From positions 3,296,001 to 3,360,000 of the forward strand of contig OZ252098.1 of the NCBI GenBank assembly GCA_965248355.1: a DNA stretch of 64,000 nt, given 5' to 3'. Position numbers and translations under genes: made by a program. How positions within the stretch are numbered: position 1 is the stretch's first letter; each line of letters begins with the position of its first letter. This document shows, piece after piece, positions 1 to 64,000 of this stretch. This stretch comes from Candidatus Latescibacterota bacterium. GTDB taxonomy: Bacteria; Latescibacterota; UBA2968; UBA8231. A model generated the notes under the pieces. The model had not been told where the DNA came from. It saw only the letters and a list, made by a program, of their open reading frames with translations, and did not search any database.

Positions 1-1136
1 CCGGGGTCAAGGTGGTGAAGGCCTTCGCCCAGGAGGAGCGCGAGATGCGCGCCTTCGGCCGGCGCAACACCGAGCTCCTCGCCGCGCGCATGGCCTCGGT
101 GAAAATGCGGGCCTGGTTCCAGCCCGGCATCGCCTTCATCACCGCCACGGGCGCGGTGATCCTGTGGTGGTCCGGCGGCAACCGGGTGCTGGAGGGCACG
201 CTGAAGATCGGCGACCTCCAGGCCTTCATCGCCTACATGATGATGTTCTACGGCCCGGTGCGGGAGCTGAGCCGGCTGTCCGACACGCTCGAGCGGGCGG
301 CCACCTCGGCGGAGCGCGTCTTCGAGATCCTCGACACCGAGCCCGAGGTGTTGGAGGATCCCGGCGCCCGGGATCCGGGGGTGATCGAGGGGCGCGTCGA
401 GTTCCGCGACGTCTCCTTCACCTACGACGGCGTGGGCCGCATCCTCGACCGGGTGAGCTTCACCGTCGAGCCGGGGGAGATGATCGGGCTCGTGGGCCAC
501 TCGGGCGCCGGCAAGTCGACCCTCGTCAACCTGATCTCCCGGCTGTACGACGCCGCCGATGGCGAGATCCTCGTCGACGGGCAGCCCATCACGGGGCTGC
601 GGCAGAAGCCGCTGCGCGCCCAGATCGGCGTGGTGCTGCAGGAGCCGGTGCTCTTCCAGGGGTCGATCGCCCGGAACATCGCCTACGGCCGGCCCGACGC
701 CGGCCGGCCGGAGATCATCGCCGCCTCCCGGGCCGCCAACGCCCACCACTTCATCATGCGCTTCCCCGACGGCTACGACACCGAGGTGGGCGAGCGGGGA
801 GGCCGCCTCTCGGGCGGCGAGCGCCAGCGCATCTCCATCGCCCGCGCCCTCATCGGCAACCCCCGCATCCTGATCCTCGACGAGGCCACGAGCTCGGTGG
901 ACACCCAGACCGAATTCGAGATCCAGGAGGCTCTCGAACGGCTCATCGCCAACCGCACCACCTTCGCCATCGCCCACCGCCTGTCGACGCTGAAGAACGC
1001 CGACCGCCTCCTCGTCCTCGACAAGGGCCGCATCGTCGAGGAGGGCACCCACGCTCAGCTCCTCGCCCGCGAAGATGGCGTCTACCGCCGGCTCGTGGAC
1101 ATGCAGACCGAGCTGGCCAGGGTGAGGGCCCTGTGA
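1..1136 (+). CDS. ABC exporter, fused permease/ATP-binding protein (5' truncated by window edge)
   Basis: Walker A GHSGAGKS, signature LSGGERQR, Walker B ILILDEATS, H-loop IAHRLST; end of TM domain at N-terminus. Confidence 0.95.
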   Translation, partial: GVKVVKAFAQEEREMRAFGRRNTELLAARMASVKMRAWFQPGIAFITATGAVILWWSGGNRVLEGTLKIGDLQAFIAYMMMFYGPVRELSRLSDTLERAATSAERVFEILDTEPEVLEDPGARDPGVIEGRVEFRDVSFTYDGVGRILDRVSFTVEPGEMIGLVGHSGAGKSTLVNLISRLYDAADGEILVDGQPITGLRQKPLRAQIGVVLQEPVLFQGSIARNIAYGRPDAGRPEIIAASRAANAHHFIMRFPDGYDTEVGERGGRLSGGERQRISIARALIGNPRILILDEATSSVDTQTEFEIQEALERLIANRTTFAIAHRLSTLKNADRLLVLDKGRIVEEGTHAQLLAREDGVYRRLVDMQTELARVRAL

Positions 1137-1636
1137 GCGGTCCCCGCACGAATCCCCCCGTCGACCCGGCCCTCGACGCGTCGGCCCTGCGGATTCGCCG
1201 CAACGGCCGCGTCCTGCTGACGGTGGAGACGGGCGGGGAGCGGTTCGACGACGTCTCCGTGCGGCGGGCCTTTCCCCTGGAAGTGGCGGACGCCTTCATC
1301 GGCCTCTTCGACGCCGGCGGCGAGGAGATCGGCCTCCTCGAGTCTCTCGACGGCCTCGAGGAGGAGAGCCGCACCGCCCTGGAGGACCAGCTCGCCCTGA
1401 CCTACTTCCTGCCGGTCATCACCTCGATATCGAGGATCGGCGAGGAGTACGGCGTGGTCCGCGCCGACGTGGAGACGACGAGAGGACCCCGTCAGATCGA
1501 GGTCCGCGGCATCCGCTCCAATATCCGCGTCCTCTCCCGCAACCGGGCCCTCATCGAGGACACGGACGGCAACCGCTACGAGCTGCGCGACTTCCATCTC
1601 CTGCCGGCGATCACCCGCGAGGTCCTTGGTCTCTAG
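1133..1636 (+). CDS. DUF1854-like protein
   Basis: GTG start overlaps ABC stop (GTGA); RRAFPL, ETTRGPR and IEDTDGNRY motifs; paralog at 39650. Confidence 0.85.
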
Positions 1637-2153
1637 CGCCTCCGCCCGACAGGTCCAGGCCGGCCTCGTACACGTCGTAGTGGCGGCGGGAGAACAGGGC
1701 GAAGAGGACGCGCTCCGGCCTATCGTTTCCCGACAGGTGCTCCCGCACCGTCTCCACCGCCACGGCGCCCGCCGCTTCCACCGGATAGCCGTAGACCCCG
1801 CAGCTGATGGCCGGAAAGGCGACGCTGGAGAGGGCGTGGGCCGCCGCCAGGGCCAGGCTGTTGCGGTAGCAGGCGGCCAGCAGTTCCGGGTCCCGGTCCG
1901 AGCCGCTGTAGACGGGCCCCACCGTGTGGATCACGCGGCGCGCCGGCAGCCGGTAGCCGCCGGTGATGCGGGCCTCGCCCGTGGGACACCCTCCGAGGGT
2001 TCGGCATTCGGCCAGCAGCTCCGGCCCCGCGGCCCGGTGGATGGCCCCGTCGACGCCGCCGCCGCCGAGGAGACTCTCGTTGGCGGCGTTGACGATGGCG
2101 TCCACGGCGAGGGTGGTGATGTCTCCCTGAAAGAGCTCGAGCCGGTTCCTCAT
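1611..2153 (-). CDS. Macro domain protein (O-acetyl-ADP-ribose deacetylase, YmdB-like)
   Basis: [28 protein letters not shown] and [13 protein letters not shown] motifs; ATG overlaps upstream stop (ATGA). Confidence 0.93.
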
Positions 2154-3166
2154 GCCACGCACAGGAAGTCCCTTTCCTCCTTCAGGCCCATGGCGGCCAG
2201 CTGGTCGCGGATCAGGGCCCGGGCGCCGCGGGAGGCCACCGCCGCCAGCAGGATCGGCCGCTGGTGCGACCGCCAGAACGGCATCAGCTCCCGGGACGAC
2301 AGGATCGGTACGCCGCGCAGGGTGGCGCCGATCCTGGCCGGCGCGATGTCGATGAAACACACCGGCTCGTGCCCCGCCCGGATCAGGTGCTTGGAGAGCC
2401 GCCGCCCCGTTCGACCCGCCCCCCAGACCATGAGCCCGTCCCGCCCTTGCAGCGGGCCCCGGGCGAGGTAGTGGGCCTTGGCGCGCAGGAAGTTCTCCAC
2501 CGAATAGCGGCCGTCGGTGCGCGTCGCCCGGCCGGGGTGCTCGCGCCAGCGCAGCAGCGGCGCCGCCACCTTGGCGAACCGCCGGTCGGCGGCGTGATAG
2601 CGCAGCCACAGGTCGTAGTCCTCGGCCCAGCCGCGCTCCTCGTAGGCGCCGAGAGCGAGCAGCTCCTCGCGGCGCAGCAGGGCCGACGGATGGGCGATGG
2701 GGCTCTCGATGAAGATCTCCCGGCAGATCTCCTCGTGGCGGACAAGGGAGTTCTGCCACTCCACGTAGCGGCGGAAGCCCTCTGCCACCTCCCCGTCCGA
2801 GAAGACCTCCACCTGGGTGCCGACGACGCTCACCCCGGCGTCCGCCTCGGCGACCTCCAGCTGCCGCTCCAGGCGGTCGGGCATGCACAGGTCGTCGGCG
2901 TCCATGCGCGCCACGTAGCGCCCACGGCACTCGGCCAGGCCCCGGTTGAGGGCCGCGAGCAGACCGGCGTGGTCGATGCGCACGACCCGCAGGCGCCGGC
3001 CGGCGCGCGACGCCAGCAAAGCCGCCGTGCCGTCCGTCGATCCGTCGTCGACCACCACCACCTCGTGATCCTTCTCCGTCTGGTCGGCCAGACTGTCGAG
3101 GGCGGACCCGAGGGTGGAGGCGCTGTTGTATGTGGGCAGGAGGAAGGAGACGAGGGGCGTCGACAT
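2150..3166 (-). CDS. Glycosyltransferase family 2
   Basis: [15 protein letters not shown] (DxD) and EDYDLWLR motifs. Confidence 0.92.
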
Positions 3167-3233
3167 GGCCGTGGCCCTTGACAGTGGCGAATGGTAGCCG
3201 TGCTTACCACGGCACGCTACACCGGGGTCCTGG

Positions 3234-3995
3234 ATGATTCACCTCAAGTCCGCCGCCGAGATCGAGAGAATCCGGGCCAGCTGCCGTATCGCGGCCGAGG
3301 CCATGGCTCTGGTGCGCGACGCCATCGCCCCGGGGGTCTCCACGGCGCGCCTCGACCGCCTCGCCGACGACCACATCCGCCGCCGGGGCGGCGTGGCCAG
3401 CGCCAAGGGGTACCGGGGATACCCGCGCAGCATCTGCGTCTCCATCAACGAGGAGGTCGTCCACGGGATTCCGGGACGCCGCCGGCTGCAGGCCGGGGAC
3501 ATCCTCTCCGTCGACATCGCCGTCCGCAAGGACGGCTACCACGGCGACATGAACGTCACCTTCGGCGTGGGCGATGTCAGCCCCGCGGCCCTCGATCTGA
3601 TGGAAACCACACGCCGGGGGATGGAAGCCGGTCTGGCGGCCAGCGTCCCCGGCGCTCGTCTGGGAGACTTGGGACACCGGATCCAGCAGCACGTGGAGAG
3701 CCGGGGGTACTCCGTGGTCCGCGACTACTGCGGTCACGGCATCGGGCGCGCCTTCCACGAGGAGCCGCAGCTGCTCCACTTCGGCGAACCCAACCAGGGG
3801 CGCCGGCTCGAGCCGGGCACCGTCCTCACCGTGGAGCCCATGGTCAATGCCGGGGCGCCCGAGGTCCGCGTCCTCGACGACCAGTGGACGGCGGTCACCG
3901 CCGACGGATCCCTGTCCGGCCAGTTCGAGCACACCGTGGCGGTCACCGAAGAGGGCCCCGACGTGTTGTCCCGCTTCGACGACCTGTCCTTCTGA
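3234..3995 (+). CDS. map: Type I methionine aminopeptidase
   Basis: NEEVVHGIP, DGYHGD, CGHGIG..FHEEP, EPMVN, QFEHT. Confidence 0.96.
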   Translation: MIHLKSAAEIERIRASCRIAAEAMALVRDAIAPGVSTARLDRLADDHIRRRGGVASAKGYRGYPRSICVSINEEVVHGIPGRRRLQAGDILSVDIAVRKDGYHGDMNVTFGVGDVSPAALDLMETTRRGMEAGLAASVPGARLGDLGHRIQQHVESRGYSVVRDYCGHGIGRAFHEEPQLLHFGEPNQGRRLEPGTVLTVEPMVNAGAPEVRVLDDQWTAVTADGSLSGQFEHTVAVTEEGPDVLSRFDDLSF

Positions 3996-4077
3996 GGGGA
4001 CCGTCTCTCCGTTGCACAACTTCCACGGGGCCGTATTTTCCTTCGTCCCTCTCCCCTGAAAGAACCAAAGGACTGTG

Positions 4078-4356
4078 ATGGCCAAGAAAACGACCAGCCG
4101 CGACGACGAGTCGACGGACTTCGGATTCGATCCCGGCTCGCAGCGCGAGCTGGAGGTGGAGGATATCTGCTGCGTCTCCGGCGACGAGGTGTCGGCGAGC
4201 TTCTGTCGTTTCCCCGACTACCGCCGCGGCACGATGATGGTGATGTCGAAGAGGATCGCCCTTGAGCAGCTGCGCAAGGGCATCACCCTGCAGACGTTCA
4301 AGAAGGTCCTCGTCAAGCGTCACGGCAGGAAAGAGCTCGAGGACTACAAGAGCTGA
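4078..4356 (+). CDS. Hypothetical 92-aa protein
   Basis: AAAGGA RBS; host-like GC-rich third positions; fills the gap between map and a convergent gene. Confidence 0.75.
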   Translation: MAKKTTSRDDESTDFGFDPGSQRELEVEDICCVSGDEVSASFCRFPDYRRGTMMVMSKRIALEQLRKGITLQTFKKVLVKRHGRKELEDYKS

Positions 4357-4393
4357 GCCCTGCGCCGCAGGGGGCGCCCGCCTCCCGCGGCCT

Positions 4394-4918
4394 TCAGGCG
4401 CCGTCGAGCAGCGCCTCCACATCGGCGGCGAGCACGTCATAGGGGTCGAAGCCGCCGCCGGGCACTCCCTGATACAGCCGCACCACACGGCCGCGCTGAT
4501 CGATCACCGCCGTCGTCGGCACGTACTGCATGAACGGCGACGAGCCGGTGTAGTCCCTGGCCACCTTCTGCCGGGCGTCCAGATAGATCGGGTAGTTGAT
4601 CTCGAAGCGGGAGACGAACTGGTCGATGAGGGGCCGCATCTGCTCGACCGATCCGCGGTCGATGGAGATGCCTACGACGGCCACCTCCTCGAAGTCCCGC
4701 CGCAGCCGCACGAGCGCGGGGATCTCGAAGCGGCACGGCCCGCACCAGGTGGCCCAGAAGTTGAGGATCACCACCCGGCCCTCGTAGTCCGCCAGGTCGA
4801 AGCCGCCCACCTCCCCCACGAATCCGGGCTCCCCCTCGGCCCCCTCCTCCCCGGAGCAGGCCCAGAGAGCCAGGGCCAGGGCCGCCAGGCCGCCCATGCG
4901 TGAGATCCAGATGGCCAT
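4394..4918 (-). CDS. TlpA-family thiol-disulfide oxidoreductase, lipoprotein
   Basis: LNFWATWCGPC motif; hydrophobic leader with LWAC lipobox; cis-Pro VPTT. Confidence 0.9.
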   Translation of the reverse strand: MAIWISRMGGLAALALALWACSGEEGAEGEPGFVGEVGGFDLADYEGRVVILNFWATWCGPCRFEIPALVRLRRDFEEVAVVGISIDRGSVEQMRPLIDQFVSRFEINYPIYLDARQKVARDYTGSSPFMQYVPTTAVIDQRGRVVRLYQGVPGGGFDPYDVLAADVEALLDGA

Positions 4919-4971
4919 GGTCAGGGGACCAGGATGCCGGCCCCCGGGTGAGGCGCCAGGACTTCCTCCTC

Positions 4972-7900
4972 TCACGCGCGCAGACCGGCCTGGGGAGGTG
5001 GGGCCGTGAGCCGGGCCCGTTCCAGGCCGGCCAGGGTTCCCAGGGCTTGCAGCAGGTCGTCGGTCGGCTTCACGCGGATGCTGCGCGAGCGGATGACGGC
5101 ATCTCGCCCCTCCGGCTCGGAGGGGACGCCCCGCAGGTGGACGACCAGTTCGCAGGGTCCCTCGTGCTCGAGACAAAGGCGTCGGAGATCGGCCAGCAAC
5201 TCCTCCGTCACCGCCTCGTAGGGCAGGTCGACGCTCACCGAGCGCGCCAGACGCTCCCGGCTCTCCTCCATCGGTGCCGCGCGGTCGGCCTGCACGCTCA
5301 TGGTGCCGTTGCGGCGGCTCAGACGGCCCTCGACGAGGATCACGCCGTCCTGCACCACCAGGTCCCTGCACTTGGCGTAGGTGTCGGAGAAGAACACGAC
5401 TTCCCCCTTGCCCGACAGGTCCTCCAAGGTGACGAAGGCCATGGCATTCCCCCTGCGGTCACTGGAAGGGCTGACGCGGCTGATCAGGCCGCCCACGCGC
5501 ACCGCCTCCCCATCCTCCCGGCCGTCGATCTCCAACAGCGAGGTGGCGAAGTACGCCAGGTCCTTCTCGTAGCGGCTCAGGGGATGGCTGGAGACGTAGA
5601 ATCCGAGAAGCTCCTTCTCGTGGGACAGCCGCTCCGTCTCCGTCCACTCGGACACGTCGGGCAGCACCGGCTGGTGCTCCACCTCCAGCGCCGAGTCCCC
5701 GCCGAACAGGCTGAACTGGCCGCGGCGGCGCTCTTCCTGAATCGCCTGGGCGTTGCGCATGGCCCGGTCGAGGGCCTCCAGCAGCTGCGCCCGGTGGCCC
5801 CCGAGGCTGTCGCAGGCGCCGGCGGCGATCAGGCTCTCCACCACGCGCCGGTTGACGGTTCCGAGGTCGAGACGCTCGCAGAACTCGTAGAGGTCCTGCG
5901 AGGGACCGTGCTGGCCGCGGCCGTCGACGATGGACCCGGCGGCGGCGGCGCCCACGTTCTTGACCGCCGCCAGGCCGAAGCGGATGCCGCGGTCGGTGGG
6001 CACGAAGTTGACGGCGCTCTCGTTGACGTCGGGGGGCCGCACGGGGATCTCCATGCGCCGGCACTCGTCGAGGAGGATGGTGAGCCGGTCGGTGTTGTTG
6101 CGGTCCGTGGTCAGGCTCGCGGCCATGTACTCCTTCGGGTAGTGGGCCTTGAGGTAGGCATTCCTGTAGGCCACCTCCGAGTAGCTCGCGGCGTGGGACT
6201 TGTTGAAGCCGTACCCGGAGAACACCTCGATGTCGGACCAGATCTTCTCCGCCGTCTTCCGGTCGACGCCGTTCCTCACCGCCCCCTCGGCGAACTCCTT
6301 CCGGTACTTCTCCATCACCTCGGCCAGCTTGCGGCCCATGGCCTTGCGGATGCCGTCCGCCTGGCCCAGGGTGAAGCCCGACAGGTCCCGGCAGATGCGC
6401 TGCACCTGCTCCTGGTAGGTGATGATGCCGTACGTCTCCTCCAGGATCGGCTCGAGGATGGGGTGGTCGTACTCCACGGCCTCCGTGCCCTGGTGGCGGG
6501 CGATGTAGGCCGGGATCCGCTGCATCGGCCCCGGCCGGTAGAGCGCGTTCAGGGCGATCACGTCCTCGATCCGGTCCGGCTTGAGCTGGCGCAGGTACTC
6601 GCGCATGCCCGGGCTCTCGAACTGGAAGACCCCCACCGTCTCGCCGCGGCTGAAGAGCTCGAAGGTGGGGCCGTCGTCCCAGGGGATCCCATCCAGGTCG
6701 AAGTCGGCCTGCCGCCGGCGGATCTGGCCCACGGCCTCGTCCATCAACGAGAGCTCGCTCAGGCCCAGGATGTCCATCTTCAGCAGACCCACGTCCTTGC
6801 ACGTGTCACCGTCGAACTGGGTGGTGACGGTGCCGTCCTTCGGCGCCCGGTAGAGGGGCACGTAGTCGGTCAGACGGGAGGGAGCGATGATCACCGCGCA
6901 GGCGTGCACCGAGGCGTGGCGCGCCAGGCCCTCGAGCTTGCGGGAATACTCGATCAGCTGTCCCTGCTCGTCCTCGGCGTCGGCCATCTGCTTCAGTTCC
7001 GGCACCCGCCGGATGGCATCGTCGAGGGTGATCTTCAGCTCCCCGGGGATCAGCTTGGCGATGCGGTCCACCTCCCCGAAGGGCAGGCCCAGGACCCGCC
7101 CCACGTCGCGGACCACCGCCTTGGCGCCCATGGTGCCGAAGGTGATCACCTGGGAGACGTTCTCCTCGCCGTACTTCTCGACCACGTAGCGCACGACCTG
7201 GTCCCGGCCCGAGTCGGCGAAGTCGATGTCGATGTCGGGCGGCTCGATGCGCTCGGGGTTGAGGAAGCGCTCGAAGAGCAGGTCGTGGCGGATCGGGTCC
7301 GTGTCGGTGATCTCCAGGCAGTACGAGACCAGGCAGCCGGCCGCCGATCCCCGGCCCGGGCCGACGGTGATACCGCTCTTGCGGGCATGGTGCACGAAGT
7401 CCCAGACGATCAGGAAGTAGCTCGAGAAGCCCTCCTTGGTGATCACCTCCAGCTCGTAGTCGAGGCGCTCCTGCACCTTGGGGGCGACCTCCGGGTAGCG
7501 GCGCTCCAGCCCGGCCTGGGCGAGGTGGCGCAGGTACTCGCCGCTGGACGCGAAGCCGGAGGGAAGGGGAAAGCCCGGCATGAGGGACTTGCCGAAATCC
7601 AGGTCCAGTCGGCAGCTCTCGGCGATGGCGAGGGTGCTCTCGATCGCTCCGGGCAGATCCGCGAAGAGCTCCTGCATCTGGCCCGGGCTCTTCATGAAGA
7701 GGTCCGAGGGATAGCACATCCTCGGCGAGTCGGAGAGGATCTTGCCCGTCTGGATGCAGACCAGCGCGTCGTGGGCGGCGTGGTCCTCGGCGCGCAGGAA
7801 GTGGAAGTCGTTGGTGGCCACCAGGGGCACGCCGAGCTTGCGATGCAGCCGCAGGAGCCCGTCGTTGACCTTCTCCTCCGCGTCGATTCCGTGGCGCTGG

Positions 7901-8433
7901 ATCTCCAGGTAGTAGTCGTCCCCGAAGATTTCCATGTACTCCCGGACCGCGATCTCGGACCGGTCCACGCCCTCCTCCCGGATCAGGTGGGCCACCTCCC
8001 CCGACACGCAGGCGGACATGCAGACCAGCCCGGCGCTGTGCTGCCGCAACAGCTGCTTGTCCACGCGCGGATTGTAGTAGAAGCCCTCCGTGTACCCCTT
8101 GGAGACGAGCTGGATGAGGTTCTGCCAGCCCTTGGCGTCCTTGGCCAGCAGGATCAGGTGGTTGGAGCCGTGGGCCAGGCCGCGGGCGCCGCTGCGGTCG
8201 TGGCGGCTGCCGATGGCCACGTAGACCTCGCACCCGAGGATCGGCCGGATCCCGGCCTTGCGGCAGGCTTGGTAGTGGGAGACGGCGCCGAAGAGATTGC
8301 CGTGGTCGGTGACGGCCAGGGCGGGCATGCCGGCCTCGGCGGCGGCGGCCGCCATGCCGCTGATGGCACAGCCGCCGTCGAGCAGGCTGTACTCGCTGTG
8401 GCCGTGGAGGTGGACGAACTCGGCGCTGGCCAT
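4972..8433 (-). CDS. dnaE: DNA polymerase III alpha subunit
   Basis: PHP VHLHGHSEYSLLDG, GPGRGSAAG, PDIDIDF, GLLKMDILGL, YGFNKSH; C-terminal OB fold. Confidence 0.98.
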   Translation of the reverse strand: MASAEFVHLHGHSEYSLLDGGCAISGMAAAAAEAGMPALAVTDHGNLFGAVSHYQACRKAGIRPILGCEVYVAIGSRHDRSGARGLAHGSNHLILLAKDAKGWQNLIQLVSKGYTEGFYYNPRVDKQLLRQHSAGLVCMSACVSGEVAHLIREEGVDRSEIAVREYMEIFGDDYYLEIQRHGIDAEEKVNDGLLRLHRKLGVPLVATNDFHFLRAEDHAAHDALVCIQTGKILSDSPRMCYPSDLFMKSPGQMQELFADLPGAIESTLAIAESCRLDLDFGKSLMPGFPLPSGFASSGEYLRHLAQAGLERRYPEVAPKVQERLDYELEVITKEGFSSYFLIVWDFVHHARKSGITVGPGRGSAAGCLVSYCLEITDTDPIRHDLLFERFLNPERIEPPDIDIDFADSGRDQVVRYVVEKYGEENVSQVITFGTMGAKAVVRDVGRVLGLPFGEVDRIAKLIPGELKITLDDAIRRVPELKQMADAEDEQGQLIEYSRKLEGLARHASVHACAVIIAPSRLTDYVPLYRAPKDGTVTTQFDGDTCKDVGLLKMDILGLSELSLMDEAVGQIRRRQADFDLDGIPWDDGPTFELFSRGETVGVFQFESPGMREYLRQLKPDRIEDVIALNALYRPGPMQRIPAYIARHQGTEAVEYDHPILEPILEETYGIITYQEQVQRICRDLSGFTLGQADGIRKAMGRKLAEVMEKYRKEFAEGAVRNGVDRKTAEKIWSDIEVFSGYGFNKSHAASYSEVAYRNAYLKAHYPKEYMAASLTTDRNNTDRLTILLDECRRMEIPVRPPDVNESAVNFVPTDRGIRFGLAAVKNVGAAAAGSIVDGRGQHGPSQDLYEFCERLDLGTVNRRVVESLIAAGACDSLGGHRAQLLEALDRAMRNAQAIQEERRRGQFSLFGGDSALEVEHQPVLPDVSEWTETERLSHEKELLGFYVSSHPLSRYEKDLAYFATSLLEIDGREDGEAVRVGGLISRVSPSSDRRGNAMAFVTLEDLSGKGEVVFFSDTYAKCRDLVVQDGVILVEGRLSRRNGTMSVQADRAAPMEESRERLARSVSVDLPYEAVTEELLADLRRLCLEHEGPCELVVHLRGVPSEPEGRDAVIRSRSIRVKPTDDLLQALGTLAGLERARLTAPPPQAGLRA

Positions 8434-8640
8434 GAAGCCCCTGGGGCCGCCTTCGCGGCGGCCAACTGACGGATGAGGCTCCGCTCGGAGGGAGCCGCAG
8501 GCGGAGGCCGGAGTGGAGCCGCCGCCGGAGGGAACCGCGGCAGGCAACCTATCGGCGGGGCCGAAGGCCGTCAATCACGCGTTGCTCCAGTGGGAGGGGG
8601 CTTCTATTATCGGCTCCCAAGCCGGAGGAGGACGACGACC

Positions 8641-9579
8641 GTGCGGATGCTGATCACCGGAGGCGCGGGATTCATCGGATCCCACCTGTGCGACCGATTC
8701 CTGGAGGAGGGCCACCAGGTGATCGTCATGGACAACCTCCTCACCGGGCGGGCGGCCAATCTTCTAGCCCACAGGAGCAATTCCCTCTTCGAGTTCATCC
8801 ACTACGACGTTACCGAGTACCTCCACGTCGAAGGCCCCCTCGACTTCATCCTTCACTTCGCCAGCCCCGCCAGTCCCGCCGACTTCGAACGCCTCGGCAT
8901 CCAGATCCTGAAGGTGGGCGCCCTGGGAACGCACAAGAGCCTGGGCCTGGCCCACGCCAAGGGTGCGAAGTTCCTGCTCGCCTCCACCTCCGAGGTCTAC
9001 GGCGATCCCCTCGTGCATCCCCAGGGCGAGGACTACCGGGGCAACGTCAATCCCGTGGGCATCCGCGGGGTCTACGACGAGGCCAAGCGCTTCGCCGAGT
9101 CGATGACCATGGCCTACAACAGGTCCCACGGGGTCGACACGCGCATCGCCCGCATCTTCAACACCTACGGCCCGCACATGCGGCGCGACGACGGGCGCGC
9201 CATTCCCAACTTCATCACCCAGGCCCTGGCCGGCGACGACGTCACCCTCTACGGGGACGGCCGCCAGACGCGCAGCATCGGCTACGTGACCGACCTCGTA
9301 GACGGCATTCGCCGGCTCATGGACTCCGACGTGACGACCCCCGTCAACCTCGGCAACCCCACGGAGCTCACCATGGAGAGCCTGGCGAGGAAGATCATCG
9401 ACCTTACCGGCAGCCGCAGCCGCCTGGTCCATCAGCCCCTTCCCGAGGACGACCCGAAGGTTCGCCTGCCCGACATCGACAAGGCCCGCAGACTGCTCGG
9501 ATGGGAGCCCCTCATCGGTCCGGACGAGGGTCTCGGGCGCACGGTGGAATGGTTTCGCCGGACTTCGAATGACCGCTGA
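8641..9579 (+). CDS. UDP-glucuronate decarboxylase-family NAD-dependent epimerase/dehydratase
   Basis: [44 protein letters not shown] before GTG 8641. Confidence 0.92.
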
Positions 9580-10045
9580 TCCGGCCGCTCCGGGCCCCGA
9601 CGGCCACCTGCGGGTCCGCGTGATCGTCGGTTCCGGCCACGGTCCGCCCCGGTACGCGACCCCGCACAGCGCCGGCATGGACCTGCGCGCCCATCTGCCC
9701 CCCGGGGGGATCGTCCTCGCGCCCGGCCAGCGCGTCCTCGTGCCGACGGGTCTGCGGCTGCAGATCCCGCCCGGGTACGAGGGCCAGGTGCGGCCCCGCA
9801 GCGGCCTGGCCCTGAAGCGGGGGCTGACCGTCCTCAACGCGCCGGGCACGATCGACGCGGACTACCGCGGCGACGTGGGGGTGATCCTCGTCAACCTGTC
9901 CGGGGAGCCGCAGCGGATCGAGCCGGGAGAGCGGGTCGCCCAGTTGGTGATCGCGCCGGTGACGCGCGTCCGCTGGGAAGAGGTGGACGAGCTGGACGAG
10001 TCGGAGCGGGGCGGCGGCGGGTTCGGGTCGACGGGGCAGGGCTGA
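9569..10045 (+). CDS. dut: dUTP diphosphatase
   Basis: All five motifs: [34 protein letters not shown]. Confidence 0.97.
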
Positions 10046-10077
10046 GAGGCGGACGGGACTCCGGACCTGACGGACCG

Positions 10078-10905
10078 CTAGCCGTAGAACTTCCGCACCA
10101 GCTCCGCCTCCTTGGCGCCCACGGTGGCGGGATCCAGCGCCCCGGGCCCGAAGACGACGGGAAAGGCCATCCCCGTGTCGAGGGTGCGGGTGTCGGCTTC
10201 CATGTAGGTGACGCTGAAAGCCCTCCGCGGCCGGTCCGTGGGATTCGTCCCCGACCGGTGCAGCAGCAGGTTGTGCAGGAGGATCGCCTCCCCCGCCTCG
10301 GCTTCGAGGAGCTCCACCGACCCGGGCGCGGCGTAGCGGGCCTCCTCGTCGGGCGACAGGAAGTGCCGCTCGTTGATGACCCCCCGGCCATGGCTTCCGG
10401 GGACGATCTCCATGGCGCCGTTGGCCGCAGTGGCCTCGTCGAGCGCCGTCCACACGGTGATGATGGGATTCCGGTCGATCCCCCAGCCCGCCCCCACGTC
10501 CTGGTGCCAGGGCAGGGTCTGTTCCCACCGCGCCGGCTTGTTCATGAACATGGACCGGAAGACGGAGACCGCCTCGCCGATGTAGCGCCGGCAGATCCGG
10601 TGAAACAGGGGCCGCTGAATGTAGGCCAGGAACAGCGGATCCTGCTCGAGGTCGTCGATGCGCCGGTACGACAGGGCCGCCACCTCGTTCCCCATGGTCC
10701 GGCGCAGCCGTCCCGTCTCCGATTCGTGCAGCTGCATCCGCATGTTCGGATAGCGCACCCGCCCGAGCATGAGGTCGTCGATCCGCCGCTGCAGACCGGC
10801 CAGATCTGCCGGCGGCGCCACCTTCCCCAGCCGCAGGTATCCCTCGGCCACGAAGCGTTCGTGGGGAAGGTGCGGGAGCGGGCGCCGGACGGCGCGGCGG
10901 GTCAT
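10078..10905 (-). CDS. Phytanoyl-CoA dioxygenase (PhyH) family protein
   Basis: PWHQD, TVWTALD..ANG.MEIVPGSH, LLHRSG.N...RRA. Confidence 0.9.
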   Translation of the reverse strand: MTRRAVRRPLPHLPHERFVAEGYLRLGKVAPPADLAGLQRRIDDLMLGRVRYPNMRMQLHESETGRLRRTMGNEVAALSYRRIDDLEQDPLFLAYIQRPLFHRICRRYIGEAVSVFRSMFMNKPARWEQTLPWHQDVGAGWGIDRNPIITVWTALDEATAANGAMEIVPGSHGRGVINERHFLSPDEEARYAAPGSVELLEAEAGEAILLHNLLLHRSGTNPTDRPRRAFSVTYMEADTRTLDTGMAFPVVFGPGALDPATVGAKEAELVRKFYG

Positions 10906-11189
10906 CGGGGCCGGTCGGATCCCCCGCTGATGGCCGGCAGGAAGTGGACCTCGCTCGAGGCGCCCACCCGTCTCCGCATGCCCTCGGCCGACACCTCTCC
11001 ATCCACCGAGACGGCGAGGCCGGGGCGGATCCGGTCCTTCTCCGCGTCGACGATGCGCTGCCGGAAGCCCGGGTACTGCGCCTCGAGGGCTTCGATCACC
11101 TGGCGGACCGTCTCGCCCGCCACCTCCACCTGCTGCCGGCCGTCGGTGAGCTTGTCGCGCCAAGGCGCCGGCACCCATACGGTCGGCAC
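10902..11189 (-). CDS. MoaD/ThiS-family ubiquitin-like protein
   Basis: GETVRQVIEALE..YPG and VHFLPAISGG; five residues follow the GG. Confidence 0.88.
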   Translation of the reverse strand: MPTVWVPAPWRDKLTDGRQQVEVAGETVRQVIEALEAQYPGFRQRIVDAEKDRIRPGLAVSVDGEVSAEGMRRRVGASSEVHFLPAISGGSDRPR

Positions 11190-11199
11190 GGATTGCCCC

Positions 11200-13515
11200 T
11201 CAGCCGCCCGCCGCCATCGAGGCGGCGGCGGACTGGGCCAGAGCCGCCGTGATCCGGTCCGGGCGCATGGGCAGCTCGTTCAGGCCCACGCCGGTGGCGC
11301 TCTTGATCGCCGCGGCCAGGGCCGCCGGCGGCGGGGCGATGGAGGCCTCGCCGACGCCGCGTACCCCGTAGGGATGCCCGGGGTTGGGCACTTCGACGAT
11401 GATCGTCTCGATCATCGGCAGGTCGAGGGTTGTGGGAATGCGGTAGTCCAGGAAGGTGGAGTTGGCCATCCGGCCGTCCTCCGAGTAGAAGTACTCCTCG
11501 TTGAGGCCCCAGCCGATCCCCTGCACGCTTCCGCCCTGCATCTGCCCTTCCACGTAGCTGGGATGGATGGCCTTGCCGGCGTCCTGGATCACCGTGAACC
11601 GCAGCACCGTCGCCTTGCCGGTCTCCGGGTCGATCTCGATGTCGGCGATGTTGGCCGCGAAGGATCCGCCCACGCCGGACTCCGGGTCCACCGACCCCTG
11701 GCCGACGACGGGGCCACCCGTGTCGTCGATCTTTCCGGCCAGCTCCCGGAAGCGCATGGACCGGCTGCCGTCGGTGGTGCGGAAGGTCCCGTCGGTGAAC
11801 TCCACCTGCCCGGGATCGACCTCCCAGGCCTTGGCGGCGCGCTCGATCATCTGCTCCTTCACGTCCTGGGCGGCCTCGTAGGCGGCCCAGCCGGTGGCGT
11901 AGGTGACGCGGCTGCCGCCGGTGACGTCGGTATAGCCGATGGCGCTGGTGTCGCCCACGCTCGGGTTCACGTCCTCCGCCGCGAGGCCGAGGACCTCGGC
12001 GAACTGCATGGCCACCGAGGTGCGCGTGCCCCCGATGTCCGTGGAGCCCTCGACGAGCTGCACCGTGCCGTCGTTGTTGACGCTGGCCGTGACCGCCGAC
12101 TTCAGGCCCACGTTGAACCAGTACCCGAGAGCCATGCCGCGGCCCCGGTTCGGTCCTTCGAGGGCGGAGCGGTAGTGCTCGGAGTCGCGCAGGACCTCCA
12201 GGCATTCCCTGGCGCCGATGCGGGGGTAGACGAGGCCGTCGGAGCGGCGCGTGCCCTCGACGGCGACGTTGTCCAGGCGGAAGTCGACGGGGTCCTTGCC
12301 CAGCTTCTGGGCGAGCTCGTCCATGGCTTTCTCCACGGCGAAGGCCACGTGGGTGGAGCCAGGGGCGCGGTAGGCGAAGGAGCGCGGCTTGTTGACGACC
12401 ACGTCGAAGCTGTCCACCACGGCGTTGGGGAAGTCGTAGCAGGAGAACACGCACATGGCCGCGGCAAAGACCGGGGAACCCGGATAGGCGCCGGCCTCGA
12501 AGGCGATCCACGCCTCTCCGGCGGTGAGCTTTCCCGAGGCGTCGGCGCCGATCTTCACACGCACGCAGGAACCCGGCGTCGGGCCCGTGCCCTCGAAGCA
12601 GTCGGCACGGGTCATGATGATCTTCACCGGCTGACCGCTCTGCCGCGACAGCAGGGCGGCGACGGGCTCGAGGTAGCAGGGGATCTTGCCGCCGAATCCG
12701 CCGCCGATCTCCTGGGGAACGACGCGGACCTTGCCCACGGGCAGGTCGAGGATCGCGGCGATCTGCTTCTGGGCGGTGAAGGCGCCCTGCGTGCTGGTCC
12801 ACACCGTCAGTTGTCCGTCGGGGCTCCACGTGGCGGTGCCGTTGTGAGGCTCGATGTAGCCCTGGTGCACGGTCGATGTGTGCACCTCGGCCTCGGCGGT
12901 GACGGCGGCGGCGGCGAACCCCTGACCCACGTCCCCGAGCTCGTGGCGCAGGTGGGAAGCGACGTTGCTGCGCCGGCCCGTGTCCTCGCCGAACTCCTGG
13001 GTCGTCATGTGCTCGTGCAGCTTTGGCGCGTCCTCGCCCATGGCGTCGAGCACGCCCACCGCCGCCGGCAGCACCTCGTAGTCGACCTCGATCAGGGCCA
13101 GGGCCTCTTCGGCGGCGTGCAGGGTGGTGGCCGCCACTCCGGCCACCGCGTGCCCCCTGTAGAGCGCCTTGTCCGTGGCCAGCACGTTGTCGCGCATGTG
13201 CTTGATGCGCGCCGGACCCTCCCCGAGGTCGATCATCTCATCGGCCGAGGCCGGCGCCGGCAGGTCGGCGCCGGTGACGACGGCGCGCACGCCGGCCACC
13301 TGGGCGGCCTTGCTCGTGTCGATGGAGCGGATGCGCGCGTGGGCGTGGGGCGAGCGCAGCACCTGGCCGTGGAGCAGCCCCGGCAGGCGCACGTCCCCGC
13401 CGTAGACGGCCCGGCCCGTGACCTTGTCGGTGCCGTCGTGGCGGATCGGCCGAGTGCCGATCACGTTGTACTGCCGGTCGCCGAAGTCGCGGATCTTGCC
13501 GTTGCCGTCAGCCAT
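11200..13515 (-). CDS. Xanthine dehydrogenase-family molybdopterin-binding large subunit
   Basis: KVTGRAVY, RSPHAHARI, GGGFGGK, AYRAPG, EGQMQGG, RGVGE. Confidence 0.95.
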   Translation of the reverse strand: MADGNGKIRDFGDRQYNVIGTRPIRHDGTDKVTGRAVYGGDVRLPGLLHGQVLRSPHAHARIRSIDTSKAAQVAGVRAVVTGADLPAPASADEMIDLGEGPARIKHMRDNVLATDKALYRGHAVAGVAATTLHAAEEALALIEVDYEVLPAAVGVLDAMGEDAPKLHEHMTTQEFGEDTGRRSNVASHLRHELGDVGQGFAAAAVTAEAEVHTSTVHQGYIEPHNGTATWSPDGQLTVWTSTQGAFTAQKQIAAILDLPVGKVRVVPQEIGGGFGGKIPCYLEPVAALLSRQSGQPVKIIMTRADCFEGTGPTPGSCVRVKIGADASGKLTAGEAWIAFEAGAYPGSPVFAAAMCVFSCYDFPNAVVDSFDVVVNKPRSFAYRAPGSTHVAFAVEKAMDELAQKLGKDPVDFRLDNVAVEGTRRSDGLVYPRIGARECLEVLRDSEHYRSALEGPNRGRGMALGYWFNVGLKSAVTASVNNDGTVQLVEGSTDIGGTRTSVAMQFAEVLGLAAEDVNPSVGDTSAIGYTDVTGGSRVTYATGWAAYEAAQDVKEQMIERAAKAWEVDPGQVEFTDGTFRTTDGSRSMRFRELAGKIDDTGGPVVGQGSVDPESGVGGSFAANIADIEIDPETGKATVLRFTVIQDAGKAIHPSYVEGQMQGGSVQGIGWGLNEEYFYSEDGRMANSTFLDYRIPTTLDLPMIETIIVEVPNPGHPYGVRGVGEASIAPPPAALAAAIKSATGVGLNELPMRPDRITAALAQSAAASMAAGG

Positions 13516-13602
13516 GGATCATCCCCCCGGTTGCCAGGTAGGCAGCAAGCGGCGCCGGATCCCCCGCGGGATCCAGCGCCGGTGATTCGTTGCGCGGAGC
13601 GG

Positions 13603-14073
13603 TCAACTGTTCTCACCCGCCGCGTCGAGAACGGCGCGGACGATCTTGTCGTAACCGGTGCAGCGGCACAGGTTGCCCGCCAGCCAGTGCCGCACATCGT
13701 GCTCGCTCGGGTTCGGCCTGGCGTCGAGCAGGGCCTTGCTCGCCACCAGGAATCCCGGCGTGCAGATGCCGCACTGGAGGCTGGCGTGCTCCAGGAACTT
13801 CTGCTGCAGCGGATGCAGTCCGTCGGCGCTGGCCAGGCCCTCGACGGTGAGGACCTCGGAGCCCTCCACCTCGACCGCCAGGACCAGGCAGGAGTCGACG
13901 AGCACGCCGTCGACGATGACGCTGCAGGCGCCGCAGTTGCCGTCGTTGCACCCTTCCTTGGTGCCGGTGAAGCCGAGGTCCTCGCGCAGAACCTCCAGCA
14001 GGCTCTGGCGGGCCTCGCAGAGGAACTCCTCGGATTCGCCGTTGATCGTGCAGGAGACGTGGATCTTGCTCAT
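13603..14073 (-). CDS. (2Fe-2S)-binding small subunit (CoxS/XdhC-like)
   Basis: KEGCNDGNCGAC, QCGICTPG, GNLCRCTGY. Confidence 0.96.
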   Translation of the reverse strand: MSKIHVSCTINGESEEFLCEARQSLLEVLREDLGFTGTKEGCNDGNCGACSVIVDGVLVDSCLVLAVEVEGSEVLTVEGLASADGLHPLQQKFLEHASLQCGICTPGFLVASKALLDARPNPSEHDVRHWLAGNLCRCTGYDKIVRAVLDAAGENS

Positions 14074-14103
14074 GTCGTGTGCGGTCCTCTCGGTCGGGTC
14101 GGG

Positions 14104-15027
14104 TTACAGCGCGTAGAGGGGATGGCCGTTTTCCTGCACGGCGTTCGGGACGAACTGACCACGGGCGCGCTTGACCGCGCCGATCAGGGCGCGCCGGGTC
14201 AGGACGCCCACCAGGTGGGTGCGGTACTCCGCCGGACCCCGCATGTCGGAGATCGGACGGGCCACGGCCCGGGCCTCCTCGGCGGCGGCGGCGATCGACT
14301 CCTCGTTCACGGGCTGTCCTTCGAGTCTGGCGCTTGCGGCGGCGGCGTTGAGCGGGGTCGGAGCCACCGCGCCCAGGCCGATGCGCACCTTCCTGAAGGT
14401 CTGCCCCCGTCCCCGGCCGCCCAGCTCGACATAGGCACCGGCGCCGACGACGGCGATGTCCATCTCGTTGCGGGGGATGAAGCGGAGGTAGTGGGCGCCG
14501 GAGCTCTTCCGGTTGTGGGGAATCTGGATCGCCACCAGCAACTCCCCGGGCTGCAGAACGCTCTGGCCCGGCGCCGTGCAGAAGTCCTTCACGAACACCT
14601 TTCGGCGGCCGTCGGGCCCGGCGATCTCCGCCCGGGCGCCGTAGGCGATCAGCACGGGGATCGTGTCGGCGCTCGGCGAGGCGTTGCACAGGTTGCCCCC
14701 GAAGCTGGCCCGCCCCTGGATCTGGATGCCGCCGATGATGGCCGCCGCATCGACGATCCCCGGGTAGCGCTCGGCGATCTCCGGGTCCTCGTAGATGCGG
14801 TGGCAGGGCACGGCGGCGCCGATCCTGAGGCCTGACCGGGGGCTGATGCGCAGCTCGTTGAGCTCGGGCAAGTTCTTGACATCGACCACGCGCTCGGGCT
14901 GGAGGCGGCGGATCCGCATCTGCACGATGAGGTCGGTTCCTCCCGCGAGGGCCCGGGCGTTGTCGTGGGAGAGAAGTTTGACCGCTTCCCGGAGAGTCGC
15001 GGGGACGGTGTATTCAAAGTCCTTCAA
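14104..15027 (-). CDS. FAD-binding medium subunit (CoxM-like)
   Basis: LAGGTDL and GGNLCNASPSAD; TTG start with AGGGAG RBS. Confidence 0.93.
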   Translation of the reverse strand: MKDFEYTVPATLREAVKLLSHDNARALAGGTDLIVQMRIRRLQPERVVDVKNLPELNELRISPRSGLRIGAAVPCHRIYEDPEIAERYPGIVDAAAIIGGIQIQGRASFGGNLCNASPSADTIPVLIAYGARAEIAGPDGRRKVFVKDFCTAPGQSVLQPGELLVAIQIPHNRKSSGAHYLRFIPRNEMDIAVVGAGAYVELGGRGRGQTFRKVRIGLGAVAPTPLNAAAASARLEGQPVNEESIAAAAEEARAVARPISDMRGPAEYRTHLVGVLTRRALIGAVKRARGQFVPNAVQENGHPLYAL

Positions 15028-15086
15028 CGGTTGGCTCCCTCGTGTCCTGGGCGGTTCGCCCCAATTAATGTTTGGGCAGAGGCGCA

Positions 15087-15114
15087 AAGATACCCGGCCG
15101 GTGGGAGCTGTCAA
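15087..15114 (-). promoter_or_regulatory. Sigma70-type promoter of the MSL operon
   Basis: TTGACA (15114-15109), 16-nt spacer, TATCTT (15092-15087). Confidence 0.65.
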
Positions 15115-15150
15115 CAAGCCCCGGGGGCCGCCGGGCGGATGGTTCGGAGC

Positions 15151-18100
15151 TCAGCTCGCGGCCGGGCCCGGGGCCGGTTCGAGGGCCTGGCGGGGGGATT
15201 CCCGCAAGCCGGCCCAGCGCTCGAGAAGCATCTCCAGAAGCTTCATGCCCGCGGGCACCCCGACGAGGATGATGCCCGTGGCGAAGAGGATGCCGAAGGC
15301 CAGGCTGACCGCCATGGGGATCAGGAACTGGGCCTGCAGGCTCTTCTCGAGAATCATGGGCAGCAGGGCGAAGAAGGTCGTGGCCGAGGTCAGGAAGATC
15401 GGCCGGAAGCGCAGGCGTCCGGCCTCGACGAGGGCCTCGTCCCGCGGCCGACCGGCCTCGCGCAGCTGGTTGTAGAAGGAGAGCAGGATCAGGGAGTCGT
15501 TGACGACCACTCCGGAGAGGGCCACGATGCCGAAGAGGCTCAGCATGGCCAGGTCGAGCCCCATCAGCACGTGGCCCCACACCGCCCCGACTATGCCGAA
15601 GGGGATGGCCCCCATGACGACCAGGGGCTGGCTGTACGACCGGAAGGGAATGGCCAGCAGGGCGTAGATGGCGACCAGGGCCACCAGGAAGCCCCGCCCG
15701 AGACTGGCGAAGGACTCGGCCTGTTCCCGCTGCTCTCCTTCATAGCTGTAGCGCAACCCCGGGTACTCCCGCATCAGCAGGGGCAGGAAACGCTCGCGCA
15801 GGTCGCGGTTGATCTCGTCCGCATTGGCCATCTCGGCGTCGACGTCGGCGGTGACGGTCACGACCCGCCGGCCGCCGCTGCGCTGGATGGCGGCGTACCC
15901 GTAGTCGAGGCGCACGTCGGCCACGTAGGGCAAGGGGACCTCGGCCCCCGACGGCGTTCTCACGCGCATGCCCTCGATATCGCCCAGGGTGCGCCGCTCG
16001 GCCTCCGGATACCGGACCACCACGCGGGCGTCGTCGCGCCCTCGCTGCAGGCGCAGCGCCTCGGCGCCGTGGTACCCGTGGCGCACCTGGGTCGCCAGGT
16101 CGGCCATGGTCAGGCCGAGGACCCGGCCCCTGGGCTTGAGATCCAGGCGCATCTCGAGCTTGCCCTCGTGGAAACTGTCGTGGATCTCGCCGGTGCCCGG
16201 GTATCCGGCGATCTCCTCCTTCAGGCGCTCCACCGCCGCCAGGAGCAGGTCGAAGTCGGCGGCGGACATCTGGATTTCGATGGCGTTGCCCACCGAGAAC
16301 AGGCTCGCCTGGTAGGCCACCGACTCGGGCCCCGGCAAGGGTCCCATGGCGGCCCTGACCCGGGCGGCGATCTCGGCGCTGGAGTGCCGGCGCTCCTCCG
16401 AGGGCAGCAGCTCGATGGTGATCTCGGCCAGGTGGGCCTGGCCTCCCACACCGCTGGCGGCGCCGAAGGAGGAGCGCCGCATCATGGGTTGATCCCCGAC
16501 GATGCTGAAGACGTTGCGCAGGATCGACGGGCCTTCCCTGTCCTCCTGGTCGATTTCGTCACGGACGCGCACGGCCCCTTCCTCGATCCGCCGTACCACC
16601 TCCCGCGTCTGCCCGGCGGTCGCTCCCTGGGGCATCTCGACGGCGATCGTGACCCAGTCCGAATCGATCTCCGGCATGAAGACGAACTTGATGTGGCCGC
16701 CCATGATGAACCCCGTGGTGCCCAGCATGAGGGCCAGGCCCACGGCGATGGCGACGAGGGGATCGCGCACCGCCCGCCGCACCAATGGGGTGTAGCAGCG
16801 TCCGATCACCCACCCCAGCCCAGCGTTGACGCGCTCCGACGTGCGCCGCTGGAGCCGCAGGGGCCAGGCGAGGGCCCAGCCGAGGAGACGGCCCGGCAGC
16901 CCCGGGCGGGAGGAGAGGTGGGCGGGAAGGATGTAGAGAGCCTCCACCAGGGAGAGGAGGAGCACGGAGATGACGATGGCCGGGATGACCATCATGAACT
17001 TCCCCATGTTCCCCTCCACGAAGGCCAGGGGCAGGAAGGCGGCCACCGAGGTCAGGATGGTGAACACCACCGGCTTGCCTACCTCCAGGGTGCCGTCCAC
17101 GGCGGCCTGCAGCAGGCCCTTCCCGCGTTCCCGGTGGGAGAAGATGTTCTCGCCCACGACGACGGCGTCGTCCACGACGATGCCGAGGGCGACGATGAAG
17201 GCGAAGAGGGAGAGCATGTTGATCGAGACGTCGAGAGGCTCGATCAGCAGGAAGCTCCCGAGGAAGGAGATGGGAATGCCCATCATCACCCAGAAGGCCA
17301 GGCGAAGATCGAGAAACAGGCTCAGACAGACGAAGACCAGCACCAGGCCCAACTGGGCGTTGCGCAGCAGCAGATCCAGCCGGCTGCGCAGCAGCCGCGC
17401 GTCGTCGCGGACGTAGCTGATGTCGATGCCGGCCGGCAGACCGCCCTGCCGGCCTTCGACATAGGCCTTGACGTAGCTGGAGATCTCCAGGGAGCTCTCG
17501 TCGCCGGTGCGATAGACGCCGACCACGGCCGCGGGCCGGCCCTGGAAGCGGCAGATCAGGTCGCTGTCCTCGAAGCCGTCCACCACGCGCCCGATCTGTC
17601 CCACGGTCAGCGCCGTCCCGTCGGGCCGCGTCCGGACGACCACGTCGCCGTAGTCGCGGCCGTCGTACAACAGGCCCTTCGTGCGCACCAGCACCTCGCC
17701 CTGCTCCCCCTTCACGCTGCCGCCGGGCAAGTCGAGGCTCGTGCGGCGTACGGCGTCGGCGATGCCGCCCAGAGTGAGCCCGTGGCGTTGCAGGGCCGCC
17801 TCGGAGACCTCGATGGCGATTTCGTCTGTGCGCACCCCCAGCAACTCGACCTGCGACACCCGGCCGGAGGCGCGCAGGTCGTCGCGCACGCCCTCGGCGG
17901 CGACCTTCAGGGCCCGCTCCGCAACGTCGCCGTAGAGGACGACGTCGATGACCCGGTTGCGCCGCACCAAGTCCTTGATGACCGGTTTCTCGGTCTCCAC
18001 CGGAAAGGTGTCGATGCGATCGATCGTGCTGCGGACCTCGTCGATGACCCTCTCCATGTCCGCGCCCAGCTCGAGCTCCACGGTGACGACGGCCATGCCC

Positions 18101-18360
18101 TCGGCGGCGGTGGAGTTGATCCGGCGGATCCCTTCCAGACCGGTGATGCGCTCCTCGAGGCGCCGGACGACGCCTGTCTCCACGTCCGCGGGGCTGGCGC
18201 CCGGATAGGGGACCTGGATCCGGATCTGGTCGAGGTCGATCTCGGGAAAGGTCTCCTTCTTCATGCGCAGCATGCCCAGCGCCCCGGTGAGCAGGACGAA
18301 GACCATGAGCAGATTCGCGGCCACGTGGTTGCGAGCCATCCAGGCGATGGAGCGGTTCAC
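15151..18360 (-). CDS. RND efflux transporter permease subunit
   Basis: YPGASP, GIVVDDAVVV, RFRPIFLTS; two large periplasmic loops; GTG overlaps MFP stop. Confidence 0.95.
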   Translation of the reverse strand: MNRSIAWMARNHVAANLLMVFVLLTGALGMLRMKKETFPEIDLDQIRIQVPYPGASPADVETGVVRRLEERITGLEGIRRINSTAAEGMAVVTVELELGADMERVIDEVRSTIDRIDTFPVETEKPVIKDLVRRNRVIDVVLYGDVAERALKVAAEGVRDDLRASGRVSQVELLGVRTDEIAIEVSEAALQRHGLTLGGIADAVRRTSLDLPGGSVKGEQGEVLVRTKGLLYDGRDYGDVVVRTRPDGTALTVGQIGRVVDGFEDSDLICRFQGRPAAVVGVYRTGDESSLEISSYVKAYVEGRQGGLPAGIDISYVRDDARLLRSRLDLLLRNAQLGLVLVFVCLSLFLDLRLAFWVMMGIPISFLGSFLLIEPLDVSINMLSLFAFIVALGIVVDDAVVVGENIFSHRERGKGLLQAAVDGTLEVGKPVVFTILTSVAAFLPLAFVEGNMGKFMMVIPAIVISVLLLSLVEALYILPAHLSSRPGLPGRLLGWALAWPLRLQRRTSERVNAGLGWVIGRCYTPLVRRAVRDPLVAIAVGLALMLGTTGFIMGGHIKFVFMPEIDSDWVTIAVEMPQGATAGQTREVVRRIEEGAVRVRDEIDQEDREGPSILRNVFSIVGDQPMMRRSSFGAASGVGGQAHLAEITIELLPSEERRHSSAEIAARVRAAMGPLPGPESVAYQASLFSVGNAIEIQMSAADFDLLLAAVERLKEEIAGYPGTGEIHDSFHEGKLEMRLDLKPRGRVLGLTMADLATQVRHGYHGAEALRLQRGRDDARVVVRYPEAERRTLGDIEGMRVRTPSGAEVPLPYVADVRLDYGYAAIQRSGGRRVVTVTADVDAEMANADEINRDLRERFLPLLMREYPGLRYSYEGEQREQAESFASLGRGFLVALVAIYALLAIPFRSYSQPLVVMGAIPFGIVGAVWGHVLMGLDLAMLSLFGIVALSGVVVNDSLILLSFYNQLREAGRPRDEALVEAGRLRFRPIFLTSATTFFALLPMILEKSLQAQFLIPMAVSLAFGILFATGIILVGVPAGMKLLEMLLERWAGLRESPRQALEPAPGPAAS

Positions 18361-19577
18361 GGCGTCTCCACGCGATCGATCCGCCGCACCGCCATGCCGT
18401 CCGTGACCCCCTTCAACTGCGAGGTGATCACCCGGGCGCCGGACTCGGCGTCGAAGCGCACCAGGGCCTCCTCCCGGCCGACGCGCACCACCTCCACGGG
18501 CTGCAGCCGCAGGCGGCCGTCCACGGCGAGCCACACCACGCCGCCGGCGTGCAGGGCCCGGCGCGGAATGGTGCGCACGTCCTGCAGGGGGCGTCCCTGG
18601 ATCTCCACGTCGACGAACAGACCCGCCATCAGAGGCGCCGTGGCGCCGCTCCACGCGCCGTACGGGTCGTCGACCTCGACGACGAGGTTGACCATGCGGC
18701 TGCGGGGGTCGATCTGCCCCTCGCTGCGAACCACGCGGCCCTTCCAGGTGTGGTCGCTCCCGGCGTAGCGCGCCCTCAGCAGGGCCTGTCCGGGCCCGGT
18801 CGCCCCCCGGGGGAGCTCCGGGGGGGGCGCATCGGCCGCCAGGGCCTGGTGCGGCGACGACGGTGCCGGCGCCGGGATGTCGATCCACGCCAGTTCCTCG
18901 TCGGGAACGGGCACCGGGACCTCCGCCCGCTCGGTGCCGTAGAGCCGCGCCACCGCCCGTCCCGGCGACACGTACTGACCCAGGTCCAGCTCCGTGGAAC
19001 GGACGCGCCCGGCAAAAGGAGCCTGCAGTCGAGTCCGCTCCAGGTGGAGGCGCGCCTCCCGCAGGCGGGCCTGGGCCGCCTTCAACGCCGCCTCTGCCAA
19101 CCTCATCTGCGGGATATGCAGAGCCAGGGAGGACGGCTCCGGGCCGCCGGCTTCGAGCCGCTCCCACTCCTCGCCGGCCACCTCGGCCTCCCCCCGGGCG
19201 ATCTCGAGCTGGTAGCGGGCCCGGGCCACCTCGGCCTCGGTCTGGTCCACGGCGAGCTCGAAGTCCTCCGGGTCGATCCGGGCCAGCACCTGCCCGGCGG
19301 CGAAGAAACCGCCCGCCTCCATCTGGTCCGAGATCCACACGATGCGGCCCCCCACCTGGGGCACCAGGTCGATCTCGCGGTCGGGGCGGACCGTCCCCTG
19401 GGCCCGCACGAGGACGCGGACCGGACCCGGCGCGGCCTGGACGGTCTCCACCAGGGGATCCTGGACGACCGGCGCCATCCGCGGCGGCTGCGGGCGCAGG
19501 CTCGTGAGCAGCAGGAAGGCGGCCACGCCCGCGGCGAGGATCGCCACCGGCAGGAGGAATCGCATGGACCTACTCAT
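18357..19577 (-). CDS. RND efflux membrane fusion (periplasmic adaptor) protein
   Basis: N-terminal TM anchor, PQVGGRI, coiled hairpin, TRLQAPFAGRV. Confidence 0.93.
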   Translation of the reverse strand: MSRSMRFLLPVAILAAGVAAFLLLTSLRPQPPRMAPVVQDPLVETVQAAPGPVRVLVRAQGTVRPDREIDLVPQVGGRIVWISDQMEAGGFFAAGQVLARIDPEDFELAVDQTEAEVARARYQLEIARGEAEVAGEEWERLEAGGPEPSSLALHIPQMRLAEAALKAAQARLREARLHLERTRLQAPFAGRVRSTELDLGQYVSPGRAVARLYGTERAEVPVPVPDEELAWIDIPAPAPSSPHQALAADAPPPELPRGATGPGQALLRARYAGSDHTWKGRVVRSEGQIDPRSRMVNLVVEVDDPYGAWSGATAPLMAGLFVDVEIQGRPLQDVRTIPRRALHAGGVVWLAVDGRLRLQPVEVVRVGREEALVRFDAESGARVITSQLKGVTDGMAVRRIDRVETP

Positions 19578-21114
19578 GGGTCTGGGACCGGCTCACCGGA
19601 TTTGTGAAGCCGCCGCCGAGAGCGACATGCAGATCGACGCGGGCGTCGACGCGCTGGCGACGGGTCGTGAGCAGCTGACTGCGCGCTTCGTACGACCGCC
19701 GCTGGGCGTCGAGAAGGGTGATGAGACCGACGAGTCCCCGGCGGTAGCGGTCGGCGGCCAGGGATTCGGCCGCCGAAGCCTGACGAGCCGTCTCGACAAG
19801 GGCCGCCTCCCGGTCGGCCAGGGCAGCCTCGGCCGCCAGGGCGCTCTCCACCTCGGCGAAGGCGCTCAGCACGAGGCCGGCATAGGCGGCTACCAGGGCC
19901 TCCCGGTCGGCCTCGGCGGCTTCCACCTGGGCCCGCAGGCGCCCCCCCTGGAACAGGGGCATCGTGAGATTGGCCACCAGGCTCCAGACGGAGAAGTCGC
20001 CATCGAGCAGGTCGGCCAGTTCCTCGCTCGAGCGGCCGCCGCCGCCGGTCAGCCGGATGCCGGGCAGCAGCGCCCGGCGCGCGGAGGAGAGGCGCTGACC
20101 GGCCGCCGTCAGCCGGCGCTCGGCAGCGGCCAGGTCCGGCCGCCGGCGGATCAGCTCGGCCGGCAGGCCCGCCGGCACGCGGCCGGTCACCGAGGGGGGC
20201 GCCTCGGCGACGGCGAGCTCGGCCGCCGGGTAGCGCCCGAGGAGCACCTCGAGCTGGCGGGTGGCGCCGTCGAGCTGCAGACGGCGCAGGGCGAGGTTGG
20301 CGCGGGCCCCGGCGGCCTCCGAGCGCGCCAGCCGCAGGTCGAGGGAGGTCCGCAGGCCCCGGGTGTACCTGCCTTCGATGCTCTCGCTCACCTCCTGGCG
20401 GTTGCCGGCCGTGGCCTCGGCCAGGTGAGCCTGGAGCCCCGCCTCGGCGGCCGCCGCGTAGGCTCGCACGATCAGGGATTCGAGGGACAGGCGGGCCCCG
20501 GACAGGTCGAACCGCGTGGCCTGGGCCTCGGCCAGCGCCGCCGCCTGGTCGGCTCGCAGCCGTCCCCACAGATCGGCCTCCCAACTGGCGGTGAAGGCGG
20601 CGTCGAAGGTGTTGGTGGTCACCGCGGGCAGCTCGACCGCCCCGCCGAAGTCGGGGAAACCGAGGAAGTTGCGGCGCGAGCGTCTGCTCTCGCCATCGGC
20701 GCTCGCCCGGGGCCAGCGTCCGGCTCCCGACATGCGCGCCTGGGCCACGGCGCGCTCCACCCGGGCCGCGGACGCCGCCAGGTCGTGGTTGTGCGCCAGA
20801 CCTTCGGCGATCAGGGCGCCGAGGTAGGGGTCGTCGAGATCGCTCCACCATGGCTCGAGCAGGGAATCGGCGCCTGCAGCCGTGGATGCGCCCGCGGTCC
20901 AGGCCGGGGGCGCGGCTGCCACGGGCATTCCCGGATCGAAGGGCGGCGCCGAGGCGCAGGCAGCGGTGAGCGCCATGGAAGCGGCGGCAAGGGTTCGGCC
21001 CCAGGCCGCCGTTGGTCCCCCCGAGCGGCCACGGGATCGGCGCAGCGGGGGCCGGTAGTTCGGGCTGAGGCCGTCGGCTCCGGCGGCGGAGTCGGCCGCC
21101 AGGCCAGATCCCAT
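19570..21114 (-). CDS. TolC/NodT-family outer membrane efflux lipoprotein
   Basis: LTAAC lipobox, WWSDLDDP, SWEADLWG, RRPDLAAAE; start codon uncertain. Confidence 0.9.
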   Translation of the reverse strand: MGSGLAADSAAGADGLSPNYRPPLRRSRGRSGGPTAAWGRTLAAASMALTAACASAPPFDPGMPVAAAPPAWTAGASTAAGADSLLEPWWSDLDDPYLGALIAEGLAHNHDLAASAARVERAVAQARMSGAGRWPRASADGESRRSRRNFLGFPDFGGAVELPAVTTNTFDAAFTASWEADLWGRLRADQAAALAEAQATRFDLSGARLSLESLIVRAYAAAAEAGLQAHLAEATAGNRQEVSESIEGRYTRGLRTSLDLRLARSEAAGARANLALRRLQLDGATRQLEVLLGRYPAAELAVAEAPPSVTGRVPAGLPAELIRRRPDLAAAERRLTAAGQRLSSARRALLPGIRLTGGGGRSSEELADLLDGDFSVWSLVANLTMPLFQGGRLRAQVEAAEADREALVAAYAGLVLSAFAEVESALAAEAALADREAALVETARQASAAESLAADRYRRGLVGLITLLDAQRRSYEARSQLLTTRRQRVDARVDLHVALGGGFTNPVSRSQTHE

Positions 21115-21122
21115 GAGGGTGA

Positions 21123-22136
21123 TCACCTCAGCCGCTTTCCGTACTGGCGGAGATAGTAGGCCCTGTAGTCCTCCCGGTTCCGGATCTCCCGCCACCACGA
21201 ATCGTGATCGACGTACCACCGCACGGTGCGGTCCATGGCTTCCTCGACGTCGATGGCCGGTGCCCAGCCGAGCCGCCGGATCTTGCTCGAGTCAAGGGCG
21301 TATCGCAGGTCGTGGCCGGCGCGGTCCTCGACGAACTGCAGCAGGCTCTCCGGCTTGCCCAACCGCTGGAGGATGGCCCGGGCCACCTGGATGCCGGTGG
21401 CCTCGTTCTCGCCGCCCACGTTGTAGACCTGGCCCGGCTCGCCGTGATGCAGCACCAGATCGATGGCCGCGCAGTGATCTTCCACATAGAGATGGTCGCG
21501 CACCTGCAGCCCGTTGCCGTAGACCGGCAGGGACAGGTCGTCCATGGCGTTGGTGATGAAGAGAGGCACCCGTTTCTCGGGATACTGGTAGGGCCCGATG
21601 GTGTTCGACGCCCGGGTGATCAGGGCTGGCACGCCGTGACTGACGTGAAAGGCGCGCACCAGCAGATCGGCGCTGGCCTTGGTCGCCGAGTACGGGTTCC
21701 GCGGCTGCAGGGGCCGGCCTTCGTCCCAGGCCCCCTCCTCGATGCTGCCGTAGACCTCGTCGGTGCTCACCTGGTGGTAGCGCTCGACCCCGTGCCGGCG
21801 GGCGGCCTCGAGGAGCACGTAGGTGCCCTGGACGTTGGTGTGCAGGAAATCGGCGCCGCCCAGGATGCTCCGGTCCACGTGGCTCTCGGCGGCGAGGTTG
21901 ACGACCCAGTCGGCCTGCGCCACCAGCGGATCCACCACACCGGCGTCGCAGATGTCGCCGTGGACGAACCGGTAGCGCTCGTCCGCCTGGAGCCCGTCCA
22001 GATTGGCCGGATTCCCCGCGTAGGTCAGCTTGTCGAGATTGACGACCCGGTAGTCGGGATGCTCGCGCAACACCCGGCGCACGAAGTTGGCGCCGATGAA
22101 GCCGCAGCCGCCCGTGACCAGCAGAGACCGGGCCAT
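21123..22136 (-). CDS. rfbB: dTDP-glucose 4,6-dehydratase
   Basis: TGGCGFIG, LDKLTYAGN, AAESHVDRS, VSTDEVYG, YSATK. Confidence 0.95.
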   Translation of the reverse strand: MARSLLVTGGCGFIGANFVRRVLREHPDYRVVNLDKLTYAGNPANLDGLQADERYRFVHGDICDAGVVDPLVAQADWVVNLAAESHVDRSILGGADFLHTNVQGTYVLLEAARRHGVERYHQVSTDEVYGSIEEGAWDEGRPLQPRNPYSATKASADLLVRAFHVSHGVPALITRASNTIGPYQYPEKRVPLFITNAMDDLSLPVYGNGLQVRDHLYVEDHCAAIDLVLHHGEPGQVYNVGGENEATGIQVARAILQRLGKPESLLQFVEDRAGHDLRYALDSSKIRRLGWAPAIDVEEAMDRTVRWYVDHDSWWREIRNREDYRAYYLRQYGKRLR

Positions 22137-23509
22137 CAGCCGGCCGGAGCCAGACGGCCGGGAAGGATCCAGTCGCCGGCGGCGGGGGCCGTCTCTCCGG
22201 GGCTGCGCCGCGGACGGCCGACGCTGACGTAGTCGAAGCCGAGGTCGGCCATCTCCTGGGGGTCGTACAGGTTGCGGCAGTCCAGAAGCCTCGGTGCGCC
22301 GAGACTCGCCCGGATGCGCGGCAGATCGATGTTGCGGAACTCGTTCCACTCCGTCATCAGCACCAGCGCATCGGCGGCGGCGGCGGCGGCATAGGGATCG
22401 TCGAAGCATCCGAGATCCGGGAGCAGGGCCCTGGCGTGGTCCATGGCGGCCGGATCGTAGGCCTGCACGGAGGCGCCCTCCCGCAGCAGGGCCTCGGCCA
22501 TCTCGATGGCGGGCGCCTCGCGGATGTCGTCCGTGTCGGGCTTGAAGGACAGCCCCAGCAGGCAGACGGTGCGGCCCTCGAACCCGCCCAGCAGGTCGCG
22601 CAGCTTGTCGATCATCCGCCGGCGCTGAGTCGAGTTGCTCCGGTCGATGGCCTGCAGCACGGGCGCCTCCACGCCCTTCTCGCGGGCCGTCGCGGCCAGG
22701 CCCTGAACGTCCTTCGGGAAGCAGCTGCCTCCGTAGCCGGCGCCGGCGCCGAGGTTGCGAGGTCCGATGCGCTCGTCGAGGCCCATGCCGCGAGCCACGG
22801 CGGTCACGTCGGCATCGGTGGCCTCACAGAGGCTGGCCATCTCGTTGATGAAGGAGATCTTGGCCGCCAGCAGCGCGTTCGAGGCGTACTTGATCATCTC
22901 CGCGCTCTGCACGTCGGTGAGGACCATCGGCACGTCGCGCTGGTAGAGGGGCCGGTAGAGGTCGATGACGGCCTCCATGGCGCGGCGGCTGGAGGCGCCG
23001 ATGACGACCCGGTCGGGATGCAGGAAGTCGTCGATGGCCGACCCCTCCCGCAGGAACTCGGGGTTCGAGACGACGTCCACATCGGCATCGCTCCGCTCGG
23101 CGGCGACGATGGACTCCACCTCGCCGCCGGTGCCCACGGGGACCGTGGACTTGTTGACGACGATCTTGTAGTCCTCCGCGTAGCGCCCGATGGAGCGCGC
23201 TGCCTGATGGACGTACGACATGTCCACGTCGCCGGACGGCAGGGAGGGGGTGCCGACGCAGATGAAGACGATCTCCGAGGACTTGACGGCGAAGGCGACG
23301 TCGGCGGAGAACGACAGCCGGCCGCGTTCCCGGTTGCGACCCACGAGCTCTTCGAGTCCCGGCTCGTAGATCGGCAGATGGCCCGAGCGCAGCCGATCGA
23401 TGCGGTCCTCGTCGATGTCGACACAGAGAACCGCGTTGCCGAAGTCGGCCAGGCAGGCGCTGGTGACCAGACCCACGTAGCCGCTGCCCATGGTGCAGAT
23501 ACGTCTCAC
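22136..23509 (-). CDS. ugd: UDP-glucose 6-dehydrogenase
   Basis: GSGYVGL, KSTVPVGT, SNPEFLREG, GYGGSCFPKD, FKPDTDDIRE. Confidence 0.94.
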   Translation of the reverse strand: MRRICTMGSGYVGLVTSACLADFGNAVLCVDIDEDRIDRLRSGHLPIYEPGLEELVGRNRERGRLSFSADVAFAVKSSEIVFICVGTPSLPSGDVDMSYVHQAARSIGRYAEDYKIVVNKSTVPVGTGGEVESIVAAERSDADVDVVSNPEFLREGSAIDDFLHPDRVVIGASSRRAMEAVIDLYRPLYQRDVPMVLTDVQSAEMIKYASNALLAAKISFINEMASLCEATDADVTAVARGMGLDERIGPRNLGAGAGYGGSCFPKDVQGLAATAREKGVEAPVLQAIDRSNSTQRRRMIDKLRDLLGGFEGRTVCLLGLSFKPDTDDIREAPAIEMAEALLREGASVQAYDPAAMDHARALLPDLGCFDDPYAAAAAADALVLMTEWNEFRNIDLPRIRASLGAPRLLDCRNLYDPQEMADLGFDYVSVGRPRRSPGETAPAAGDWILPGRLAPAG

Positions 23510-23570
23510 GAGAAGTCCCTTCCCGGGAGGTCAGGACCCTTGGGAAGCAAGAATCCGGCGCTCGCGGGTG

Positions 23571-24332
23571 TCAACCGAGAAAGCGGATCCAGTTGCGCTC
23601 CAGGCGGTCGCCGAGATCCTCGATGTCGACGCCCTTGAGCCGGACGAGTTCCTCCGCCACCGCCCGCACGCCGCGCGGGTGGCCGGCCACGCCCCCCACC
23701 GGCACCGGGGCGTCGGTCTCGAGCAGCAGCAGGTCGTCGTCGATCTCGCAGGCCACCGCGGCGGCCCCCGGGTCCGAGACCACGGCGGGGCCCACCGAGA
23801 CGAACAGCCCTTCTTCGTTGCAGATGCGAACGAGCTTCTTCGACTGAGTGAACCAGTGCAGCTGGGCGTTCAGGCCCGTCTCTCGATGGAAAGCGGCGGC
23901 GGCTTCCATCACCTGCCGCGGGCAGCGGCGGGAGTGCAGATTGACGGGCTTGCGGTGACGTGCGGCCAGCTCGAAGTGGCGCTCCAGGGCCCGGGCCTGC
24001 TCGGCCTGCTGATCGGGGGTGGCCGCCCACTTGTGGTCCAGTCCCGTCTCGCCCACGACGACGGCCTCCGCCAGACGGGCGGCGAGCAGCTCCAGGTCGG
24101 GCTCGACCCCCGCCAGACCTCGCCGGGTCACGGTCACGGGGTGCACGCCCAGACCCGGGAGAACGCGCCCGGGGAAGCGGGCGGCCAGAGCCAGCACGGT
24201 GGCCATCGAGCCGGCGTCCTCGGAGACGGCGACGAGTCGCCCGACGCCGGCGGAGGCCGCCGCCTCGAGCACGGGCTCTGGAGGGCCGAGCTGGTCGAGG
24301 TGGCAGTGGCTGTCGGTCAGCGCCGGGGCCAC
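23571..24332 (-). CDS. TatD-family hydrolase
   Basis: DSHCHLD, GETGLD, LHSR, LHWF, LETDAP. Confidence 0.92.
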   Translation of the reverse strand: MAPALTDSHCHLDQLGPPEPVLEAAASAGVGRLVAVSEDAGSMATVLALAARFPGRVLPGLGVHPVTVTRRGLAGVEPDLELLAARLAEAVVVGETGLDHKWAATPDQQAEQARALERHFELAARHRKPVNLHSRRCPRQVMEAAAAFHRETGLNAQLHWFTQSKKLVRICNEEGLFVSVGPAVVSDPGAAAVACEIDDDLLLLETDAPVPVGGVAGHPRGVRAVAEELVRLKGVDIEDLGDRLERNWIRFLG

Positions 24333-24337
24333 GGATG

Positions 24338-25312
24338 CTAGACCGTCAGCCCCGTGGTCTCGTCCACGTCCAGCATCAGGTTCAGGCATTGGACGGCGTT
24401 GCCGGAGGCCCCCTTGCCGAGGTTGTCCTCCCTCCCCACCAGCACGAGGCCGACCTCCGGACGGCCGAAGACGAACAGGTCGAGCCGGTTGGTGAGATTG
24501 GCGCCGCCGAGATCGAGGAAGCGGCCGTCCCGCAGATGGTCCCGCGCCTCGGCGGGATCGACGGCCCGAACGAAGGGTTCGCCGGCGTAGCGGGCCGACC
24601 ACAGGTCGAAGACCTGCTCCGCCGTCGTGCCCGGCCGGCGCCAGGCCGCGGCGGGAATGGGCGTGCTGGTGAGCATGCCGCAATAGCTGTGGTCCACGGA
24701 GGGCACGAACAGGGGGGGCTGCCGGCTCAGGCTGAAGCGCTGCATCTCGGCCAGGTGCTTGTGGTCGCCGTCGAGGCCGTACAGGGCGAGGGGAAGGCCG
24801 GCCTCGCCGCCGACGCCGGTGTGGGCCCGGTACTCCTCGATCATCCGCCGGCCGCCGCCGGAGTAGCCGGAGACGGCGTTGACGGTCAGCGGCGTGCCGG
24901 CGTCGAGCAGACCCGCCTCGATCAGGGGGCGCACGGCCAGGATGAACCCCACGGGGTAGCATCCGCAGTTGGCCACCCGGGGCGCAGTGCGGATCGCCTC
25001 GCGCTGCTCCGGTGACAGCTCGGGAAGGCCGTAGACCCAGCCGGGATCCACTCGCCGGGCGGTGCTGGTATCGATGACGCGGGTCCCGGCCTCGGGAGCC
25101 AGCAGCTCCAGCGCCTCCGCGGCGGCGGCGTCCGGCAGGCAGAGGATCGCCAGGTCAGCCTCGTTCAGAAGCCGGCGCCTCGCCTCCAGGTCCTTGCGCT
25201 CCGCGTCGGGGATCCGGCGCACGTCGAGATCGGCGCGTCCGGCCAGCAGGTTCCGGATCCGCAGTCCGGTCGTACCTTCCTGGCCGTCGATGTAGATGGT
25301 GGAGCGGCTCAC
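24338..25312 (-). CDS. argC: N-acetyl-gamma-glutamyl-phosphate reductase (short form)
   Basis: IDGQEGTTGL, GCYP active-site Cys, VSGYSGGG, DNLGKGASG. Confidence 0.95.
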   Translation of the reverse strand: MSRSTIYIDGQEGTTGLRIRNLLAGRADLDVRRIPDAERKDLEARRRLLNEADLAILCLPDAAAAEALELLAPEAGTRVIDTSTARRVDPGWVYGLPELSPEQREAIRTAPRVANCGCYPVGFILAVRPLIEAGLLDAGTPLTVNAVSGYSGGGRRMIEEYRAHTGVGGEAGLPLALYGLDGDHKHLAEMQRFSLSRQPPLFVPSVDHSYCGMLTSTPIPAAAWRRPGTTAEQVFDLWSARYAGEPFVRAVDPAEARDHLRDGRFLDLGGANLTNRLDLFVFGRPEVGLVLVGREDNLGKGASGNAVQCLNLMLDVDETTGLTV

Positions 25313-25324
25313 GGGCAGGCTCTG

Positions 25325-25342
25325 AACGAATAAATATTCGAA
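25325..25342. promoter_or_regulatory. ARG-box-like palindromic operator upstream of argC
   Basis: aaCGAAT-AAAT-ATTCGaa within an AT-rich patch just upstream of the argC start. Confidence 0.6.
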
Positions 25343-25364
25343 AAAACCTGATAAATTCTAATCC

Positions 25365-26354
25365 GTGGACCCCTGTGAGTCAACCGCCGCAACCGCGGGA
25401 TGGAGCCGCCGCCGCAACGGCGGATGGGTGTACGAGGACGTCGTGGACGCGGAGGCGTCCGGGTGGCGGGCGGTCGATTTCTACGCCCGGCGCTATCCGC
25501 ACTCCTCCGAGGCGCAGTGGCGCCGGCGGCTGCGGGAGGGAAGGATTCGCGGCGCCCACGGCCCCGTGGACGCCGACGAACGGCTGCGGCCGGGGCAGCG
25601 GCTGGAATACCACCGGCCGCCGTGGACGGAGCCGCCGGCGCCCCGCCGCTTCGCCGTGGTCTGGGACGACGGCGACCTGCTGGCCGTGGCCAAGCCGCGG
25701 GGATTGCAGGTCCTGCCGGCGGCGGAGTTCCTCGAGAACACCCTGCTCCACGTGGTCCGCGAGCGGCTCGGCGGGAGCCCGGCCCCCGCCCACCGGCTGG
25801 GCCGCGGCACCTCGGGGATCGTGCTCTTCGCGCGCTCGCCCGCAGCCCGGCGGGGGCTGGCGTCCGCCTTCGAGAACCGCCGCGTCAAGAAGCTCTACCG
25901 CGCCCTGGCCCAGGGGATCGGCATGGAGGACCGTTTCACCGTGGAAGCACCCATCGGACCCGTCCCCTATGGGAGTCCGGTCCAGGTCTTCGCCGCCCGC
26001 CCGGACGGACGGCCGGCGCTCTCCCACGTCCGGGTGGTGGAACGGCGTCCCTCCGACGGCGTCACTCTTGTGGAAGTGGAGATCCCCACGGGCCGGCCCC
26101 ACCAGATCCGCATCCATCTGGCGGCGGCCGGGTTCCCGCTGGTGGGGGAGCCGCTGTACGCCGCCGGCGGCAGCCCCCGGAAAACGCAGGGCGGGCAGGA
26201 GCCGCCTCGCCCCGGAGATACGGGCTACGCCCTGCACGCCGTGCAGGTCACCTGCAGCCATCCGACAAACCATGCGAGGATCAGTCTGTACGATCGGCCG
26301 CCCGCGGACCTGCTGGGCGCCGACGAGCGGCTCCGCCGGCCGCCGGGAGGGTGA
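25365..26354 (+). CDS. RluA-family pseudouridine synthase
   Basis: VAKPRGL, HRLGRGTSG and TGRPHQIRIH; start uncertain. Confidence 0.9.
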   Translation: MDPCESTAATAGWSRRRNGGWVYEDVVDAEASGWRAVDFYARRYPHSSEAQWRRRLREGRIRGAHGPVDADERLRPGQRLEYHRPPWTEPPAPRRFAVVWDDGDLLAVAKPRGLQVLPAAEFLENTLLHVVRERLGGSPAPAHRLGRGTSGIVLFARSPAARRGLASAFENRRVKKLYRALAQGIGMEDRFTVEAPIGPVPYGSPVQVFAARPDGRPALSHVRVVERRPSDGVTLVEVEIPTGRPHQIRIHLAAAGFPLVGEPLYAAGGSPRKTQGGQEPPRPGDTGYALHAVQVTCSHPTNHARISLYDRPPADLLGADERLRRPPGG

Positions 26355-26373
26355 CCGGCCGCGCCGGGACCCC

Positions 26374-27252
26374 CTACCCCCAGCTCTCCCGCTTGATCCG
26401 CCGCTCCTCGATCCCCGCCTCGGCCAGCAGGGCCATCATGTGCTCGACGAACTTCGGCTCCGGCTCCTCGCCGCGGCCCCGGGCCTCCTTGCGCTCCCAG
26501 GGCAGCACCCCGGGACCGCAGCAGTAGACCATGGAGTCGGCCGGATCGAGGTAGCGCTCGATCAGACCGCGGTCGATCCGGCCCCGCCGTCCCTGGGGCT
26601 CCACGCCGGCCGGGTCCTCCCGGGTTATGCAGTGGAGGACCTCGAAGTGGTCGGGATGCCGGGCCGCGAGGCGGGCGAAGTCGTCGTAGTAGATGATGTC
26701 GCCCTTGGTCTTGCTGCTGTAGAGCAGGACGTGGCGCAGGCCGTCGCCGGCGTGGAGGGAATGCTTGATGAGGGCGAAGTTGGGGACGATCCCGGAGCCG
26801 GCGCAGATATGGAGGATCCGCTTTGGGCCCTCCTCCGCTCCGGCCAGGGTGTACGGCCCGGTGAACCCGCGAATCACCAGCTTCGTTCCCGCGGGACAGT
26901 GCCGGGTCAGCGGCGGGGACAGGACGGGAGGGTACTTCGACTCCCCCGCCCAGTAGGTCTCCTCCTTGATCGTGATCAGGAGGTGCTCCTCGTGGGGAGC
27001 CGATCCCATGGAGTAGGCCCGCGGCTTCTCCCGGGCGCTCTTGATCTCCTCCAGGTAGGCGATGGTCTGCTGAAGGAACCCGAACTGGTGGGGGTCGATG
27101 GTGATGAATTGTCCGGCCTCGTAGTCGCGCGGCTCCTCGCCGATGTCGAGAAACAGGCTCGCCGTGTCGTGGGTCTCCTGCCGGACCTCGGCGACCACGG
27201 CCTCCACTTCCCGCACCTTGCGGCGCGGCCTGCGTGGCGCCGGGCCGGTCAA
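26374..27252 (-). CDS. Ferredoxin-reductase-like FAD/NAD(P)H oxidoreductase
   Basis: AGQFITI, RAYS (RxYS), GSGIVP, YCCGPG; TTG overlaps upstream stop. Confidence 0.85.
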   Translation of the reverse strand: MTGPAPRRPRRKVREVEAVVAEVRQETHDTASLFLDIGEEPRDYEAGQFITIDPHQFGFLQQTIAYLEEIKSAREKPRAYSMGSAPHEEHLLITIKEETYWAGESKYPPVLSPPLTRHCPAGTKLVIRGFTGPYTLAGAEEGPKRILHICAGSGIVPNFALIKHSLHAGDGLRHVLLYSSKTKGDIIYYDDFARLAARHPDHFEVLHCITREDPAGVEPQGRRGRIDRGLIERYLDPADSMVYCCGPGVLPWERKEARGRGEEPEPKFVEHMMALLAEAGIEERRIKRESWG

Positions 27253-27521
27253 TCCAGCCCCTTCTCCCGCAGGTGGGCCTTCATCCGCTCGATGACGCCG
27301 TCGTCGTCGTCGCACTCCGCTACCAGCCGGGTGAACTCCTCGGCCGACATCCGCACCTGCTCGAGAAAGCGCTGGTCCGCCGGACAGGGGTAGATGTAGG
27401 CGCCGATACGGCCCTGGTCGGTGGCCCGCGCCTTGTCCGTGATCCGCGCCAGCCAGGGGATGTCGCCCATGATCAGGCCTCGGGCCCGGGGCTTGAAGTC
27501 GAAGGAATCGCTATCGCTCAC
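27249..27521 (-). CDS. DUF5069-like small protein
   Basis: WLARITDKARA...GAYIYPCPADQRFL pattern. Confidence 0.75.
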   Translation of the reverse strand: MSDSDSFDFKPRARGLIMGDIPWLARITDKARATDQGRIGAYIYPCPADQRFLEQVRMSAEEFTRLVAECDDDDGVIERMKAHLREKGLD

Positions 27522-28536
27522 GGGATTGATCCTGGAGGAGGAGGTGATGTTGGCGCCGGAGCTGACGGCGCAACTCGGCGGTCAGAGGATCCGCGCTGAG
27601 GGGCACGGTCAGCTTGCGCGCCAGGGGAGGGGGAAGGACGGCGCCGTCCCGGCGCCCCGCCAGGAGAAGGTGGAAGATCAGGTGGTGCCCGTCGAGGGAG
27701 AACCGCGAGCCCTCGTCGAGGCCGCAGCCTTCGAGGCTGCCGGGGTCGAGCAGGCTCGTCTCCGGCGGCCCTTCGGCGTCGGCGATCGAAGTATACTGAA
27801 CGGCTCTTCGAGGGGTCCAGTCCCAGCCGATCTTGGACAGTTCGATGAAAGTCAGGCGGCCGCCGCCGCCATCGACGACGACATTGCCGGGCTGGTAGTC
27901 GGTGGTCCCGAGCCTCGGGGGAAGCCGCGCCAGGCGCCCGTGCAGCCGCCGCAGGAGCCCCTCGAGCGCCCGGGAACCGCCGCGGATCCCGAACAAGGCC
28001 CGCAGAACGGTGACGGCTTCCTCTCCCGCCTGCTCCCAGGCGCGCCCCAGGTCCCTGCGAGAAGCCCCGGGGGCCACGCGGCCTTCCCACTCGGGGCCCG
28101 CCAGGGCGCTCTCGATACACCCGATCCCTGACCAGATCTTCGCCAGCCACCGGCGGCGGGTGGCCGGATCCGTCTCCAGGGGCAGGGCCTCTGCGAGAGT
28201 GCGCGGACCGGCGTTCTCGAGGAGGACGATCTGGGATCCGGGATCGGCCCCGAAAGCGACGGGCACCGGGCAACCGCGCCGGCGGAGGTGGCGCAGGACC
28301 TCTACCTCCAGGCGGACCAGGTCGTAGGGCTCGCCGCGCGTCAGCAGTCCGTGGAGCTGCTGCTTGGCCACGACCCACCCCCCGTCCGACAGCTCCAGGC
28401 GCCAGACGTCGACGGCAATCCGGTGGATGGCGGCGACCGCGGGGAACCCGGGAACGAGCCCGGGAACGACCTCCCGCAGCCGGTCGTGGACCGCGGCCGT
28501 CCACTGCGCGTCCGAGGGCGGCGCGCAGCCGGCCAC
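27511..28536 (-). CDS. Aminoglycoside phosphotransferase/kinase-like protein
   Basis: VVAK (ATP-binding Lys), E..VL, LLENAG, Brenner-like DYQPGN; start approximate. Confidence 0.65.
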   Translation of the reverse strand: MAGCAPPSDAQWTAAVHDRLREVVPGLVPGFPAVAAIHRIAVDVWRLELSDGGWVVAKQQLHGLLTRGEPYDLVRLEVEVLRHLRRRGCPVPVAFGADPGSQIVLLENAGPRTLAEALPLETDPATRRRWLAKIWSGIGCIESALAGPEWEGRVAPGASRRDLGRAWEQAGEEAVTVLRALFGIRGGSRALEGLLRRLHGRLARLPPRLGTTDYQPGNVVVDGGGGRLTFIELSKIGWDWTPRRAVQYTSIADAEGPPETSLLDPGSLEGCGLDEGSRFSLDGHHLIFHLLLAGRRDGAVLPPPLARKLTVPLSADPLTAELRRQLRRQHHLLLQDQSRER

Positions 28537-28904
28537 TAATCGAAGAGGATGACCTGAGCGACCACCTTGCCGGCCTGACAGTTGTGGCCGGGATGGTCGT
28601 TCATGGCGAGGAACAGGGTACCGCCGCAGCCGGCCAGGGTGTCGCAGCGGCTGCCGACGGCAAAGGCCGGGCCGTCGCCGATGCGGGCGATGAGGGCGCC
28701 CACGTTGGCCCCGGGAAGCAGGTAGCCCTCGCCAGCGGCCTGGTTGTAAACCCCGTCGGCTCCGCACCAGACGATCTGATCGCGCATGTCGGGGGACCAG
28801 GTCTCCTCGACGTCGAAGACGATGCGCTGCCCCTCGCGGATGGAGATGAGGGTGTCCTGCCAGGTGGGACTGGGACGCACGGTCCGCAGAATGGTCAATG
28901 CCAT
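28536..28904 (-). CDS. LecA/PA-IL-like lectin-fold protein
   Basis: 122 aa; WQDT, GALIARIG, GTLFLAMND resemble PA-IL GALVMKIG and GAITLIYND. Confidence 0.65.
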   Translation of the reverse strand: MALTILRTVRPSPTWQDTLISIREGQRIVFDVEETWSPDMRDQIVWCGADGVYNQAAGEGYLLPGANVGALIARIGDGPAFAVGSRCDTLAGCGGTLFLAMNDHPGHNCQAGKVVAQVILFD

Positions 28905-28941
28905 GACGGGCTAGGCTAACCGATTCCGGTCACCGGAGCAA

Positions 28942-30021
28942 TCAATCGAGCTCGGGTCCCAGCCGCAGGGAATGGGTCTTCATCAGACAGAACACCGGCT
29001 GCCCCGGGGCGAGGCCCAGCTCCTCCACGGCCTCGGGAGTGACCTTGGCCGCGATGCGGTGGCCCACGTCGATGTAGACCAACCGCGTGGCGCCGACCTC
29101 GGCGATCTCCGTGACCTTCCCGGCCAGGGCGTTGCGCACGCTCAGCCCTTCGGGCGCCATCCTCGTGAGGATGACATCGTCGGCCCGCAGTCCGACGAAC
29201 AACCGCGTGCCCACGGGCCGGTCGCAGTAGGGGATGCGCAGATCCTGGCCGGCGCAGCGCGCCCGGCAGACCCCGGTGGCTTGATCGCTGGCCGCGATCT
29301 CCACGGGCAGAACGTTCTCGAACCCGAACTCGTCGACCAGGGGCAGCACCTGCGGGTCGGAGGCGATCCGGAAGAAGTCGCCGTGGGCGATGGCGCGGCC
29401 CTGGTCCAGGACGATCACCTGGTTCGTCAACTCCAGGATCTCCGCCACGGAGTGGCTGACGTAGAGAACCGGGATGCCGAGGTCGGAGCGCACGTGGCGC
29501 AGGTAGGGGATGATGCGGCTCTTGAGCCCCTGGTCGAGGGAGGCCAGGGGCTCGTCCATCAGCAGCAGCCGGGGGGAGGCCAGCAGGGCCCGCCCCAAGG
29601 CCACGCGCTGCCGCTCCCCGCCGGACAGATTCCGCGGCCGGCGCTCGAGCAGCGGGCCGATCTCGAGCAACTCGGCGATCCGCCCCGGCTCGAAGCGCCG
29701 CTCCGCCGCCGGCAGCAGGTCGTAGCCGAAGCGCAGGTTGTCGCCCACGCTCAGGTGCGGGAACAGCAGGTCCTGCTGGAAGACGTAGCCCAGCCGTCTC
29801 GCTTCGGGCGGCAGGTCGATGCCTTCCGCGGCGTCGTAGAGGACCTCGCCGTCCAGCTCGACGCGGCCCTCCTCCGGCCGCAGCAGGCCGGCGACCATGT
29901 CGAGGAGCGAGGTCTTGCCGCTCCCGGAGCGGCCGAAGACCGCGGTCACGGCCGCGGAGCAGCCGAGGTCGACGTCGAACTCGAAGGCGCCCAGGCGGCG
30001 GCGAAGGCGCAGGGTCAGCAC
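28942..30021 (-). CDS. modC: Molybdate ABC transporter ATP-binding protein
   Basis: GRSGSGKT, LFPHL, LSGGERQR, MDEPLASLD; C-terminal TOBE with LSVRN. Confidence 0.93.
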   Translation of the reverse strand: MLTLRLRRRLGAFEFDVDLGCSAAVTAVFGRSGSGKTSLLDMVAGLLRPEEGRVELDGEVLYDAAEGIDLPPEARRLGYVFQQDLLFPHLSVGDNLRFGYDLLPAAERRFEPGRIAELLEIGPLLERRPRNLSGGERQRVALGRALLASPRLLLMDEPLASLDQGLKSRIIPYLRHVRSDLGIPVLYVSHSVAEILELTNQVIVLDQGRAIAHGDFFRIASDPQVLPLVDEFGFENVLPVEIAASDQATGVCRARCAGQDLRIPYCDRPVGTRLFVGLRADDVILTRMAPEGLSVRNALAGKVTEIAEVGATRLVYIDVGHRIAAKVTPEAVEELGLAPGQPVFCLMKTHSLRLGPELD

Positions 30022-30025
30022 GGCA

Positions 30026-30700
30026 TCACCCGCGCTTCCTCCGGCGCGCCGCCCACTCGCTGGCCAGCAGCGCCGCCAGCGACACGGCCACGGAGACCCC
30101 CACCAGGCGGAGGGCGGCCTCCTCGCCCCCGGGCTGGTTGAGGCTGGTGTAGATGGCCAGCGGGATCGTGCGCGTCTGACCGGGGATGTTGGCCACGAAG
30201 GTGATGGTGGCCCCGAACTCGCCGAGACTGCGGGCGAAGGCGAGCAGAGCGCCCACCCAGAGCCCGGAGGCGGCGAGGGGCAGGGTGACGGTGAAGAAGG
30301 CCCGCACCGGCCCCGCACCGAGGGTGCGCGCCACACCCTCCAGGCGCGGGTCCACGTCCTCGATGGCGAGGCGAACGGCTCGCAGGGACAGGGGAAAGGC
30401 GACCACCGCCGAGGCCAGGGCGGCCCCCTTCCAGTCGAAGACAAGGGACAGTCCGAGGCCGTCCAGCAGCGGCCCGAGGAGCCCCCGCCTGCCGAACAAC
30501 CGCAGCAGCAGGTACCCCGTGACCACGGGCGGCAGCACCAGGGGCAGGTGGCACAGACCGTCCAGGAGGAACTTGCCCGGGAAGTCGCGCCGGGCCAGCA
30601 GCCATCCCAGGGCGACGGCCGGCGGCAGGCTCGCCAGGACGCAGGCCACGGCGACGCGCAGGGACAGGCCCAGCACCTCCCACTCCTGGGGTGTGAGCAA
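30026..30700 (-). CDS. modB: Molybdate ABC transporter permease
   Basis: LPLVLPPVVTGY, FARSLGEFGAT, TRTIPLAIY. Confidence 0.95.
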   Translation of the reverse strand: MLTPQEWEVLGLSLRVAVACVLASLPPAVALGWLLARRDFPGKFLLDGLCHLPLVLPPVVTGYLLLRLFGRRGLLGPLLDGLGLSLVFDWKGAALASAVVAFPLSLRAVRLAIEDVDPRLEGVARTLGAGPVRAFFTVTLPLAASGLWVGALLAFARSLGEFGATITFVANIPGQTRTIPLAIYTSLNQPGGEEAALRLVGVSVAVSLAALLASEWAARRRKRG

Positions 30701-30703
30701 GGG

Positions 30704-31519
30704 CTACTCCACTGGCGGCGGAGGGTCCACCGGGGCGGCGAGCACGGTGAAGCCGTGACGGCGGAAGACCTCCGCCGCCTCTCTCGACCGCAGCCGATTC
30801 ACGAGGTGCCGCACGGCCGGGGAGTCGCGGCCGGCGACCACGGCCGCGGGATAGCGGATCGGCGCGTGCAGACTGTCCGCCAGCTCGGCCGCGACCCGCA
30901 CCCGCCGGCTGACGGCCGCGTCGGTGGCGTAGACGACGCCGGCCTCACACTCGCCCCGCTCGACGTAGAGGAGGGCGGCGCGCACGTCGGGGGCCGGCGC
31001 GAGACGGTGCTCCAGGGCCGGCCACCAGCCGAGCGCCCGCAGCGCCTGGCGGGCGTAGATCCCGGCCGGGACGTGGGCGGGATCGCCCATGGCCAGGCGC
31101 CCGCTCAAGGCCCCGGCCAGATCGAATCCGGGCGCCGGCTGAACCTCGAGGCCGCTCCCCGCCGGCGTGACGACCACCAGGCGGTTGGCGAGCAGGTCGA
31201 AGCGTGTCGCGGCGTCGATGCGCCCCCTTTCCTGCAGGTAGTCCATCCACTGCGGACTGGCGGACAGGTAGAGATCGACGGGGGCGCCGGCGTCGATCTG
31301 CCGCGCCAGGGCCGAGGAGCCGGCGAAGGAAAGCCGCAGCTGCGGGAAGCGGTGGCGCGGGAGGATCTCGGTGAGGACGCTGGTCAGGCTCGCGGCGGCG
31401 AAGAGGCCGAGGGACGTACCGCCCGGAGAGGACTCCTCCGCCCGCGGTCCGGCGGCGGTCAGGTGGAGAGTGGCGGCGACGAGGCAGAGGGCCGGCGGCG
31501 ACCGGCGCGGAACGGTCAC
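30704..31519 (-). CDS. modA: Molybdate ABC transporter substrate-binding protein
   Basis: Signal peptide, FAAASL, SSALARQI, VPAGIYA, VYATDA. Confidence 0.93.
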   Translation of the reverse strand: MTVPRRSPPALCLVAATLHLTAAGPRAEESSPGGTSLGLFAAASLTSVLTEILPRHRFPQLRLSFAGSSALARQIDAGAPVDLYLSASPQWMDYLQERGRIDAATRFDLLANRLVVVTPAGSGLEVQPAPGFDLAGALSGRLAMGDPAHVPAGIYARQALRALGWWPALEHRLAPAPDVRAALLYVERGECEAGVVYATDAAVSRRVRVAAELADSLHAPIRYPAAVVAGRDSPAVRHLVNRLRSREAAEVFRRHGFTVLAAPVDPPPPVE

Positions 31520-31622
31520 GGGTTCTCCGGGCGAGGGGATTCCACGGGCCCGGCAGAGATTGCGGCCCTCGACCGGAAGCGTCAATGGCCGGGGCCACCC
31601 GCCCGCCCTACCTTCCCGCCGC

Positions 31623-32693
31623 ATGGCACCCGGACCACTCGACTCCCTCGACCTCCTCACGCGGATGCTGCAGATCCCCTGCCCTTCCGGCCGCGAGGAG
31701 CGCATGGCGGCCTTCCTGGCAGGGGAGCTGACCGCCCTCGGCGGCGAGCCCCGCCAGGACGGCCAGGGCAATCTCTGGGTCGAAGTCGCCGGCCGCGAGC
31801 CCGGCCCCGGCGTGGCCATCGCCAGTCACACCGACGAGATCGCCATGGTCGTCACCGGGGTGGAGGCCGATGGCACGCTCCGCGTCCAACGCTCCGGCGG
31901 TCTCTACCCGTTCAAGCTCGGCGAGGGGCCGGTGGTCCTGGTTGGCGATGGCCGGGACGTGCCCGCCCACCTGAGCTTCGGCTCCGGCCACACCAGCGAC
32001 CCGGAGGATCCGATGGCCCGGTTCATCCAGGGCCGCCAGGGCATCACCTGGGAGCACTCCCGGCTGATCACGGGGCGGTCCCCGCGGGAGCTGGCCGACC
32101 TCGGGGTCCGGGTGGGGACCTGCGCCGTGCCGGCGGCCGCCCTCCGGGGCCCGCACGTCTTCGGCCCCGAGGAGGCCCCCCTCGTATCGGCCTGGATCTT
32201 CGACAACCGCGGCGGCAGCCTGACGCTGCTGCTGCTGTGGCAGCGGTTGCGCCGGTCCGGCTTCACGCCGAGGCGCACCCTGCACCTGTGCTTCCTCGTG
32301 CAGGAGGAGACGGGACTTCTCGGCGCCAAGGGCTGGGTGCGCCGCAACGAGGTGGAGAGCTTCATCGCCGTCGACTCCACGCCCATGCCGCGGGGCACCT
32401 CTCTCCAGCTCGACGGGAGACCCGCCGCCTGGTCCCGCGACAGCCGGGTCCACTTCCACCAGGGCCTGATCGCCGAGCTGGACGCGGCCGCCGTCCGCGC
32501 CGGCACCGGTCTGCAGTACGCCGTCTACTCGGCCGCCGCATCCGACGCCACCGGCGTGCTCGAGGCCGGCGGCGCCCCCCGCTGCGCCACCATCGGATAC
32601 CCGCGCGAGAACTCCCACGGGTACGAGGTCGTGCGCTGGTCGGTCTTCGACAACCTCGAGCGGACCCTCTTCGAGTACGTCTCGGCCCTCTGA
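31623..32693 (+). CDS. M42-family metallopeptidase
   Basis: SHTDE, FDNR, QEETG, IAVD and NSH metal-ligand motifs. Confidence 0.85.
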   Translation: MAPGPLDSLDLLTRMLQIPCPSGREERMAAFLAGELTALGGEPRQDGQGNLWVEVAGREPGPGVAIASHTDEIAMVVTGVEADGTLRVQRSGGLYPFKLGEGPVVLVGDGRDVPAHLSFGSGHTSDPEDPMARFIQGRQGITWEHSRLITGRSPRELADLGVRVGTCAVPAAALRGPHVFGPEEAPLVSAWIFDNRGGSLTLLLLWQRLRRSGFTPRRTLHLCFLVQEETGLLGAKGWVRRNEVESFIAVDSTPMPRGTSLQLDGRPAAWSRDSRVHFHQGLIAELDAAAVRAGTGLQYAVYSAAASDATGVLEAGGAPRCATIGYPRENSHGYEVVRWSVFDNLERTLFEYVSAL

Positions 32694-32703
32694 GGCCGCC
32701 GCC

Positions 32704-34068
32704 TTGGAGCCCACCGCTCTCGAGGGCCGCCGGCTGGCCCTGCTGGGTCTCGGCGTCGAGAACCGGGCCCTGGGCCGCTGGCTGGCCTCCCGGGGACTCG
32801 GCTTCTGCGTCTGCGACGCCGATCCCGGGCGCCGCCTCGAAGGGGAGCCGTGGAAGGAGGCGGTCCTGGAGTGGCGGCTGGGGCCGGGCTGCTTCGACCG
32901 CCTCGACGACTTCGACCTGCTCTTCCGCTCCCCCGGCATCCCGGTGCGGAGGCCGGAGCTGCAGCGGGCGCGGCGCCTCGGCGGCACCACGCTCAGCAGC
33001 CAGACGGCGCTCTTCCTCGAGCGCTGCCCGGCGCCGGTGATCGGCGTCACCGGGACCAAGGGGAAGGGGACCACGGCCTCCCTCCTGGACTCGATCCTGC
33101 GTCGGACGCCCGGCGTGACCCCCCGCCTGGGGGGCAACATCGGGACTCCGCCCGTCGGTTTCCTCGACGACCTGACCGCCACCGACGTGGTCGTGCTGGA
33201 GCTGTCCAGCTTCCAGTTGCAGGACCTGGATCGAAGCCCTCGCGGGGCCGTGGTCCTCCCCGTGACCCGCGACCACCTCGACTACCACGCCGACCGCCGG
33301 GAGTACGTCGAGGCCAAGGCCGCGATCTGCGCCCACCAGGCCGGCGGCGACTGGGTCGTGTCCAGCGCCGACGACGCCATCGCCGCCGAGCTGGCCTCCA
33401 GGAGCCGGGGACGGGGCCTGGGGTTCCGGGCCGGAGCCCCCCTGGAGGGCGACGGCTGCTGGAGTGAAGGCGGCGAGATCCGCTGGCGGGAGGGTGGCCG
33501 TGCCGAGAAGCTGGCCTCGGTGAGCGATCTCCGACTCCGGGGGCTGCACAACCTTGCAAACGCCTGCGCCGCCGCCGCGGCCTCCCGTCTGTGCGGCGCT
33601 CCCGCGGCTGCCATCGGGCAGGGTCTGAGCGCCTTCGAGGGGCTCCCGCACCGTCTCGAGGAGGTGCGCGAGCGGGGCGGAGTGCTGTTCGTCAACGACT
33701 CACTGGCGACGACGCCGGAGGCGGCGGCGGCGGGCCTGGAGGCCTTCGCCGGCCGCCCGGTGGTCCTCATCGCCGGCGGCGCCTCCAAGGGCGCCTGCTT
33801 CCATGGGCTCGGAGCCGGCATCGCCCGCTCGGCGGCGGCCCTCGTGACGCTGGGAGAGGAGGGCCCCGCCATCGCCGCCGCCGCGCGCGCCGGCGGATTC
33901 GGCGGACCGGTCGCCGGGGACTGCGCGGACATGGCAGCGGCGGTGCAGCGCGCCACGGAGCTGGCGGCGGCCGGCGGCGTCGTGCTGCTGTCGCCGGGGT
34001 GCGCCAGCTTCGGGATGTTCACGGACTACGCGGCCAGGGGAGAAGCCTTCCGATCCGCCGTCGGTTGA
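32704..34068 (+). CDS. murD: UDP-N-acetylmuramoyl-L-alanine--D-glutamate ligase
   Basis: SPGI, TGTKGKGTT, GNIG, ELSSFQL, DHLDYH, LPHRLE, NDSLAT, LSPGCASF. Confidence 0.95.
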   Translation: MEPTALEGRRLALLGLGVENRALGRWLASRGLGFCVCDADPGRRLEGEPWKEAVLEWRLGPGCFDRLDDFDLLFRSPGIPVRRPELQRARRLGGTTLSSQTALFLERCPAPVIGVTGTKGKGTTASLLDSILRRTPGVTPRLGGNIGTPPVGFLDDLTATDVVVLELSSFQLQDLDRSPRGAVVLPVTRDHLDYHADRREYVEAKAAICAHQAGGDWVVSSADDAIAAELASRSRGRGLGFRAGAPLEGDGCWSEGGEIRWREGGRAEKLASVSDLRLRGLHNLANACAAAAASRLCGAPAAAIGQGLSAFEGLPHRLEEVRERGGVLFVNDSLATTPEAAAAGLEAFAGRPVVLIAGGASKGACFHGLGAGIARSAAALVTLGEEGPAIAAAARAGGFGGPVAGDCADMAAAVQRATELAAAGGVVLLSPGCASFGMFTDYAARGEAFRSAVG

Positions 34069-34118
34069 TGCTCCGCCGTCCCCGACTCCCGCGAGGCCGG
34101 CACCGTTGATCTTTTCCC

Positions 34119-34148
34119 TTGACATTGTGCCGGGATCCCGGATAGGTT
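34119..34148 (+). promoter_or_regulatory. Sigma70-type promoter
   Basis: TTGACA (34119-34124), 18-nt spacer, TAGGTT (34143-34148). Confidence 0.7.
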
Positions 34149-34154
34149 GACCCG

Positions 34155-34573
34155 CGTTCCACGGCACTCATCAGCACTCATCGACAAGCACCTGAAGGAG
34201 CTTCCAGAAGCCGGATGATAGTCCGAATCCCACAAGACCTCCTGCGCCCGTCCAGGTCGACGGGCCGGCCCGCGTTTACCGGGACGACCGCCGCGGCCTC
34301 CGCCTCCGGCGACTTCCGGGGCGTATGGGGCCCGGCCGCAGGAGGGATGGGGTTCCACCGGCTCCACGGAAACGAATGCATCCCGATGACCGCCGCCGAC
34401 TCCATGAACGGCACGGTCATCAAGCCCCGTCCGGGGCTTGCAGCGGGAGGAGATCCCGGAGGTTGAATCGCTGAAGCGACAGCGACTCGAGCCGGAGGGA
34501 TCGGATCCCAACGGCTTACTCGAAGCCGGCTGCAGGCCCCCGCAAGGGGATCGCCTGCAGCCGGTTTTTTTTT
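34155..34573 (+). ncRNA. Candidate large structured non-coding RNA (about 420 nt), family not recognised
   Basis: Lies between a promoter and a terminator; nested helices over almost its whole length; no credible ORF. Confidence 0.65.
34526..34573 (+). terminator. Intrinsic terminator
   Basis: 12-bp stem CCGGCTGCAGGC/GCCTGCAGCCGG capped by CCCC-GCAA-GGGG, followed by T9. Confidence 0.9.
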
Positions 34574-34786
34574 GTTGCACCAGGGCGCCGGGCCTCGCGA
34601 TCGGTACGGTACGCGAGGCTCGCGCCGGGAACCCCGTCGACGGACGTGGGTTCGAGGGATCGGCGGCGGTGGCCGAAGCAACGGGCCCACTCACCGCCCG
34701 CCGGTTCCCCCCGCCTGGCGGGTCAACGGCCGCTGGAACAGGAGGCCAGCGTCGTCCCGCCCGAACTCGCGAGAGGAAGGAGACCG

Positions 34787-34969
34787 ATGCACAAGGTCCC
34801 GAGAGAGTGGCTCGAGAGAGCCGCCCGGGTCTACAACAGCAACGCCGAAGCCAGCAAGGCACTGGGCATCGCGGGGGGCACCTTCGGTCGCCTCTGCCGC
34901 CAGTACGGTATCGAGACTCCCTTTGCCCGCCAGCGCAACGCCCGCAGGGCGGCGCGGTCCCGGGCCTAG
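34787..34969 (+). CDS. Small (60 aa) HTH DNA-binding protein, RWP-RK/Fis-like
   Basis: Strong RBS GAGAGGAAGGAG; EASKALGIAGGTFGRLCRQYGI HTH; basic tail. Confidence 0.8.
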   Translation: MHKVPREWLERAARVYNSNAEASKALGIAGGTFGRLCRQYGIETPFARQRNARRAARSRA

Positions 34970-35127
34970 GGCAAGCACACGCCTCCGGCTGCGGCGGGAG
35001 AAGCCGGAGACGGCTGCCCCGGCAGCCACGGAATCCCTTTCACGGCGCCTGCCGGGCCGACGGCACCGGGCCGGCAGGCGCTGCTCCCGCACTCCCCCGT
35101 CCCCCGGCTGCGTACCTTTTCCGGACC

Positions 35128-37383
35128 ATGACGAGCCATCCTCCCCGTCTGATCGAGACCGCACCCCCCGGGGTCCAGGCCAGGATCCTGGCCGCCATGG
35201 GGGGCCAGGAAGCCCTCATACAGGTCCGGGCCGACATGGAGGCCGGGGGAAGGGACTACGGCCGGCGCTGGCTGGCCGCGTCCTCCGACCGCATCGTCGT
35301 CGCCGACGAGCCCTCGGCCAACGGCGCCCAGTCGATCCCCATGGCCGAGGTGACACGGGTGCGCACCGAGCCCCTCGTCGGCGGCGGGCGGCTCGAGATC
35401 GAGCGCCGTTCGGCCCCGACCGTGGCGATCGCCTACACCCAGTCCATGGGGGAGAAGTTCTCCGAGGCGGCCCGGGGGCTGGAGCAACTGCGCACCGGCG
35501 AGCCCTTCCTGGTCAATCCTCGCCTCGAGCGCCTGAGGTGCGAAAAGTGCTCGCGGCTGCTGCCGGAGCGGGACGGCGTCTGTCCCGCCTGTATCCGGAA
35601 GTGGTCCACCCTCAAGCGCATCGCCGGCTACATGTTCCCGTACCGGGGGAAGGCGGTGGTCCTGGCCATCGCCTCCCTGGTCACCGCGGGCGCCGAGCTG
35701 GTCCCGCCCCTGTTGATCATGCGTCTATGGGACGAGGTCCTGCTGCCGGCCATCAACGACGAGGACGGCGCCGCGGATCCGGAGTCCCTGCTGGGGCTGC
35801 TCGGCTTCCTGGTGCTGGCCATGGTGGGGGTCCGGGTGGTGAGCTGGGCCGCGGAATGGGTCCACGGATGGACCGCCGCCTGGCTCGGCGCCCGGGCGAC
35901 GGCCGACATCCGGGGCGAGCTCTACCGCCGGCTGGAGATGTTGTCGCTGCAGTTCTACGACCGGCGCAAGGTGGGGGCCCTCATGGCGCGGGTCACGCGC
36001 GACACGGGACGGCTCCAGGAGTTCCTCGTCGACGGGCTGCCCTACCTGATCGTCAACGCCCTCCTGATGGTCGGCATCCTGGGGTTCCTGTTCTGGATGA
36101 GCTGGGAGCTGACCCTCTACACGCTGATCCCGGTGCCTTTCATGGTCCTCTGGGGCGCCGTGTTCTGGAAGCGCATGCGCCGGTTCTTCCGGCGCTGGGG
36201 GGAGACCTGGTCGAACCTCACCGACCGCACCTCCGAAGCCCTGACCGGGATCCGCGTGGTCAAGGCCTTCGCCCAGGAGAGCCGCGAGATCGGCGCCTTC
36301 ACGCGCCTGAACCGCAAGATCACCCGGATCGGCGTGCGCACGAGCGTGAACCGCACCGTGTTCTTCGCCACCATCTCTCTCCTCACCAGCTTCGGCGTGG
36401 TCATCGTCTGGTTCTTCGGCGGACGGGAGGTGATCTCCGGCGAGCTGACCATGGGTACGCTGGTGGCCTTCTATTCCTACATCTGGATGGTCTACGGCCC
36501 GCTGGAGTGGTTCGGCCAGGTCAACTCCTGGATGTCGCGCGCCTTCGCCGGCGCCGATCGCGTCTTCGAGGTCATCGACACCGCCCCCGAGGCCTACGAC
36601 GACGCCGGGGCGGTGCGCATGCCGGAGATGGAGGGACGGATCCGGTTCACGGAGGTGACCTTCGGCTACGACAAGAGCAAGCCCGTCCTCAAGGGCATCG
36701 ATCTCGACGTGCGCCCCGGGGAGATGATCGGTCTCGTGGGGCGTTCCGGCGTCGGCAAGACGACGACGGTGAACCTCATCGCCCGGTTCTACGACGTCGA
36801 CCACGGCTCGATCGAGATCGACGGCGTCGACATCCGGCGCATCAACCTGCGCGACCTGCGCCGCCGGATCGGCATCGTCCTGCAGGAGCCGGTCCTGTTC
36901 TCGGGCACCATCGGCGAGAACATCGGCTATGGCAAGCCGGGGGCGAAGTTCGAGGAGATCCTGGCGGCGGCCAGGCTCGCCAACGCCCACAACTTCATCG
37001 TCGCCAAGCCCGACGGGTACGAGACCCAGGTGGGAGAGCAGGGCAACAACCTCTCCGGCGGCGAGCGCCAGCGGGTGGCCATCGCCCGGGCCATGCTGCA
37101 CGACCCGAAGATCCTGATCCTCGACGAGGCGACCTCGTCGGTGGACGTGGAGACGGAGAAGCAGATCCAGCAGGCCATCAACCGCATGGTGGAAGGCCGC
37201 ACGACCTTCGCCATCGCCCACCGGCTGTCGACCCTGAGGGACGCGGAGCGGCTCGTCGTCCTCGACGAGGGGCGGATCGTCGAGGTCGGCACCCACGAGG
37301 AGCTGATGAACCGGCGCGGCCGGTTCCACGACCTGGTGGAGATGCAGCAGGAAGCTTCCAGGATCATCGCGATCGCCGAGTGA
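35128..37383 (+). CDS. ABC exporter with N-terminal extra domain and Cys4 motif
   Basis: CEKC..CPAC before the TM domain; GRSGVGKT, LSGGERQR, LDEATS. Confidence 0.95.
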   Translation: MTSHPPRLIETAPPGVQARILAAMGGQEALIQVRADMEAGGRDYGRRWLAASSDRIVVADEPSANGAQSIPMAEVTRVRTEPLVGGGRLEIERRSAPTVAIAYTQSMGEKFSEAARGLEQLRTGEPFLVNPRLERLRCEKCSRLLPERDGVCPACIRKWSTLKRIAGYMFPYRGKAVVLAIASLVTAGAELVPPLLIMRLWDEVLLPAINDEDGAADPESLLGLLGFLVLAMVGVRVVSWAAEWVHGWTAAWLGARATADIRGELYRRLEMLSLQFYDRRKVGALMARVTRDTGRLQEFLVDGLPYLIVNALLMVGILGFLFWMSWELTLYTLIPVPFMVLWGAVFWKRMRRFFRRWGETWSNLTDRTSEALTGIRVVKAFAQESREIGAFTRLNRKITRIGVRTSVNRTVFFATISLLTSFGVVIVWFFGGREVISGELTMGTLVAFYSYIWMVYGPLEWFGQVNSWMSRAFAGADRVFEVIDTAPEAYDDAGAVRMPEMEGRIRFTEVTFGYDKSKPVLKGIDLDVRPGEMIGLVGRSGVGKTTTVNLIARFYDVDHGSIEIDGVDIRRINLRDLRRRIGIVLQEPVLFSGTIGENIGYGKPGAKFEEILAAARLANAHNFIVAKPDGYETQVGEQGNNLSGGERQRVAIARAMLHDPKILILDEATSSVDVETEKQIQQAINRMVEGRTTFAIAHRLSTLRDAERLVVLDEGRIVEVGTHEELMNRRGRFHDLVEMQQEASRIIAIAE

Positions 37384-39653
37384 CCGTGGAGAACGTGAAG
37401 ACGACGATGATGGAGGGAGACACGGGCGGACCCTCTCCCTTCCGGGAACCGGCGCCCGCCGCGGTGGACGAGCGCGTCCGCCTCGCCACCGGGAGGGGTG
37501 AGAGGATCTGGGTCCAGGTGGCCACGGACATGTCCGGTGGCGAGCTCTTCGAGGAGGGCTGGCTGGTGATCACCGACCGCCGGGTGCTCCTGGTGCATGG
37601 CAACGGCTCCGGACCCGCGGCGCCGGAGGTCGAGCAGGTGCCCCTCGGCGAGGTGCGCACGGCCCGCGTCGAGGCCCTGGTCGGCGGCGGGCGGCTGGAG
37701 GTGGAGCGCCGGGAGGGGCCGCCCGCCCACGTCTACTTCTCCAACTCCCTGGCCTCGAAGTTCGCCGAGGTCGCCGAAGGCCTCAAGCAGCTGGCCGAGG
37801 GGGAGACGCCGACCCTGGCCACCTCCGTCGACCGCACCCGCTGCGAGCGCTGCGGCCGGGTGCTGCCCGAGAAGGACGGCCTCTGTCCGGCCTGCGTGAA
37901 GAAGCTGGACACGATGAGGCGGCTGCTCCGCTACATGGCGCCCTACAAGGGGCGGGTGGCCCTGCTGTTGGCGATCCTCGTCCTCGAGACCGGGGTCGAT
38001 CTGCTGCCGCCCAAGATCACTCAGTACATCATCGACGACGTGCTCGTGCCGCAGGACAACTACGGCCTGCTGGTGCAGTACGCCCTGGCGCTGCTGGCCA
38101 TCAACCTCTTCGCCTGGGCCGCCTGGATCGTCCGCCGCTGGGTCGGCACCTGGGTCGGCTTCCGGGCCATCGAGGCGATGCGGGCCGACCTCTACCGGGC
38201 CCTGCAGTTCCTGCCCCTCCGGTTCTACGACAAGCGCAAGGTGGGGTCGCTGATCTCGCGCATGTCGAACGACTCCGACCTGGTGGAGATCTACCTGATC
38301 TTCGACATCCCCTACGTGGCCAACAACGCGCTGATGGTCCTCGGGATCCTCGGAATCCTGCTGTGGACCAGCTGGGAGCTGACCCTGTGGGTGATCCTGC
38401 CGATCCCGCCTATTCTGGCGGTCTCGACGGTGATCTGGAAACGCATGGAGTCGGACTGGCGGCGGTTCTCGGCCAAGTGGTCGCGCCTGTCGTCGCATCT
38501 GAACGAGTCGATCCGCGGCATCCGCGTGGTCAAGGCCTTCGCCCAGGAACGCCGCGAGGGAGAGCGCTTCGACCGCCGCAACACCGACCTGCGGGACGTG
38601 AGCATCACCGCCGAGCGCCGCTGGATCGTGTTCTGGATGATCACCAACTTCTTCATGAGTTCCGGCGTGTTCTTCGTCTGGTACTTCGGCGGACGCCAGG
38701 TGGTCTTCAAGGGGCTCTCCCCCGGCGAGCTGATGGCCTTCATCACCTACATATGGATGCTCTACCAGCCCCTCAAGTGGTTCGGAGACTTCTACGGTTT
38801 CATGATGCGCGCCTACGCCGGAGCCGAGCGCATCTTCGAGGTCGTCGACGCCAGACCCGAGCCCTTCGACGATCCCCGGGCCGAGCCGAGGCCGCACCTC
38901 GAAGGGCGCGTCCACCTGCGCGGCGCCACCTTCGGCTACGATCCCGGAAAGCCCGTGCTGCGCGAGGCCGACCTGGAGGTGGAGCCCGGCGAAATGATCG
39001 GCCTCGTGGGCAAGTCCGGCGCCGGCAAGTCGACCCTGATCCACCTCCTGTGCCGGTTCTACGACGTCACCCGGGGCCGCCTGGAGATCGACGGCGTCGA
39101 CATCCGCCGGCTGCGGCTGGAAGACCTGCGCTCCCAGATCGGACTGGTGGCCCAGCAGTCGTTCCTGTTCAACGGCACGGTGGCCGAGAACATCGCCTAC
39201 GGCAAGCCCGGGGCCTCCTTCGAGGAGGTCCTGCGCGCGGCGAGGGCCGCCAACGCCCACGAGTTCATCATCAAGCTGCCCGACGGCTACGACATGGAGG
39301 TGGGCGAGCAGGGCAACAAGCTCTCCGGCGGCGAGCGGCAGCGCATCGCCATCGCCCGGGCGATCCTGCACGACCCCAGGATCCTGATCCTCGACGAGGC
39401 GACCTCCTCCCTGGACACGCCCACGGAGAAGAAGATCCAGGAGGCGATCGCGCGGCTGGTGGAGGGACGCACCACCTTCGCCATCGCCCACCGGCTGTCG
39501 ACGCTGCGCTCCGCGGACCGGGTGGTCGTGCTCGACGCCGGACGCATCGTCGAGACCGGCACCCACGAGGAGCTGATGCAGCGCGAAGGCTACTTCCACA
39601 AGCTCGTGAAGATCCAGCAGGAGACCACGGCCGTCATGGCCGTGAGCGGATGA
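37380..39653 (+). CDS. ABC exporter with N-terminal extra domain and Cys4 motif (paralog)
   Basis: CERC..CPAC; GKSGAGKS, LSGGERQR; GTGA coupling to the upstream gene (start could be a few codons later). Confidence 0.95.
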   Translation: MTVENVKTTMMEGDTGGPSPFREPAPAAVDERVRLATGRGERIWVQVATDMSGGELFEEGWLVITDRRVLLVHGNGSGPAAPEVEQVPLGEVRTARVEALVGGGRLEVERREGPPAHVYFSNSLASKFAEVAEGLKQLAEGETPTLATSVDRTRCERCGRVLPEKDGLCPACVKKLDTMRRLLRYMAPYKGRVALLLAILVLETGVDLLPPKITQYIIDDVLVPQDNYGLLVQYALALLAINLFAWAAWIVRRWVGTWVGFRAIEAMRADLYRALQFLPLRFYDKRKVGSLISRMSNDSDLVEIYLIFDIPYVANNALMVLGILGILLWTSWELTLWVILPIPPILAVSTVIWKRMESDWRRFSAKWSRLSSHLNESIRGIRVVKAFAQERREGERFDRRNTDLRDVSITAERRWIVFWMITNFFMSSGVFFVWYFGGRQVVFKGLSPGELMAFITYIWMLYQPLKWFGDFYGFMMRAYAGAERIFEVVDARPEPFDDPRAEPRPHLEGRVHLRGATFGYDPGKPVLREADLEVEPGEMIGLVGKSGAGKSTLIHLLCRFYDVTRGRLEIDGVDIRRLRLEDLRSQIGLVAQQSFLFNGTVAENIAYGKPGASFEEVLRAARAANAHEFIIKLPDGYDMEVGEQGNKLSGGERQRIAIARAILHDPRILILDEATSSLDTPTEKKIQEAIARLVEGRTTFAIAHRLSTLRSADRVVVLDAGRIVETGTHEELMQREGYFHKLVKIQQETTAVMAVSG

Positions 39654-40174
39654 CGGCGAAGCCCCAGCCGGCGCCGATCAAGGTGACGCACCCGGAGCAG
39701 GTGGACATGGCCCGGGTGCGGCTGTTCCGGGAGCCACGGTGGATGCTGCGGCTGACCATCGACGGCGACCGGTCGTACACGCGCGTCAAGGTCGTGCGGG
39801 CGGCCCCCTTGTCCCATCCGCGCCGCTACATCTGCCTTCTCGACGAGAAGGACGAGGAGGTGTGCATGATCCCCGATCTCAAGGAGCTGGACGAAGGCAT
39901 GCGCGCCATCCTCGAGGAAGAACTCGACCGGCGCTACCTGACCTCCACGGTGCAGCGCGTGCTCTCCATGCGCAACGAGTTCGGCACCTCGTACTGGGAC
40001 GTGGAGACGAACCGGGGCCGGCGCGAGTTCGTCGTTCAGAACGCCGCCGAGAGCGCCCAGTGGCTGGGAGAGCACCGGCTCATGCTGGTCGACGTGGACG
40101 ACAATCGTTTCGAGATTCCCGACCTCCGCGGGCTCGACAAGAAGAGCCTGAGCCTGGCGGAGATGGTGCTGTGA
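39650..40174 (+). CDS. DUF1854-like protein
   Basis: ATGA coupling; VRAAPL, VETNRGRREF, LVDVDDNRFEI; paralog of 1133-1636. Confidence 0.85.
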   Translation: MTAKPQPAPIKVTHPEQVDMARVRLFREPRWMLRLTIDGDRSYTRVKVVRAAPLSHPRRYICLLDEKDEEVCMIPDLKELDEGMRAILEEELDRRYLTSTVQRVLSMRNEFGTSYWDVETNRGRREFVVQNAAESAQWLGEHRLMLVDVDDNRFEIPDLRGLDKKSLSLAEMVL

Positions 40175-40217
40175 AACCTCGCCCCCCGGACCACCCCGAA
40201 CACAGTGAGAGAGGCCC

Positions 40218-40886
40218 ATGATCCGTACCGACCCCGCCGTCGTCGAAGCCCTGAGCCAGTTCGATTCCCCCACCCTGTTCAACGCCCTGGCGGAGATCTC
40301 CGGCCTGCCGAACGAGGAGTACACGGACCACACGATCCGTTGCCTGCTCCCGGACCTGGGGCCGGCGGTCGGTTACGCCGTCACCGCCGAGGTCACGACC
40401 AACGATCCGGACTCGCCCCAGGTCCCCTGGACCGATTACTACGAGTGGCTGGAAGGTCTCGAGGGACCCATGGTCACCGTCCTTCAGGACGTGGACTCAC
40501 GGCCGGGCCGGGGCGCCTGCATCGGCGACGGCATGGCGGCCCTGCACAAGCGCCTGGGCGTGACCGGCGCCATCGTCAACGGCACCGCCCGCGACCTGCC
40601 CGGGATCCGGCGTTTCGGGTTGCCGGTCTGGGCCTGGGGCGCCGTTCCCGGACACGGGGCCTTCCACCTCGTCCGCTTCGGCGGCTCGGTGACCGCCGGG
40701 CAGCTGCGGATCCAGGCCGGCGACCTGCTGATGGCCGACCTCGACGGTTGCGTGCGCATCCCGGTGAAGGACGCGGAGGAGGTCGTGAGGGCTGCCGGCG
40801 AGGTCCGGGATATGGAAGCCGGGATCCACACCTTCTACAGCTCCCCCGACTTCACGGTGGCGGAGATGAAGAGGCGGAAGGGCTGA
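40218..40886 (+). CDS. RraA-family (HMG aldolase-like) protein
   Basis: AVGYAVTA, ACIGDGM, NGTARD, GDLLMADLDG. Confidence 0.88.
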   Translation: MIRTDPAVVEALSQFDSPTLFNALAEISGLPNEEYTDHTIRCLLPDLGPAVGYAVTAEVTTNDPDSPQVPWTDYYEWLEGLEGPMVTVLQDVDSRPGRGACIGDGMAALHKRLGVTGAIVNGTARDLPGIRRFGLPVWAWGAVPGHGAFHLVRFGGSVTAGQLRIQAGDLLMADLDGCVRIPVKDAEEVVRAAGEVRDMEAGIHTFYSSPDFTVAEMKRRKG

Positions 40887-40941
40887 CCGAAGGCCCCGGG
40901 AAACCTCGGCGGCCGCCCCCGGCCCCTGGGAGCCGCGCCCC

Positions 40942-41703
40942 TTGAACCGATACCATCACGCCAACAGGGATCGCTGGGACCTGGCCTCCGCCGGATGGGC
41001 GGCCATGCATGACCGGCGCGGCACGTGGCGGATCGCCCATGAGCAGCCGGAGAAGGTCTTTCTGGAGCAGGAGTTGGACCTGATCGGTGATGTCGAAGGC
41101 CGGCAGGTCTGCGTTCTGGGCAGCGGCGACAATCTCGCCGTCTTCGCCTTCGCCGGAATGGGCGCGCAGGTGACCTCCGTGGACATCTCCTCCGGCCAGT
41201 TGGCGGTGGCCCGGGACCGCGCCGCCGAGCTGGGCCTCGAGGTCGAGTTCGTGGAGGCGGATGTCACCGACCTCCATGGCCTGGAAAGCGGGCGGTTCGA
41301 TCTCGTCTACACGGCAGACCACGTGGGGGTCTGGGTCTCGGACCTGAGAGGCTTCTACCGCGAGGCGCTCCGCATCCTGCGCCGCAAGGGCCTCTTTCTC
41401 ATCACCGAGTACCATCCCTTCCGACGGATCTGGAAGGACCGGGAGGACCGCCTGGAGCTCATGTGCAGCTACCATCACAGCGGTCCCCACGAGTACGATG
41501 TCGAGAACCTGCTGCAGGAGAATTTGGACGAGGCCCGGCAGTTCGAGTTCCACTGGACGGTCGCCCAGTACCTCAATGCCGTGATCGAGCAGGGCGCCGA
41601 CCTGGTCAGGTTCGACGAGATCGGCGATGAGGCGGAATCGTGGGAGCACGCCCCGCTCGAGGGATTGCCCCGGAAGCTCCTGATCGCGGGCCGGAAGCGC
41701 TGA
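40942..41703 (+). CDS. Class I SAM-dependent methyltransferase
   Basis: VLGSGD motif I variant, VDISS, FVEADV, FDLVY. Confidence 0.88.
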   Translation: MNRYHHANRDRWDLASAGWAAMHDRRGTWRIAHEQPEKVFLEQELDLIGDVEGRQVCVLGSGDNLAVFAFAGMGAQVTSVDISSGQLAVARDRAAELGLEVEFVEADVTDLHGLESGRFDLVYTADHVGVWVSDLRGFYREALRILRRKGLFLITEYHPFRRIWKDREDRLELMCSYHHSGPHEYDVENLLQENLDEARQFEFHWTVAQYLNAVIEQGADLVRFDEIGDEAESWEHAPLEGLPRKLLIAGRKR

Positions 41704-41709
41704 TCGCCC

Positions 41710-42429
41710 ATGGTTGGACGCCCGTGGTTCGAAACCCTCCATGAGAGCCTGTGGCTTCGCCCGGACGAGGGCGGGGAGGAGGAAGCCCATGCCCTCCGTC
41801 GAATCCTGCGGATCCGGAAGGGACAGCGCCTCCTGGATGCTCCCTGCGGCGCCGGACGCATCGCCCACCCCCTGGCGGCGCACGGAGTGAAGGTTGTCGG
41901 CATCGACCTGCGGCCAGCCTTCGTTGCCCGGGCCAAACGGCGGTTCCGCAAAGACGGCCTGCAAGCCGACCTGCGGTGCATGGATCTGCGGTCGCTCGCC
42001 TTCGAGAACGAGTTTCACGGCGTGTGCAACTGGTTCAACAGCTTCGGATATTTCTCGGACGGCGAGAACGCCGACCTGGCGAGACGGTTCGCCCGCGCCT
42101 TGCGCCCCGGGGGACGGCTCCTCATCGACCAGCTGAATCGGGAGCGAATCCTGCGCAACTTCCGTCCCGTGGACGTCAAGCACGGCGTGCGGATCCGGTC
42201 CAGGTGGGACGCGCGGGGACAGCGCCTCATCGGGCAGCGTGTGATCGCCGGAATCGCGGAAGAGGAGAGCCGGTCCTCTCAGCGCCTCTACACGCTCGCG
42301 CAGATGCGCGGCCTCCTCGCCTCGACCGGGCTCGCCGTGGAGTCCGCCTTCGGCTCGTTGAGCCGCGAGCCCTACCATCGAGGCAGCGGCCGCATGATCG
42401 TCGTCGCCCGCAAGAGCCATGGAGGCTGA
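41710..42429 (+). CDS. Class I SAM-dependent methyltransferase
   Basis: LLDAPCGAGR, GIDL, FNSFGYF, LRPGG. Confidence 0.9.
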   Translation: MVGRPWFETLHESLWLRPDEGGEEEAHALRRILRIRKGQRLLDAPCGAGRIAHPLAAHGVKVVGIDLRPAFVARAKRRFRKDGLQADLRCMDLRSLAFENEFHGVCNWFNSFGYFSDGENADLARRFARALRPGGRLLIDQLNRERILRNFRPVDVKHGVRIRSRWDARGQRLIGQRVIAGIAEEESRSSQRLYTLAQMRGLLASTGLAVESAFGSLSREPYHRGSGRMIVVARKSHGG

Positions 42430-42431
42430 GG

Positions 42432-43181
42432 ATGCCCGCCCCGACGGAGACACATCTGCGCCATTACCGGGAGGACGGCTGGTGCCTGATCGAGGAGCTG
42501 ATCCCGGCCGACCTGATCGAAGCCGCGCGCCGGCGGACCATGGAGCTGGCCCAGGGTCTGGCCGACTGGCCGGCGAGGCACTTCCAGGTGCTCGATCCGG
42601 GACGGTACAAGTCCGCCGCGGGCCAACCGCTGCCGGGCGGCATCCAGCAGCCGGCCAGCCAGGAGGCCGTCTTCGCCCGGATCGCCGACCATCCGCGCCT
42701 CGTGGAAGTCATGGCCGCCCTGCTGGACGGACCCGTGGAACGCTATACCGACCAGATAGGGGTCAAGCACGCGGAGGTCGCCGAGGAGCAGGGAAGCCGC
42801 AGCTATTTCCACCAGGACTCGTTCTACTGGAAGATCGCCCCCGAGCTGGGCTGCAACTGCTGGATCCCCCTGACGGAAGTCGGGGCCGGAGCCAGCGCCC
42901 TCGCGGTGATGCCGGCCAGCCACCGGGGCTGGCGGCTCGCCGGGCACGAATCGTACTACGACGATCCACCCATGGGCCGGCTGGGCGACGAGGGCTTCCA
43001 GCCATTCAAGCGCCACCGGATTCCCCCGGAGCACGTGGATTCCTCCCGCGAGAGGCTGATCCCCACCCGTCCGGGAGACGGCCTGTTCTTCACCAACTAC
43101 ACCTGGCACCGCAGCGAGCCGAACCGCAGCGGCCGGACCCGCGCCTTCTACGCCATTGCCTACCAGCGCCGCACCCGGTGA
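42432..43181 (+). CDS. Phytanoyl-CoA dioxygenase (PhyH) family protein
   Basis: FHQD, NCWIPL, MPASH, WHRSEPN..R; GGAGG RBS. Confidence 0.88.
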   Translation: MPAPTETHLRHYREDGWCLIEELIPADLIEAARRRTMELAQGLADWPARHFQVLDPGRYKSAAGQPLPGGIQQPASQEAVFARIADHPRLVEVMAALLDGPVERYTDQIGVKHAEVAEEQGSRSYFHQDSFYWKIAPELGCNCWIPLTEVGAGASALAVMPASHRGWRLAGHESYYDDPPMGRLGDEGFQPFKRHRIPPEHVDSSRERLIPTRPGDGLFFTNYTWHRSEPNRSGRTRAFYAIAYQRRTR

Positions 43182-43243
43182 ATCGAAGCCGGACCGGCCC
43201 CCGCCGGAATCCCCCTGTCCCCTGAACGATCGAGAAATCCAAC

Positions 43244-44119
43244 ATGCCAGATCCCGTTTCCGAGAATCGCCGCCCCTCCGAAGAGTGGGCGGACGTTCGT
43301 TCCCTGCGGATGCGGTACCTCGACTGGGGCGGCGAAGGCGCTCCCGTACTGGCGTTGCACGGGCTGGCCTCCTCCGCCCACTGGTACGACATCCTGGCTC
43401 CCAGCCTTCGTCAACGCTTCCGGATCATCGCCCCCGACCAGCGCGGGCACGGCCGCACGACCCAGGCTCCCGGCGGCTACGACTGGCCGTCGGTCGCCGC
43501 CGACGCCGTGGGGCTGCTGGACGTGCTGGGCATCGAGCAGGCCATCCTCTTCGGACACTCCTGGGGCGGCAATGTGGCCGTCGCCACGGCCGTCCACTTC
43601 CCGGAGCGGGTGCGGGCGCTGGTCCTGATCGACGGCGGATTCGTCGACCCCCGGATGATGCCCGGCGCCACCTGGGAGGACTTCAGCCGCCGGCTGGGGC
43701 CGCGCGATGTATCGGGTACGCGCGCCGAGTTCCTGGCCAGGATCGGCGGCCAGCTCGCCCTCTGCTGGAACAGCGAGGTCGAGCGCATCGTGCAGACCAT
43801 GGTCCATGACCGCGACGGACTGACCCACGACATCCTGCGGCCCGAGAACCAGGCCCAGGTCATACGCGCCATGTGGGACGACCCCGTCTCCGACGCCTGG
43901 CCGCGCCTGAGCTGCCCGACCCTGGCCGTGGCCGCCCGTCCCTCGGCGGAGGACGCCGTCACCGACTTCGACCTCATGCGTGACCGCATGATGGACCTGG
44001 CGCAACGGACCATCCCCGACGGCCGCGTCCACTGGATCCCCGACACGATCCACGACATCGGCTACCACAAGCCGGGAGAGCTGGCCGGCGTCATCGTCAA
44101 ATTCCTGGAGGCGGTGTAA
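43244..44119 (+). CDS. Alpha/beta fold hydrolase
   Basis: LHGL oxyanion loop, DQRGHG, nucleophile GHSWGG, C-terminal His. Confidence 0.92.
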   Translation: MPDPVSENRRPSEEWADVRSLRMRYLDWGGEGAPVLALHGLASSAHWYDILAPSLRQRFRIIAPDQRGHGRTTQAPGGYDWPSVAADAVGLLDVLGIEQAILFGHSWGGNVAVATAVHFPERVRALVLIDGGFVDPRMMPGATWEDFSRRLGPRDVSGTRAEFLARIGGQLALCWNSEVERIVQTMVHDRDGLTHDILRPENQAQVIRAMWDDPVSDAWPRLSCPTLAVAARPSAEDAVTDFDLMRDRMMDLAQRTIPDGRVHWIPDTIHDIGYHKPGELAGVIVKFLEAV

Positions 44120-44120
44120 G

Positions 44121-44258
44121 CCGCATCGGAGTCCCGGAGATGCGGAGGATCTGCGCATACTGCGGCTGCGGGAGCAGGTCCGGCAGGAGAAGAAGAACGT
44201 GGTGACCCTGCGATCGGAGGCCGAGGTGGAGGGCTTCCTGAACTCCCTGCGAGGATGA
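44121..44258 (+). pseudogene. Possible start-less C-terminal gene fragment (FlaR/topology modulation protein-like)
   Basis: Reads ILRLREQVRQEKKNVVTLRSEAEVEGFLNSLRG-stop with host-like codons; no start or RBS. Confidence 0.35.
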
Positions 44259-44285
44259 GGAACCTCGGCGGCGCGGGCTCTCCGG

Positions 44286-45236
44286 TCAGGCCAGGGCAAA
44301 GTCCGGAGGTACGTGCAGGGACCAGACCTCGCTGTCCAGCTCCTCGCCGTAGCCGCCGGCGACCCAGATCCGGTCGCGGAAGACATAGGCCGAGTGCTCG
44401 TGGCGGTTTCCCCAGATCACCCCGGACTTCACCTCCGTCCACTCGGCGCCGTCCCGCGTGTACCAGACGTCGCCGAAGTTGCCGTCCTCCCGGTTCCAGC
44501 CGCCCAGGATCCACATGCACCCCCGGTAGACGACCACGGAGAACCACATGCGCGGCCTCCACGGCGCCGCCTCGGTGACGCAGGTCCAGCGGACGCCGTC
44601 CGCCGAGCACCACACATCGTTGCGGGGGATCGTCCTCGGGCGCCAGGCGCCGCCGCCCATGATCCAGAGCCTGCCGTCGAAGACGGCGGCCTGGGCGTGG
44701 GTGCGCTTCGGCCATTCGGCGCGCCGGGTCTCCAGCCGCCAGCTCTTCCCGTCGTCGGAGGACCAGACATCGTTCTTGAGGGTGTCGGCCGTGTCCTCGT
44801 AGAAGTTCTCGGTGCCGGCCATGATCCACATGCGGTCCCGGAACACGGCGAAGGAGGGCGAGACGCGGGGGCACCAGCGGGCGCTGGCGTTCACGAGGGT
44901 CCAGTCGGCGCCGTCGGTGGAGGACCAGACCTGGTTGCAGTTGGCGTCGCCGGGCATGCGCCGGCCGCCCATGACCCACATGCGGCCGCCGTAGGAGAAG
45001 GTGGCCGGAAGATCTCCGTACTCCCACGGGGCCTCCTCGACCATGCAGGTCCAGTCGGCGCCGTCCGGCGACTTCCACACGTCCCGGGGTCCCGCGGCCG
45101 TGGGCGAGAACCAGCCGCCCAGGATCCACAGGTGGCCGTCGTGGACGAACTCCCCCTGCGAGTCCCGGGCGCGCCATGAAGCCTGCCGGGTGACGCATTC
45201 CCAGTCGGGCCCCGGCCGCGTGCGGTGTTCCGGCAT
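44286..45236 (-). CDS. Kelch-like beta-propeller repeat protein
   Basis: About six repeats of W(I/V)xGG...DVWxSxDGxxW...APW.R. Confidence 0.88.
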   Translation of the reverse strand: MPEHRTRPGPDWECVTRQASWRARDSQGEFVHDGHLWILGGWFSPTAAGPRDVWKSPDGADWTCMVEEAPWEYGDLPATFSYGGRMWVMGGRRMPGDANCNQVWSSTDGADWTLVNASARWCPRVSPSFAVFRDRMWIMAGTENFYEDTADTLKNDVWSSDDGKSWRLETRRAEWPKRTHAQAAVFDGRLWIMGGGAWRPRTIPRNDVWCSADGVRWTCVTEAAPWRPRMWFSVVVYRGCMWILGGWNREDGNFGDVWYTRDGAEWTEVKSGVIWGNRHEHSAYVFRDRIWVAGGYGEELDSEVWSLHVPPDFALA

Positions 45237-45331
45237 TTTCGGCCTCTCCGTGGCTGATGGCGGGAGGGGCGCCTAGACTTGGAGATTCCCGGACCGAAAG
45301 CAAATCACGCCCTCGCGGAAGCGAATCCCCC

Positions 45332-47464
45332 ATGCGATCCAGAACGACGCTGACCCTCCTCGGTCTCCTCCTCGCCGCCGGCGCTCCGGCCCAGGAGGAC
45401 GGCCTCGTGGCCCACTACCCGTTCGACGAGGGTGAAGGCACGGTGGCCCGCGACGCCAGCGGCCACAGCCTCGACGGAGTCATCCACGGGGCCGAGCACG
45501 TGCAGCTGCCGCGGGGTTACGCCCTGCGGTTCGACGGGCAGGACGACTACGTGGAGATCCCCGACTCGGAGCGGCTGCGGCTCACCAGCGCGGCCACGGT
45601 GAGCTGCTGGGTGAACACGCCCCTCGTCGCCGATCAGGTGCTGCTGTCGAAGAACGGCTGCAGCATCCTGCGGCAGAACTACCGCCTCAGCCTCGGCCGG
45701 AGGAGCGTGATCTTCGGCATGGCCGACTGTCCCGAGCACATGAACGCCACCGGCGCCGGCGTCGGCCAGCAGACCTGGGCCCACGTGGCCGGCACCTTCG
45801 ACGGCGGAGAGATCCGGGTCTACGTGAACGGCGAGCCGTCGGGCAAGCACACCGGCGATCCCTTCGAGTCCGGCACCCTCGAGGCGCCCCTCTACATCGG
45901 GGCCTGCTTCTACGGCACCGGCCTGATCGCTCACTTCACCGGCCAGATTGACGACCTCCGGGTGTACGACCGCGCCCTGTCCGAGGCGGAGATCGCCACC
46001 CAGTACGAGGCCCACAAGGACCTGAGGATCTCGGTGCTGGACCGCATGAAGGCGCAGATCTCACCGGTGTCCGAAGAGGACACCACGCCCCCGGCCCTCG
46101 TGCTCCCCCGGCCGGCGCCGGACTCGATGGTGGACGGGGCGCCCGTCCTTTCGGCCGGGTTCCGCGAGAACGGCTCGGGCATCGATCCCGCCTCGATCCG
46201 GATCCTGCTGGACGGCGAGGACGTCACCTCCCGCGCCGAGATCACCGGTGACGGCTTCCGCTACGCCGCGCGGCAGCCCCTGGCCGACGGCATCCACCAG
46301 GTGGAGGTGACCCTCTCCGACCGGGCGGGCAACGCCGGCAACCGGCTGCGCTGGCGCTTCGGCCTCAACGTGCCTGTCCCGGTGGAGTCGGGCTTCGACG
46401 GGGGGGTCTTCCGCGTCAACGGCGAGCCCTTCTTCCCCGTCGGCATCTACTCCTCCAACGTCTCCCCCTCCAGCCACATGCCCTACCTGGCCCAGGCCGC
46501 CGAAGCCGGCATCAACAGCAAGCTCATCGGCGAAGGCACCAAAATCCTGGACGACCTGCTGCAGGTCGGAATGAAGGGGCTCGTCCAGTTCTACTACACC
46601 TCCCAGGCCCTGGGCGACGGCGACCCCGGCCCCCTCACCGACCTGGTGGAACGGGCCGGGGACCACCCCGCCAACCTGGCCTGGTGGAACGAGTACGCCA
46701 GCGAGAACCACGCGGGGCTGGCGGCCGAGACCTACGAGTTCATCCGCGAAAGGGATCCGGATCACCCCGTCACCTTCCTCCTCAACTGGGGCGGGGCCCT
46801 GGGCGACGCCTACTTCGTCTACGCCTACCCCATCCTCAACCCGCTCCTGCCCGACGACTCGATCACCTCGATGCTAGAGCTGACCCTCGACCCGGCCTTC
46901 GAGTCCGCCGAGCCCGAGGGCAAGCAGGTGTGGTTCATCTCCCAGGCCTTCGACTACCGCCTCGACAGCAACCGCGGCCAGATCGTCACCCTCGAAGGGG
47001 GTTTCCGCCCCAGCCGCGAGGAGATCCGCGCCATGAACTACCTGGCCCTGGCGCGGGGCGTGAAGGCGCTGGTGTTCTACGCGGCCGGGGGCGAGATCCC
47101 CGGCACCGAATACACCAACGACGTGGCGATCTATCCCCGGCAGTGGACGGAGGTCCTCAAGCTCTCCGGCGAGATCCGCTACCTGGCCCCAACCCTCGCC
47201 GCGGGCGCCGCGGTTCAGAGCGTGGAGCTGGAGCAGGAAGGGGAGGCCATCCACTTCACCGAGCGGCTCCACGACGGCGTTCACACCCTGATCGCCGTCA
47301 ACGTCGAGCCGGAACTCGTCCTGGCCACCTGGCGGTTCGACCGGCCCGTGCGACCCCGGGCGATGTTCGAGGACCGCGCGGCGGGGGCGGAGTCCCGCGG
47401 CTTCACCGACCTCTTCCGGCCCCTGGAGGTCCACGTCTACCAGTGGCCGGAGGCGGGGGAATGA
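45332..47464 (+). CDS. Secreted LamG + Ig-like + putative glycoside-hydrolase-like domain protein
   Basis: Signal peptide; LamG motifs LVAHYPFDEG, WAHVAGTFDG, FTGQIDDLRVY; SGIDP...DRAGN Ig-like module; VNGEPFFPVG. Confidence 0.85.
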   Translation: MRSRTTLTLLGLLLAAGAPAQEDGLVAHYPFDEGEGTVARDASGHSLDGVIHGAEHVQLPRGYALRFDGQDDYVEIPDSERLRLTSAATVSCWVNTPLVADQVLLSKNGCSILRQNYRLSLGRRSVIFGMADCPEHMNATGAGVGQQTWAHVAGTFDGGEIRVYVNGEPSGKHTGDPFESGTLEAPLYIGACFYGTGLIAHFTGQIDDLRVYDRALSEAEIATQYEAHKDLRISVLDRMKAQISPVSEEDTTPPALVLPRPAPDSMVDGAPVLSAGFRENGSGIDPASIRILLDGEDVTSRAEITGDGFRYAARQPLADGIHQVEVTLSDRAGNAGNRLRWRFGLNVPVPVESGFDGGVFRVNGEPFFPVGIYSSNVSPSSHMPYLAQAAEAGINSKLIGEGTKILDDLLQVGMKGLVQFYYTSQALGDGDPGPLTDLVERAGDHPANLAWWNEYASENHAGLAAETYEFIRERDPDHPVTFLLNWGGALGDAYFVYAYPILNPLLPDDSITSMLELTLDPAFESAEPEGKQVWFISQAFDYRLDSNRGQIVTLEGGFRPSREEIRAMNYLALARGVKALVFYAAGGEIPGTEYTNDVAIYPRQWTEVLKLSGEIRYLAPTLAAGAAVQSVELEQEGEAIHFTERLHDGVHTLIAVNVEPELVLATWRFDRPVRPRAMFEDRAAGAESRGFTDLFRPLEVHVYQWPEAGE

Positions 47465-47476
47465 CGGGAGCATTCC

Positions 47477-48232
47477 ATGTCACAGGCTGAGTCGACGCCC
47501 CAGGTGGCCATCGTCACCGGCGCCGCCCAGGGGATGGGTGCGCACATCGCCCGGACCCTGACAAAGGACGGCGCAAGCGTCGTGCTGTGTGACTTGAGCC
47601 GCGATCAGGTCGAGCGGACCGCGGCGGAGATCGACCCGGACGGGGGCCGCGCCGTGGGCTGGCGCACCGACGTGACCGACGAATCCGCCGTCGACGAGCT
47701 GGTGGCCGCCACGCTGGCGAGGTTCGGCAAGGTCGACATCCTGGTCAACAACGCCGGCGTCCTGCGCCCGACGAGGATCGAGGAGATCTCGGCGGCGGAG
47801 TGGGACCTGGTGGTGGAGGCCAATCTCAAGGGAACGTTCCTGTGCAGCCGGGCGGTCCTCGGCACGATGAAGGCGAATCGGTACGGACGCATCATCAACA
47901 TGTCGTCCTCCGCCGGCCGCAGCGTCAGCACCCTCGGCGGCGCCCACTACACCGCCGCCAAGGCCGGGGTCCTCGGCTTCACGCGGGCCCTCGCGAAGGA
48001 GATGGCGCCCTACGGCATCACGGCGAACTCGATCTGCCCCGGCCTGATCGACACGGAGATGGTCCGCGCCAACTGCCCTCCCGAGCGGCTGCAGGCCTAC
48101 GAGGACAGCTTTCCCATCGCCCGGCTCGGGACGCCCGGGGAGGTGGCGCGGCTGGTATTGTTCCTGGTGAGGGACGCCCCCTACATCACCGGGGCCGCCT
48201 TCGACATCAACGGCGGCGACTTGATGATTTAG
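47477..48232 (+). CDS. SDR-family oxidoreductase (FabG-like)
   Basis: TGAAQGMG, NNAG, catalytic YTAAK. Confidence 0.93.
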   Translation: MSQAESTPQVAIVTGAAQGMGAHIARTLTKDGASVVLCDLSRDQVERTAAEIDPDGGRAVGWRTDVTDESAVDELVAATLARFGKVDILVNNAGVLRPTRIEEISAAEWDLVVEANLKGTFLCSRAVLGTMKANRYGRIINMSSSAGRSVSTLGGAHYTAAKAGVLGFTRALAKEMAPYGITANSICPGLIDTEMVRANCPPERLQAYEDSFPIARLGTPGEVARLVLFLVRDAPYITGAAFDINGGDLMI

Positions 48233-48250
48233 GTCATTCGGGAGAGATCG

Positions 48251-49432
48251 ATGTACGAAACGATGAAGAAGCACCTCAAGGATCAACTGGCGCAGATCGA
48301 GCAGGGCGGACTGTACAAGCGGGAGCGGGTGATCGCCGGACCACAGCAGGCCGTGGTCGACGTGGCCGGCCGCCGCGTGCTGAACATGTGCGCCAACAAC
48401 TACCTGGGGCTGGCCAATCATCCGGAGATCGTCGAGGCGGCCCGGGCTGGTCTCGACGAGTGGGGCTACGGCCTGTCCTCGGTGCGCTTCATCTGCGGCA
48501 CGCAGCCGATCCACCACGAGCTCGAGTCCCGGATCGCGGAGTTCCTCGGCACCGAAGCGGCGATTCTCTACAGCTCCTGCTTCGACGCCAACGGCGGCCT
48601 CTTCGAGACCCTGCTCGGACCTGATGACGCAGTGATCAGCGACGAGCTCAACCACGCCAGCATCATCGACGGCATCCGCCTGTGCAAGGCCCGGCGGATG
48701 CGCTACCGGAACTCCGACCTGCAGGACCTGAAGGCGAAGCTGGTGGAAGCCGCGGACTGCCGGTTCCGCCTCGTCGTCACCGACGGCGTGTTCTCCATGG
48801 ACGGCATCATCGCCGACCTGAAGGGAGTGTGCGACCTGGCGGACGAGCACGGCGCCATGGTGATGATCGACGATTCACACGCCGTGGGCTTCCTGGGCGA
48901 GAACGGGCGCGGGACCCACGAGCTGTGCCAGGTCATGGGTCGCGTGGACATCATTACGGGCACCCTCGGCAAGGCGCTCGGAGGCGCCAGCGGCGGCTAC
49001 ACCAGCGGCCGGCGGGAGATCGTCGAGCTGCTGCGCCAGCGTTCGCGGCCGTACCTGTTCTCGAACACCCTGGCACCGAGCATCGTCAGTGCCTCGCTCA
49101 AGGCTCTCGAGATCATCTCGGCTTCCAGTGAGCCGCGCGACCGGCTGCACGCCAACACGAGGTACTTCAAGGCCGGCATGTCGGCCCGCGGCTTCGAGCT
49201 CAACGGCGGCGATCACCCCATCGTTCCCATCATGCTCGGCGACGCCGTGCTGGCCCAGAAGGTGGCTGCCCGCCTGCTGGAGAAGGGCGTCTTCGCCATC
49301 GGCTTCTTCCATCCCGTGGTCCCCGAGGGCAAGGCGCGCATCCGCACCCAGATCTCCGCGGCGCACACCAGGGAGGATCTGGACTTCGCGGTCCAGGCCT
49401 TTGCCGAAGTCAAGGAGGAGTTCGGGTTCTGA
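48251..49432 (+). CDS. kbl: Glycine C-acetyltransferase (2-amino-3-ketobutyrate CoA ligase)
   Basis: [51 protein letters not shown]. Confidence 0.96.
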
Positions 49433-49477
49433 GCGGCGGACCGGTTCGTGAAGGCCAGCGTGTCGTAGGCGAGGCTT

Positions 49478-50563
49478 TCAGTCCGCGACGCCGCCGGCCT
49501 CGGCCAGGCGTCGCCGCTGCCACGGCTGGCGGCCCCCGTAGTAGTCGCCCTCGTCGAAGGAAGGGGCCGCCGTCGGCGATGACCTCCGGCCGAAGACGAC
49601 CAGGTCCACGTACCCGTCACCGGCGCGCAGCCGGTCCCTGAAGCGCGCCTCCTCGGCGAACCCGGCCTCCTCGAGCAGTTGCTTCTGGTCCGTGTCGCAG
49701 TCCGCCGCGTGGACGTGGAGGACCGCGATCCCCAGGGCCTCGGAGCGCTCCACGGCGGCGCCGAGCAGGGCCGCGGAGCGGTTCGCGAAGGCCGGCGCCA
49801 CACGGAAGCTCAGGACGGCCGTGTGTTGCTCGGCGAAGGTGTCCCGCCGCTCGGCCGTGGCCAGACCGACCAGGCGGCCGGCGGCGTTCTCCAAGGCCAG
49901 GCAGACGCCCCGCCCCCCCTCCAGCCGCCGGAAGGTCTTCAGGAAGTGGCTCTCGTAGCGGGTGTCGCGGAAGCACCGGCTAATCCAGTCCTTCACGATC
50001 CATCGCGGCTCGGGGTGGTTGTAGAGGACGGCCGCCCGGGGCAAGTCCGCCCAGGTGGCCTCGCGGACCACGGCCGGACCGCCGCCGCCGAGGTAGTCCC
50101 GGTCGAAGTCCCCGGCCTCCGGCGCGAGGTAGCGCATCCCGTCCCCGACGAAGTAGCGGAACCCGCGGCTCTCGTAGAGCAGGCCGGCATGGGGGTTGGT
50201 CGTGCACAGGTAGAGGGCGAGCCCTCCGGCCCGGGTGAAGTCCTCCACCAGTCGTCCGAGGAGGGCCGAGGCGATCCCCTTCCGCCGGTGCTCCTCCGCC
50301 GTCCGGACGAACTCGACGAGCCCGATCTCCCCGCTGTCGGCGGGGGTCCAGCAACTCATGTAGCCGGCCCGCTCGCCCTCGATCTCTCCGATGTACCAGG
50401 CCGTGCGCAGCCACGGCCGCAGCTTCCCCGCCATCACGTCGGCGGAGACGTCCCGCCACCAGCAGAGATCCTCCCCTCCGCCGGGAAAGGGGGGTTCGCA
50501 CACCCGGATGTCGAGCCTCTCCCCGGTCCCGAGCCGAACGGTCCTGCTCTCGGCCGCGCTCAT
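49478..50563 (-). CDS. Tandem GNAT acetyltransferase
   Basis: EHRRKGIA acetyl-CoA motif, LYESRGF; second degenerate GNAT domain. Confidence 0.85.
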   Translation of the reverse strand: MSAAESRTVRLGTGERLDIRVCEPPFPGGGEDLCWWRDVSADVMAGKLRPWLRTAWYIGEIEGERAGYMSCWTPADSGEIGLVEFVRTAEEHRRKGIASALLGRLVEDFTRAGGLALYLCTTNPHAGLLYESRGFRYFVGDGMRYLAPEAGDFDRDYLGGGGPAVVREATWADLPRAAVLYNHPEPRWIVKDWISRCFRDTRYESHFLKTFRRLEGGRGVCLALENAAGRLVGLATAERRDTFAEQHTAVLSFRVAPAFANRSAALLGAAVERSEALGIAVLHVHAADCDTDQKQLLEEAGFAEEARFRDRLRAGDGYVDLVVFGRRSSPTAAPSFDEGDYYGGRQPWQRRRLAEAGGVAD

Positions 50564-51780
50564 CAGCTACCTCCTTGGGCGCCGGTCCTCGGGACAGGCC
50601 CGCCGGCAGGGCCCCCTGTCCGGCTCGACAGGGCCCGCCAGATGGAGGCCACCACCGCCCAGTAGATCGCCGCCTGCACGATCCCCGAGCCGGGCAGGAT
50701 CTCGATGTCGTACCCCGGCACCGGCGTCACCGCGTCGCCGAAGGGCCACTTCGGACGGATGACGTGGTCCGACGCCAGCGCCGGTGCCGGCGGATCGTCC
50801 GTGCCGTCGCCGGTGATCACCTCGACGATCCGCGCCCCCGCCCGTCTCGCGGCGGCGTAGGCATCTACCGGCCGCCGGTAGTATCCGAGGAAGAAGAACA
50901 GGTCCCCCGGCCGCAGCTTCTCCTCGAGCTCGGCCACCTGAGGGGACTCCGCCTGCAGCCGGGCCAGGGGCCGCATGTACAGCGGATCGCCCGGCGCTCC
51001 GAGCTGATACATGGGGAAGTGGGAGATCAGGCCCGCGTGAATGCGGCCGCCGGTCTCCAGGACCTCGGCGCAGACCGCACCGACGCGCTCGATCGCCCCC
51101 GCCTCCTCCTCGATCAGGGCGCGCAGGATCGCTCCCATCCGGTCCAGGTAGTCCCCGCCCAGCCGCCCCGGAGGGATGGCCGGCACCTGGTGGGTCTCGT
51201 GAAGGGGCGAATCGGCGAAGCGGGCATTGCGGTCCCTCGCTCCCGGCACCAGCACGCTCTGGTACATGGCGGGCATGCGCCCGGTGCGGGTGAGGGCGGC
51301 CACGATCTCTCCGGTGAGCACCCACAGGAGGAGCAGGTTCTGCAGGGAAGTCAGCGGGTAGGCCCGGCCGCCGAAGGGGGCGGTCGCCGCTTCCGGGAGG
51401 GGCATCGAGCTGTCGAGGAAGAGATGGCCCGGCCGCGGGTCGGCCCCCGGCCAACCGGCGGGACCGATGGCGGCGATCAGTGCGCCAGAGGAGCGCAGTT
51501 GCCGCAGCAACTCCAGCTCCCGCGCCGGCGCGGCGCCGGACCAGCCGAGGATCACCGTGTCCTCCGGCGACAGCACCGTCTCCGGCGTCCACTCCTCGGC
51601 CAGCATCAGCCCCCCGGAGCGGATGAACCCCTCGGAGGTGAAGTCCGGACGGACGCTGGCCAGACACAGCCGTCCGCCCGCCGCAAGACGCGCGGCCACC
51701 CGCCCGGCGGCGTCCGAGACCGCCGGTAGACGCTCTCTCAGGCCCTCCACACCGGCCAGCAGCGTTTCGAGATAGCCCAC
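50563..51780 (-). CDS. Hypothetical protein with two SIS-like repeats
   Basis: Internal duplication ARLAAGGRL / EVLETGGRI; host-like codon usage; coupled to the GNAT gene. Confidence 0.7.
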   Translation of the reverse strand: MGYLETLLAGVEGLRERLPAVSDAAGRVAARLAAGGRLCLASVRPDFTSEGFIRSGGLMLAEEWTPETVLSPEDTVILGWSGAAPARELELLRQLRSSGALIAAIGPAGWPGADPRPGHLFLDSSMPLPEAATAPFGGRAYPLTSLQNLLLLWVLTGEIVAALTRTGRMPAMYQSVLVPGARDRNARFADSPLHETHQVPAIPPGRLGGDYLDRMGAILRALIEEEAGAIERVGAVCAEVLETGGRIHAGLISHFPMYQLGAPGDPLYMRPLARLQAESPQVAELEEKLRPGDLFFFLGYYRRPVDAYAAARRAGARIVEVITGDGTDDPPAPALASDHVIRPKWPFGDAVTPVPGYDIEILPGSGIVQAAIYWAVVASIWRALSSRTGGPAGGPVPRTGAQGGS

Positions 51781-51793
51781 GGGATTGGGGCTG

Positions 51794-53116
51794 TCAGCCC
51801 GCCGCGACCAGCTCCAGGGCCCGGAGGGCCCCCGCCGTCAGGGCCCGGTCCGCGTCGTCGGCCAGCATGCGCCCCTGGTGGCGCGCCCTCGCGTCGAGGA
51901 CCTCGTAGCCGCCGTACGGCACCTCCTCGCTCGTGGGCACGTACCCGATGGCGCCGTTGGCGTAGCCCACGGGCAGGGTGAGGGCGAAGGGCGAGGCCTC
52001 GGCGATGGCCAGCCCGGTCTCGACGAAGATCTCCCCCGGCAGGCCGACGAGGGCCACGTCGTCCAGGGCCAGGGCCTGGATCTCCAGGGGCAAGCCCGAC
52101 GCCACGGTGCCGCTCCGGTGGGCCTCCAGCCGCTCCCTGGCGGCGAAGTAGTGACGGCAGACCCGCCAACTCCTGTGAAACTCGCCCTCGAGCTCGAGAA
52201 AGGCGGGCTCCCACTCCGCCAGCTCGCGCTCGCACTCCTGCAGAGAGGGCATCGGCTCCAGGGGCAGCTCGAAGGCGTGCCGGGCGCAGCGCAGGCGGCC
52301 GCCCCGTCTCATCTCCCCCGCCTGCAGCACCGTTCGCAGCACGGCGCCTCCGGCGCGGGTCCCGTGCACCCCGGCCAGGTCGTAGGAGCCGCGTGGATGT
52401 GGGTTGATATTGCCGGCGCAGCCGTTGAGGAAGAGGGCCGTCTCCCCCGGGCGCTGGTCCTCGATCGTCCGCATGGCGACACCCATCCAGTCGGCGGTGA
52501 AGAGGTAGTTGTCGCTCACCAGGCAGGTCCCGTGGGCGGCGTGCTGCCAGAGCACGACCAGGGGTGTGCCGTCGAGGCGCTCGAACCAGACCACGTCGAC
52601 CCAGGGCGCCACCGGCCCCTCCGGGTTCACGCCGATGCGGGTCGTGCCGTCGGCCTGCCGCTCCCTGCGGTTGACGCCGACCTGCAGCGGGTGCCGGCCC
52701 GTGCCCCAGCGCACGGGCGCCGCGGCGGTGGCCGCCTGCAGGGCGGTGCCGGCCATGAAGTGGCACAGGGCGTCGATGTAGGTGGCGGCCGGCTCCTCCA
52801 GCTCGGAGAAGTGGGAGTACATCAGGGGGCCGCCGTGGGTGTGGGAGAAGGCGAGGAAGACGTTGGCCGCGGGCACACCAGTCGCCCGGTTCACCAACTC
52901 GCGCACACGGGAGACCTGCTCGAAGCGCATGCCGATCAGGTCGCTGGCGATGATCACCGCCCGGGTGGTGCCGTCGTCCAGAAAGAGGGTGTGGGCATTG
53001 AGGTGATCGTGCACGCCCTCGGCGCCGTGGTCGCGGGCGCCGTACCCGCCCATGGGATTCCCGGTGGGCGGCGTGATCCGGGCGCCGCCCGCCCCGGCCA
53101 GCAGCTGTTTCGTCAT
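51794..53116 (-). CDS. Neutral/alkaline ceramidase-like amidohydrolase
   Basis: ITPP..MGGY..R, SHTHGGP, AHGT, GCAGNINP, LPGEIF, GYANG.IGYVPT, YE. Confidence 0.85.
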   Translation of the reverse strand: MTKQLLAGAGGARITPPTGNPMGGYGARDHGAEGVHDHLNAHTLFLDDGTTRAVIIASDLIGMRFEQVSRVRELVNRATGVPAANVFLAFSHTHGGPLMYSHFSELEEPAATYIDALCHFMAGTALQAATAAAPVRWGTGRHPLQVGVNRRERQADGTTRIGVNPEGPVAPWVDVVWFERLDGTPLVVLWQHAAHGTCLVSDNYLFTADWMGVAMRTIEDQRPGETALFLNGCAGNINPHPRGSYDLAGVHGTRAGGAVLRTVLQAGEMRRGGRLRCARHAFELPLEPMPSLQECERELAEWEPAFLELEGEFHRSWRVCRHYFAARERLEAHRSGTVASGLPLEIQALALDDVALVGLPGEIFVETGLAIAEASPFALTLPVGYANGAIGYVPTSEEVPYGGYEVLDARARHQGRMLADDADRALTAGALRALELVAAG

Positions 53117-53233
53117 CTCGCCTCTCCTGGTTGGACGGCCCAAAGATAACCGCCGGCGGGCGGCCCCGTCATCGGCGAGTTGCCCCGCACGCTCACCGGC
53201 CATCCCCCGCTGTCGTGAGATGGCGCGGGGGCC

Positions 53234-55384
53234 CTATGGGGCCGTCGAGAGCCGCTCTATCCCCCCGCCGCAATTGACCAGGTTGGTGTTCGTCACATCG
53301 AGGGTGCTCGCTTCGTAGGCCTGGACGCAACGGAGCCCGTCCTGGATCGTGGCGCCGGAAAGGTCGGCATGGCCCGTCCGGGCCACGCGGATGCCGTACC
53401 AGCTGCCGGGGGAAGCGTCCGACTCAGCCGATGAGCGAAAGGTGATGTCCCCCGCTCCGGCGTCGAGAGCACCCTCGACGATGAGTTCGGAACGGAGGTC
53501 GTCCTCGCCGCCCCGGGTCTCATCCCCAGGGGCGAAGGTCACCGTGCTTCCCGCGGGAAGGGTCAGCTTCATCCCCGGTGGAATCGTTACATCGCCCGTC
53601 ACCGTAACGTGATCATCCCAGGGTTCAATCCGGAACAGCTTGCCCTCCCCGGGAGCAAAGGAGGCGGCAAAGGAAGGAGAAGCGCCATGGCCGGTGAGTT
53701 CGATCTCCTTGCCATAGAGCTCCCTCACGAGGTACGAGTAGGCCGGCCCACTCAGACGAGATGCCTTCAGGTGGATGGTCACTCTCCGCAGATCGGGAGG
53801 CCTGGAGGGCTGGCAGCGGCGGTTGACCACCATCAGGTACCGGGTTCCGTCCCTGTGGGTGAAGGTGCCCAGATGGTAGTCCGACGTATCGGAGAGGGCC
53901 TGGACAAAGGAGGCCGGAGCCCGGCCGGGGAAGACGGCGTCCGAAGTCAGGCCCAACAGGGTATCGTCGTGTTCCTGCAACAACCCGTTGAGGGCTTGAA
54001 CTTCGGACCATTTGGGGGTGACTCTGTAGTATCCGTCCACCAGGCCTTGCAGGTCAGGCCTGCCATCGTCGTTGACATGGCTGGAGTACATGAAGTAGTA
54101 GATGCCCGTCACACCGTGGACCAGGGCCAGATGGACCTGAACCCGGATCTCCTCCGGCGACGGGTCCCGCAAGCCCTGCCGCCAGCCATGGGCCTGAATA
54201 AGGCCCCAAAGGGGTATCCCCGCCCCCATCGCCACCTCCCGGGCGCGACCATACCATGTGACGTAACTGTCGAGGGCACCTCGCAGGCCAGTCTCATACC
54301 CTTCTTCACCGTGCCTCGGCACGGAGAACCCTATGGGGTAGAGGTCAACCAGGAACTCCGAAGGTGAGACGGTGTCCACGAAGTGGCGCATGTATTCCTT
54401 GAGCGTCTGGTTGAAGGCCACAACGCCCGACTTGCCGGTCTGCGCCTTGATGAATCTGTTCACGTAGGCTACGCTCTCGTCCTTTTCCGTCCACCGAGGC
54501 TCGTCGTCCACGTAGAACCGCCACGGCGGATCCACCGTGATGCCGTCGTAGGCGGCCAGATCCGCCTCGATCTGCCGGTCATGGTCTCCCGCGAAGAGTC
54601 TGTGGCCATAGTCGTCGTGGGCCCTGATCTGATCCACCCACAGATCGGCCGCTCCGGTCCAGTCGATCTGGTACCGAACGAGATTCCTCCCCGCAGGTAC
54701 CGCATACCGGATCACGAAGTCCTGATAGGCGTCAGAAGCATGGAATTGCAGCTTCCGCACGCTCCGGGTGCGCAACACGGCGCCATCGGAATGGCGGAGT
54801 ATCCTGAGGGTGGCGATCCTGTCGCTGCCGGTATTGTCGTCCGTCTTCAGACGGAAGACATGTATCCCATAGCGCGCCCGGTTCGCCACGACCTGCCCTC
54901 TGCTGTTCAGTCTCTGCTCCACATAGCGCAGGAAGATGCCGGACCCCTCTGTAGTGGGGGTGTCCAGAATGACTCCGGGGCTGTGTGCGGCCGTATTCGC
55001 ATGCCACGCATCTCCGTCCCGCACTCCCACAGGATGGACGAAGACCTCAGCATCCTCCGCCTCCAGGACCTTGCTCCAATAGCGGCGGCTCTCCGAGCGC
55101 CACCCTGGAGGAACGTTCCAGCTGTACAACTGGACTCTCAGTCCTCGCTGGTGCGCCAGATCCATGAAGACGCCATTGACGGAAGGGTCATTCCTGGCTT
55201 CGATGGCGGAGTGAATCGTGTTGAAGTTTGCTTCGACTACCTGGTCGAGCCGCGCCGCGAACTGGCTCGACTGGTTGTTGAACAGCCCCGGGAACCACGT
55301 CCCGACAGGAAACTCCTGCCCAAGGCTCATCCCCGGGCCAAGAAGCAGGAGGGCGGAAGAGCGCAGAGCCCAGAGGGCGCTCAT
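53234..55384 (-). CDS. Secreted protein with putative glycoside-hydrolase-like domain and C-terminal beta-helix-like segment
   Basis: Signal-like N-terminus; FYVDDEP, DLYP, WGLIQAH, PSPEEIR..LALVHGVTGIYYF; WYGIRV tail. Confidence 0.75.
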   Translation of the reverse strand: MSALWALRSSALLLLGPGMSLGQEFPVGTWFPGLFNNQSSQFAARLDQVVEANFNTIHSAIEARNDPSVNGVFMDLAHQRGLRVQLYSWNVPPGWRSESRRYWSKVLEAEDAEVFVHPVGVRDGDAWHANTAAHSPGVILDTPTTEGSGIFLRYVEQRLNSRGQVVANRARYGIHVFRLKTDDNTGSDRIATLRILRHSDGAVLRTRSVRKLQFHASDAYQDFVIRYAVPAGRNLVRYQIDWTGAADLWVDQIRAHDDYGHRLFAGDHDRQIEADLAAYDGITVDPPWRFYVDDEPRWTEKDESVAYVNRFIKAQTGKSGVVAFNQTLKEYMRHFVDTVSPSEFLVDLYPIGFSVPRHGEEGYETGLRGALDSYVTWYGRAREVAMGAGIPLWGLIQAHGWRQGLRDPSPEEIRVQVHLALVHGVTGIYYFMYSSHVNDDGRPDLQGLVDGYYRVTPKWSEVQALNGLLQEHDDTLLGLTSDAVFPGRAPASFVQALSDTSDYHLGTFTHRDGTRYLMVVNRRCQPSRPPDLRRVTIHLKASRLSGPAYSYLVRELYGKEIELTGHGASPSFAASFAPGEGKLFRIEPWDDHVTVTGDVTIPPGMKLTLPAGSTVTFAPGDETRGGEDDLRSELIVEGALDAGAGDITFRSSAESDASPGSWYGIRVARTGHADLSGATIQDGLRCVQAYEASTLDVTNTNLVNCGGGIERLSTAP

Positions 55385-56130
55385 TCCAATACTCCATTCA
55401 ATTGATCGTTCTTGATCCGTCCCCAGGCCGCGGGTTTGACCATGGTCGTCATCTGCCCTCCCATGGGGCCCCATGGGACATCGGCATAGCTCGTCCCGTC
55501 CGGCAGATAGTCATGGGAGCCGTCCTGGCTCGTCCTGGCCGTCCACTTGAAGTACCAGTATCCCCTCTCTTCGTCTTCCAGGGCGCTCCCCGGGTTTCCA
55601 AGCGCCGGCCACTGGACGGCTCCTTCCAGCCATTGACCCGAGAGGGCAACCTCCACCTCGGGAATGTCCTCTCCTTCGGTGACGACCCACTGATCGCCAT
55701 CGAGACGACGGTGAATCTCCTTGGTGAGCCCTCCGTCCCGTCCTGCGATTTCGATCCGGTACTCCGGCAGGAAGTGAACCCAGGGAGGCTGCGCCTCGCC
55801 CAGGGTCGTATCGGCCGAGACATCGAAGAACAGCTCCACCGAGGTCCGGGTGGAACCCTGAAAGGGAGCCTCCAGGAACCTGAAGATGAACGCGAACAGG
55901 GCCTGATCCTCGAAGGTGCCCAGTCCATAGCCGTAGGTTATGATGTCTATGGTGCTGTTGGAATCGGGAGCGACGTCGAAGAACTCATCTCCCTCGCCGG
56001 GACCGCCGCCGCCCCAGTCCCGCCAATCTCCATCGACCACGAATGCCGACCTGTCCTGCGCAAGGGCCCCGTTCGCCCCGAATCCGAGGGCGCAGGCCAG
56101 ACCGACGAGCGTTCTCCACACGACTTGCAT
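55381..56130 (-). CDS. Secreted hypothetical protein with C-terminal WGxIK motif
   Basis: AAAGGA RBS, signal peptide ending ALA-Q, VDGDWRDW, C-terminal VKPAAWGRIK. Confidence 0.75.
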   Translation of the reverse strand: MQVVWRTLVGLACALGFGANGALAQDRSAFVVDGDWRDWGGGGPGEGDEFFDVAPDSNSTIDIITYGYGLGTFEDQALFAFIFRFLEAPFQGSTRTSVELFFDVSADTTLGEAQPPWVHFLPEYRIEIAGRDGGLTKEIHRRLDGDQWVVTEGEDIPEVEVALSGQWLEGAVQWPALGNPGSALEDEERGYWYFKWTARTSQDGSHDYLPDGTSYADVPWGPMGGQMTTMVKPAAWGRIKNDQLNGVLE

Positions 56131-56165
56131 GGCGGGATTCCTTTCAGGCATCCAGGAAGTGCGGC

Positions 56166-57762
56166 CTACTTGAGGTACATCAGTCTCCGGGTCTGCGCAC
56201 CCCCGGGGTAGTCCAGGCGCGCGAGATAGATCCCCGCGGCCACCGCAAGCCCCCGTCGGTCCCGGCCGTCCCAGGAGACCTCGTAGAGGCCGGCGGCCTG
56301 GACTTCGTCCACCAGCGTACGGACCTGCTGGCCCATGAGATTGTAGATCTCCAGCCGCACCGGACCGGGGCCGGCCAGGCGGTAGGCGATCCGGGTACCG
56401 CCGTTGAAGGGGTTCGGCTGGTTGGGATACAGCTCGTTGTCGGCCCGTTCGTCCGGCGCCGCCGCCTTCGCCGCCGATTCTGGTCCGACCGCCACCGTCC
56501 GCTCATCGCCGCCCAGGGTCAGATTCACGGACTGGCGTATGCCGCGGTTGAGAGGAATGCTGTGCCATCGGCCCACCACCTGGCCGTCGGCCCCGCGGGC
56601 CCGGGCCTGATACAGACCGCTGTGGCCGGGGAACAGGGTCAGCTCCAGCCGTCCGGCCGCGTCGGTCCTGGCGGTCCAGGCGTAGTGGGGGCGGCGACCG
56701 GAGATGCTGCGGGAAAACTCGACGGTCAGACCCTCGACCCGGCCTCCTGTGACCGTGGCCTCCATCTTCATGCGGGATGAAATATCCCACAACAGAACCG
56801 TGTAGTGTCCGCTTCTGCTGCCACTGGCCAGAGTCCTTCCATTGGGGGCCACCGCCACCGAGGAGACCCAGCTCCCGTGCCCCTCGAGGGTGAGGGTGGA
56901 TTCCAGCTGGCCCGTCTCCGCATTCCACAGCCGGATCCCGTCGTCATGGCCGCTGGCCAGGGTTCCTGCATCCACGAAGGCCAGGGACCAGACCCAACTC
57001 GCAAGTCCGTATTTCCCCGGCCCCTTCAAGGTTGACTCGAGCTCTCCGGTCTCCGAGTCCCACAGGCGGATCGTCCCGTCCCAGCCGCCGCTGGCCAGGG
57101 TCCTGCCGTCCGGCGAGAACGCCACCGACTCGATCCAACCCGAATGCCCGTGAAGGGCGGCCCTTTGTTGCCCGCTCGCCACATCCCACAACCGGATGGT
57201 GTAGTCCCCGCCGCCGCTGGCCAGCGTCTTGCCGTCCGGTGAGAACGCCACCGACTCGACCTCCCCCGTATGCCCGTAAAGGATGGTCTCGAGCTGGCCG
57301 GTGTCGACCGCCCACAGGCGGATCGTGTGGTCCCCCACTGCCGCTGGCCAGGGTCTCCCCATCCGGCGAGAACGCCGCCGACCGGACAAACCCCGCGTGC
57401 CCGTCGAGGACGGCCTTGAGCTGGCCGGTGTCGACCTCCCACAACCGGATGGCCCGGCGAGTGCCGGCGGCCAGGGTCCTGCCGTCCGGAGAGAACACCG
57501 CCGGCCGGACAAAGCTGGTATCGAGATGAGACTTCAAGCGGCCGGTGCGCGCATCGTGGATCCAGATTCCCACGCTGCTGGGCACCGCCAACCGGTCGCC
57601 ATGGGGCGAATACGCGATTTCACCAGACAGAACGACTTCACCAAAGCGTTCCTGGATGCCTTTGGGCAAGGGCAGGCGGGTATACTCCCGGGCGAGGCCT
57701 TCCTGAATCGTCACGCCGAGCAGCAGCAAGAAGCTGATCTTAAACACGTGGGGAGATTTCAT
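56166..57762 (-). pseudogene. WD40-repeat secreted protein with FlgD/T9SS-like C-terminal domain, frameshifted near 57334
   Basis: AFSPDG.TLASG...TIRLWD repeats continue across two frames; junction AGT GGGGG ACC AC has one extra G; C-terminal PNQPNPFN..EIYNLMGQ.VRTLV..WDGRD. Confidence 0.85.
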
Positions 57763-58076
57763 CCTAAGGACATACAATACATCATCATCAGTCGGTGCCC
57801 CCTCGCTTCCCTCCTGCAGCCGCTCCACGGCCCACGCTTTTCCCCCGCGCCGATATGTCCCGACCATCCCGAAATCGAGCCGAGGCTAGTCCTCAACACC
57901 CAACTGACTTGCGGACCTACCTCCCGACTTACTAGACTCCTGTGGTCCACACCAACGTAAACCCTCCCTCCCATGCACAAGTCGCCCCAGACCAAGCTAC
58001 TACCCCAGGCCGCGGTATGACGAAGAGACCGGGCACCGCCTCATCGACTTGGTGTCCCAACCGCCCCAAGCCGGCC

Positions 58077-58709
58077 ATGTCACCTGGCCTGATGAGCGCA
58101 GTGACGCCCGGTCCCCGAGTAGCCATCCCCAACGAGCGACTCATCCGCCAAGCGCTCCACGCCAAGTACCTCCGCAACCATCGTTTGCAGCCAGACACCC
58201 TCGTGATCGACGAGTTGGGGCTCGCTCATGCCCGGTCTCGAATCGATATCGCCGTGATCAATCGTTGCCTTCACGGCTACGAGATAAAGAGCGACCTCGA
58301 CACACTTCTGCGACTACCGCAACAACTCAGATTTTACTCCATGACCTGTGAGAAGATGACTTTGGTGGTAGGCGCCAAACACCTTCGGGCCGTCTCAAGT
58401 ATGCTGCCATCCTGGGGAGGTCTCGTGGCCGTCAAAATCGGCCCCCGTGGCGGCATCTCATTCGATCACATTCGCCCGGCGCGGGCGAACCCCAACTTCG
58501 ATTCATTCATGTTTCTCCATCTGCTCTGGCGTGGCGAAGCAGAAGAGGCCCTACGGGCACTGGGCGCGCCGCCCGCCTCGCCTCGTGCCACACGAAGAGA
58601 ACTCTATGCCGCTCTCGTTGAAGCCCTGAGCACGGCCGAGCTAACGACATTGGTCAAACGCGCTATGCGACAGCGCCAAGGTTGGCGAGCTCTTCCACCA
58701 CCAGCGTAA
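58077..58709 (+). CDS. sce7726-family protein (PD-(D/E)XK nuclease-like)
   Basis: IDELGL..SRIDIAVIN..LHGYEIKSDLDTLLRLPQQ; start may be 58092. Confidence 0.8.
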   Translation: MSPGLMSAVTPGPRVAIPNERLIRQALHAKYLRNHRLQPDTLVIDELGLAHARSRIDIAVINRCLHGYEIKSDLDTLLRLPQQLRFYSMTCEKMTLVVGAKHLRAVSSMLPSWGGLVAVKIGPRGGISFDHIRPARANPNFDSFMFLHLLWRGEAEEALRALGAPPASPRATRRELYAALVEALSTAELTTLVKRAMRQRQGWRALPPPA

Positions 58710-59754
58710 TGTGGTGATTGATGGCTACTTTCTTCCACTGGCCCAAATTGCTAGCACTTTGCCTCCTAGCGGCGCAATCACTGATATAGGCATCACCCCA
58801 CGAGTAATCCTGGCCGCGAAAGTCAAATCCCGCATCGAGCACAATCGCTTGGCAATGGGAGTGCATCTGATCCCGATTGTCGCGAAAAGAATCGCCTTTG
58901 CGCGTCCCCCACATATCCTCCCTGGTGTAGATTATTTTGCCCGCCGGCTTGACAATACGCATGTCTTTGGCCTCGAAATTCGGGTGGACTATCGTGTAAT
59001 CGCCATAGACCGGCCTCCGCATGCCGCCGGGCAGTTTCTTGAGCAGGGTTTGGTAGAAGAGCCAATCATGGCGCGGAATCGCATCTGTGCCCTTGGAAAT
59101 ATCCGCTAAAGTCTCGGGGATTGCAGTGCTGACAAGGACAACCTTACGGAAGGCCATGAGGTCGCCTAGCCGTGGCATGTAAGCGATAAGCGCCGTTGCG
59201 AATGAGTCGTAAGGCTCAAAATTCGGGGCCTTTAGATCGATGATCAGATCAATTCCCTTGAGCCCGACCTGCAAGTCCTTTGCCAGCGCAACGACCCTAG
59301 CTTCCGGGCCGTCCGCCATCAGATCTTCGAGGCGAACGAGGATCGCCGAGCCCTGTCTATCATGGGCGACCACGGTACTAACCGCCGCGATCGTAGCAGA
59401 ATCGGCAGCCAGGGGCAGGGCGGGAACCGCCTGCGCATCATGCAGCCTGAGGCCACTGAACACATAGTCGAAAACATGGCTGCCGTCATCCATACGTCCG
59501 TTGGCAATCGCCTCATTGAGCGCTATCCAAGCGGGACGCTGTCCCCACTTCTCTTGATAGCGCGTGATGAAGGGACGCACATGCTCATCGACTGTCCTTT
59601 TCGGCTCCTGCTGTTCGAAGTCGTACTCTACATCGGGGATCGTGATTAATGGCACAATCTGGTCTTTGACCGTTTGCCCGAGCCTCTTTAAGGCTTGGTA
59701 CTCGGCCTGCCGCCAGCGTAGCGCTGGAACATAAGTGTCATCACTCAACTGCAT
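58663..59754 (-). CDS. Beta-family protein (phage P4 beta/sce7725-like)
   Basis: YVPALRWRQAEYQAL, YGDYTIVHP, KIIYT, YSWGD, WKKVAINHHIT. Confidence 0.8.
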   Translation of the reverse strand: MQLSDDTYVPALRWRQAEYQALKRLGQTVKDQIVPLITIPDVEYDFEQQEPKRTVDEHVRPFITRYQEKWGQRPAWIALNEAIANGRMDDGSHVFDYVFSGLRLHDAQAVPALPLAADSATIAAVSTVVAHDRQGSAILVRLEDLMADGPEARVVALAKDLQVGLKGIDLIIDLKAPNFEPYDSFATALIAYMPRLGDLMAFRKVVLVSTAIPETLADISKGTDAIPRHDWLFYQTLLKKLPGGMRRPVYGDYTIVHPNFEAKDMRIVKPAGKIIYTREDMWGTRKGDSFRDNRDQMHSHCQAIVLDAGFDFRGQDYSWGDAYISDCAARRQSASNLGQWKKVAINHHITLVVEELANLGAVA

Positions 59755-61018
59755 CGTCCGGCTCTTCAAATTGAGGGCCCACCGTGCCTTGACCTACCAG
59801 ATCACTGAGAATGGTGTAGTCGGCGCGCTCTTTCCTGATCCGACCGGCTATGATGCTCGGATCGATCCCTAGCGTCCCGGCGTCGATTTGCACCCCTTCT
59901 TCCGAGAGCGCAAAACGTGACAGGCACTTATCCCAAGCATCGGGGGGTATCAGCGAGTCGAGGGCAAATCGGTCGGCGTCGGCCTCGACCTCGTCGGCCT
60001 CCCGAGTGCCCTCTTCGTCGAAGAAATCGTAGTGCAGGCCGTCAATAAGGTGCAGGAACACATGGCCAAGTTCGTGGAACAGCACAAACCAGAAATTATC
60101 CAGCCGATCATAGCGAAGTGTGAGCCCAATGACGGGCCGTCCAGTTTCACCCATCATAGCTGCCCCATCGAGATAGGTACCTGGCAGATGCTTTTCCGTG
60201 ATTAGAACGATGCCCTTTTTGGCCAGGAGATGACGCGCGCGACGCGGCCCGTCCTCGCGACGGGTCAGAGCTACCAACTTTCCAATCCAGCGATCGTCGA
60301 GTTCGAATTCAGGGATCTCGTGTCGCCTGATGGCCTTGCGCGCCCGATCCAGTACTCGTGCTTGCCAAGCGAGGAGGGCGTATTCGTTGGGGACGGTGCC
60401 GCTATGCATCTTCTTCCGATGGAATGCTGTCGCAAACTGCGGTCCAGCTGCGGTGAGGAAATATTCTCGCACTTTCTTGATCGGATCACCGCCACGCGGC
60501 ACCGTAAACCACTTCCGTTTGATCATGTCTTTGAAGGGAAACTGACGCCAGACCACGTCATCGACAGTTTTCCAAAAGAACACAGAACCGCGCATTTCTT
60601 GATCGGTTTCGAATAGCTCTTCGATGTGGACGCCGAGTAGGCGCGAGACGTCGATCAACTTCGCGAGGCTGGCACCCATATAGTCGGATGCCTCGTAGCG
60701 TTGGATCTGTTGCGGTTTGAGACTGAGTGCTTGCGCAAGATCGGTCTGGCTCATGCCAGAGGCGATGCGGGCCTGAATCAGGATCGAGGGCAAGCTCTCT
60801 AGCGCGAATGATTTAGCGAAGGTAATCTGTCCCGCCTTAAGTAAATCATAGTGGGCAAGCTCGGCTTCGATCTCTTCGATTTGGCTTTTGAGCGCATCAG
60901 TCTCGGCGATTTTCAGCCATTCCTGATCGGTCTCTCGCATTTGGGCGACACTGAGCGCCTCCTTCAGTTTGGTGAGCTCGCCGTTTGAGATGCGGTACTG
61001 CTTGTCGCTATAGATCAT
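59741..61018 (-). CDS. XRE HTH + ImmA/IrrE-type zinc metallopeptidase fusion (HigA-like antitoxin/regulator)
   Basis: ARIASGMSQTDLA..QQIQRYE HTH; LDGAA, LTLRYDRLDNFWF, HELGH (HExxH), EADADRFA. Confidence 0.9.
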   Translation of the reverse strand: MIYSDKQYRISNGELTKLKEALSVAQMRETDQEWLKIAETDALKSQIEEIEAELAHYDLLKAGQITFAKSFALESLPSILIQARIASGMSQTDLAQALSLKPQQIQRYEASDYMGASLAKLIDVSRLLGVHIEELFETDQEMRGSVFFWKTVDDVVWRQFPFKDMIKRKWFTVPRGGDPIKKVREYFLTAAGPQFATAFHRKKMHSGTVPNEYALLAWQARVLDRARKAIRRHEIPEFELDDRWIGKLVALTRREDGPRRARHLLAKKGIVLITEKHLPGTYLDGAAMMGETGRPVIGLTLRYDRLDNFWFVLFHELGHVFLHLIDGLHYDFFDEEGTREADEVEADADRFALDSLIPPDAWDKCLSRFALSEEGVQIDAGTLGIDPSIIAGRIRKERADYTILSDLVGQGTVGPQFEEPDDAVE

Positions 61019-61494
61019 GGCGTCACCTGTGGTTGCAGCATCGGATCGGTAAGCAGTTCGACGACCACAATCCCTTTCTTGTGGCCGCTGGACCGATCCA
61101 CTGGGAAGAACTCGAAAAAACTCTGTCCGACATCGATACAGATCATCGATGACGGGAAGAACTCACCCTGAAACCGCGCTTTCTGGGCGGCCCTCTGATT
61201 ACTGAAGTCGAGAAAAACCGGATCGAGCTTTCTGGAACCGACGCCCGTGGGATCCCAACAGGCATCGAAGTCACGAGGCTTTGGTTTGCCCGTCACATAG
61301 CTGCCATCAAGATATATCCGCAGGCAGCCGGCTGTGAGCAGACTGCGGACTCCGTCTATGAGACCATCGAACAGCGAGCGACGCCATGGGTTGGTCGCAA
61401 ACCTGTCGGCGACGGCGGCAAAGTCAGCGGAGTGCAAGCCTTGAGGCAAGACGGGCCAAGGAGACCCTGGGAGCGTGATCATGGCCGGGATCAT
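61015..61494 (-). CDS. DUF6932-like predicted nucleotidyltransferase
   Basis: LPQGLH, YLDGSYVTGKPKPRDFD (GS...DxD, pol-beta fold), KKGIV; ATGA coupling to the XRE gene. Confidence 0.78.
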   Translation of the reverse strand: MIPAMITLPGSPWPVLPQGLHSADFAAVADRFATNPWRRSLFDGLIDGVRSLLTAGCLRIYLDGSYVTGKPKPRDFDACWDPTGVGSRKLDPVFLDFSNQRAAQKARFQGEFFPSSMICIDVGQSFFEFFPVDRSSGHKKGIVVVELLTDPMLQPQVTP

Positions 61495-61497
61495 ATC

Positions 61498-61531
61498 TAC
61501 AACAATAATGTTGTAAGCGGGAGGCTGTCAA
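61498..61531 (-). promoter_or_regulatory. Leaderless sigma70 promoter with overlapping palindromic operator
   Basis: TTGACA (61531-61526), 18 nt, TATTGT (61507-61502), 7 nt, then ATG; inverted repeat TACAACA-ATAA-TGTTGTA (61498-61515). Confidence 0.75.
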
Positions 61532-62748
61532 CCTTCGCCGCCGGCATACTCGAACCGGCGATCCAAGCAGGGCCCCAACACACGGCACATGGGCAGCACG
61601 GCGAGCACGAACCCGGCGATCGCCGCCAGGGCCGTGCTGACGCCCCACAGGTCGCTGACCACGCCGAAGGCGGGGGGCGACATGGCGCCGGCGCCGATCC
61701 CCAGCGTGTAGAACAACCCGTAGGCCCGCGCCTGTCGGTCGCCGTCCACGAAGTCGCCGATCGTCCCGTAGAGGACGGAGGAGGTGCCGTTGAGGGCCAC
61801 CCCCAGCACGGGGAGGACGGCCAGCGCCAGGTCGAGAGGCAGCAGGATGGCGGCTGCGATCAGCGCCGTGGTGGCGGACTCGGTGAGGACCACGGTGCGC
61901 AGGATGCCCACGCGCTCGGCCACGAGGCCGCAGACCAGCTTGCCGGCGGCCCCTCCGGCGAAGACGAGGGCCAGCGCCACGCCCACCATCGGCAACGAGG
62001 CCCCCTTCTCCACCAGCAGGAAGGGCAGGAAGGTGAGGAAGGAGAGGCGGGCGCCGGTGTCGATCATGCCGATGACGGCGAGGAGGGCGAAGCCGCGCCG
62101 GTCGGCGATGCCCCAGCCGCGTCCGGTCTCCTCCCGGGCCCTGGGGGCCGGCTCCGCCCCCGTGGCCGCAGGCCGCCCAGGCAGCAACGCCCCCAAGGCG
62201 ACGGCGCCGCAGATGGCGAACACCCCGTACGCCGCCGCGCTCGTCTGCCATCCGTACGCCGCCGCTCCCGCGGCCACCGCCGCCGGCGCCACCACCTTGC
62301 CGAGGTCGCCCGTGAAGTTGTAGGTGCCCAGCGCCGCCCGCCGCCGCGCCGCCGGATAGGCCCGCGAGATGATGGAGGAGACCAGGGGATGCTGGGTCCC
62401 GCAGCCGGTGCCCGCCACGACGAGGAAGGCCGCGAGGCTGAGGAAGCCGCCCGCCCATCCCAGCAGAACGTAGGCGAGCCCGGCCAGCGCCGTGCCGGCG
62501 GCGAGTACGGCCCGTTCTCCGTAGCGCTCGGCAAGGAGGCCCGCCGGCACCTGGGTCGCCGCCAGCGTGCCCGCCATGACCATCTTCAGGGCCCCCACCT
62601 CGGTGTGGGTCAGGGCGAAGGCGGCCGCCCACCGGGGCAGCAGCACGTAGATGCAGTCGGTGAAGCCGTCGTGGATGGCGTGGGCGAAGCCGCCGGTGAC
62701 CAGGACCTTGCGCCTGGACCGGGCCGGGTCCTGCGGACCGGGTCTCAC
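61528..62748 (-). CDS. MFS transporter (Fsr-like)
   Basis: HAIHDG, GLLAERYGER motif A, QHP, about 12 hydrophobic segments; GTGA coupling. Confidence 0.9.
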   Translation of the reverse strand: MRPGPQDPARSRRKVLVTGGFAHAIHDGFTDCIYVLLPRWAAAFALTHTEVGALKMVMAGTLAATQVPAGLLAERYGERAVLAAGTALAGLAYVLLGWAGGFLSLAAFLVVAGTGCGTQHPLVSSIISRAYPAARRRAALGTYNFTGDLGKVVAPAAVAAGAAAYGWQTSAAAYGVFAICGAVALGALLPGRPAATGAEPAPRAREETGRGWGIADRRGFALLAVIGMIDTGARLSFLTFLPFLLVEKGASLPMVGVALALVFAGGAAGKLVCGLVAERVGILRTVVLTESATTALIAAAILLPLDLALAVLPVLGVALNGTSSVLYGTIGDFVDGDRQARAYGLFYTLGIGAGAMSPPAFGVVSDLWGVSTALAAIAGFVLAVLPMCRVLGPCLDRRFEYAGGEG

Positions 62749-63983
62749 GGCGCCCTCCGGTCCGGCCTCGGTCCGAACCAGGCCACCATGATCAGGCCGC
62801 TCACCGTCCGCGAGGCGCAGGCCAGCCCGAAGACCAGTCCGTAACCGTACTCGAGAATGAGAACGCCGCCGGTCAGGCTGCCGAGGAAGGCCAGCAACTG
62901 GAAGCCGCACACGCGGAAGGCCTGGATGCGGGCCCAGAAACGCCGGGGCAGCATCTGGGTGGTGAAATGCTGGTCGGAGGGGATGTCGATGACCTCACCG
63001 GCGCGCGCCAGCAGGAACATGGGGATGGCCACCGGCAGACTGACGAAGGCGCCCATGATCCCCACGGCTCCGCCGCCGGCCGCCCGGGAGGTCAGGATGG
63101 TCAGGGTCGATCCGAAGCGGCGCACCAGGGCCGGCACGCTGAAGGTGAAGGGCAGGCCCACGAGGTGGCTCAGGAAGAACACGGCGCCGATGGCGACCGG
63201 GCCGATGTGCAGCTGCTCCTCGAAGAACACGTTGAAGAAGGGGTAGGTGAGCCCCATGGAGAAGCCGCGCAGGCCGGCGGTGGCGGCGATGACGGCAAAG
63301 ACGCTCCGCGGACGGTCGGTGTCCTGCTCTTCCTCCGGGCCCGGCTCCCGGAGCGGCGCCGAGGGCCGCCGCGGGATGCGCAGCAGGGGCACCACCGAGA
63401 CCAGGGAGCAGGCGGCCCCGAGGAGCAGGGCATACCGGAAGGGCTCGGGCACGTCGGTGGAGGTGCCGAGGAACCAGCCCATGGCTCCGGGGAGAAAGCC
63501 GCCGGCGAGACTCAGGAGCATGCGGACCACGACCTGAACGGCGGACCAGACGACGATCGCCTCGGCGCGCCGGGACGGATGGGCGTTGTCGGACAGGAAG
63601 GGCACGTGGTTGACCCAGATGAAGGCGTTGGCCACGCCGCCCACGAAGGAGAAGGCCAGCAAGGCGATGGAGGCCGTCGACAGACACAGCCCGAGCTGCG
63701 ACACGGCCAGCAGCAGGCCCGAGGCGATCAGGAAGGGGCGGCGCCCCAGGCGGTCGCTGAGCATGCCCGTGGGCAGGGCCAGCAGGGCCGTGGCCAGCGG
63801 CGCCATGGCCGCCACCTGGCCGATGAAGTCCTCCTGATAGCTCAGGCGCAGCAGGTAGAGATTGTAGAGCAGGAAGTAGAGGGTCATCCCGGCGTTGATG
63901 GAGAACCCGAAGAGGAAGAACGACCGCACGTCGCGGTTGAAGCTCCGCGGCCGGAAGCCGCGCACCGCGGTGCCGAAGCTCAT
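62745..63983 (-). CDS. MFS transporter
   Basis: GMLSDRLGRR motif A; about 12 hydrophobic segments. Confidence 0.9.
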   Translation of the reverse strand: MSFGTAVRGFRPRSFNRDVRSFFLFGFSINAGMTLYFLLYNLYLLRLSYQEDFIGQVAAMAPLATALLALPTGMLSDRLGRRPFLIASGLLLAVSQLGLCLSTASIALLAFSFVGGVANAFIWVNHVPFLSDNAHPSRRAEAIVVWSAVQVVVRMLLSLAGGFLPGAMGWFLGTSTDVPEPFRYALLLGAACSLVSVVPLLRIPRRPSAPLREPGPEEEQDTDRPRSVFAVIAATAGLRGFSMGLTYPFFNVFFEEQLHIGPVAIGAVFFLSHLVGLPFTFSVPALVRRFGSTLTILTSRAAGGGAVGIMGAFVSLPVAIPMFLLARAGEVIDIPSDQHFTTQMLPRRFWARIQAFRVCGFQLLAFLGSLTGGVLILEYGYGLVFGLACASRTVSGLIMVAWFGPRPDRRAP

Positions 63984-64000
63984 CGGCGCTCACCGCCCCC

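Follow-up and report, generated by a model that had tools for sequence, protein, structure and literature searches.

Gene order and features of the locus

Within the window, a stretch of 64,000 nucleotides from a Candidatus Latescibacterota bacterium (contig OZ252098.1), a structured interval sits in the 720-nt gap that extends from murD to a small helix-turn-helix (HTH) gene (Table 1). The GC content falls to 0.63 around a promoter-like site at 34119-34148, compared to 0.72-0.81 in the flanking DNA. This site, which the original prediction had described as TTGACA-18-TAGGTT, is indeed present by direct reading, and its 18-nt spacer holds a perfect palindrome (CCGGGATCCCGG, 34130-34141). A consensus scan of 33500-35500 returned no promoter-like site: ours went uncalled because TAGGTT matches TATAAT at only three of six positions, so that we name the promoter from the letters alone and not from a tool call. 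Transcription would start near 34155 and proceed through a 5' leader with an SD-like AAGGAG, which is located 14 nt ahead of the ATG of an 83-codon open reading frame (ORF83), whereas the equivalent spacing at the HTH gene is only 5 nt.

Table 1. Features of the interval and of the genes that follow it (window coordinates; MFE, minimum free energy structure).
Feature	Position	Strand	Details
Promoter-like site	34119..34148	+	TTGACA 34119-34124, 18-nt spacer, TAGGTT 34143-34148; read from sequence
5' leader	34155..34214	+	tandem GCACTCATC repeat (34164-34172, 34174-34182); SD-like AAGGAG 34195-34200
Branched rod	34209..34363	+	MFE; basal helices 34209-14/34358-63, 34225-32/34348-55 and 34238-45/34338-45 around three inner hairpins
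ORF83 (P0004), 83 codons	34215..34466	+	start, stop and frame common to 6 further protein clusters
Hairpin GAUGACCG/CGGUCAUC, inner GCCG/CGGC	34385..34421	+	34385-92/34414-21 in MFE; 3-nt indel of the family in its loop
Hairpin AAGCCCC/GGGGCUU, proposed anti-antiterminator (segments 1:2)	34422..34439	+	34422-28/34433-39 in MFE
Segment 2, GGGGCUUGCAGC, proposed antiterminator arm	34433..34444	+	codons 73-77; 12 bp with 34529-34540
Two hairpins, stop codon to terminator	34468..34517	+	34468-73/34480-85; 34489-94/34512-17 with inner GGGAU/AUCCC
Intrinsic terminator	34522..34573	+	16-bp outer stem (34522-34537 with 34553-34568) and 4-bp inner stem (CCCC/GGGG), then U9 34565-34573; -39.7 kcal/mol
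Spacer, terminator to HTH gene	34574..34786	+	213 nt; moderate structure, z -2.40, 3/200 shuffles as stable
60-aa ORF, weak helix-turn-helix signal	34787..34969	+	GGAAGGAG 5 nt upstream
Two adjoining ABC exporter genes, fused permease/ATPase	35128..39653 (35128-37383; ~37407-39653)	+	ABC_membrane + ABC_tran

In the consensus scan, no promoter-like site came up from the end of the terminator to the HTH gene. The 60-aa HTH ORF itself (GC3 0.87, codon score +0.197) matched two Pfam models, HTH_50 (E 0.0071) and RWP-RK (E 0.0046), in each case under the cut-off. Each of the two ABC exporter genes carries an additional N-terminal domain, and their top NCBIfam model is NF052233, with 633 and 616 bits, under its 880-bit cut-off. 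We propose that these two exporter genes are the regulated genes of the locus.

Relatives of the locus were sought by a search of genome contigs with MurD, which gave at least 601 matching stretches, 80 loci of which were kept; among the matches listed, the best MurD identities came from two MAGs of the Latescibacterota, at 51% and 50%. Searching the 80 loci by nhmmer with 34069-34786 gave no match at E up to 10, and no tblastn match of the seven members of the ORF83 family went below E 0.21. At 4542-4574 on the minus strand, an 11-aa match of P0014-16 lies within a gene encoding a WCGPC-motif product and was put down to chance. Among the genomes fetched, the nearest syntenic one (L002) has a homologue of the exporter gene ABC_A 3 kb after murD (57% identity over 275 aa), with other genes and no related leader between the two. 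Rfam found nothing on L001 or L002, and blastn in its 'distant' setting gave no match of 34100-34800 to the plasmid collection.

RNA structure and known RNA families

We found the predicted transcript (34155-34573) to be considerably more stable than its shuffles, with a folding z-score of -6.00 and none of 100 shuffles as stable (the minus strand gave z -6.26). Leaving off the terminator (34155-34520) gave z -3.97, again with 0/100 shuffles as stable, while the rod region (34205-34367; z -3.55) and the remainder (34368-34520; z -3.64) were each unmatched by 200 shuffles. Genomic control windows of 366 nt averaged z -0.57 (n = 30, sd 1.16, minimum -2.91), and the interval beat all 30 of them; 40 windows of 200 nt had a mean of -0.15 (sd 1.35, minimum -4.2). 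The folding excess that the original prediction had put forward as a check was thus borne out, and every helix that it had drawn is found in the MFE structure, which includes 34246-52/34259-65 in addition to the helices of Table 1. In this structure, the rod is three-way branched, comprises 155 of the ~417 nt, and buries the paired ATG of ORF83 at its base.

No known RNA family accounts for this fold. Rfam reached no family at its gathering score in the entire window, and the six matches that it gave on 34000-34800 (E 1.8-9.8) scored 10.6-20.6 bits, compared to gathering scores of 40-80. ARAGORN found no tmRNA or tRNA gene in the window. The lack of tmRNA, RNase P, and SRP signatures noted earlier by eye accordingly holds for Rfam 15 and ARAGORN. 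Two likenesses by eye, of GAUAGUCCG and CCGGCU to the P4 helix of RNase P and of GGGGUUCCACCGGCUCCAC to a tmRNA 3' end, were dropped because neither the covariance models nor ARAGORN see anything there. The data support a discrete, unusually structured unit without an Rfam 15 family.

A further suggestion had been that the interval encodes a polymerase decoy of the 6S or Ms1 kind. In 6S RNA, one long rod opens into a central bubble in imitation of an open promoter, and the RNA binds the RNA polymerase holoenzyme; both 6S RNA and Ms1 are abundant. Like these RNAs, the transcript would measure a few hundred nucleotides, with a terminator of its own, extensive pairing, and a long rod. Unlike them, it gave no Rfam match even at E up to 10, its rod is branched where a 6S-type RNA would show a single rod with a central bubble (34209-34363 in the MFE), and this rod buries a conserved start codon whose in-frame ORF is kept across the family; nothing found here points to such a decoy. 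Dual-function small RNAs such as SgrS/SgrT and RNAIII/hld contain ORFs of 26-43 codons that form a minor part of the RNA. Here, too, RNA structure and reading frame both seem constrained, but ORF83 makes up 60% of the transcript and no target-pairing region is evident.

Conservation and properties of ORF83

ORF83 recurs in all seven protein clusters of its family (7/7) at 82-84 aa with identical start and stop, at an implied nucleotide identity of 74-82%, and indels are limited to one deletion of 6 nt and one insertion of 3 nt, both in-frame; this conservation is known through called ORFs alone, such that frame-broken relatives may have escaped. The family has 32 invariant columns, including codons of low degeneracy (Met, Phe, His, Lys, Asp), and 24 of these columns fall in residues 43-83. 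Across 1.84 billion representatives of all lengths, phmmer found no fragment or fusion form of ORF83, low-complexity hits aside. A 189-aa tandem-repeat ORF (P0008) that shares GFHRLHG was treated as a chance match; its score was summed over three repeats. From the recurrence of the ORF with the same start and stop and with in-frame indels, we argue that the frame is read.

The codon usage of ORF83 is specific to its frame and scores below that of the genes. Its codon score of -0.136 per codon ranks in the top 0.5% among shuffle ORFs and exceeds the -0.87 and -0.82 of the other two frames, whereas the 17 genes compared score 0.33-0.80; likewise, GC3 is 0.77 compared to 0.86-0.97 in the genes. 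Rare codons account for 9 of its 83 codons versus 2.2% in the 17 genes, and none of 98 gene blocks of equal length contained nine or more. Four of the nine (ATA, CGA, CCA, and CAA at codons 2, 4, 6, and 7) cluster in codons 2-7, in line with the non-host opening codons that had been noted from the sequence.

The peptide itself, by contrast with its frame, showed little sign of constraint. Comparing ORF83 with three homologues, we obtained mean mismatch BLOSUM62 values of -0.56, -1.13, and -1.17, versus -0.88, -0.82, and -0.79 in neutral simulations, while real proteins at 51% identity gave -0.41 and +0.04, with a minimum of -0.85 among 27 blocks of 83 residues. The replacements thus look neutral, as radical as random mutation, and this test gave no sign of purifying selection on amino-acid chemistry. 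AlphaFold2 predicted no fold (pLDDT 44.9, pTM 0.11, essentially without secondary structure); no match was found in Pfam, NCBIfam, PADLOC, or PHROGs; and a profile search of the PDB turned up no more than a designed protein, matched weakly twice (E 0.0013 and 0.074). Recognition by protein language models was low (1841 and 1298 versus 2300), and the protein atlas gave no usable lead. The final residues of ORF83, immediately ahead of the stop codon, are AAGGDPGG, and the ORF contains neither a RAPP motif nor a run of one regulatory amino-acid codon.

Conservation was instead found to follow the RNA. The invariant codons of ORF83 have 2.34 of their 3 bases paired, compared to 1.80 for the others (p 0.023), the invariant blocks coincide with stem arms, and both indels of the family lie within predicted loops. 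At two pairs, the genetic code forces compensatory changes: 34251-34260 goes from U-A to C-G, and 34300-34327 from C-G through U-G to U-A. A pair test on back-translated homologues was weak, with pairs forced to break in 8.6% of cells (40/467) versus 13.2 +/- 2.6% for random pairs (p 0.044), a value that overlaps the slid controls at 6.8-12.9%. In the same back-translated homologues, the inner rod helices (34266-34336) have many forced mismatches, and the pair 34423-34438 becomes A/C in 6/6. Given the neutral-looking replacements, the absence of a predicted fold, and the conservation that tracks stems, we consider the RNA-level constraint real.

These observations bear on two alternatives. The first, which we regard as unlikely, is a stand-alone, trans-acting structured ncRNA of ~417 nt, in which the fold alone is selected and ORF83 stays open through GC-richness and conservation. 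The promoter-like site and very strong terminator of its own, the fold that outdoes all 30 genomic windows even without the terminator, the codon score below all 17 genes, the protein-like features that ORF83 lacks, and the placement of invariant codons on stems and of indels on loops together with the two forced compensatory pairs would all suit such an RNA, and open frames are cheap at this composition (1683 of 2000 shuffles contained an ORF of at least 60 aa). Against it stand the frame, start, and stop held in every cluster despite the nucleotide divergence, the indels that are all multiples of three, the absence of matches of other lengths, the frame-specific codon score, the inner-rod pairs that homologues are often forced to break, and the lack of an Rfam family or a 6S-like single rod. 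The novel large ncRNA of the original prediction hence stands as a discrete, structured RNA of no known family, but not as a region free of a conserved sense ORF, which has six further clusters. Since ORF83 is kept intact in relatives, we prefer a translated regulatory leader over a free-standing ncRNA.

The second alternative, to which we likewise give a low probability, is an ordinary small gene, with ORF83 encoding an 83-aa Gly/Ala/Pro-rich disordered protein that bears the motifs GGMGFHRLH and C-terminal AAGGDPGG and with a terminator that merely ends the gene. The promoter-like site, AAGGAG, ATG, stop codon, and terminator do follow one another in the classic order, gene callers predict ORF83 on every contig bearing the family, and the in-frame conservation with its 32 invariant columns and the frame-specific codon score are as expected of a gene. 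However, the replacements in ORF83 are no more conservative than random ones and more radical than in any of the 27 real-protein blocks, the predicted peptide has essentially no secondary structure, no family, and only the two weak matches to solved structures, its GC3 and rare codons set it apart from the genes, its invariant blocks fall on stem arms, and the fold excess and the terminator-competing helix described below are left unexplained. Protein-level conservation of ORF83, which had been named as a refutation of a non-coding RNA, was thus found for the frame (7/7) and not for the chemistry of the peptide.

A predicted helix that would compete with the terminator

The terminator, noted in the original prediction as a stem plus T9 run, proved very strong on folding, and we read the T9 run at 34565-34573; the consensus scan overlooked it because of the scan's loop rule. 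It begins 58 nt past the stop codon of ORF83 and ends 213 nt short of the HTH gene. Its 5' arm can pair elsewhere: the last conserved codons of ORF83 (34433-34444), which overlap the 3' arm of the 34422-28/34433-39 hairpin, can form a 12-bp duplex with 34529-34540 at -32.1 kcal/mol. This helix is only moderately unusual: of 2000 shuffles, 1.8% pair at least as well, and of 340 genomic stretches, 6.5% do. In a nascent RNA ending at 34546 (34155-34546), both the MFE and the centroid contain it, and there 34345-54/34423-32 and 34433-44/34529-40 replace the outer helices of the rod and the 34422-28/34433-39 hairpin. On the full sequence, the terminator conformer is preferred (-91.3 versus -79.3 kcal/mol), which makes the alternative 12 kcal/mol weaker. 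The terminator-competing helix and the co-directional ABC exporter genes lead us to favor a cis-acting leader over a trans-acting ncRNA.

Such a leader might also act untranslated, as a riboswitch-like or protein-binding element whose rod is a sensor that relays to the terminator through mutually exclusive helices (34225-32/34348-55, 34345-54/34423-32, 34422-28/34433-39, 34433-44/34529-40, and the terminator), a reading that fits the helix swap in the shortened transcript, the placement of all four upstream segments in conserved family blocks (RIP, MGF, KP, G-AA), and the co-directional genes after the terminator, but that we consider highly improbable, as it leaves the frame, start, and stop kept in 7/7 clusters unexplained, matches no known aptamer class, has an inner rod that is poorly conserved in the back-translated test, and relies on alternately pairing G4/C4 runs that are easily found at 70% GC.

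Discussion

Our tentative preference, held at somewhat less than even confidence, is that the interval is the 5' leader of an operon of the HTH and ABC exporter genes and acts as a translated transcription attenuator similar to that of bmrB-bmrCD. In such an attenuator, transcription would begin near 34155, and the RNA would by default fold into the rod, the 34422-28/34433-39 hairpin, and the terminator, such that RNA polymerase stops at the U9 run and a discrete RNA of ~417 nt results. ORF83 would be translated, and a ribosome lingering over segment 1 (34422-34428) would leave segment 2 (34433-34444) free to pair with 34529-34540, which would block the terminator and allow the polymerase to continue through the HTH gene and the ABC exporter pair. 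The peptide would be mostly irrelevant, with conservation acting on the open frame and on the alternately pairing RNA segments, although the last ~40 residues, which would occupy the ribosome exit tunnel, may perhaps be conserved as well. The frame conservation, the neutral-looking peptide, the rare codons, the alternative helix, and the RNA-level constraint all speak for the attenuator, as does the gene context, in which the same-strand HTH gene and exporter pair follow the terminator with no promoter-like site between.

The closest parallel is in Bacillus subtilis, where the 162-bp leader ORF bmrB, with a terminator and an antiterminator, controls the heterodimeric ABC exporter bmrCD by ribosome-mediated transcription attenuation with demonstrated dependence on translation, bears functional rare codons, and contains the terminator inside the ORF, 119 bp before bmrC (PMC4191407). 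In both, a small ORF follows a promoter (at our locus, a promoter-like site) by a few tens of nucleotides, this leader ORF has rare codons and a peptide with no known function of its own, antiterminator and anti-antiterminator helices are predicted alongside an intrinsic terminator, and two co-directional ABC transporter genes lie downstream (half-transporters in bmrCD). Our locus matches bmrB-bmrCD in layout but differs in the length of ORF83 (252 bp), in a terminator that starts 58 nt after the stop codon, in the small HTH gene and 213 nt that intervene before the ABC genes, and in the 155-nt branched rod contained in ORF83.

In attenuators of the E. coli trpL type, segments pair as 1:2, 2:3, or 3:4, the leader stop codon lies near segment 2, and 3:4 is the terminator; classical leader ORFs span ~14-30 codons, in which the codon of the regulatory amino acid is repeated in runs. 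A four-segment logic is likewise predicted at the ORF83 locus, but ORF83 is three to six times longer and has no such run. Of the elements expected of an attenuator, the locus shows a small ORF with AAGGAG just past the promoter-like site (with the 14-nt spacing and an ATG paired in the MFE), an intrinsic terminator between ORF83 and the co-directional HTH and ABC genes, and a frame that is open in relatives in 7/7 clusters. The arrest peptides SecM, MifM, VemP, and ApdA/ApdP are reported to lie upstream of protein-localisation genes and in some cases to carry RAPP-type motifs (PMC7897499, PMC10951233). With these peptides, ORF83 shares a length within the range of tens to >100 codons, a position upstream of the (here proposed) regulated genes, and a variable N-terminal and conserved C-terminal part, and it differs from them in preceding ABC exporter genes and in its AAGGDPGG end without a RAPP motif.

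Several observations weigh against the translated attenuator. The competing helix is only moderately unusual (the 6.5% of genomic stretches given above) and 12 kcal/mol weaker than the terminator state, a leader peptide of 83 codons would be a long one, the terminator lies past the stop codon where bmrB has it within the ORF, and the HTH gene is a further 213 nt off. The SD-like motif is distant from an ATG that is buried in the rod, the required stall (P-site near codons 60-68) falls where the peptide varies most, and the simple model gives the rod nothing to do. In addition, the back-translated pair test is weak, and L002, the nearest syntenic genome fetched, has other genes in the leader's place.

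If the attenuator reading is true, the locus would represent an unusually long translated attenuator that controls two paired ABC exporter genes in an uncultivated lineage about which little is known, and would extend control of the bmrB type beyond Firmicutes; if the ncRNA reading is true, the transcript would be a large structured RNA of a new family. More broadly, a structured leader could pass in protein databases for a conserved 'hypothetical protein' family, a strong fold and an open frame can coexist, which is a caution for scans of GC-rich genomes, and matches of a sense ORF in protein databases should be checked before the label non-coding is given to a region. We think it possible, though somewhat doubtful, that the interval belongs to a new class of large bacterial RNA (~0.4 kb) of an uncultivated high-GC lineage. 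It could be an ncRNA acting in trans, or a leader of dual function whose 155-nt sensor rod and long frame, indifferent to sequence, are coupled through five mutually exclusive helices in relay to the terminator, which would gate the operon of the ABC exporters; in either case, the RNA structure and not the peptide would be selected, and the 82-84-aa family of the databases would be its shadow.

Genomic setting and fold

The element, originally predicted as a novel ~420-nt noncoding RNA (34119-34573), possibly 6S/Ms1-like, occupies a 720-nt gap without GC3 coding signal, between a gene that by its TIGR01087 match is a genuine murD and a short ORF followed by two ABC exporter genes.

Features of the element and its surroundings (window positions)
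Feature	Position	Remarks
Frame encoding WCGPC	4395-4917 (-)	just upstream of dnaE, same strand
murD	32704-34068	upstream of element; TIGR01087 equivalog at 341.5 bits (cut-off 212 bits)
Promoter-like pair	34119-34124, 34143-34148	TTGACA, 18-nt spacer, TAGGTT; sequence reading
Palindrome CCGGGATCCCGG	34130-34141	perfect, 12 bp; fills promoter spacer
Structured unit	34155-34573	~417 nt
Direct repeat GCACTCATC	34164-34182	tandem, period 10; at transcript start
Rod	34209-34363	branched helical domain; base buries ORF83 ATG
ORF83	34215-34466 (+)	83 codons
GGGGCUUGCAGC	34433-34444	among final conserved ORF83 codons
GATCCCGG, further occurrence	34452-34459	
Terminator 5' arm	34529-34540	
T9 run	34565-34573	sequence reading
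Spacer	34574-34786	terminator to HTH gene
60-aa ORF	34787-34969	downstream of element; weak HTH signal
First ABC exporter	35128-37383	after HTH ORF
Second ABC exporter	~37407-39653	adjacent to the first

The top NCBIfam model for both exporters, "cyanophycin metabolism-associated ABC transporter", spans each protein over its full length at 633 and 616 bits, under the 880-bit cut-off, and no cyanophycin gene was found among 37 window ORFs scanned. In both proteins an N-terminal extension of ~170-200 residues with CxxC...CxxC precedes the transmembrane domain. murD (region 31371-34068) is preceded by an M42-family peptidase gene and lies away from any division or cell-wall cluster, with no other mur or fts gene among the window ORFs scanned. 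Elsewhere the window carries ordinary chromosomal genes, among them dnaE and those for sugar-nucleotide enzymes and an RND efflux system, and neither ORF83 nor the HTH ORF matched mobile-element, phage or defence families in PADLOC and PHROGs. The WCGPC frame, thioredoxin- or TlpA-like by eye, was not picked up by the GC3-based ORF filter, which passed no ORFs in 53204-56165 and 57513-61527 (~3 and ~4 kb).

Every helix originally listed is present in the minimum free energy (MFE) structure, and the whole unit was more stable than any of its 100 shuffles (z -6.00). Scores of -3.97 for the unit without its terminator, -3.55 for the rod alone and -3.64 for 34368-34520 compare with means of -0.57 in 30 genomic windows of 366 nt (sd 1.16, minimum -2.91) and -0.15 in 40 windows of 200 nt (sd 1.35, minimum -4.2); hence, the structure exceeds what GC content gives. 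As the minus strand scores the same (z -6.26), folding cannot decide the strand. The absence of a recognisable RNA family was borne out: Rfam 15 gave no match at gathering score across the window and only six matches in 34000-34800 (E from 1.8 to 9.8), and ARAGORN found nothing in the window. The plasmid collection held no DNA similar to the region.

Folding leaves no doubt about the proposed terminator (-39.7 kcal/mol, 16-bp plus 4-bp stem, followed by T9). Both promoter hexamers are present in the sequence, but a consensus scan called zero sites in 33500-35500, so that the promoter is only a plausible reading; the scan likewise gave no promoter-like site between the terminator and the co-directional downstream genes. 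The palindrome and the GCACTCATC and GATCCCGG repeats could be binding sites, for example for the downstream small HTH protein. The spacer after the terminator is fairly structured (z -2.40; 3/200 shuffles equally stable), and its GGGUUCGAGGG stretch drew no tRNA-like call from ARAGORN.

A conserved frame with an apparently indifferent peptide

Searching 1.84 billion representatives, phmmer returned one true relative of ORF83, 83 aa long and aligned over the full length (E 1.1e-14), and two profile searches (4 of 100 candidates with E ≤ 0.01, then 7 of 6343 with E ≤ 0.1) extended the family to seven clusters, the window's own included. All members are 82-84 aa long, with a common Met start, an AAGGDPGG-stop terminus and 32 invariant columns; indels are limited to one 2-codon deletion and one 1-codon insertion, and the protein searches revealed no truncated, fused or other-frame forms. 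The observed amino-acid identities would amount to 74-82% nucleotide identity if the region were non-coding, and a frame intact in every member at that distance is unlikely to be an accident, in a comparison where only called ORFs are visible. One further candidate, a 189-aa protein with three tandem 54-aa repeats (each GGSGFHRLHGE, resembling the invariant GGMGFHRLHG block), was put down to chance; its sequence has the appearance of a translated tandem DNA repeat of 162 nt.

The ORF83 product does not resemble a protein under selection. Mismatches against three homologues had mean BLOSUM62 scores of -0.56, -1.13 and -1.17, as radical as simulated random mutation (-0.88, -0.82 and -0.79) and more so than those in genuine proteins encoded in the window, compared at 51% identity (-0.41 and +0.04; minimum -0.85 over 27 blocks). 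AlphaFold2, run on the first four-sequence alignment, gave essentially no secondary structure (pLDDT 44.9, pTM 0.11), recognition by a protein language model stayed within the shuffled-sequence range, and the product matched neither a family in Pfam, NCBIfam, PADLOC or PHROGs nor any meaningful PDB chain. The frame has a GC3 of 0.77. Its codon score (-0.136) is lower than that of every one of the 17 reference genes (0.33-0.80) but far above those of the two alternative frames, and was reached by 0.5% of ORFs from shuffles; nine of the 83 codons are rare, a number matched by none of 98 equal-length gene blocks. Protein-level conservation of this ORF, named originally as evidence against a noncoding RNA, is thus present in frame, start and stop across the seven clusters, but not in the character of the replacements.

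To read the RNA level, six homologues were back-translated to their possible codons and predicted pairs tested. Forty of 467 pair cells (8.6%) were impossible as standard pairs, compared to 13.2 +/- 2.6% for random canonical pairs (p 0.044) and 6.8-12.9% in slid controls, which suggests RNA-level constraint weakly at best. Pairing in the inner rod (34266-34336) has clearly not been preserved. Changes on both sides, fixed by the genetic code, occur at 34251-34260 (U-A to C-G) and 34300-34327 (C-G to U-G to U-A). Invariant codons carry more paired bases (2.34 vs 1.80 of 3; p 0.023), and both indels fall within predicted hairpin loops, unpaired bases making up 32.5% of the ORF.

A candidate switch

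In the full-length MFE structure, the first seven bases of GGGGCUUGCAGC form a hairpin with 34422-34428. An alternative 12-bp helix is predicted between GGGGCUUGCAGC and the terminator 5' arm (-32.1 kcal/mol), near the -33.4 kcal/mol of the terminator arms' own duplex; its energy was reached by 1.8% of 2000 upstream-RNA shuffles and 6.5% of 340 genomic stretches. When the RNA is cut before the terminator 3' arm (34155-34546), this helix appears in both MFE and centroid structures, and the rod 3' arm (34345-34354) pairs with 34423-34432. For the full sequence, the terminator state is favoured (-91.3 vs -79.3 kcal/mol). Such mutually exclusive helices would have the anatomy of a transcription attenuator; because the chance controls are only moderate, we treat the predicted switch as supporting, not decisive.

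Among the MurD matches listed in genome contigs, the best (51% and 50% identity) came from two Latescibacterota MAGs, and none of the 80 loci kept from these matches contained a relative of the structured region. One Latescibacterota locus has a homologue of the first exporter gene 3 kb after murD, with other genes between. Before it, at 8405-8449 of that locus, lies a terminator-like hairpin (GCGGGG...CCCCGC) with a T8 run ending ~10 nt ahead of the GTG start, with no co-directional gene upstream of the hairpin; the arrangement may represent a shorter attenuator of another kind, acting on the same family of transporters.

Discussion

We tentatively favour a translated leader (attenuator), since it is the only reading that uses the conserved frame, the indifferent peptide, the rare codons, the alternative pairing and the terminator together. 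Ribosomes would read ORF83 as a leader whose open frame is kept while its peptide is indifferent, and conserved RNA segments with alternative partners would gate a strong terminator ahead of the co-directional genes. The closest precedent is bmrB-bmrCD of Bacillus subtilis, where a leader ORF of 162 bp, with its rare codons and with terminator and antiterminator structures, lets the translating ribosome control the heterodimeric ABC exporter bmrCD (PMC4191407). Here ABC exporters likewise lie downstream; unlike in bmrB as described there, the ORF length differs, the terminator is outside the ORF, an HTH gene intervenes and the rod is unexplained.

A free-standing noncoding RNA, which the fold and the missing RNA family would suit, is unlikely given the preserved frame; as the default attenuator product would also be a discrete ~417-nt RNA, the originally predicted Northern band would not separate the readings. 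Equally doubtful is a small disordered protein, which would accommodate the kept frame, start and stop but sits poorly with replacements as radical as random mutation. An untranslated riboswitch-like leader would use the terminator and alternative pairing but leave the frame aside, and is improbable.

The original interpretation therefore stands in part: the element is real, structured and without known family, but is probably read by ribosomes and acting in cis. Overall, we consider it of moderate interest.

Follow-up and report, generated by a model that had tools for sequence, protein, structure and literature searches.

A four-gene cassette of the PD-lambda-2 / P4 gop-beta-cII class, headed by a predicted nucleotidyltransferase and probably anti-phage in function

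What kind of system is encoded by the 3.4-kb group of four genes at positions 58077-61531 of the 64,000-nucleotide Candidatus Latescibacterota sequence analyzed here (the window)? The initial annotation had described a four-gene island of lower GC content, and the ORFs, their family assignments and the compositional shift were all confirmed, with each ORF intact at the coordinates given. A minus-strand trio encoding a DUF6932 protein, a fusion of an XRE helix-turn-helix (HTH) domain to an M78 peptidase (XRE-M78) and a Beta protein is opposed by a convergent cII/sce7726 nuclease-like gene. The GC3 of the four genes is 0.64-0.66, compared with 0.88-0.97 in the flanking genes (0.89 and 0.94 in the two adjoining MFS genes), and GC content is 0.53-0.64 over 57400-61600, whereas it is 0.69-0.76 on the side of the MFS genes and 0.70-0.745 ahead of position 53200. 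The low-GC region is broader than first described: positions 53400-56200, which hold other genes, have a GC content of 0.61-0.64. Within the cassette, the DUF6932 stop and XRE start codons were read as sharing an ATGA, the XRE-M78 and Beta genes overlap by 14-29 nt according to the Beta start chosen, and the Beta and nuclease genes overlap by 47 nt at their 3' ends on opposite strands (58663-58709), where no terminator-like site was found. No defense gene, CBASS, ICE or DNA-repair regulon adjoins the cassette in the window.

Genome searches with XRE-M78 gave at least 600 matches, and conservation was assessed in the loci of the top 80; these share 35-90% identity and span 14 phyla, but as the closest relatives of the query they do not represent the whole family. 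The GS..DxD, HExxH and D...ExK motifs noted in the initial annotation proved to be conserved in 52 DUF6932, 50 XRE-M78 and 51 sce7726 copies, respectively.

The first gene (61015-61494, minus strand) encodes 159 residues and matches PF22014 at 5.6e-30, DUF6932 being the only Pfam family to match at E≤0.01. The product is predicted to be a minimal Pol-beta-type nucleotidyltransferase, a fold assignment based on motifs and weak matches. The DUF6932 signature GS...DxD...E is kept, with Gly-64, Ser-65, Asp-75 and Glu-111, together with Lys-140 and Gly-141, invariant in the 52 copies and Asp-77 conserved in at least 90% of them. Although the AF2 model was of high quality (pLDDT 95.0, pTM 0.89), Foldseek returned no match at E≤0.001 from either the PDB (best 0.57) or BFVD (best 0.16), and a profile search of PDB sequences gave no match. 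Many of the weak PDB matches were nevertheless Pol-beta-fold enzymes, including the MNT antitoxins 7ae2_B, 7ae9_G, 6m6w_F and 7bxo_E as well as HI0073, and the nearest Atlas clusters outside PF22014 were of the NTP_transf_2/Polbeta type (0.83-0.84), which is a lead only. Small size and the GS...DxD...E signature are shared with MNT of HEPN-MNT and with the MenT/AbiEii toxins, several of which are among these weak structural matches, but no significant sequence or structure match links them to DUF6932. Of the PADLOC models, PD-Lambda-2_A gave no match even at E≤10. The A model of PDC-M63AB, a PADLOC candidate pair, matched DUF6932 weakly (5.9e-8); that pair is reported to have failed to defend a single E. 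coli strain in challenges with 10 phages (bioRxiv 10.1101/2024.12.20.629700).

The second gene (59741-61018, minus strand, 425 residues) matches HTH_3 at 3.8e-10 and Peptidase_M78 at 1.3e-6, with the HTH at residues ∼80-140 and the HExxH motif of an ImmA/IrrE-type zinc peptidase at residues 315-319. His-315, Glu-316, His-319, His-323 and Glu-345 are invariant in 50 copies. Sequence comparison identifies the protein as a homologue of PD-lambda-2 B: it matches the PADLOC PD-Lambda-2_B model at 6.9e-77 (capP, 1.3e-7; capH, 2.4e-4) and is 34% identical over 340 residues (3e-53) to its ImmA/IrrE counterpart in an E. coli HigB-ImmA-Beta locus, its N-terminal 87 residues remaining unaligned. The third gene (58663-59754, minus strand) matches PF14350 at 2.6e-77 and encodes 363 residues from the ATG at 59754 or 368 from a TTG at 59769. 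Profile matches to PD-Lambda-2_C (1.4e-43) and P4 beta (5.7e-13), and an hhalign alignment with P4 beta (97.0%, 1.1e-10, 306 columns), mark it as a homologue of both. Beta is a TIM barrel as judged from its AF2 model (pLDDT 95.0, pTM 0.93), for which 68 PDB matches at E≤0.001 were obtained with Foldseek; nearly all of the matches listed are enzymes with this fold, including aldolases and triosephosphate isomerases. The fourth gene, on the plus strand and transcribed toward Beta, occupies an ORF at 57942/58077-58709 and encodes ∼205-210 residues from a start at 58077 or 58092. It matches NF033832 (3.5e-46; 157.5 bits, cut-off 70), the PADLOC P4 “cll” model (9.9e-27) and, by hhalign, P4 cII (99.35%, 6.4e-21), and Atlas clusters with PF26915 (Phage_P4_cII) score 0.96-0.97 against it. 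The residues Glu-46, Asp-57, Glu-69, Ile-70 and Lys-71, invariant in 51 copies, correspond to the signature of a putative PD-(D/E)xK nuclease, E46...D57...E69-I-K71.

Upstream of DUF6932 lies a putative promoter-operator (61499-61531, minus strand), the top promoter-like site within 57300-61800 with 10 of 12 positions matched. It comprises a -35 hexamer TTGACA (61531-61526), the first base of which is the end coordinate of the initial annotation, and a -10-like TATTGT (61507-61502) inside the palindrome ACAACA-TTAT-TGTTGT (61514-61499). Given that 4 nt separate the palindrome from the ATG at 61494, the mRNA of the operon that begins with DUF6932 is predicted to be leaderless. Of 51 copies examined, 41 have the pattern ACAA[CT]-N5-7-[AG]TTGT within 45 nt of the first start codon, in every case ending 3-5 nt ahead of it, and in 31 of these 41 a TTGAC-like hexamer starts 16 nt upstream. 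Only 138 matches to the pattern occur on both strands of the 80 loci (1.91 Mb), and there is about one palindromic site per locus. The autoregulation proposed in the initial annotation is plausible.

The order of a small upstream gene, an XRE-HTH/M78 fusion and a Beta_protein gene is that of PD-lambda-2. In an E. coli representative of the PD-lambda-2 type, B is 34% identical to XRE-M78 and C 23% identical to Beta, and the promoter, TTGACA-N11-GAACAT-TATG-ATGTTC, has the same -35 hexamer, 11-nt interval and 6-4-6 palindrome as the TTGACA-N11-ACAACA-TTAT-TGTTGT of the window, although its leader is ∼20 nt rather than 4 nt. By contrast with the window, PD-lambda-2 has a HigB-like protein as its own A (PF09907; Table S4, PMC9519451) where DUF6932 stands here, a B whose N-terminal ∼87 residues cannot be aligned with XRE-M78, and no cII-type gene. 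PD-lambda-2 of E. coli ECOR42 is an experimentally validated anti-phage system, found by selection for phage resistance and having an abortive infection phenotype, in which B (the XRE-peptidase) was toxic when overexpressed alone and was rescued by the upstream A, whereas C (Beta) was required for defense, against lambda-vir, but not for neutralization (Vassallo 2022, PMC9519451). The suggestion of the initial annotation that XRE-ImmA and Beta restrain the effectors is thus uncertain, given that in PD-lambda-2 the former is itself toxic and the latter dispensable for neutralization. The PD-lambda-2 region that was functional when cloned reached 387 and 396 bp past the system ORFs on its two sides (Table S2, PMC9519451), margins shorter than the ∼630-nt nuclease gene, and no cII homologue adjoins an E. 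coli PD-lambda-2-type locus (hhalign, 0.07%); a fourth gene is thus unneeded there.

The P4 gop-beta-cII module shares the other half of the cassette. Its beta and cII, named “beta family” and “sce7726 family” in RefSeq, are homologous to genes 3 and 4 and are likewise convergent, cII lying immediately beyond beta on the other strand. The upstream partner, however, is Gop, which P4 Beta neutralizes; an XRE-M78 gene is absent, and the PADLOC gop models matched none of the four cassette proteins. The P4 record has 27 nt and an annotated terminator separating beta from cII, whereas the window pair overlaps by 47 nt. In phage challenge, gop-beta-cII conferred protection from lambda and P1 (Rousset 2022, PMC9122126), and its killing is reported to be triggered by a phage gene (bioRxiv 10.1101/2023.04.06.535777). 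DUF6932 holds the position of HigB in PD-lambda-2 or of Gop in P4, the usual toxin slot.

Genes 2-3 therefore match PD-lambda-2 B-C and genes 3-4 match P4 beta-cII, so that the initial statement that no characterized system has this combination does not hold. It is countered further by the “TIM-B systems,” a computational prediction in an October 2026 preprint (bioRxiv 10.64898/2026.10.19.760177, section 33), which lists a Pol-beta effector among the TIM-B partners and places an HTH-metallopeptidase between effector and TIM-B, with a convergent overlapping REase. That the Pol-beta family may be DUF6932, and that the layout may unite all four genes, is judged from the text of the preprint, which reports no operator or leaderless start for these systems. 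A link between TIM-B and deazaguanine transglycosylases made there was not reproduced with our Beta model, for which no such enzyme appeared among the 49 ranks listed by Foldseek against the PDB.

Taken with these likenesses, the cassette is probably a four-gene anti-phage system, abortive-infection and toxin-antitoxin-like, of the PD-lambda-2 / P4 gop-beta-cII class. Reversed roles, with the nucleotidyltransferase as an enzymatic antidote like MntA of HEPN-MNT that nucleotidylates XRE-M78 or the nuclease, and the peptidase and/or nuclease as effector, are possible but unlikely. The rescue of B by A in PD-lambda-2 (PMC9519451), the minimal-nucleotidyltransferase size of DUF6932, the MNT antitoxins and HI0073 among its weak structural matches, and the presence of XRE-M78 without DUF6932 in three complete loci (L050, L059 and L089) would fit such an arrangement. 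None of those structural matches is significant, however; Pfam finds no HEPN domain in any of the four cassette proteins, and the variable enzymes at the upstream position, HigB, GNAT, RES and sirtuin, are read as effectors (bioRxiv 10.64898/2026.10.19.760177). The nuclease gene of L050 keeps E/D/ExK intact but no Beta gene adjoins it, which speaks against Beta as an obligatory antidote of the nuclease.

That the four genes constitute a single unit is supported by their shared order across relatives and by the one conserved promoter-operator before the first gene; the single system of the initial annotation is upheld to this extent. All four are intact, in unchanged order and orientation, in 66 of the 80 loci, so that the DUF6932/XRE and Beta/sce7726 pairs, whose co-occurrence had been proposed as a check, stand together in these. 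Two further loci have four genes with Beta split, and two are cut by a contig end. A side-by-side arrangement of two independent modules, a DUF6932/XRE-M78 toxin-antitoxin-like dyad and a P4-type Beta/cII pair, is improbable. Either pair does occur without the other: Beta and sce7726 on E. coli plasmid pSTEC1024_3, in phage Rac-SA53 and on Rhodococcus and Bacillus plasmids; DUF6932 and XRE-M78 on Tolypothrix, Roseovarius and Rhizobium plasmids, where DUF4186 and a radical SAM gene come next. Moreover, three of the 80 loci hold DUF6932 and XRE but no remnant of either Beta or the nuclease gene, and three more retain Beta only in part (one being cut by a contig end). Two modules are nevertheless difficult to reconcile with the 66 intact loci, the one operator-bearing promoter per locus and the XRE stop and Beta start codons, which overlap or lie no more than 21 nt apart in all 40 pairs compared. 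Protein identities to the window copies also covary across 45 loci (Spearman 0.70-0.89), most closely for XRE and Beta (rho 0.89), and in PD-lambda-2 the A-B pair requires the Beta component for defense (PMC9519451). The 3' overlap of the Beta and nuclease genes is kept at 29-95 nt in all 69 loci that hold both, being 47 nt in 31 and 44 nt in 11.

The cassette is most likely foreign, horizontally acquired and self-contained. In the closest relative (L011), blastn similarity is restricted to 58121-61516 (84% over 3398 nt), and outside the cassette the sole match among the loci compared was one of 81 nt (37051-37131, to L007). Of 119 flanking ORFs scanned elsewhere, 68 had a Pfam match; sorted manually and without a control set, 17 of the 68 fell into mobile-element families and 11 into defense or toxin-antitoxin families, among them TIR, HipA, AbiEii, AbiEi, Abi_2, KwaB, RT and Mrr. 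Some copies adjoin integrases, T4SS genes, relaxases or Tn7 genes, and annotation places the four genes on plasmids of Sinorhizobium and Agrobacterium too. M78/XRE pairs such as ImmA/ImmR regulate ICE and prophage induction, and this, the mobile-element flanks and the many plasmid copies (82 plasmid records match XRE-M78) could point to an addiction or maintenance module or an ImmR/ImmA-type mobile-element switch with no anti-phage role. That explanation is doubtful, as the conserved unit is just 3.4 kb and moves without a fixed mobility gene, the ORFs scanned within 20 kb of the window copy, which is flanked by a WD40 and an MFS gene, include no mobility gene, and the nearest characterized relatives were found by phage-resistance selection (PMC9519451) or phage challenge (PMC9122126).

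An autorepressed abortive-infection module is thus the most likely form of the proposed anti-phage system. The HTH of gene 2 would bind the palindrome and hold the leaderless three-gene operon low, while the nucleotidyltransferase and XRE-M78, translationally coupled through the ATGA, would form a mutually neutralizing pair in which partner specificity may reside in the first ∼85 residues of the gene 2 protein. An XRE HTH paired with an M78 (COG2856) zinc peptidase is also found in ImmR-ImmA, DdrO-IrrE and CapH-CapP, albeit as two separate proteins rather than fused in one. In ImmR-ImmA and CapH-CapP the peptidase cuts the repressor, leading to derepression, and the same is described for DdrO-IrrE. 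By analogy, a phage cue may activate the M78 peptidase, which would cut the repressor module, derepress the operon and release the effector activities. We infer the effectors among the cassette proteins as follows: the nucleotidyltransferase would modify a cellular target, for example tRNA or protein, causing growth arrest, and the convergent PD-(D/E)xK nuclease may serve as another effector that acts on DNA, the 3' overlap placing its expression in opposition to that of the operon. The TIM barrel of Beta could act as a licensing or sensing component. The cassette would then be a widespread variant of two E. coli anti-phage systems in which DUF6932 replaces HigB or Gop.

The cassette comprises three genes on the minus strand that face one gene on the plus strand. 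Gene 1 (61015-61494, minus strand; 159 aa) matched the Pfam family DUF6932 at 5.6e-30, and gene 2 (59741-61018, minus strand; 425 aa) encodes an XRE-type helix-turn-helix (HTH) fused to an M78 peptidase (XRE-M78; Pfam HTH_3 and Peptidase_M78). Gene 3 (58663-59769, minus strand) was assigned to the Beta_protein family (PF14350 at 2.6e-77), and gene 4 (plus strand), which starts at 57942 or 58077 and ends at 58709, to the sce7726 family (NCBIfam, 3.5e-46). Reading of the sequence revealed an ATGA common to the end of gene 1 and the start of gene 2; genes 2 and 3 overlap by 14-29 nt, and genes 3 and 4 are convergent with an overlap of 47 nt. The whole window has a GC content of 69%, which falls to 0.53-0.64 across about 57400-61600 and returns to 0.69-0.76 in two MFS transporter genes beyond 61528. 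GC3 of the four cassette ORFs was 0.64-0.66, compared with 0.89 and 0.94 for the MFS genes. ORF calls, family matches, overlaps and the fall in GC and GC3 thus bear out the four genes and the coordinates proposed in the initial annotation. The low-GC island described there is likewise present, but its extent was drawn too narrowly, as 53234-56151 is also low in GC3. This second stretch holds two minus-strand ORFs of 746 and 256 aa (GC3 0.74-0.76 versus 0.88-0.97 in neighbouring genes), neither of which matched a Pfam family, and it looks like a second foreign patch adjoining the cassette. The WD40/FlgD_ig gene that also adjoins the cassette (56166-57867, minus strand) is open in two frames, 56944-57867 carrying a signal-peptide-like start and the first WD40 repeats and 56166-57512 the remainder of the gene, the result of either a frameshift or an assembly error.

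When the whole window was compared by blastn with loci from other genomes and plasmids (designated by L-numbers), the closest relative was L011, a contig of a Latescibacterota MAG, and the similarity was confined to 58121-61516 (84% over 3398 nt). Outside the cassette, the sole match to any compared locus was an 81-nt segment (37051-37131) shared with L007, a Rhizobium plasmid. The cassette is a discrete, mobile unit. No tRNA genes were present in the window, no direct or inverted repeats were found to bracket the cassette, and no Rfam match was obtained for 57000-62000 at E<=0.1. For the MurD protein of the host, an uncultured bacterium of high GC, the best named relatives were MAG proteins from Gemmatimonadota and Latescibacterota, at 53-57% identity.

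Relatives of the XRE-M78 protein were abundant: 4289 of the 8000 candidates scored fell at E<=1e-10, and the best 120 were all at least 66% identical. One genome per species was scanned with an alignment of 14 XRE-M78 proteins. At least 600 sites matched, of which the 80 best (35-90% identity) were examined by searching their six-frame ORFs with iterated profiles seeded from the proteins of the window. The 80 loci represent 14 phyla, with 53 belonging to Pseudomonadota; given that they are the nearest relatives of the query, counts among them are not descriptive of the whole family. All four genes were intact, with order and orientation unchanged, in 66 loci. Two further loci carried the four genes with Beta split over two ORFs, and two (L056 and L084) were truncated by contig ends. 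The remainder held DUF6932 and XRE alone (three loci), the same pair with partial Beta (two) or with Beta and no nuclease gene (two), XRE with partial Beta (two) or XRE with the nuclease gene (one). Gene order was nearly constant from Proteobacteria to Chloroflexota, Planctomycetota and Actinomycetota, and the 3' ends of the Beta and nuclease genes overlapped in all 69 loci that carried both, by 29-95 nt; 31 of these overlaps measure 47 nt and 11 measure 44 nt. In Sinorhizobium terangae and Agrobacterium fabrum, the same four genes are annotated on plasmids, the Agrobacterium cassette being flanked by a reverse-transcriptase/ATPase/helicase cluster and a SIR2 gene. Across 45 loci, identities to the copies in the window co-varied among the four proteins (Spearman 0.70-0.89), a correlation that relatedness alone could yield in part. 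In a quick maximum-likelihood tree of XRE-M78, the window and Latescibacterota copies formed a pair (SH-aLRT 100) nested in a supported clade with members from Pseudomonadota, Rhodothermota, Acidobacteriota and Binatota, as would fit transfer between phyla.

For the surroundings of complete cassettes, 125 flank ORFs were chosen and 119 scanned, six duplicates from near-identical loci having been dropped. Pfam matches at E<=1e-5 were obtained for 68, of which 17 were sorted by the author, with no control set, as mobile-element and 11 as defence or toxin-antitoxin genes. One Terriglobia MAG carried the cassette on two contigs (L031 and L032) with identical scores for all four proteins, and each copy adjoined a Phage_integrase ORF, suggesting that this genome holds two copies of an integrative element. 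Binary_toxB domains (Pfam, 5e-13 and 9.4e-8) were matched by an ORF flanking the cassette in a Gammaproteobacteria MAG (L029 9634-11322). In blaNDM-1 Acinetobacter plasmids (L004 4294-6201 and H72-H74), the Beta gene lies in two pieces ∼10 kb apart, separated by an IS30-family transposase and the NDM-1 region.

Residues G64, S65, D75, E111, K140 and G141 of gene 1 were invariant in 52 DUF6932 copies, and D77 was conserved in at least 90% of them. Gene 1 thereby displays the pattern of the Pol-beta superfamily, hG[GS] ... [DE]x[DE] followed by a third carboxylate. In its AlphaFold (AF2) model (pLDDT 95.0, pTM 0.89), the motif residues lie at the ends of strands 59-63, 77-80 and 111-114, as in Pol-beta-type nucleotidyltransferases. 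Foldseek comparison of this model gave no match at E<=0.001 in either the PDB (best 0.57) or BFVD; a large share of the weak PDB matches were to AadA, MNT antitoxins, HI0073, Pol lambda/beta/mu, TdT and TUTases, and an Atlas search from which DUF6932 clusters were removed returned NTP_transf_2/Polbeta clusters at 0.83-0.84, a lead only. On the strength of its conserved motif, gene 1 is probably a divergent, active nucleotidyltransferase. Its sole match among the PADLOC protein models was PDC-M63A (5.9e-8), and DUF6932 was absent, by name, from the literature found.

The HTH of gene 2 was placed at about residues 80-140. In its M78 peptidase, H315, E316, H319, H323 and E345 were invariant, and these include the HExxH motif. 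The AF2 model of gene 3 (pLDDT 95.0, pTM 0.93) gave 68 PDB matches at E<=0.001 by Foldseek, and nearly all of those listed were TIM-barrel enzymes, with TM-scores of only 0.27-0.44; Beta is accordingly modelled as a TIM barrel. Searching phage records with Beta by tblastn yielded five records only, at 24-25% identity. In 51 copies of gene 4, E46, D57 and E69-I70-K71 were invariant, a PD-(D/E)xK signature that makes its product a predicted nuclease. When the DUF6932, sce7726 and Beta alignments were used as profiles against PDB sequences, nothing usable was returned, the sole match being a ferredoxin receptor at E=0.59, and in PHROGs genes 1, 3 and 4 matched only families of unknown function.

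The initial annotation held that no characterised system has this combination of genes. This was mistaken, since genes 2 and 3 match components B and C of PD-lambda-2, and genes 3 and 4 match beta and cII of P4. PD-lambda-2, from E. coli ECOR42 (Vassallo et al. 2022, PMC9519451), consists of a HigB-like protein A (PF09907), an Xre-peptidase B (PF06114) and a PF14350 protein C (PMC9519451, Table S4). B alone is toxic and is rescued by A, whereas C is dispensable for neutralisation yet required against lambda-vir, and defence against this phage proceeds by abortive infection (PMC9519451). Gene 2 shares with B the fusion of an Xre HTH to an M78/IrrE peptidase (PADLOC PD-Lambda-2_B, PDLC03982, 6.9e-77), and gene 3, downstream on the same strand, is like C a PF14350 protein (PD-Lambda-2_C, PDLC03983, 1.4e-43). 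By contrast, the place of HigB-like A is taken in the window by DUF6932, and PD-Lambda-2_A gave no match to gene 1 even at E<=10. An annotation rule requiring HigB as A would therefore miss this variant. One published primer located a PD-lambda-2-type locus in an E. coli chromosome, with HigB, ImmA/IrrE and Beta genes. Over residues 88-414, gene 2 shares 34% identity with the B protein of this locus, and gene 3 shares 23% identity with its C protein. Nothing in the HigB-type protein corresponds to the first ∼87 residues of gene 2, which may constitute a partner-specific part. The gene after Beta at the E. coli locus was rejected as a relative of cII (hhalign 0.07%).

In P4, gop and beta lie on the plus strand and cII on the minus strand. 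P4 beta is a homologue of gene 3 (hhalign 97.0%, 1.1e-10; PADLOC beta model, 5.7e-13) and P4 cII of gene 4 (hhalign 99.35%, 6.4e-21; PADLOC model "cll", 9.9e-27), and the two genes are convergent in both cases. As annotated, however, beta and cII are 27 nt apart in P4, with a putative cII terminator between them (L100, the P4 record, 1718-1749), whereas the corresponding genes overlap in the window and in all 69 loci that carry both. P4 also has Gop upstream of beta, where the window has genes 1 and 2 of other families, and the gop model was absent from the PADLOC matches of the four cassette proteins at E<=0.01. The gop-beta-cII system protects against lambda and P1 (Rousset 2022, PMC9122126) and is triggered by a phage gene to kill the cell (bioRxiv 10.1101/2023.04.06.535777).

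An October 2026 preprint (bioRxiv 10.64898/2026.10.19.760177) renames Beta as TIM-B and describes alternative partners that include HigB, REase and a "Pol-beta effector" among others, a metallopeptidase that bears an HTH at its N terminus and lies between effector and TIM-B, and an REase convergent and overlapping with TIM-B. This layout of effector, HTH-metallopeptidase, TIM-B and convergent overlapping REase was found in the window and in the 66 loci with intact cassettes among the 80. The architecture of the cassette is thus already predicted in print, as a computational TIM-B prediction. According to the predictions of the same source, TIM-B regulates negatively, derepression is proteolytic and the two strands are expressed alternatively; it also claims that TIM-B is specifically related to deazaguanine transglycosylases (bioRxiv 10.64898/2026.10.19.760177). 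No deazaguanine transglycosylase was among the 49 ranks of gene 3 Foldseek matches listed.

Ahead of gene 1, 61531-61492 reads TTGACA-N11-ACAACA-TTAT-TGTTGT-AGAT-ATG. Within it, TTGACA-18-TATTGT is the best sigma-70-like site of the region, with 10 of 12 positions matched. Upstream DNA of 51 copies was aligned, one more row being too short. The palindrome ACAA[CT]-N5-7-[AG]TTGT was present at most 45 nt from the start codon in 41 copies, and several of the other ten have near-variants. In all 41 the palindrome ended 3-5 nt before the start codon, and in 31 of them a TTGAC-like hexamer lay 16 nt upstream of it. The pattern occurred 138 times in 1.91 Mb of locus DNA (both strands), with ∼1 palindromic site per locus. 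This promoter-operator was retained even where the proteins of a copy share just 36-50% identity with those of the window. Given that the −10 element lies within the palindrome and that there is no space for a ribosome-binding site, the HTH of gene 2 would repress from the palindrome and the mRNA of gene 1 would be leaderless, with a predicted start at about 61494-61495. At the E. coli PD-lambda-2-type locus (L099 4680-4735), TTGACA-N11-GAACAT-TATG-ATGTTC precedes HigB in the same geometry, although its half-sites differ from those of the window and a ∼20-nt leader follows the palindrome. The proposal that the four genes form one system thus gains support both from their intact, unchanged order in 66 of 80 loci and from the single conserved promoter-operator.

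The components were also found apart. Beta and sce7726 occur alone in E. coli pSTEC1024_3, phage Rac-SA53 and plasmids of Rhodococcus and Bacillus, and of 29 plasmid records, 18 show an annotated sce7726 gene under the Beta match. Six-frame profile searching revealed XRE-M78 and Beta without DUF6932 on Sulfitobacter and Rhizobium plasmids, where they adjoin Gabija-like or HipA genes, and HigB and XRE-M78 without Beta occur on Paraburkholderia and Limnohabitans plasmids. At L050 (6001-8185), XRE-M78 accompanies an intact cII-type nuclease gene with neither DUF6932 nor Beta, which argues against Beta as the obligatory antidote of the nuclease. On Tolypothrix, Roseovarius and Rhizobium plasmids (L095 3501-7069, L097 3432-6989 and L098 3468-6994), DUF6932 and XRE precede DUF4186 and a radical SAM gene in place of a Beta/cII back end; the long XRE gene has an M78 peptidase match in two of these three. 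The DUF6932/XRE front pair thus seems to have been recruited to a different back end.

Most likely, the cassette is an autorepressed module of the abortive-infection type. Built on the observed homology, synteny, conserved catalytic residues and operator, such a module would operate, in the direction of control that we infer, as follows. The HTH of gene 2 would shut off the leaderless operon, and genes 1 and 2 would restrain each other. A phage cue would activate the M78 peptidase, removing repressor function and freeing the effectors. The nucleotidyltransferase would then modify a cellular target, while Beta may license or sense, and the convergent nuclease would provide a second effector, kept in balance with the operon by the overlap of the 3' ends. 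The main uncertainty of this mechanism is whether gene 1 is weapon or safety catch: the rescue of B by A in PD-lambda-2 favours a safety catch, and the variable enzymes found at the position of gene 1 favour a weapon.

An unlikely alternative reading of the reuse of the front pair is that DUF6932/XRE-M78 is a portable sensor-switch with varied back ends, in which the nucleotidyltransferase regulates covalently, by nucleotidylating either the peptidase-repressor or the nuclease. The back ends of such a switch would, rather improbably, be Beta and the cII nuclease here and DUF4186 with a radical SAM enzyme elsewhere, and under this reading the nucleotidyltransferase would act as neither classical toxin nor signal synthase, which is likewise doubtful. 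If true, abortive infection would have a new type of enzymatic control layer, expressed from a leaderless mRNA under self-repression. Two further candidates were rejected: a HEPN-MNT toxin-antitoxin, as there is no HEPN family among the Pfam matches of the four cassette proteins, and a CapH/CapP regulator of CBASS, as there are no CBASS genes near the cassette.

PD-lambda-2 and gop-beta-cII are validated defence systems, with the mechanism known for neither. The cassette described here, probably autorepressed, is widespread and unites parts of both, its upstream partner replaced by an enzyme whose catalytic signature is clear. Its conserved operator and predicted leaderless start offer direct, cheap tests. 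It thereby provides a handle on the role of the Beta TIM barrel, on why the nuclease gene stays convergent and overlapping and on whether the upstream "toxin-like" gene is a weapon or a safety catch.
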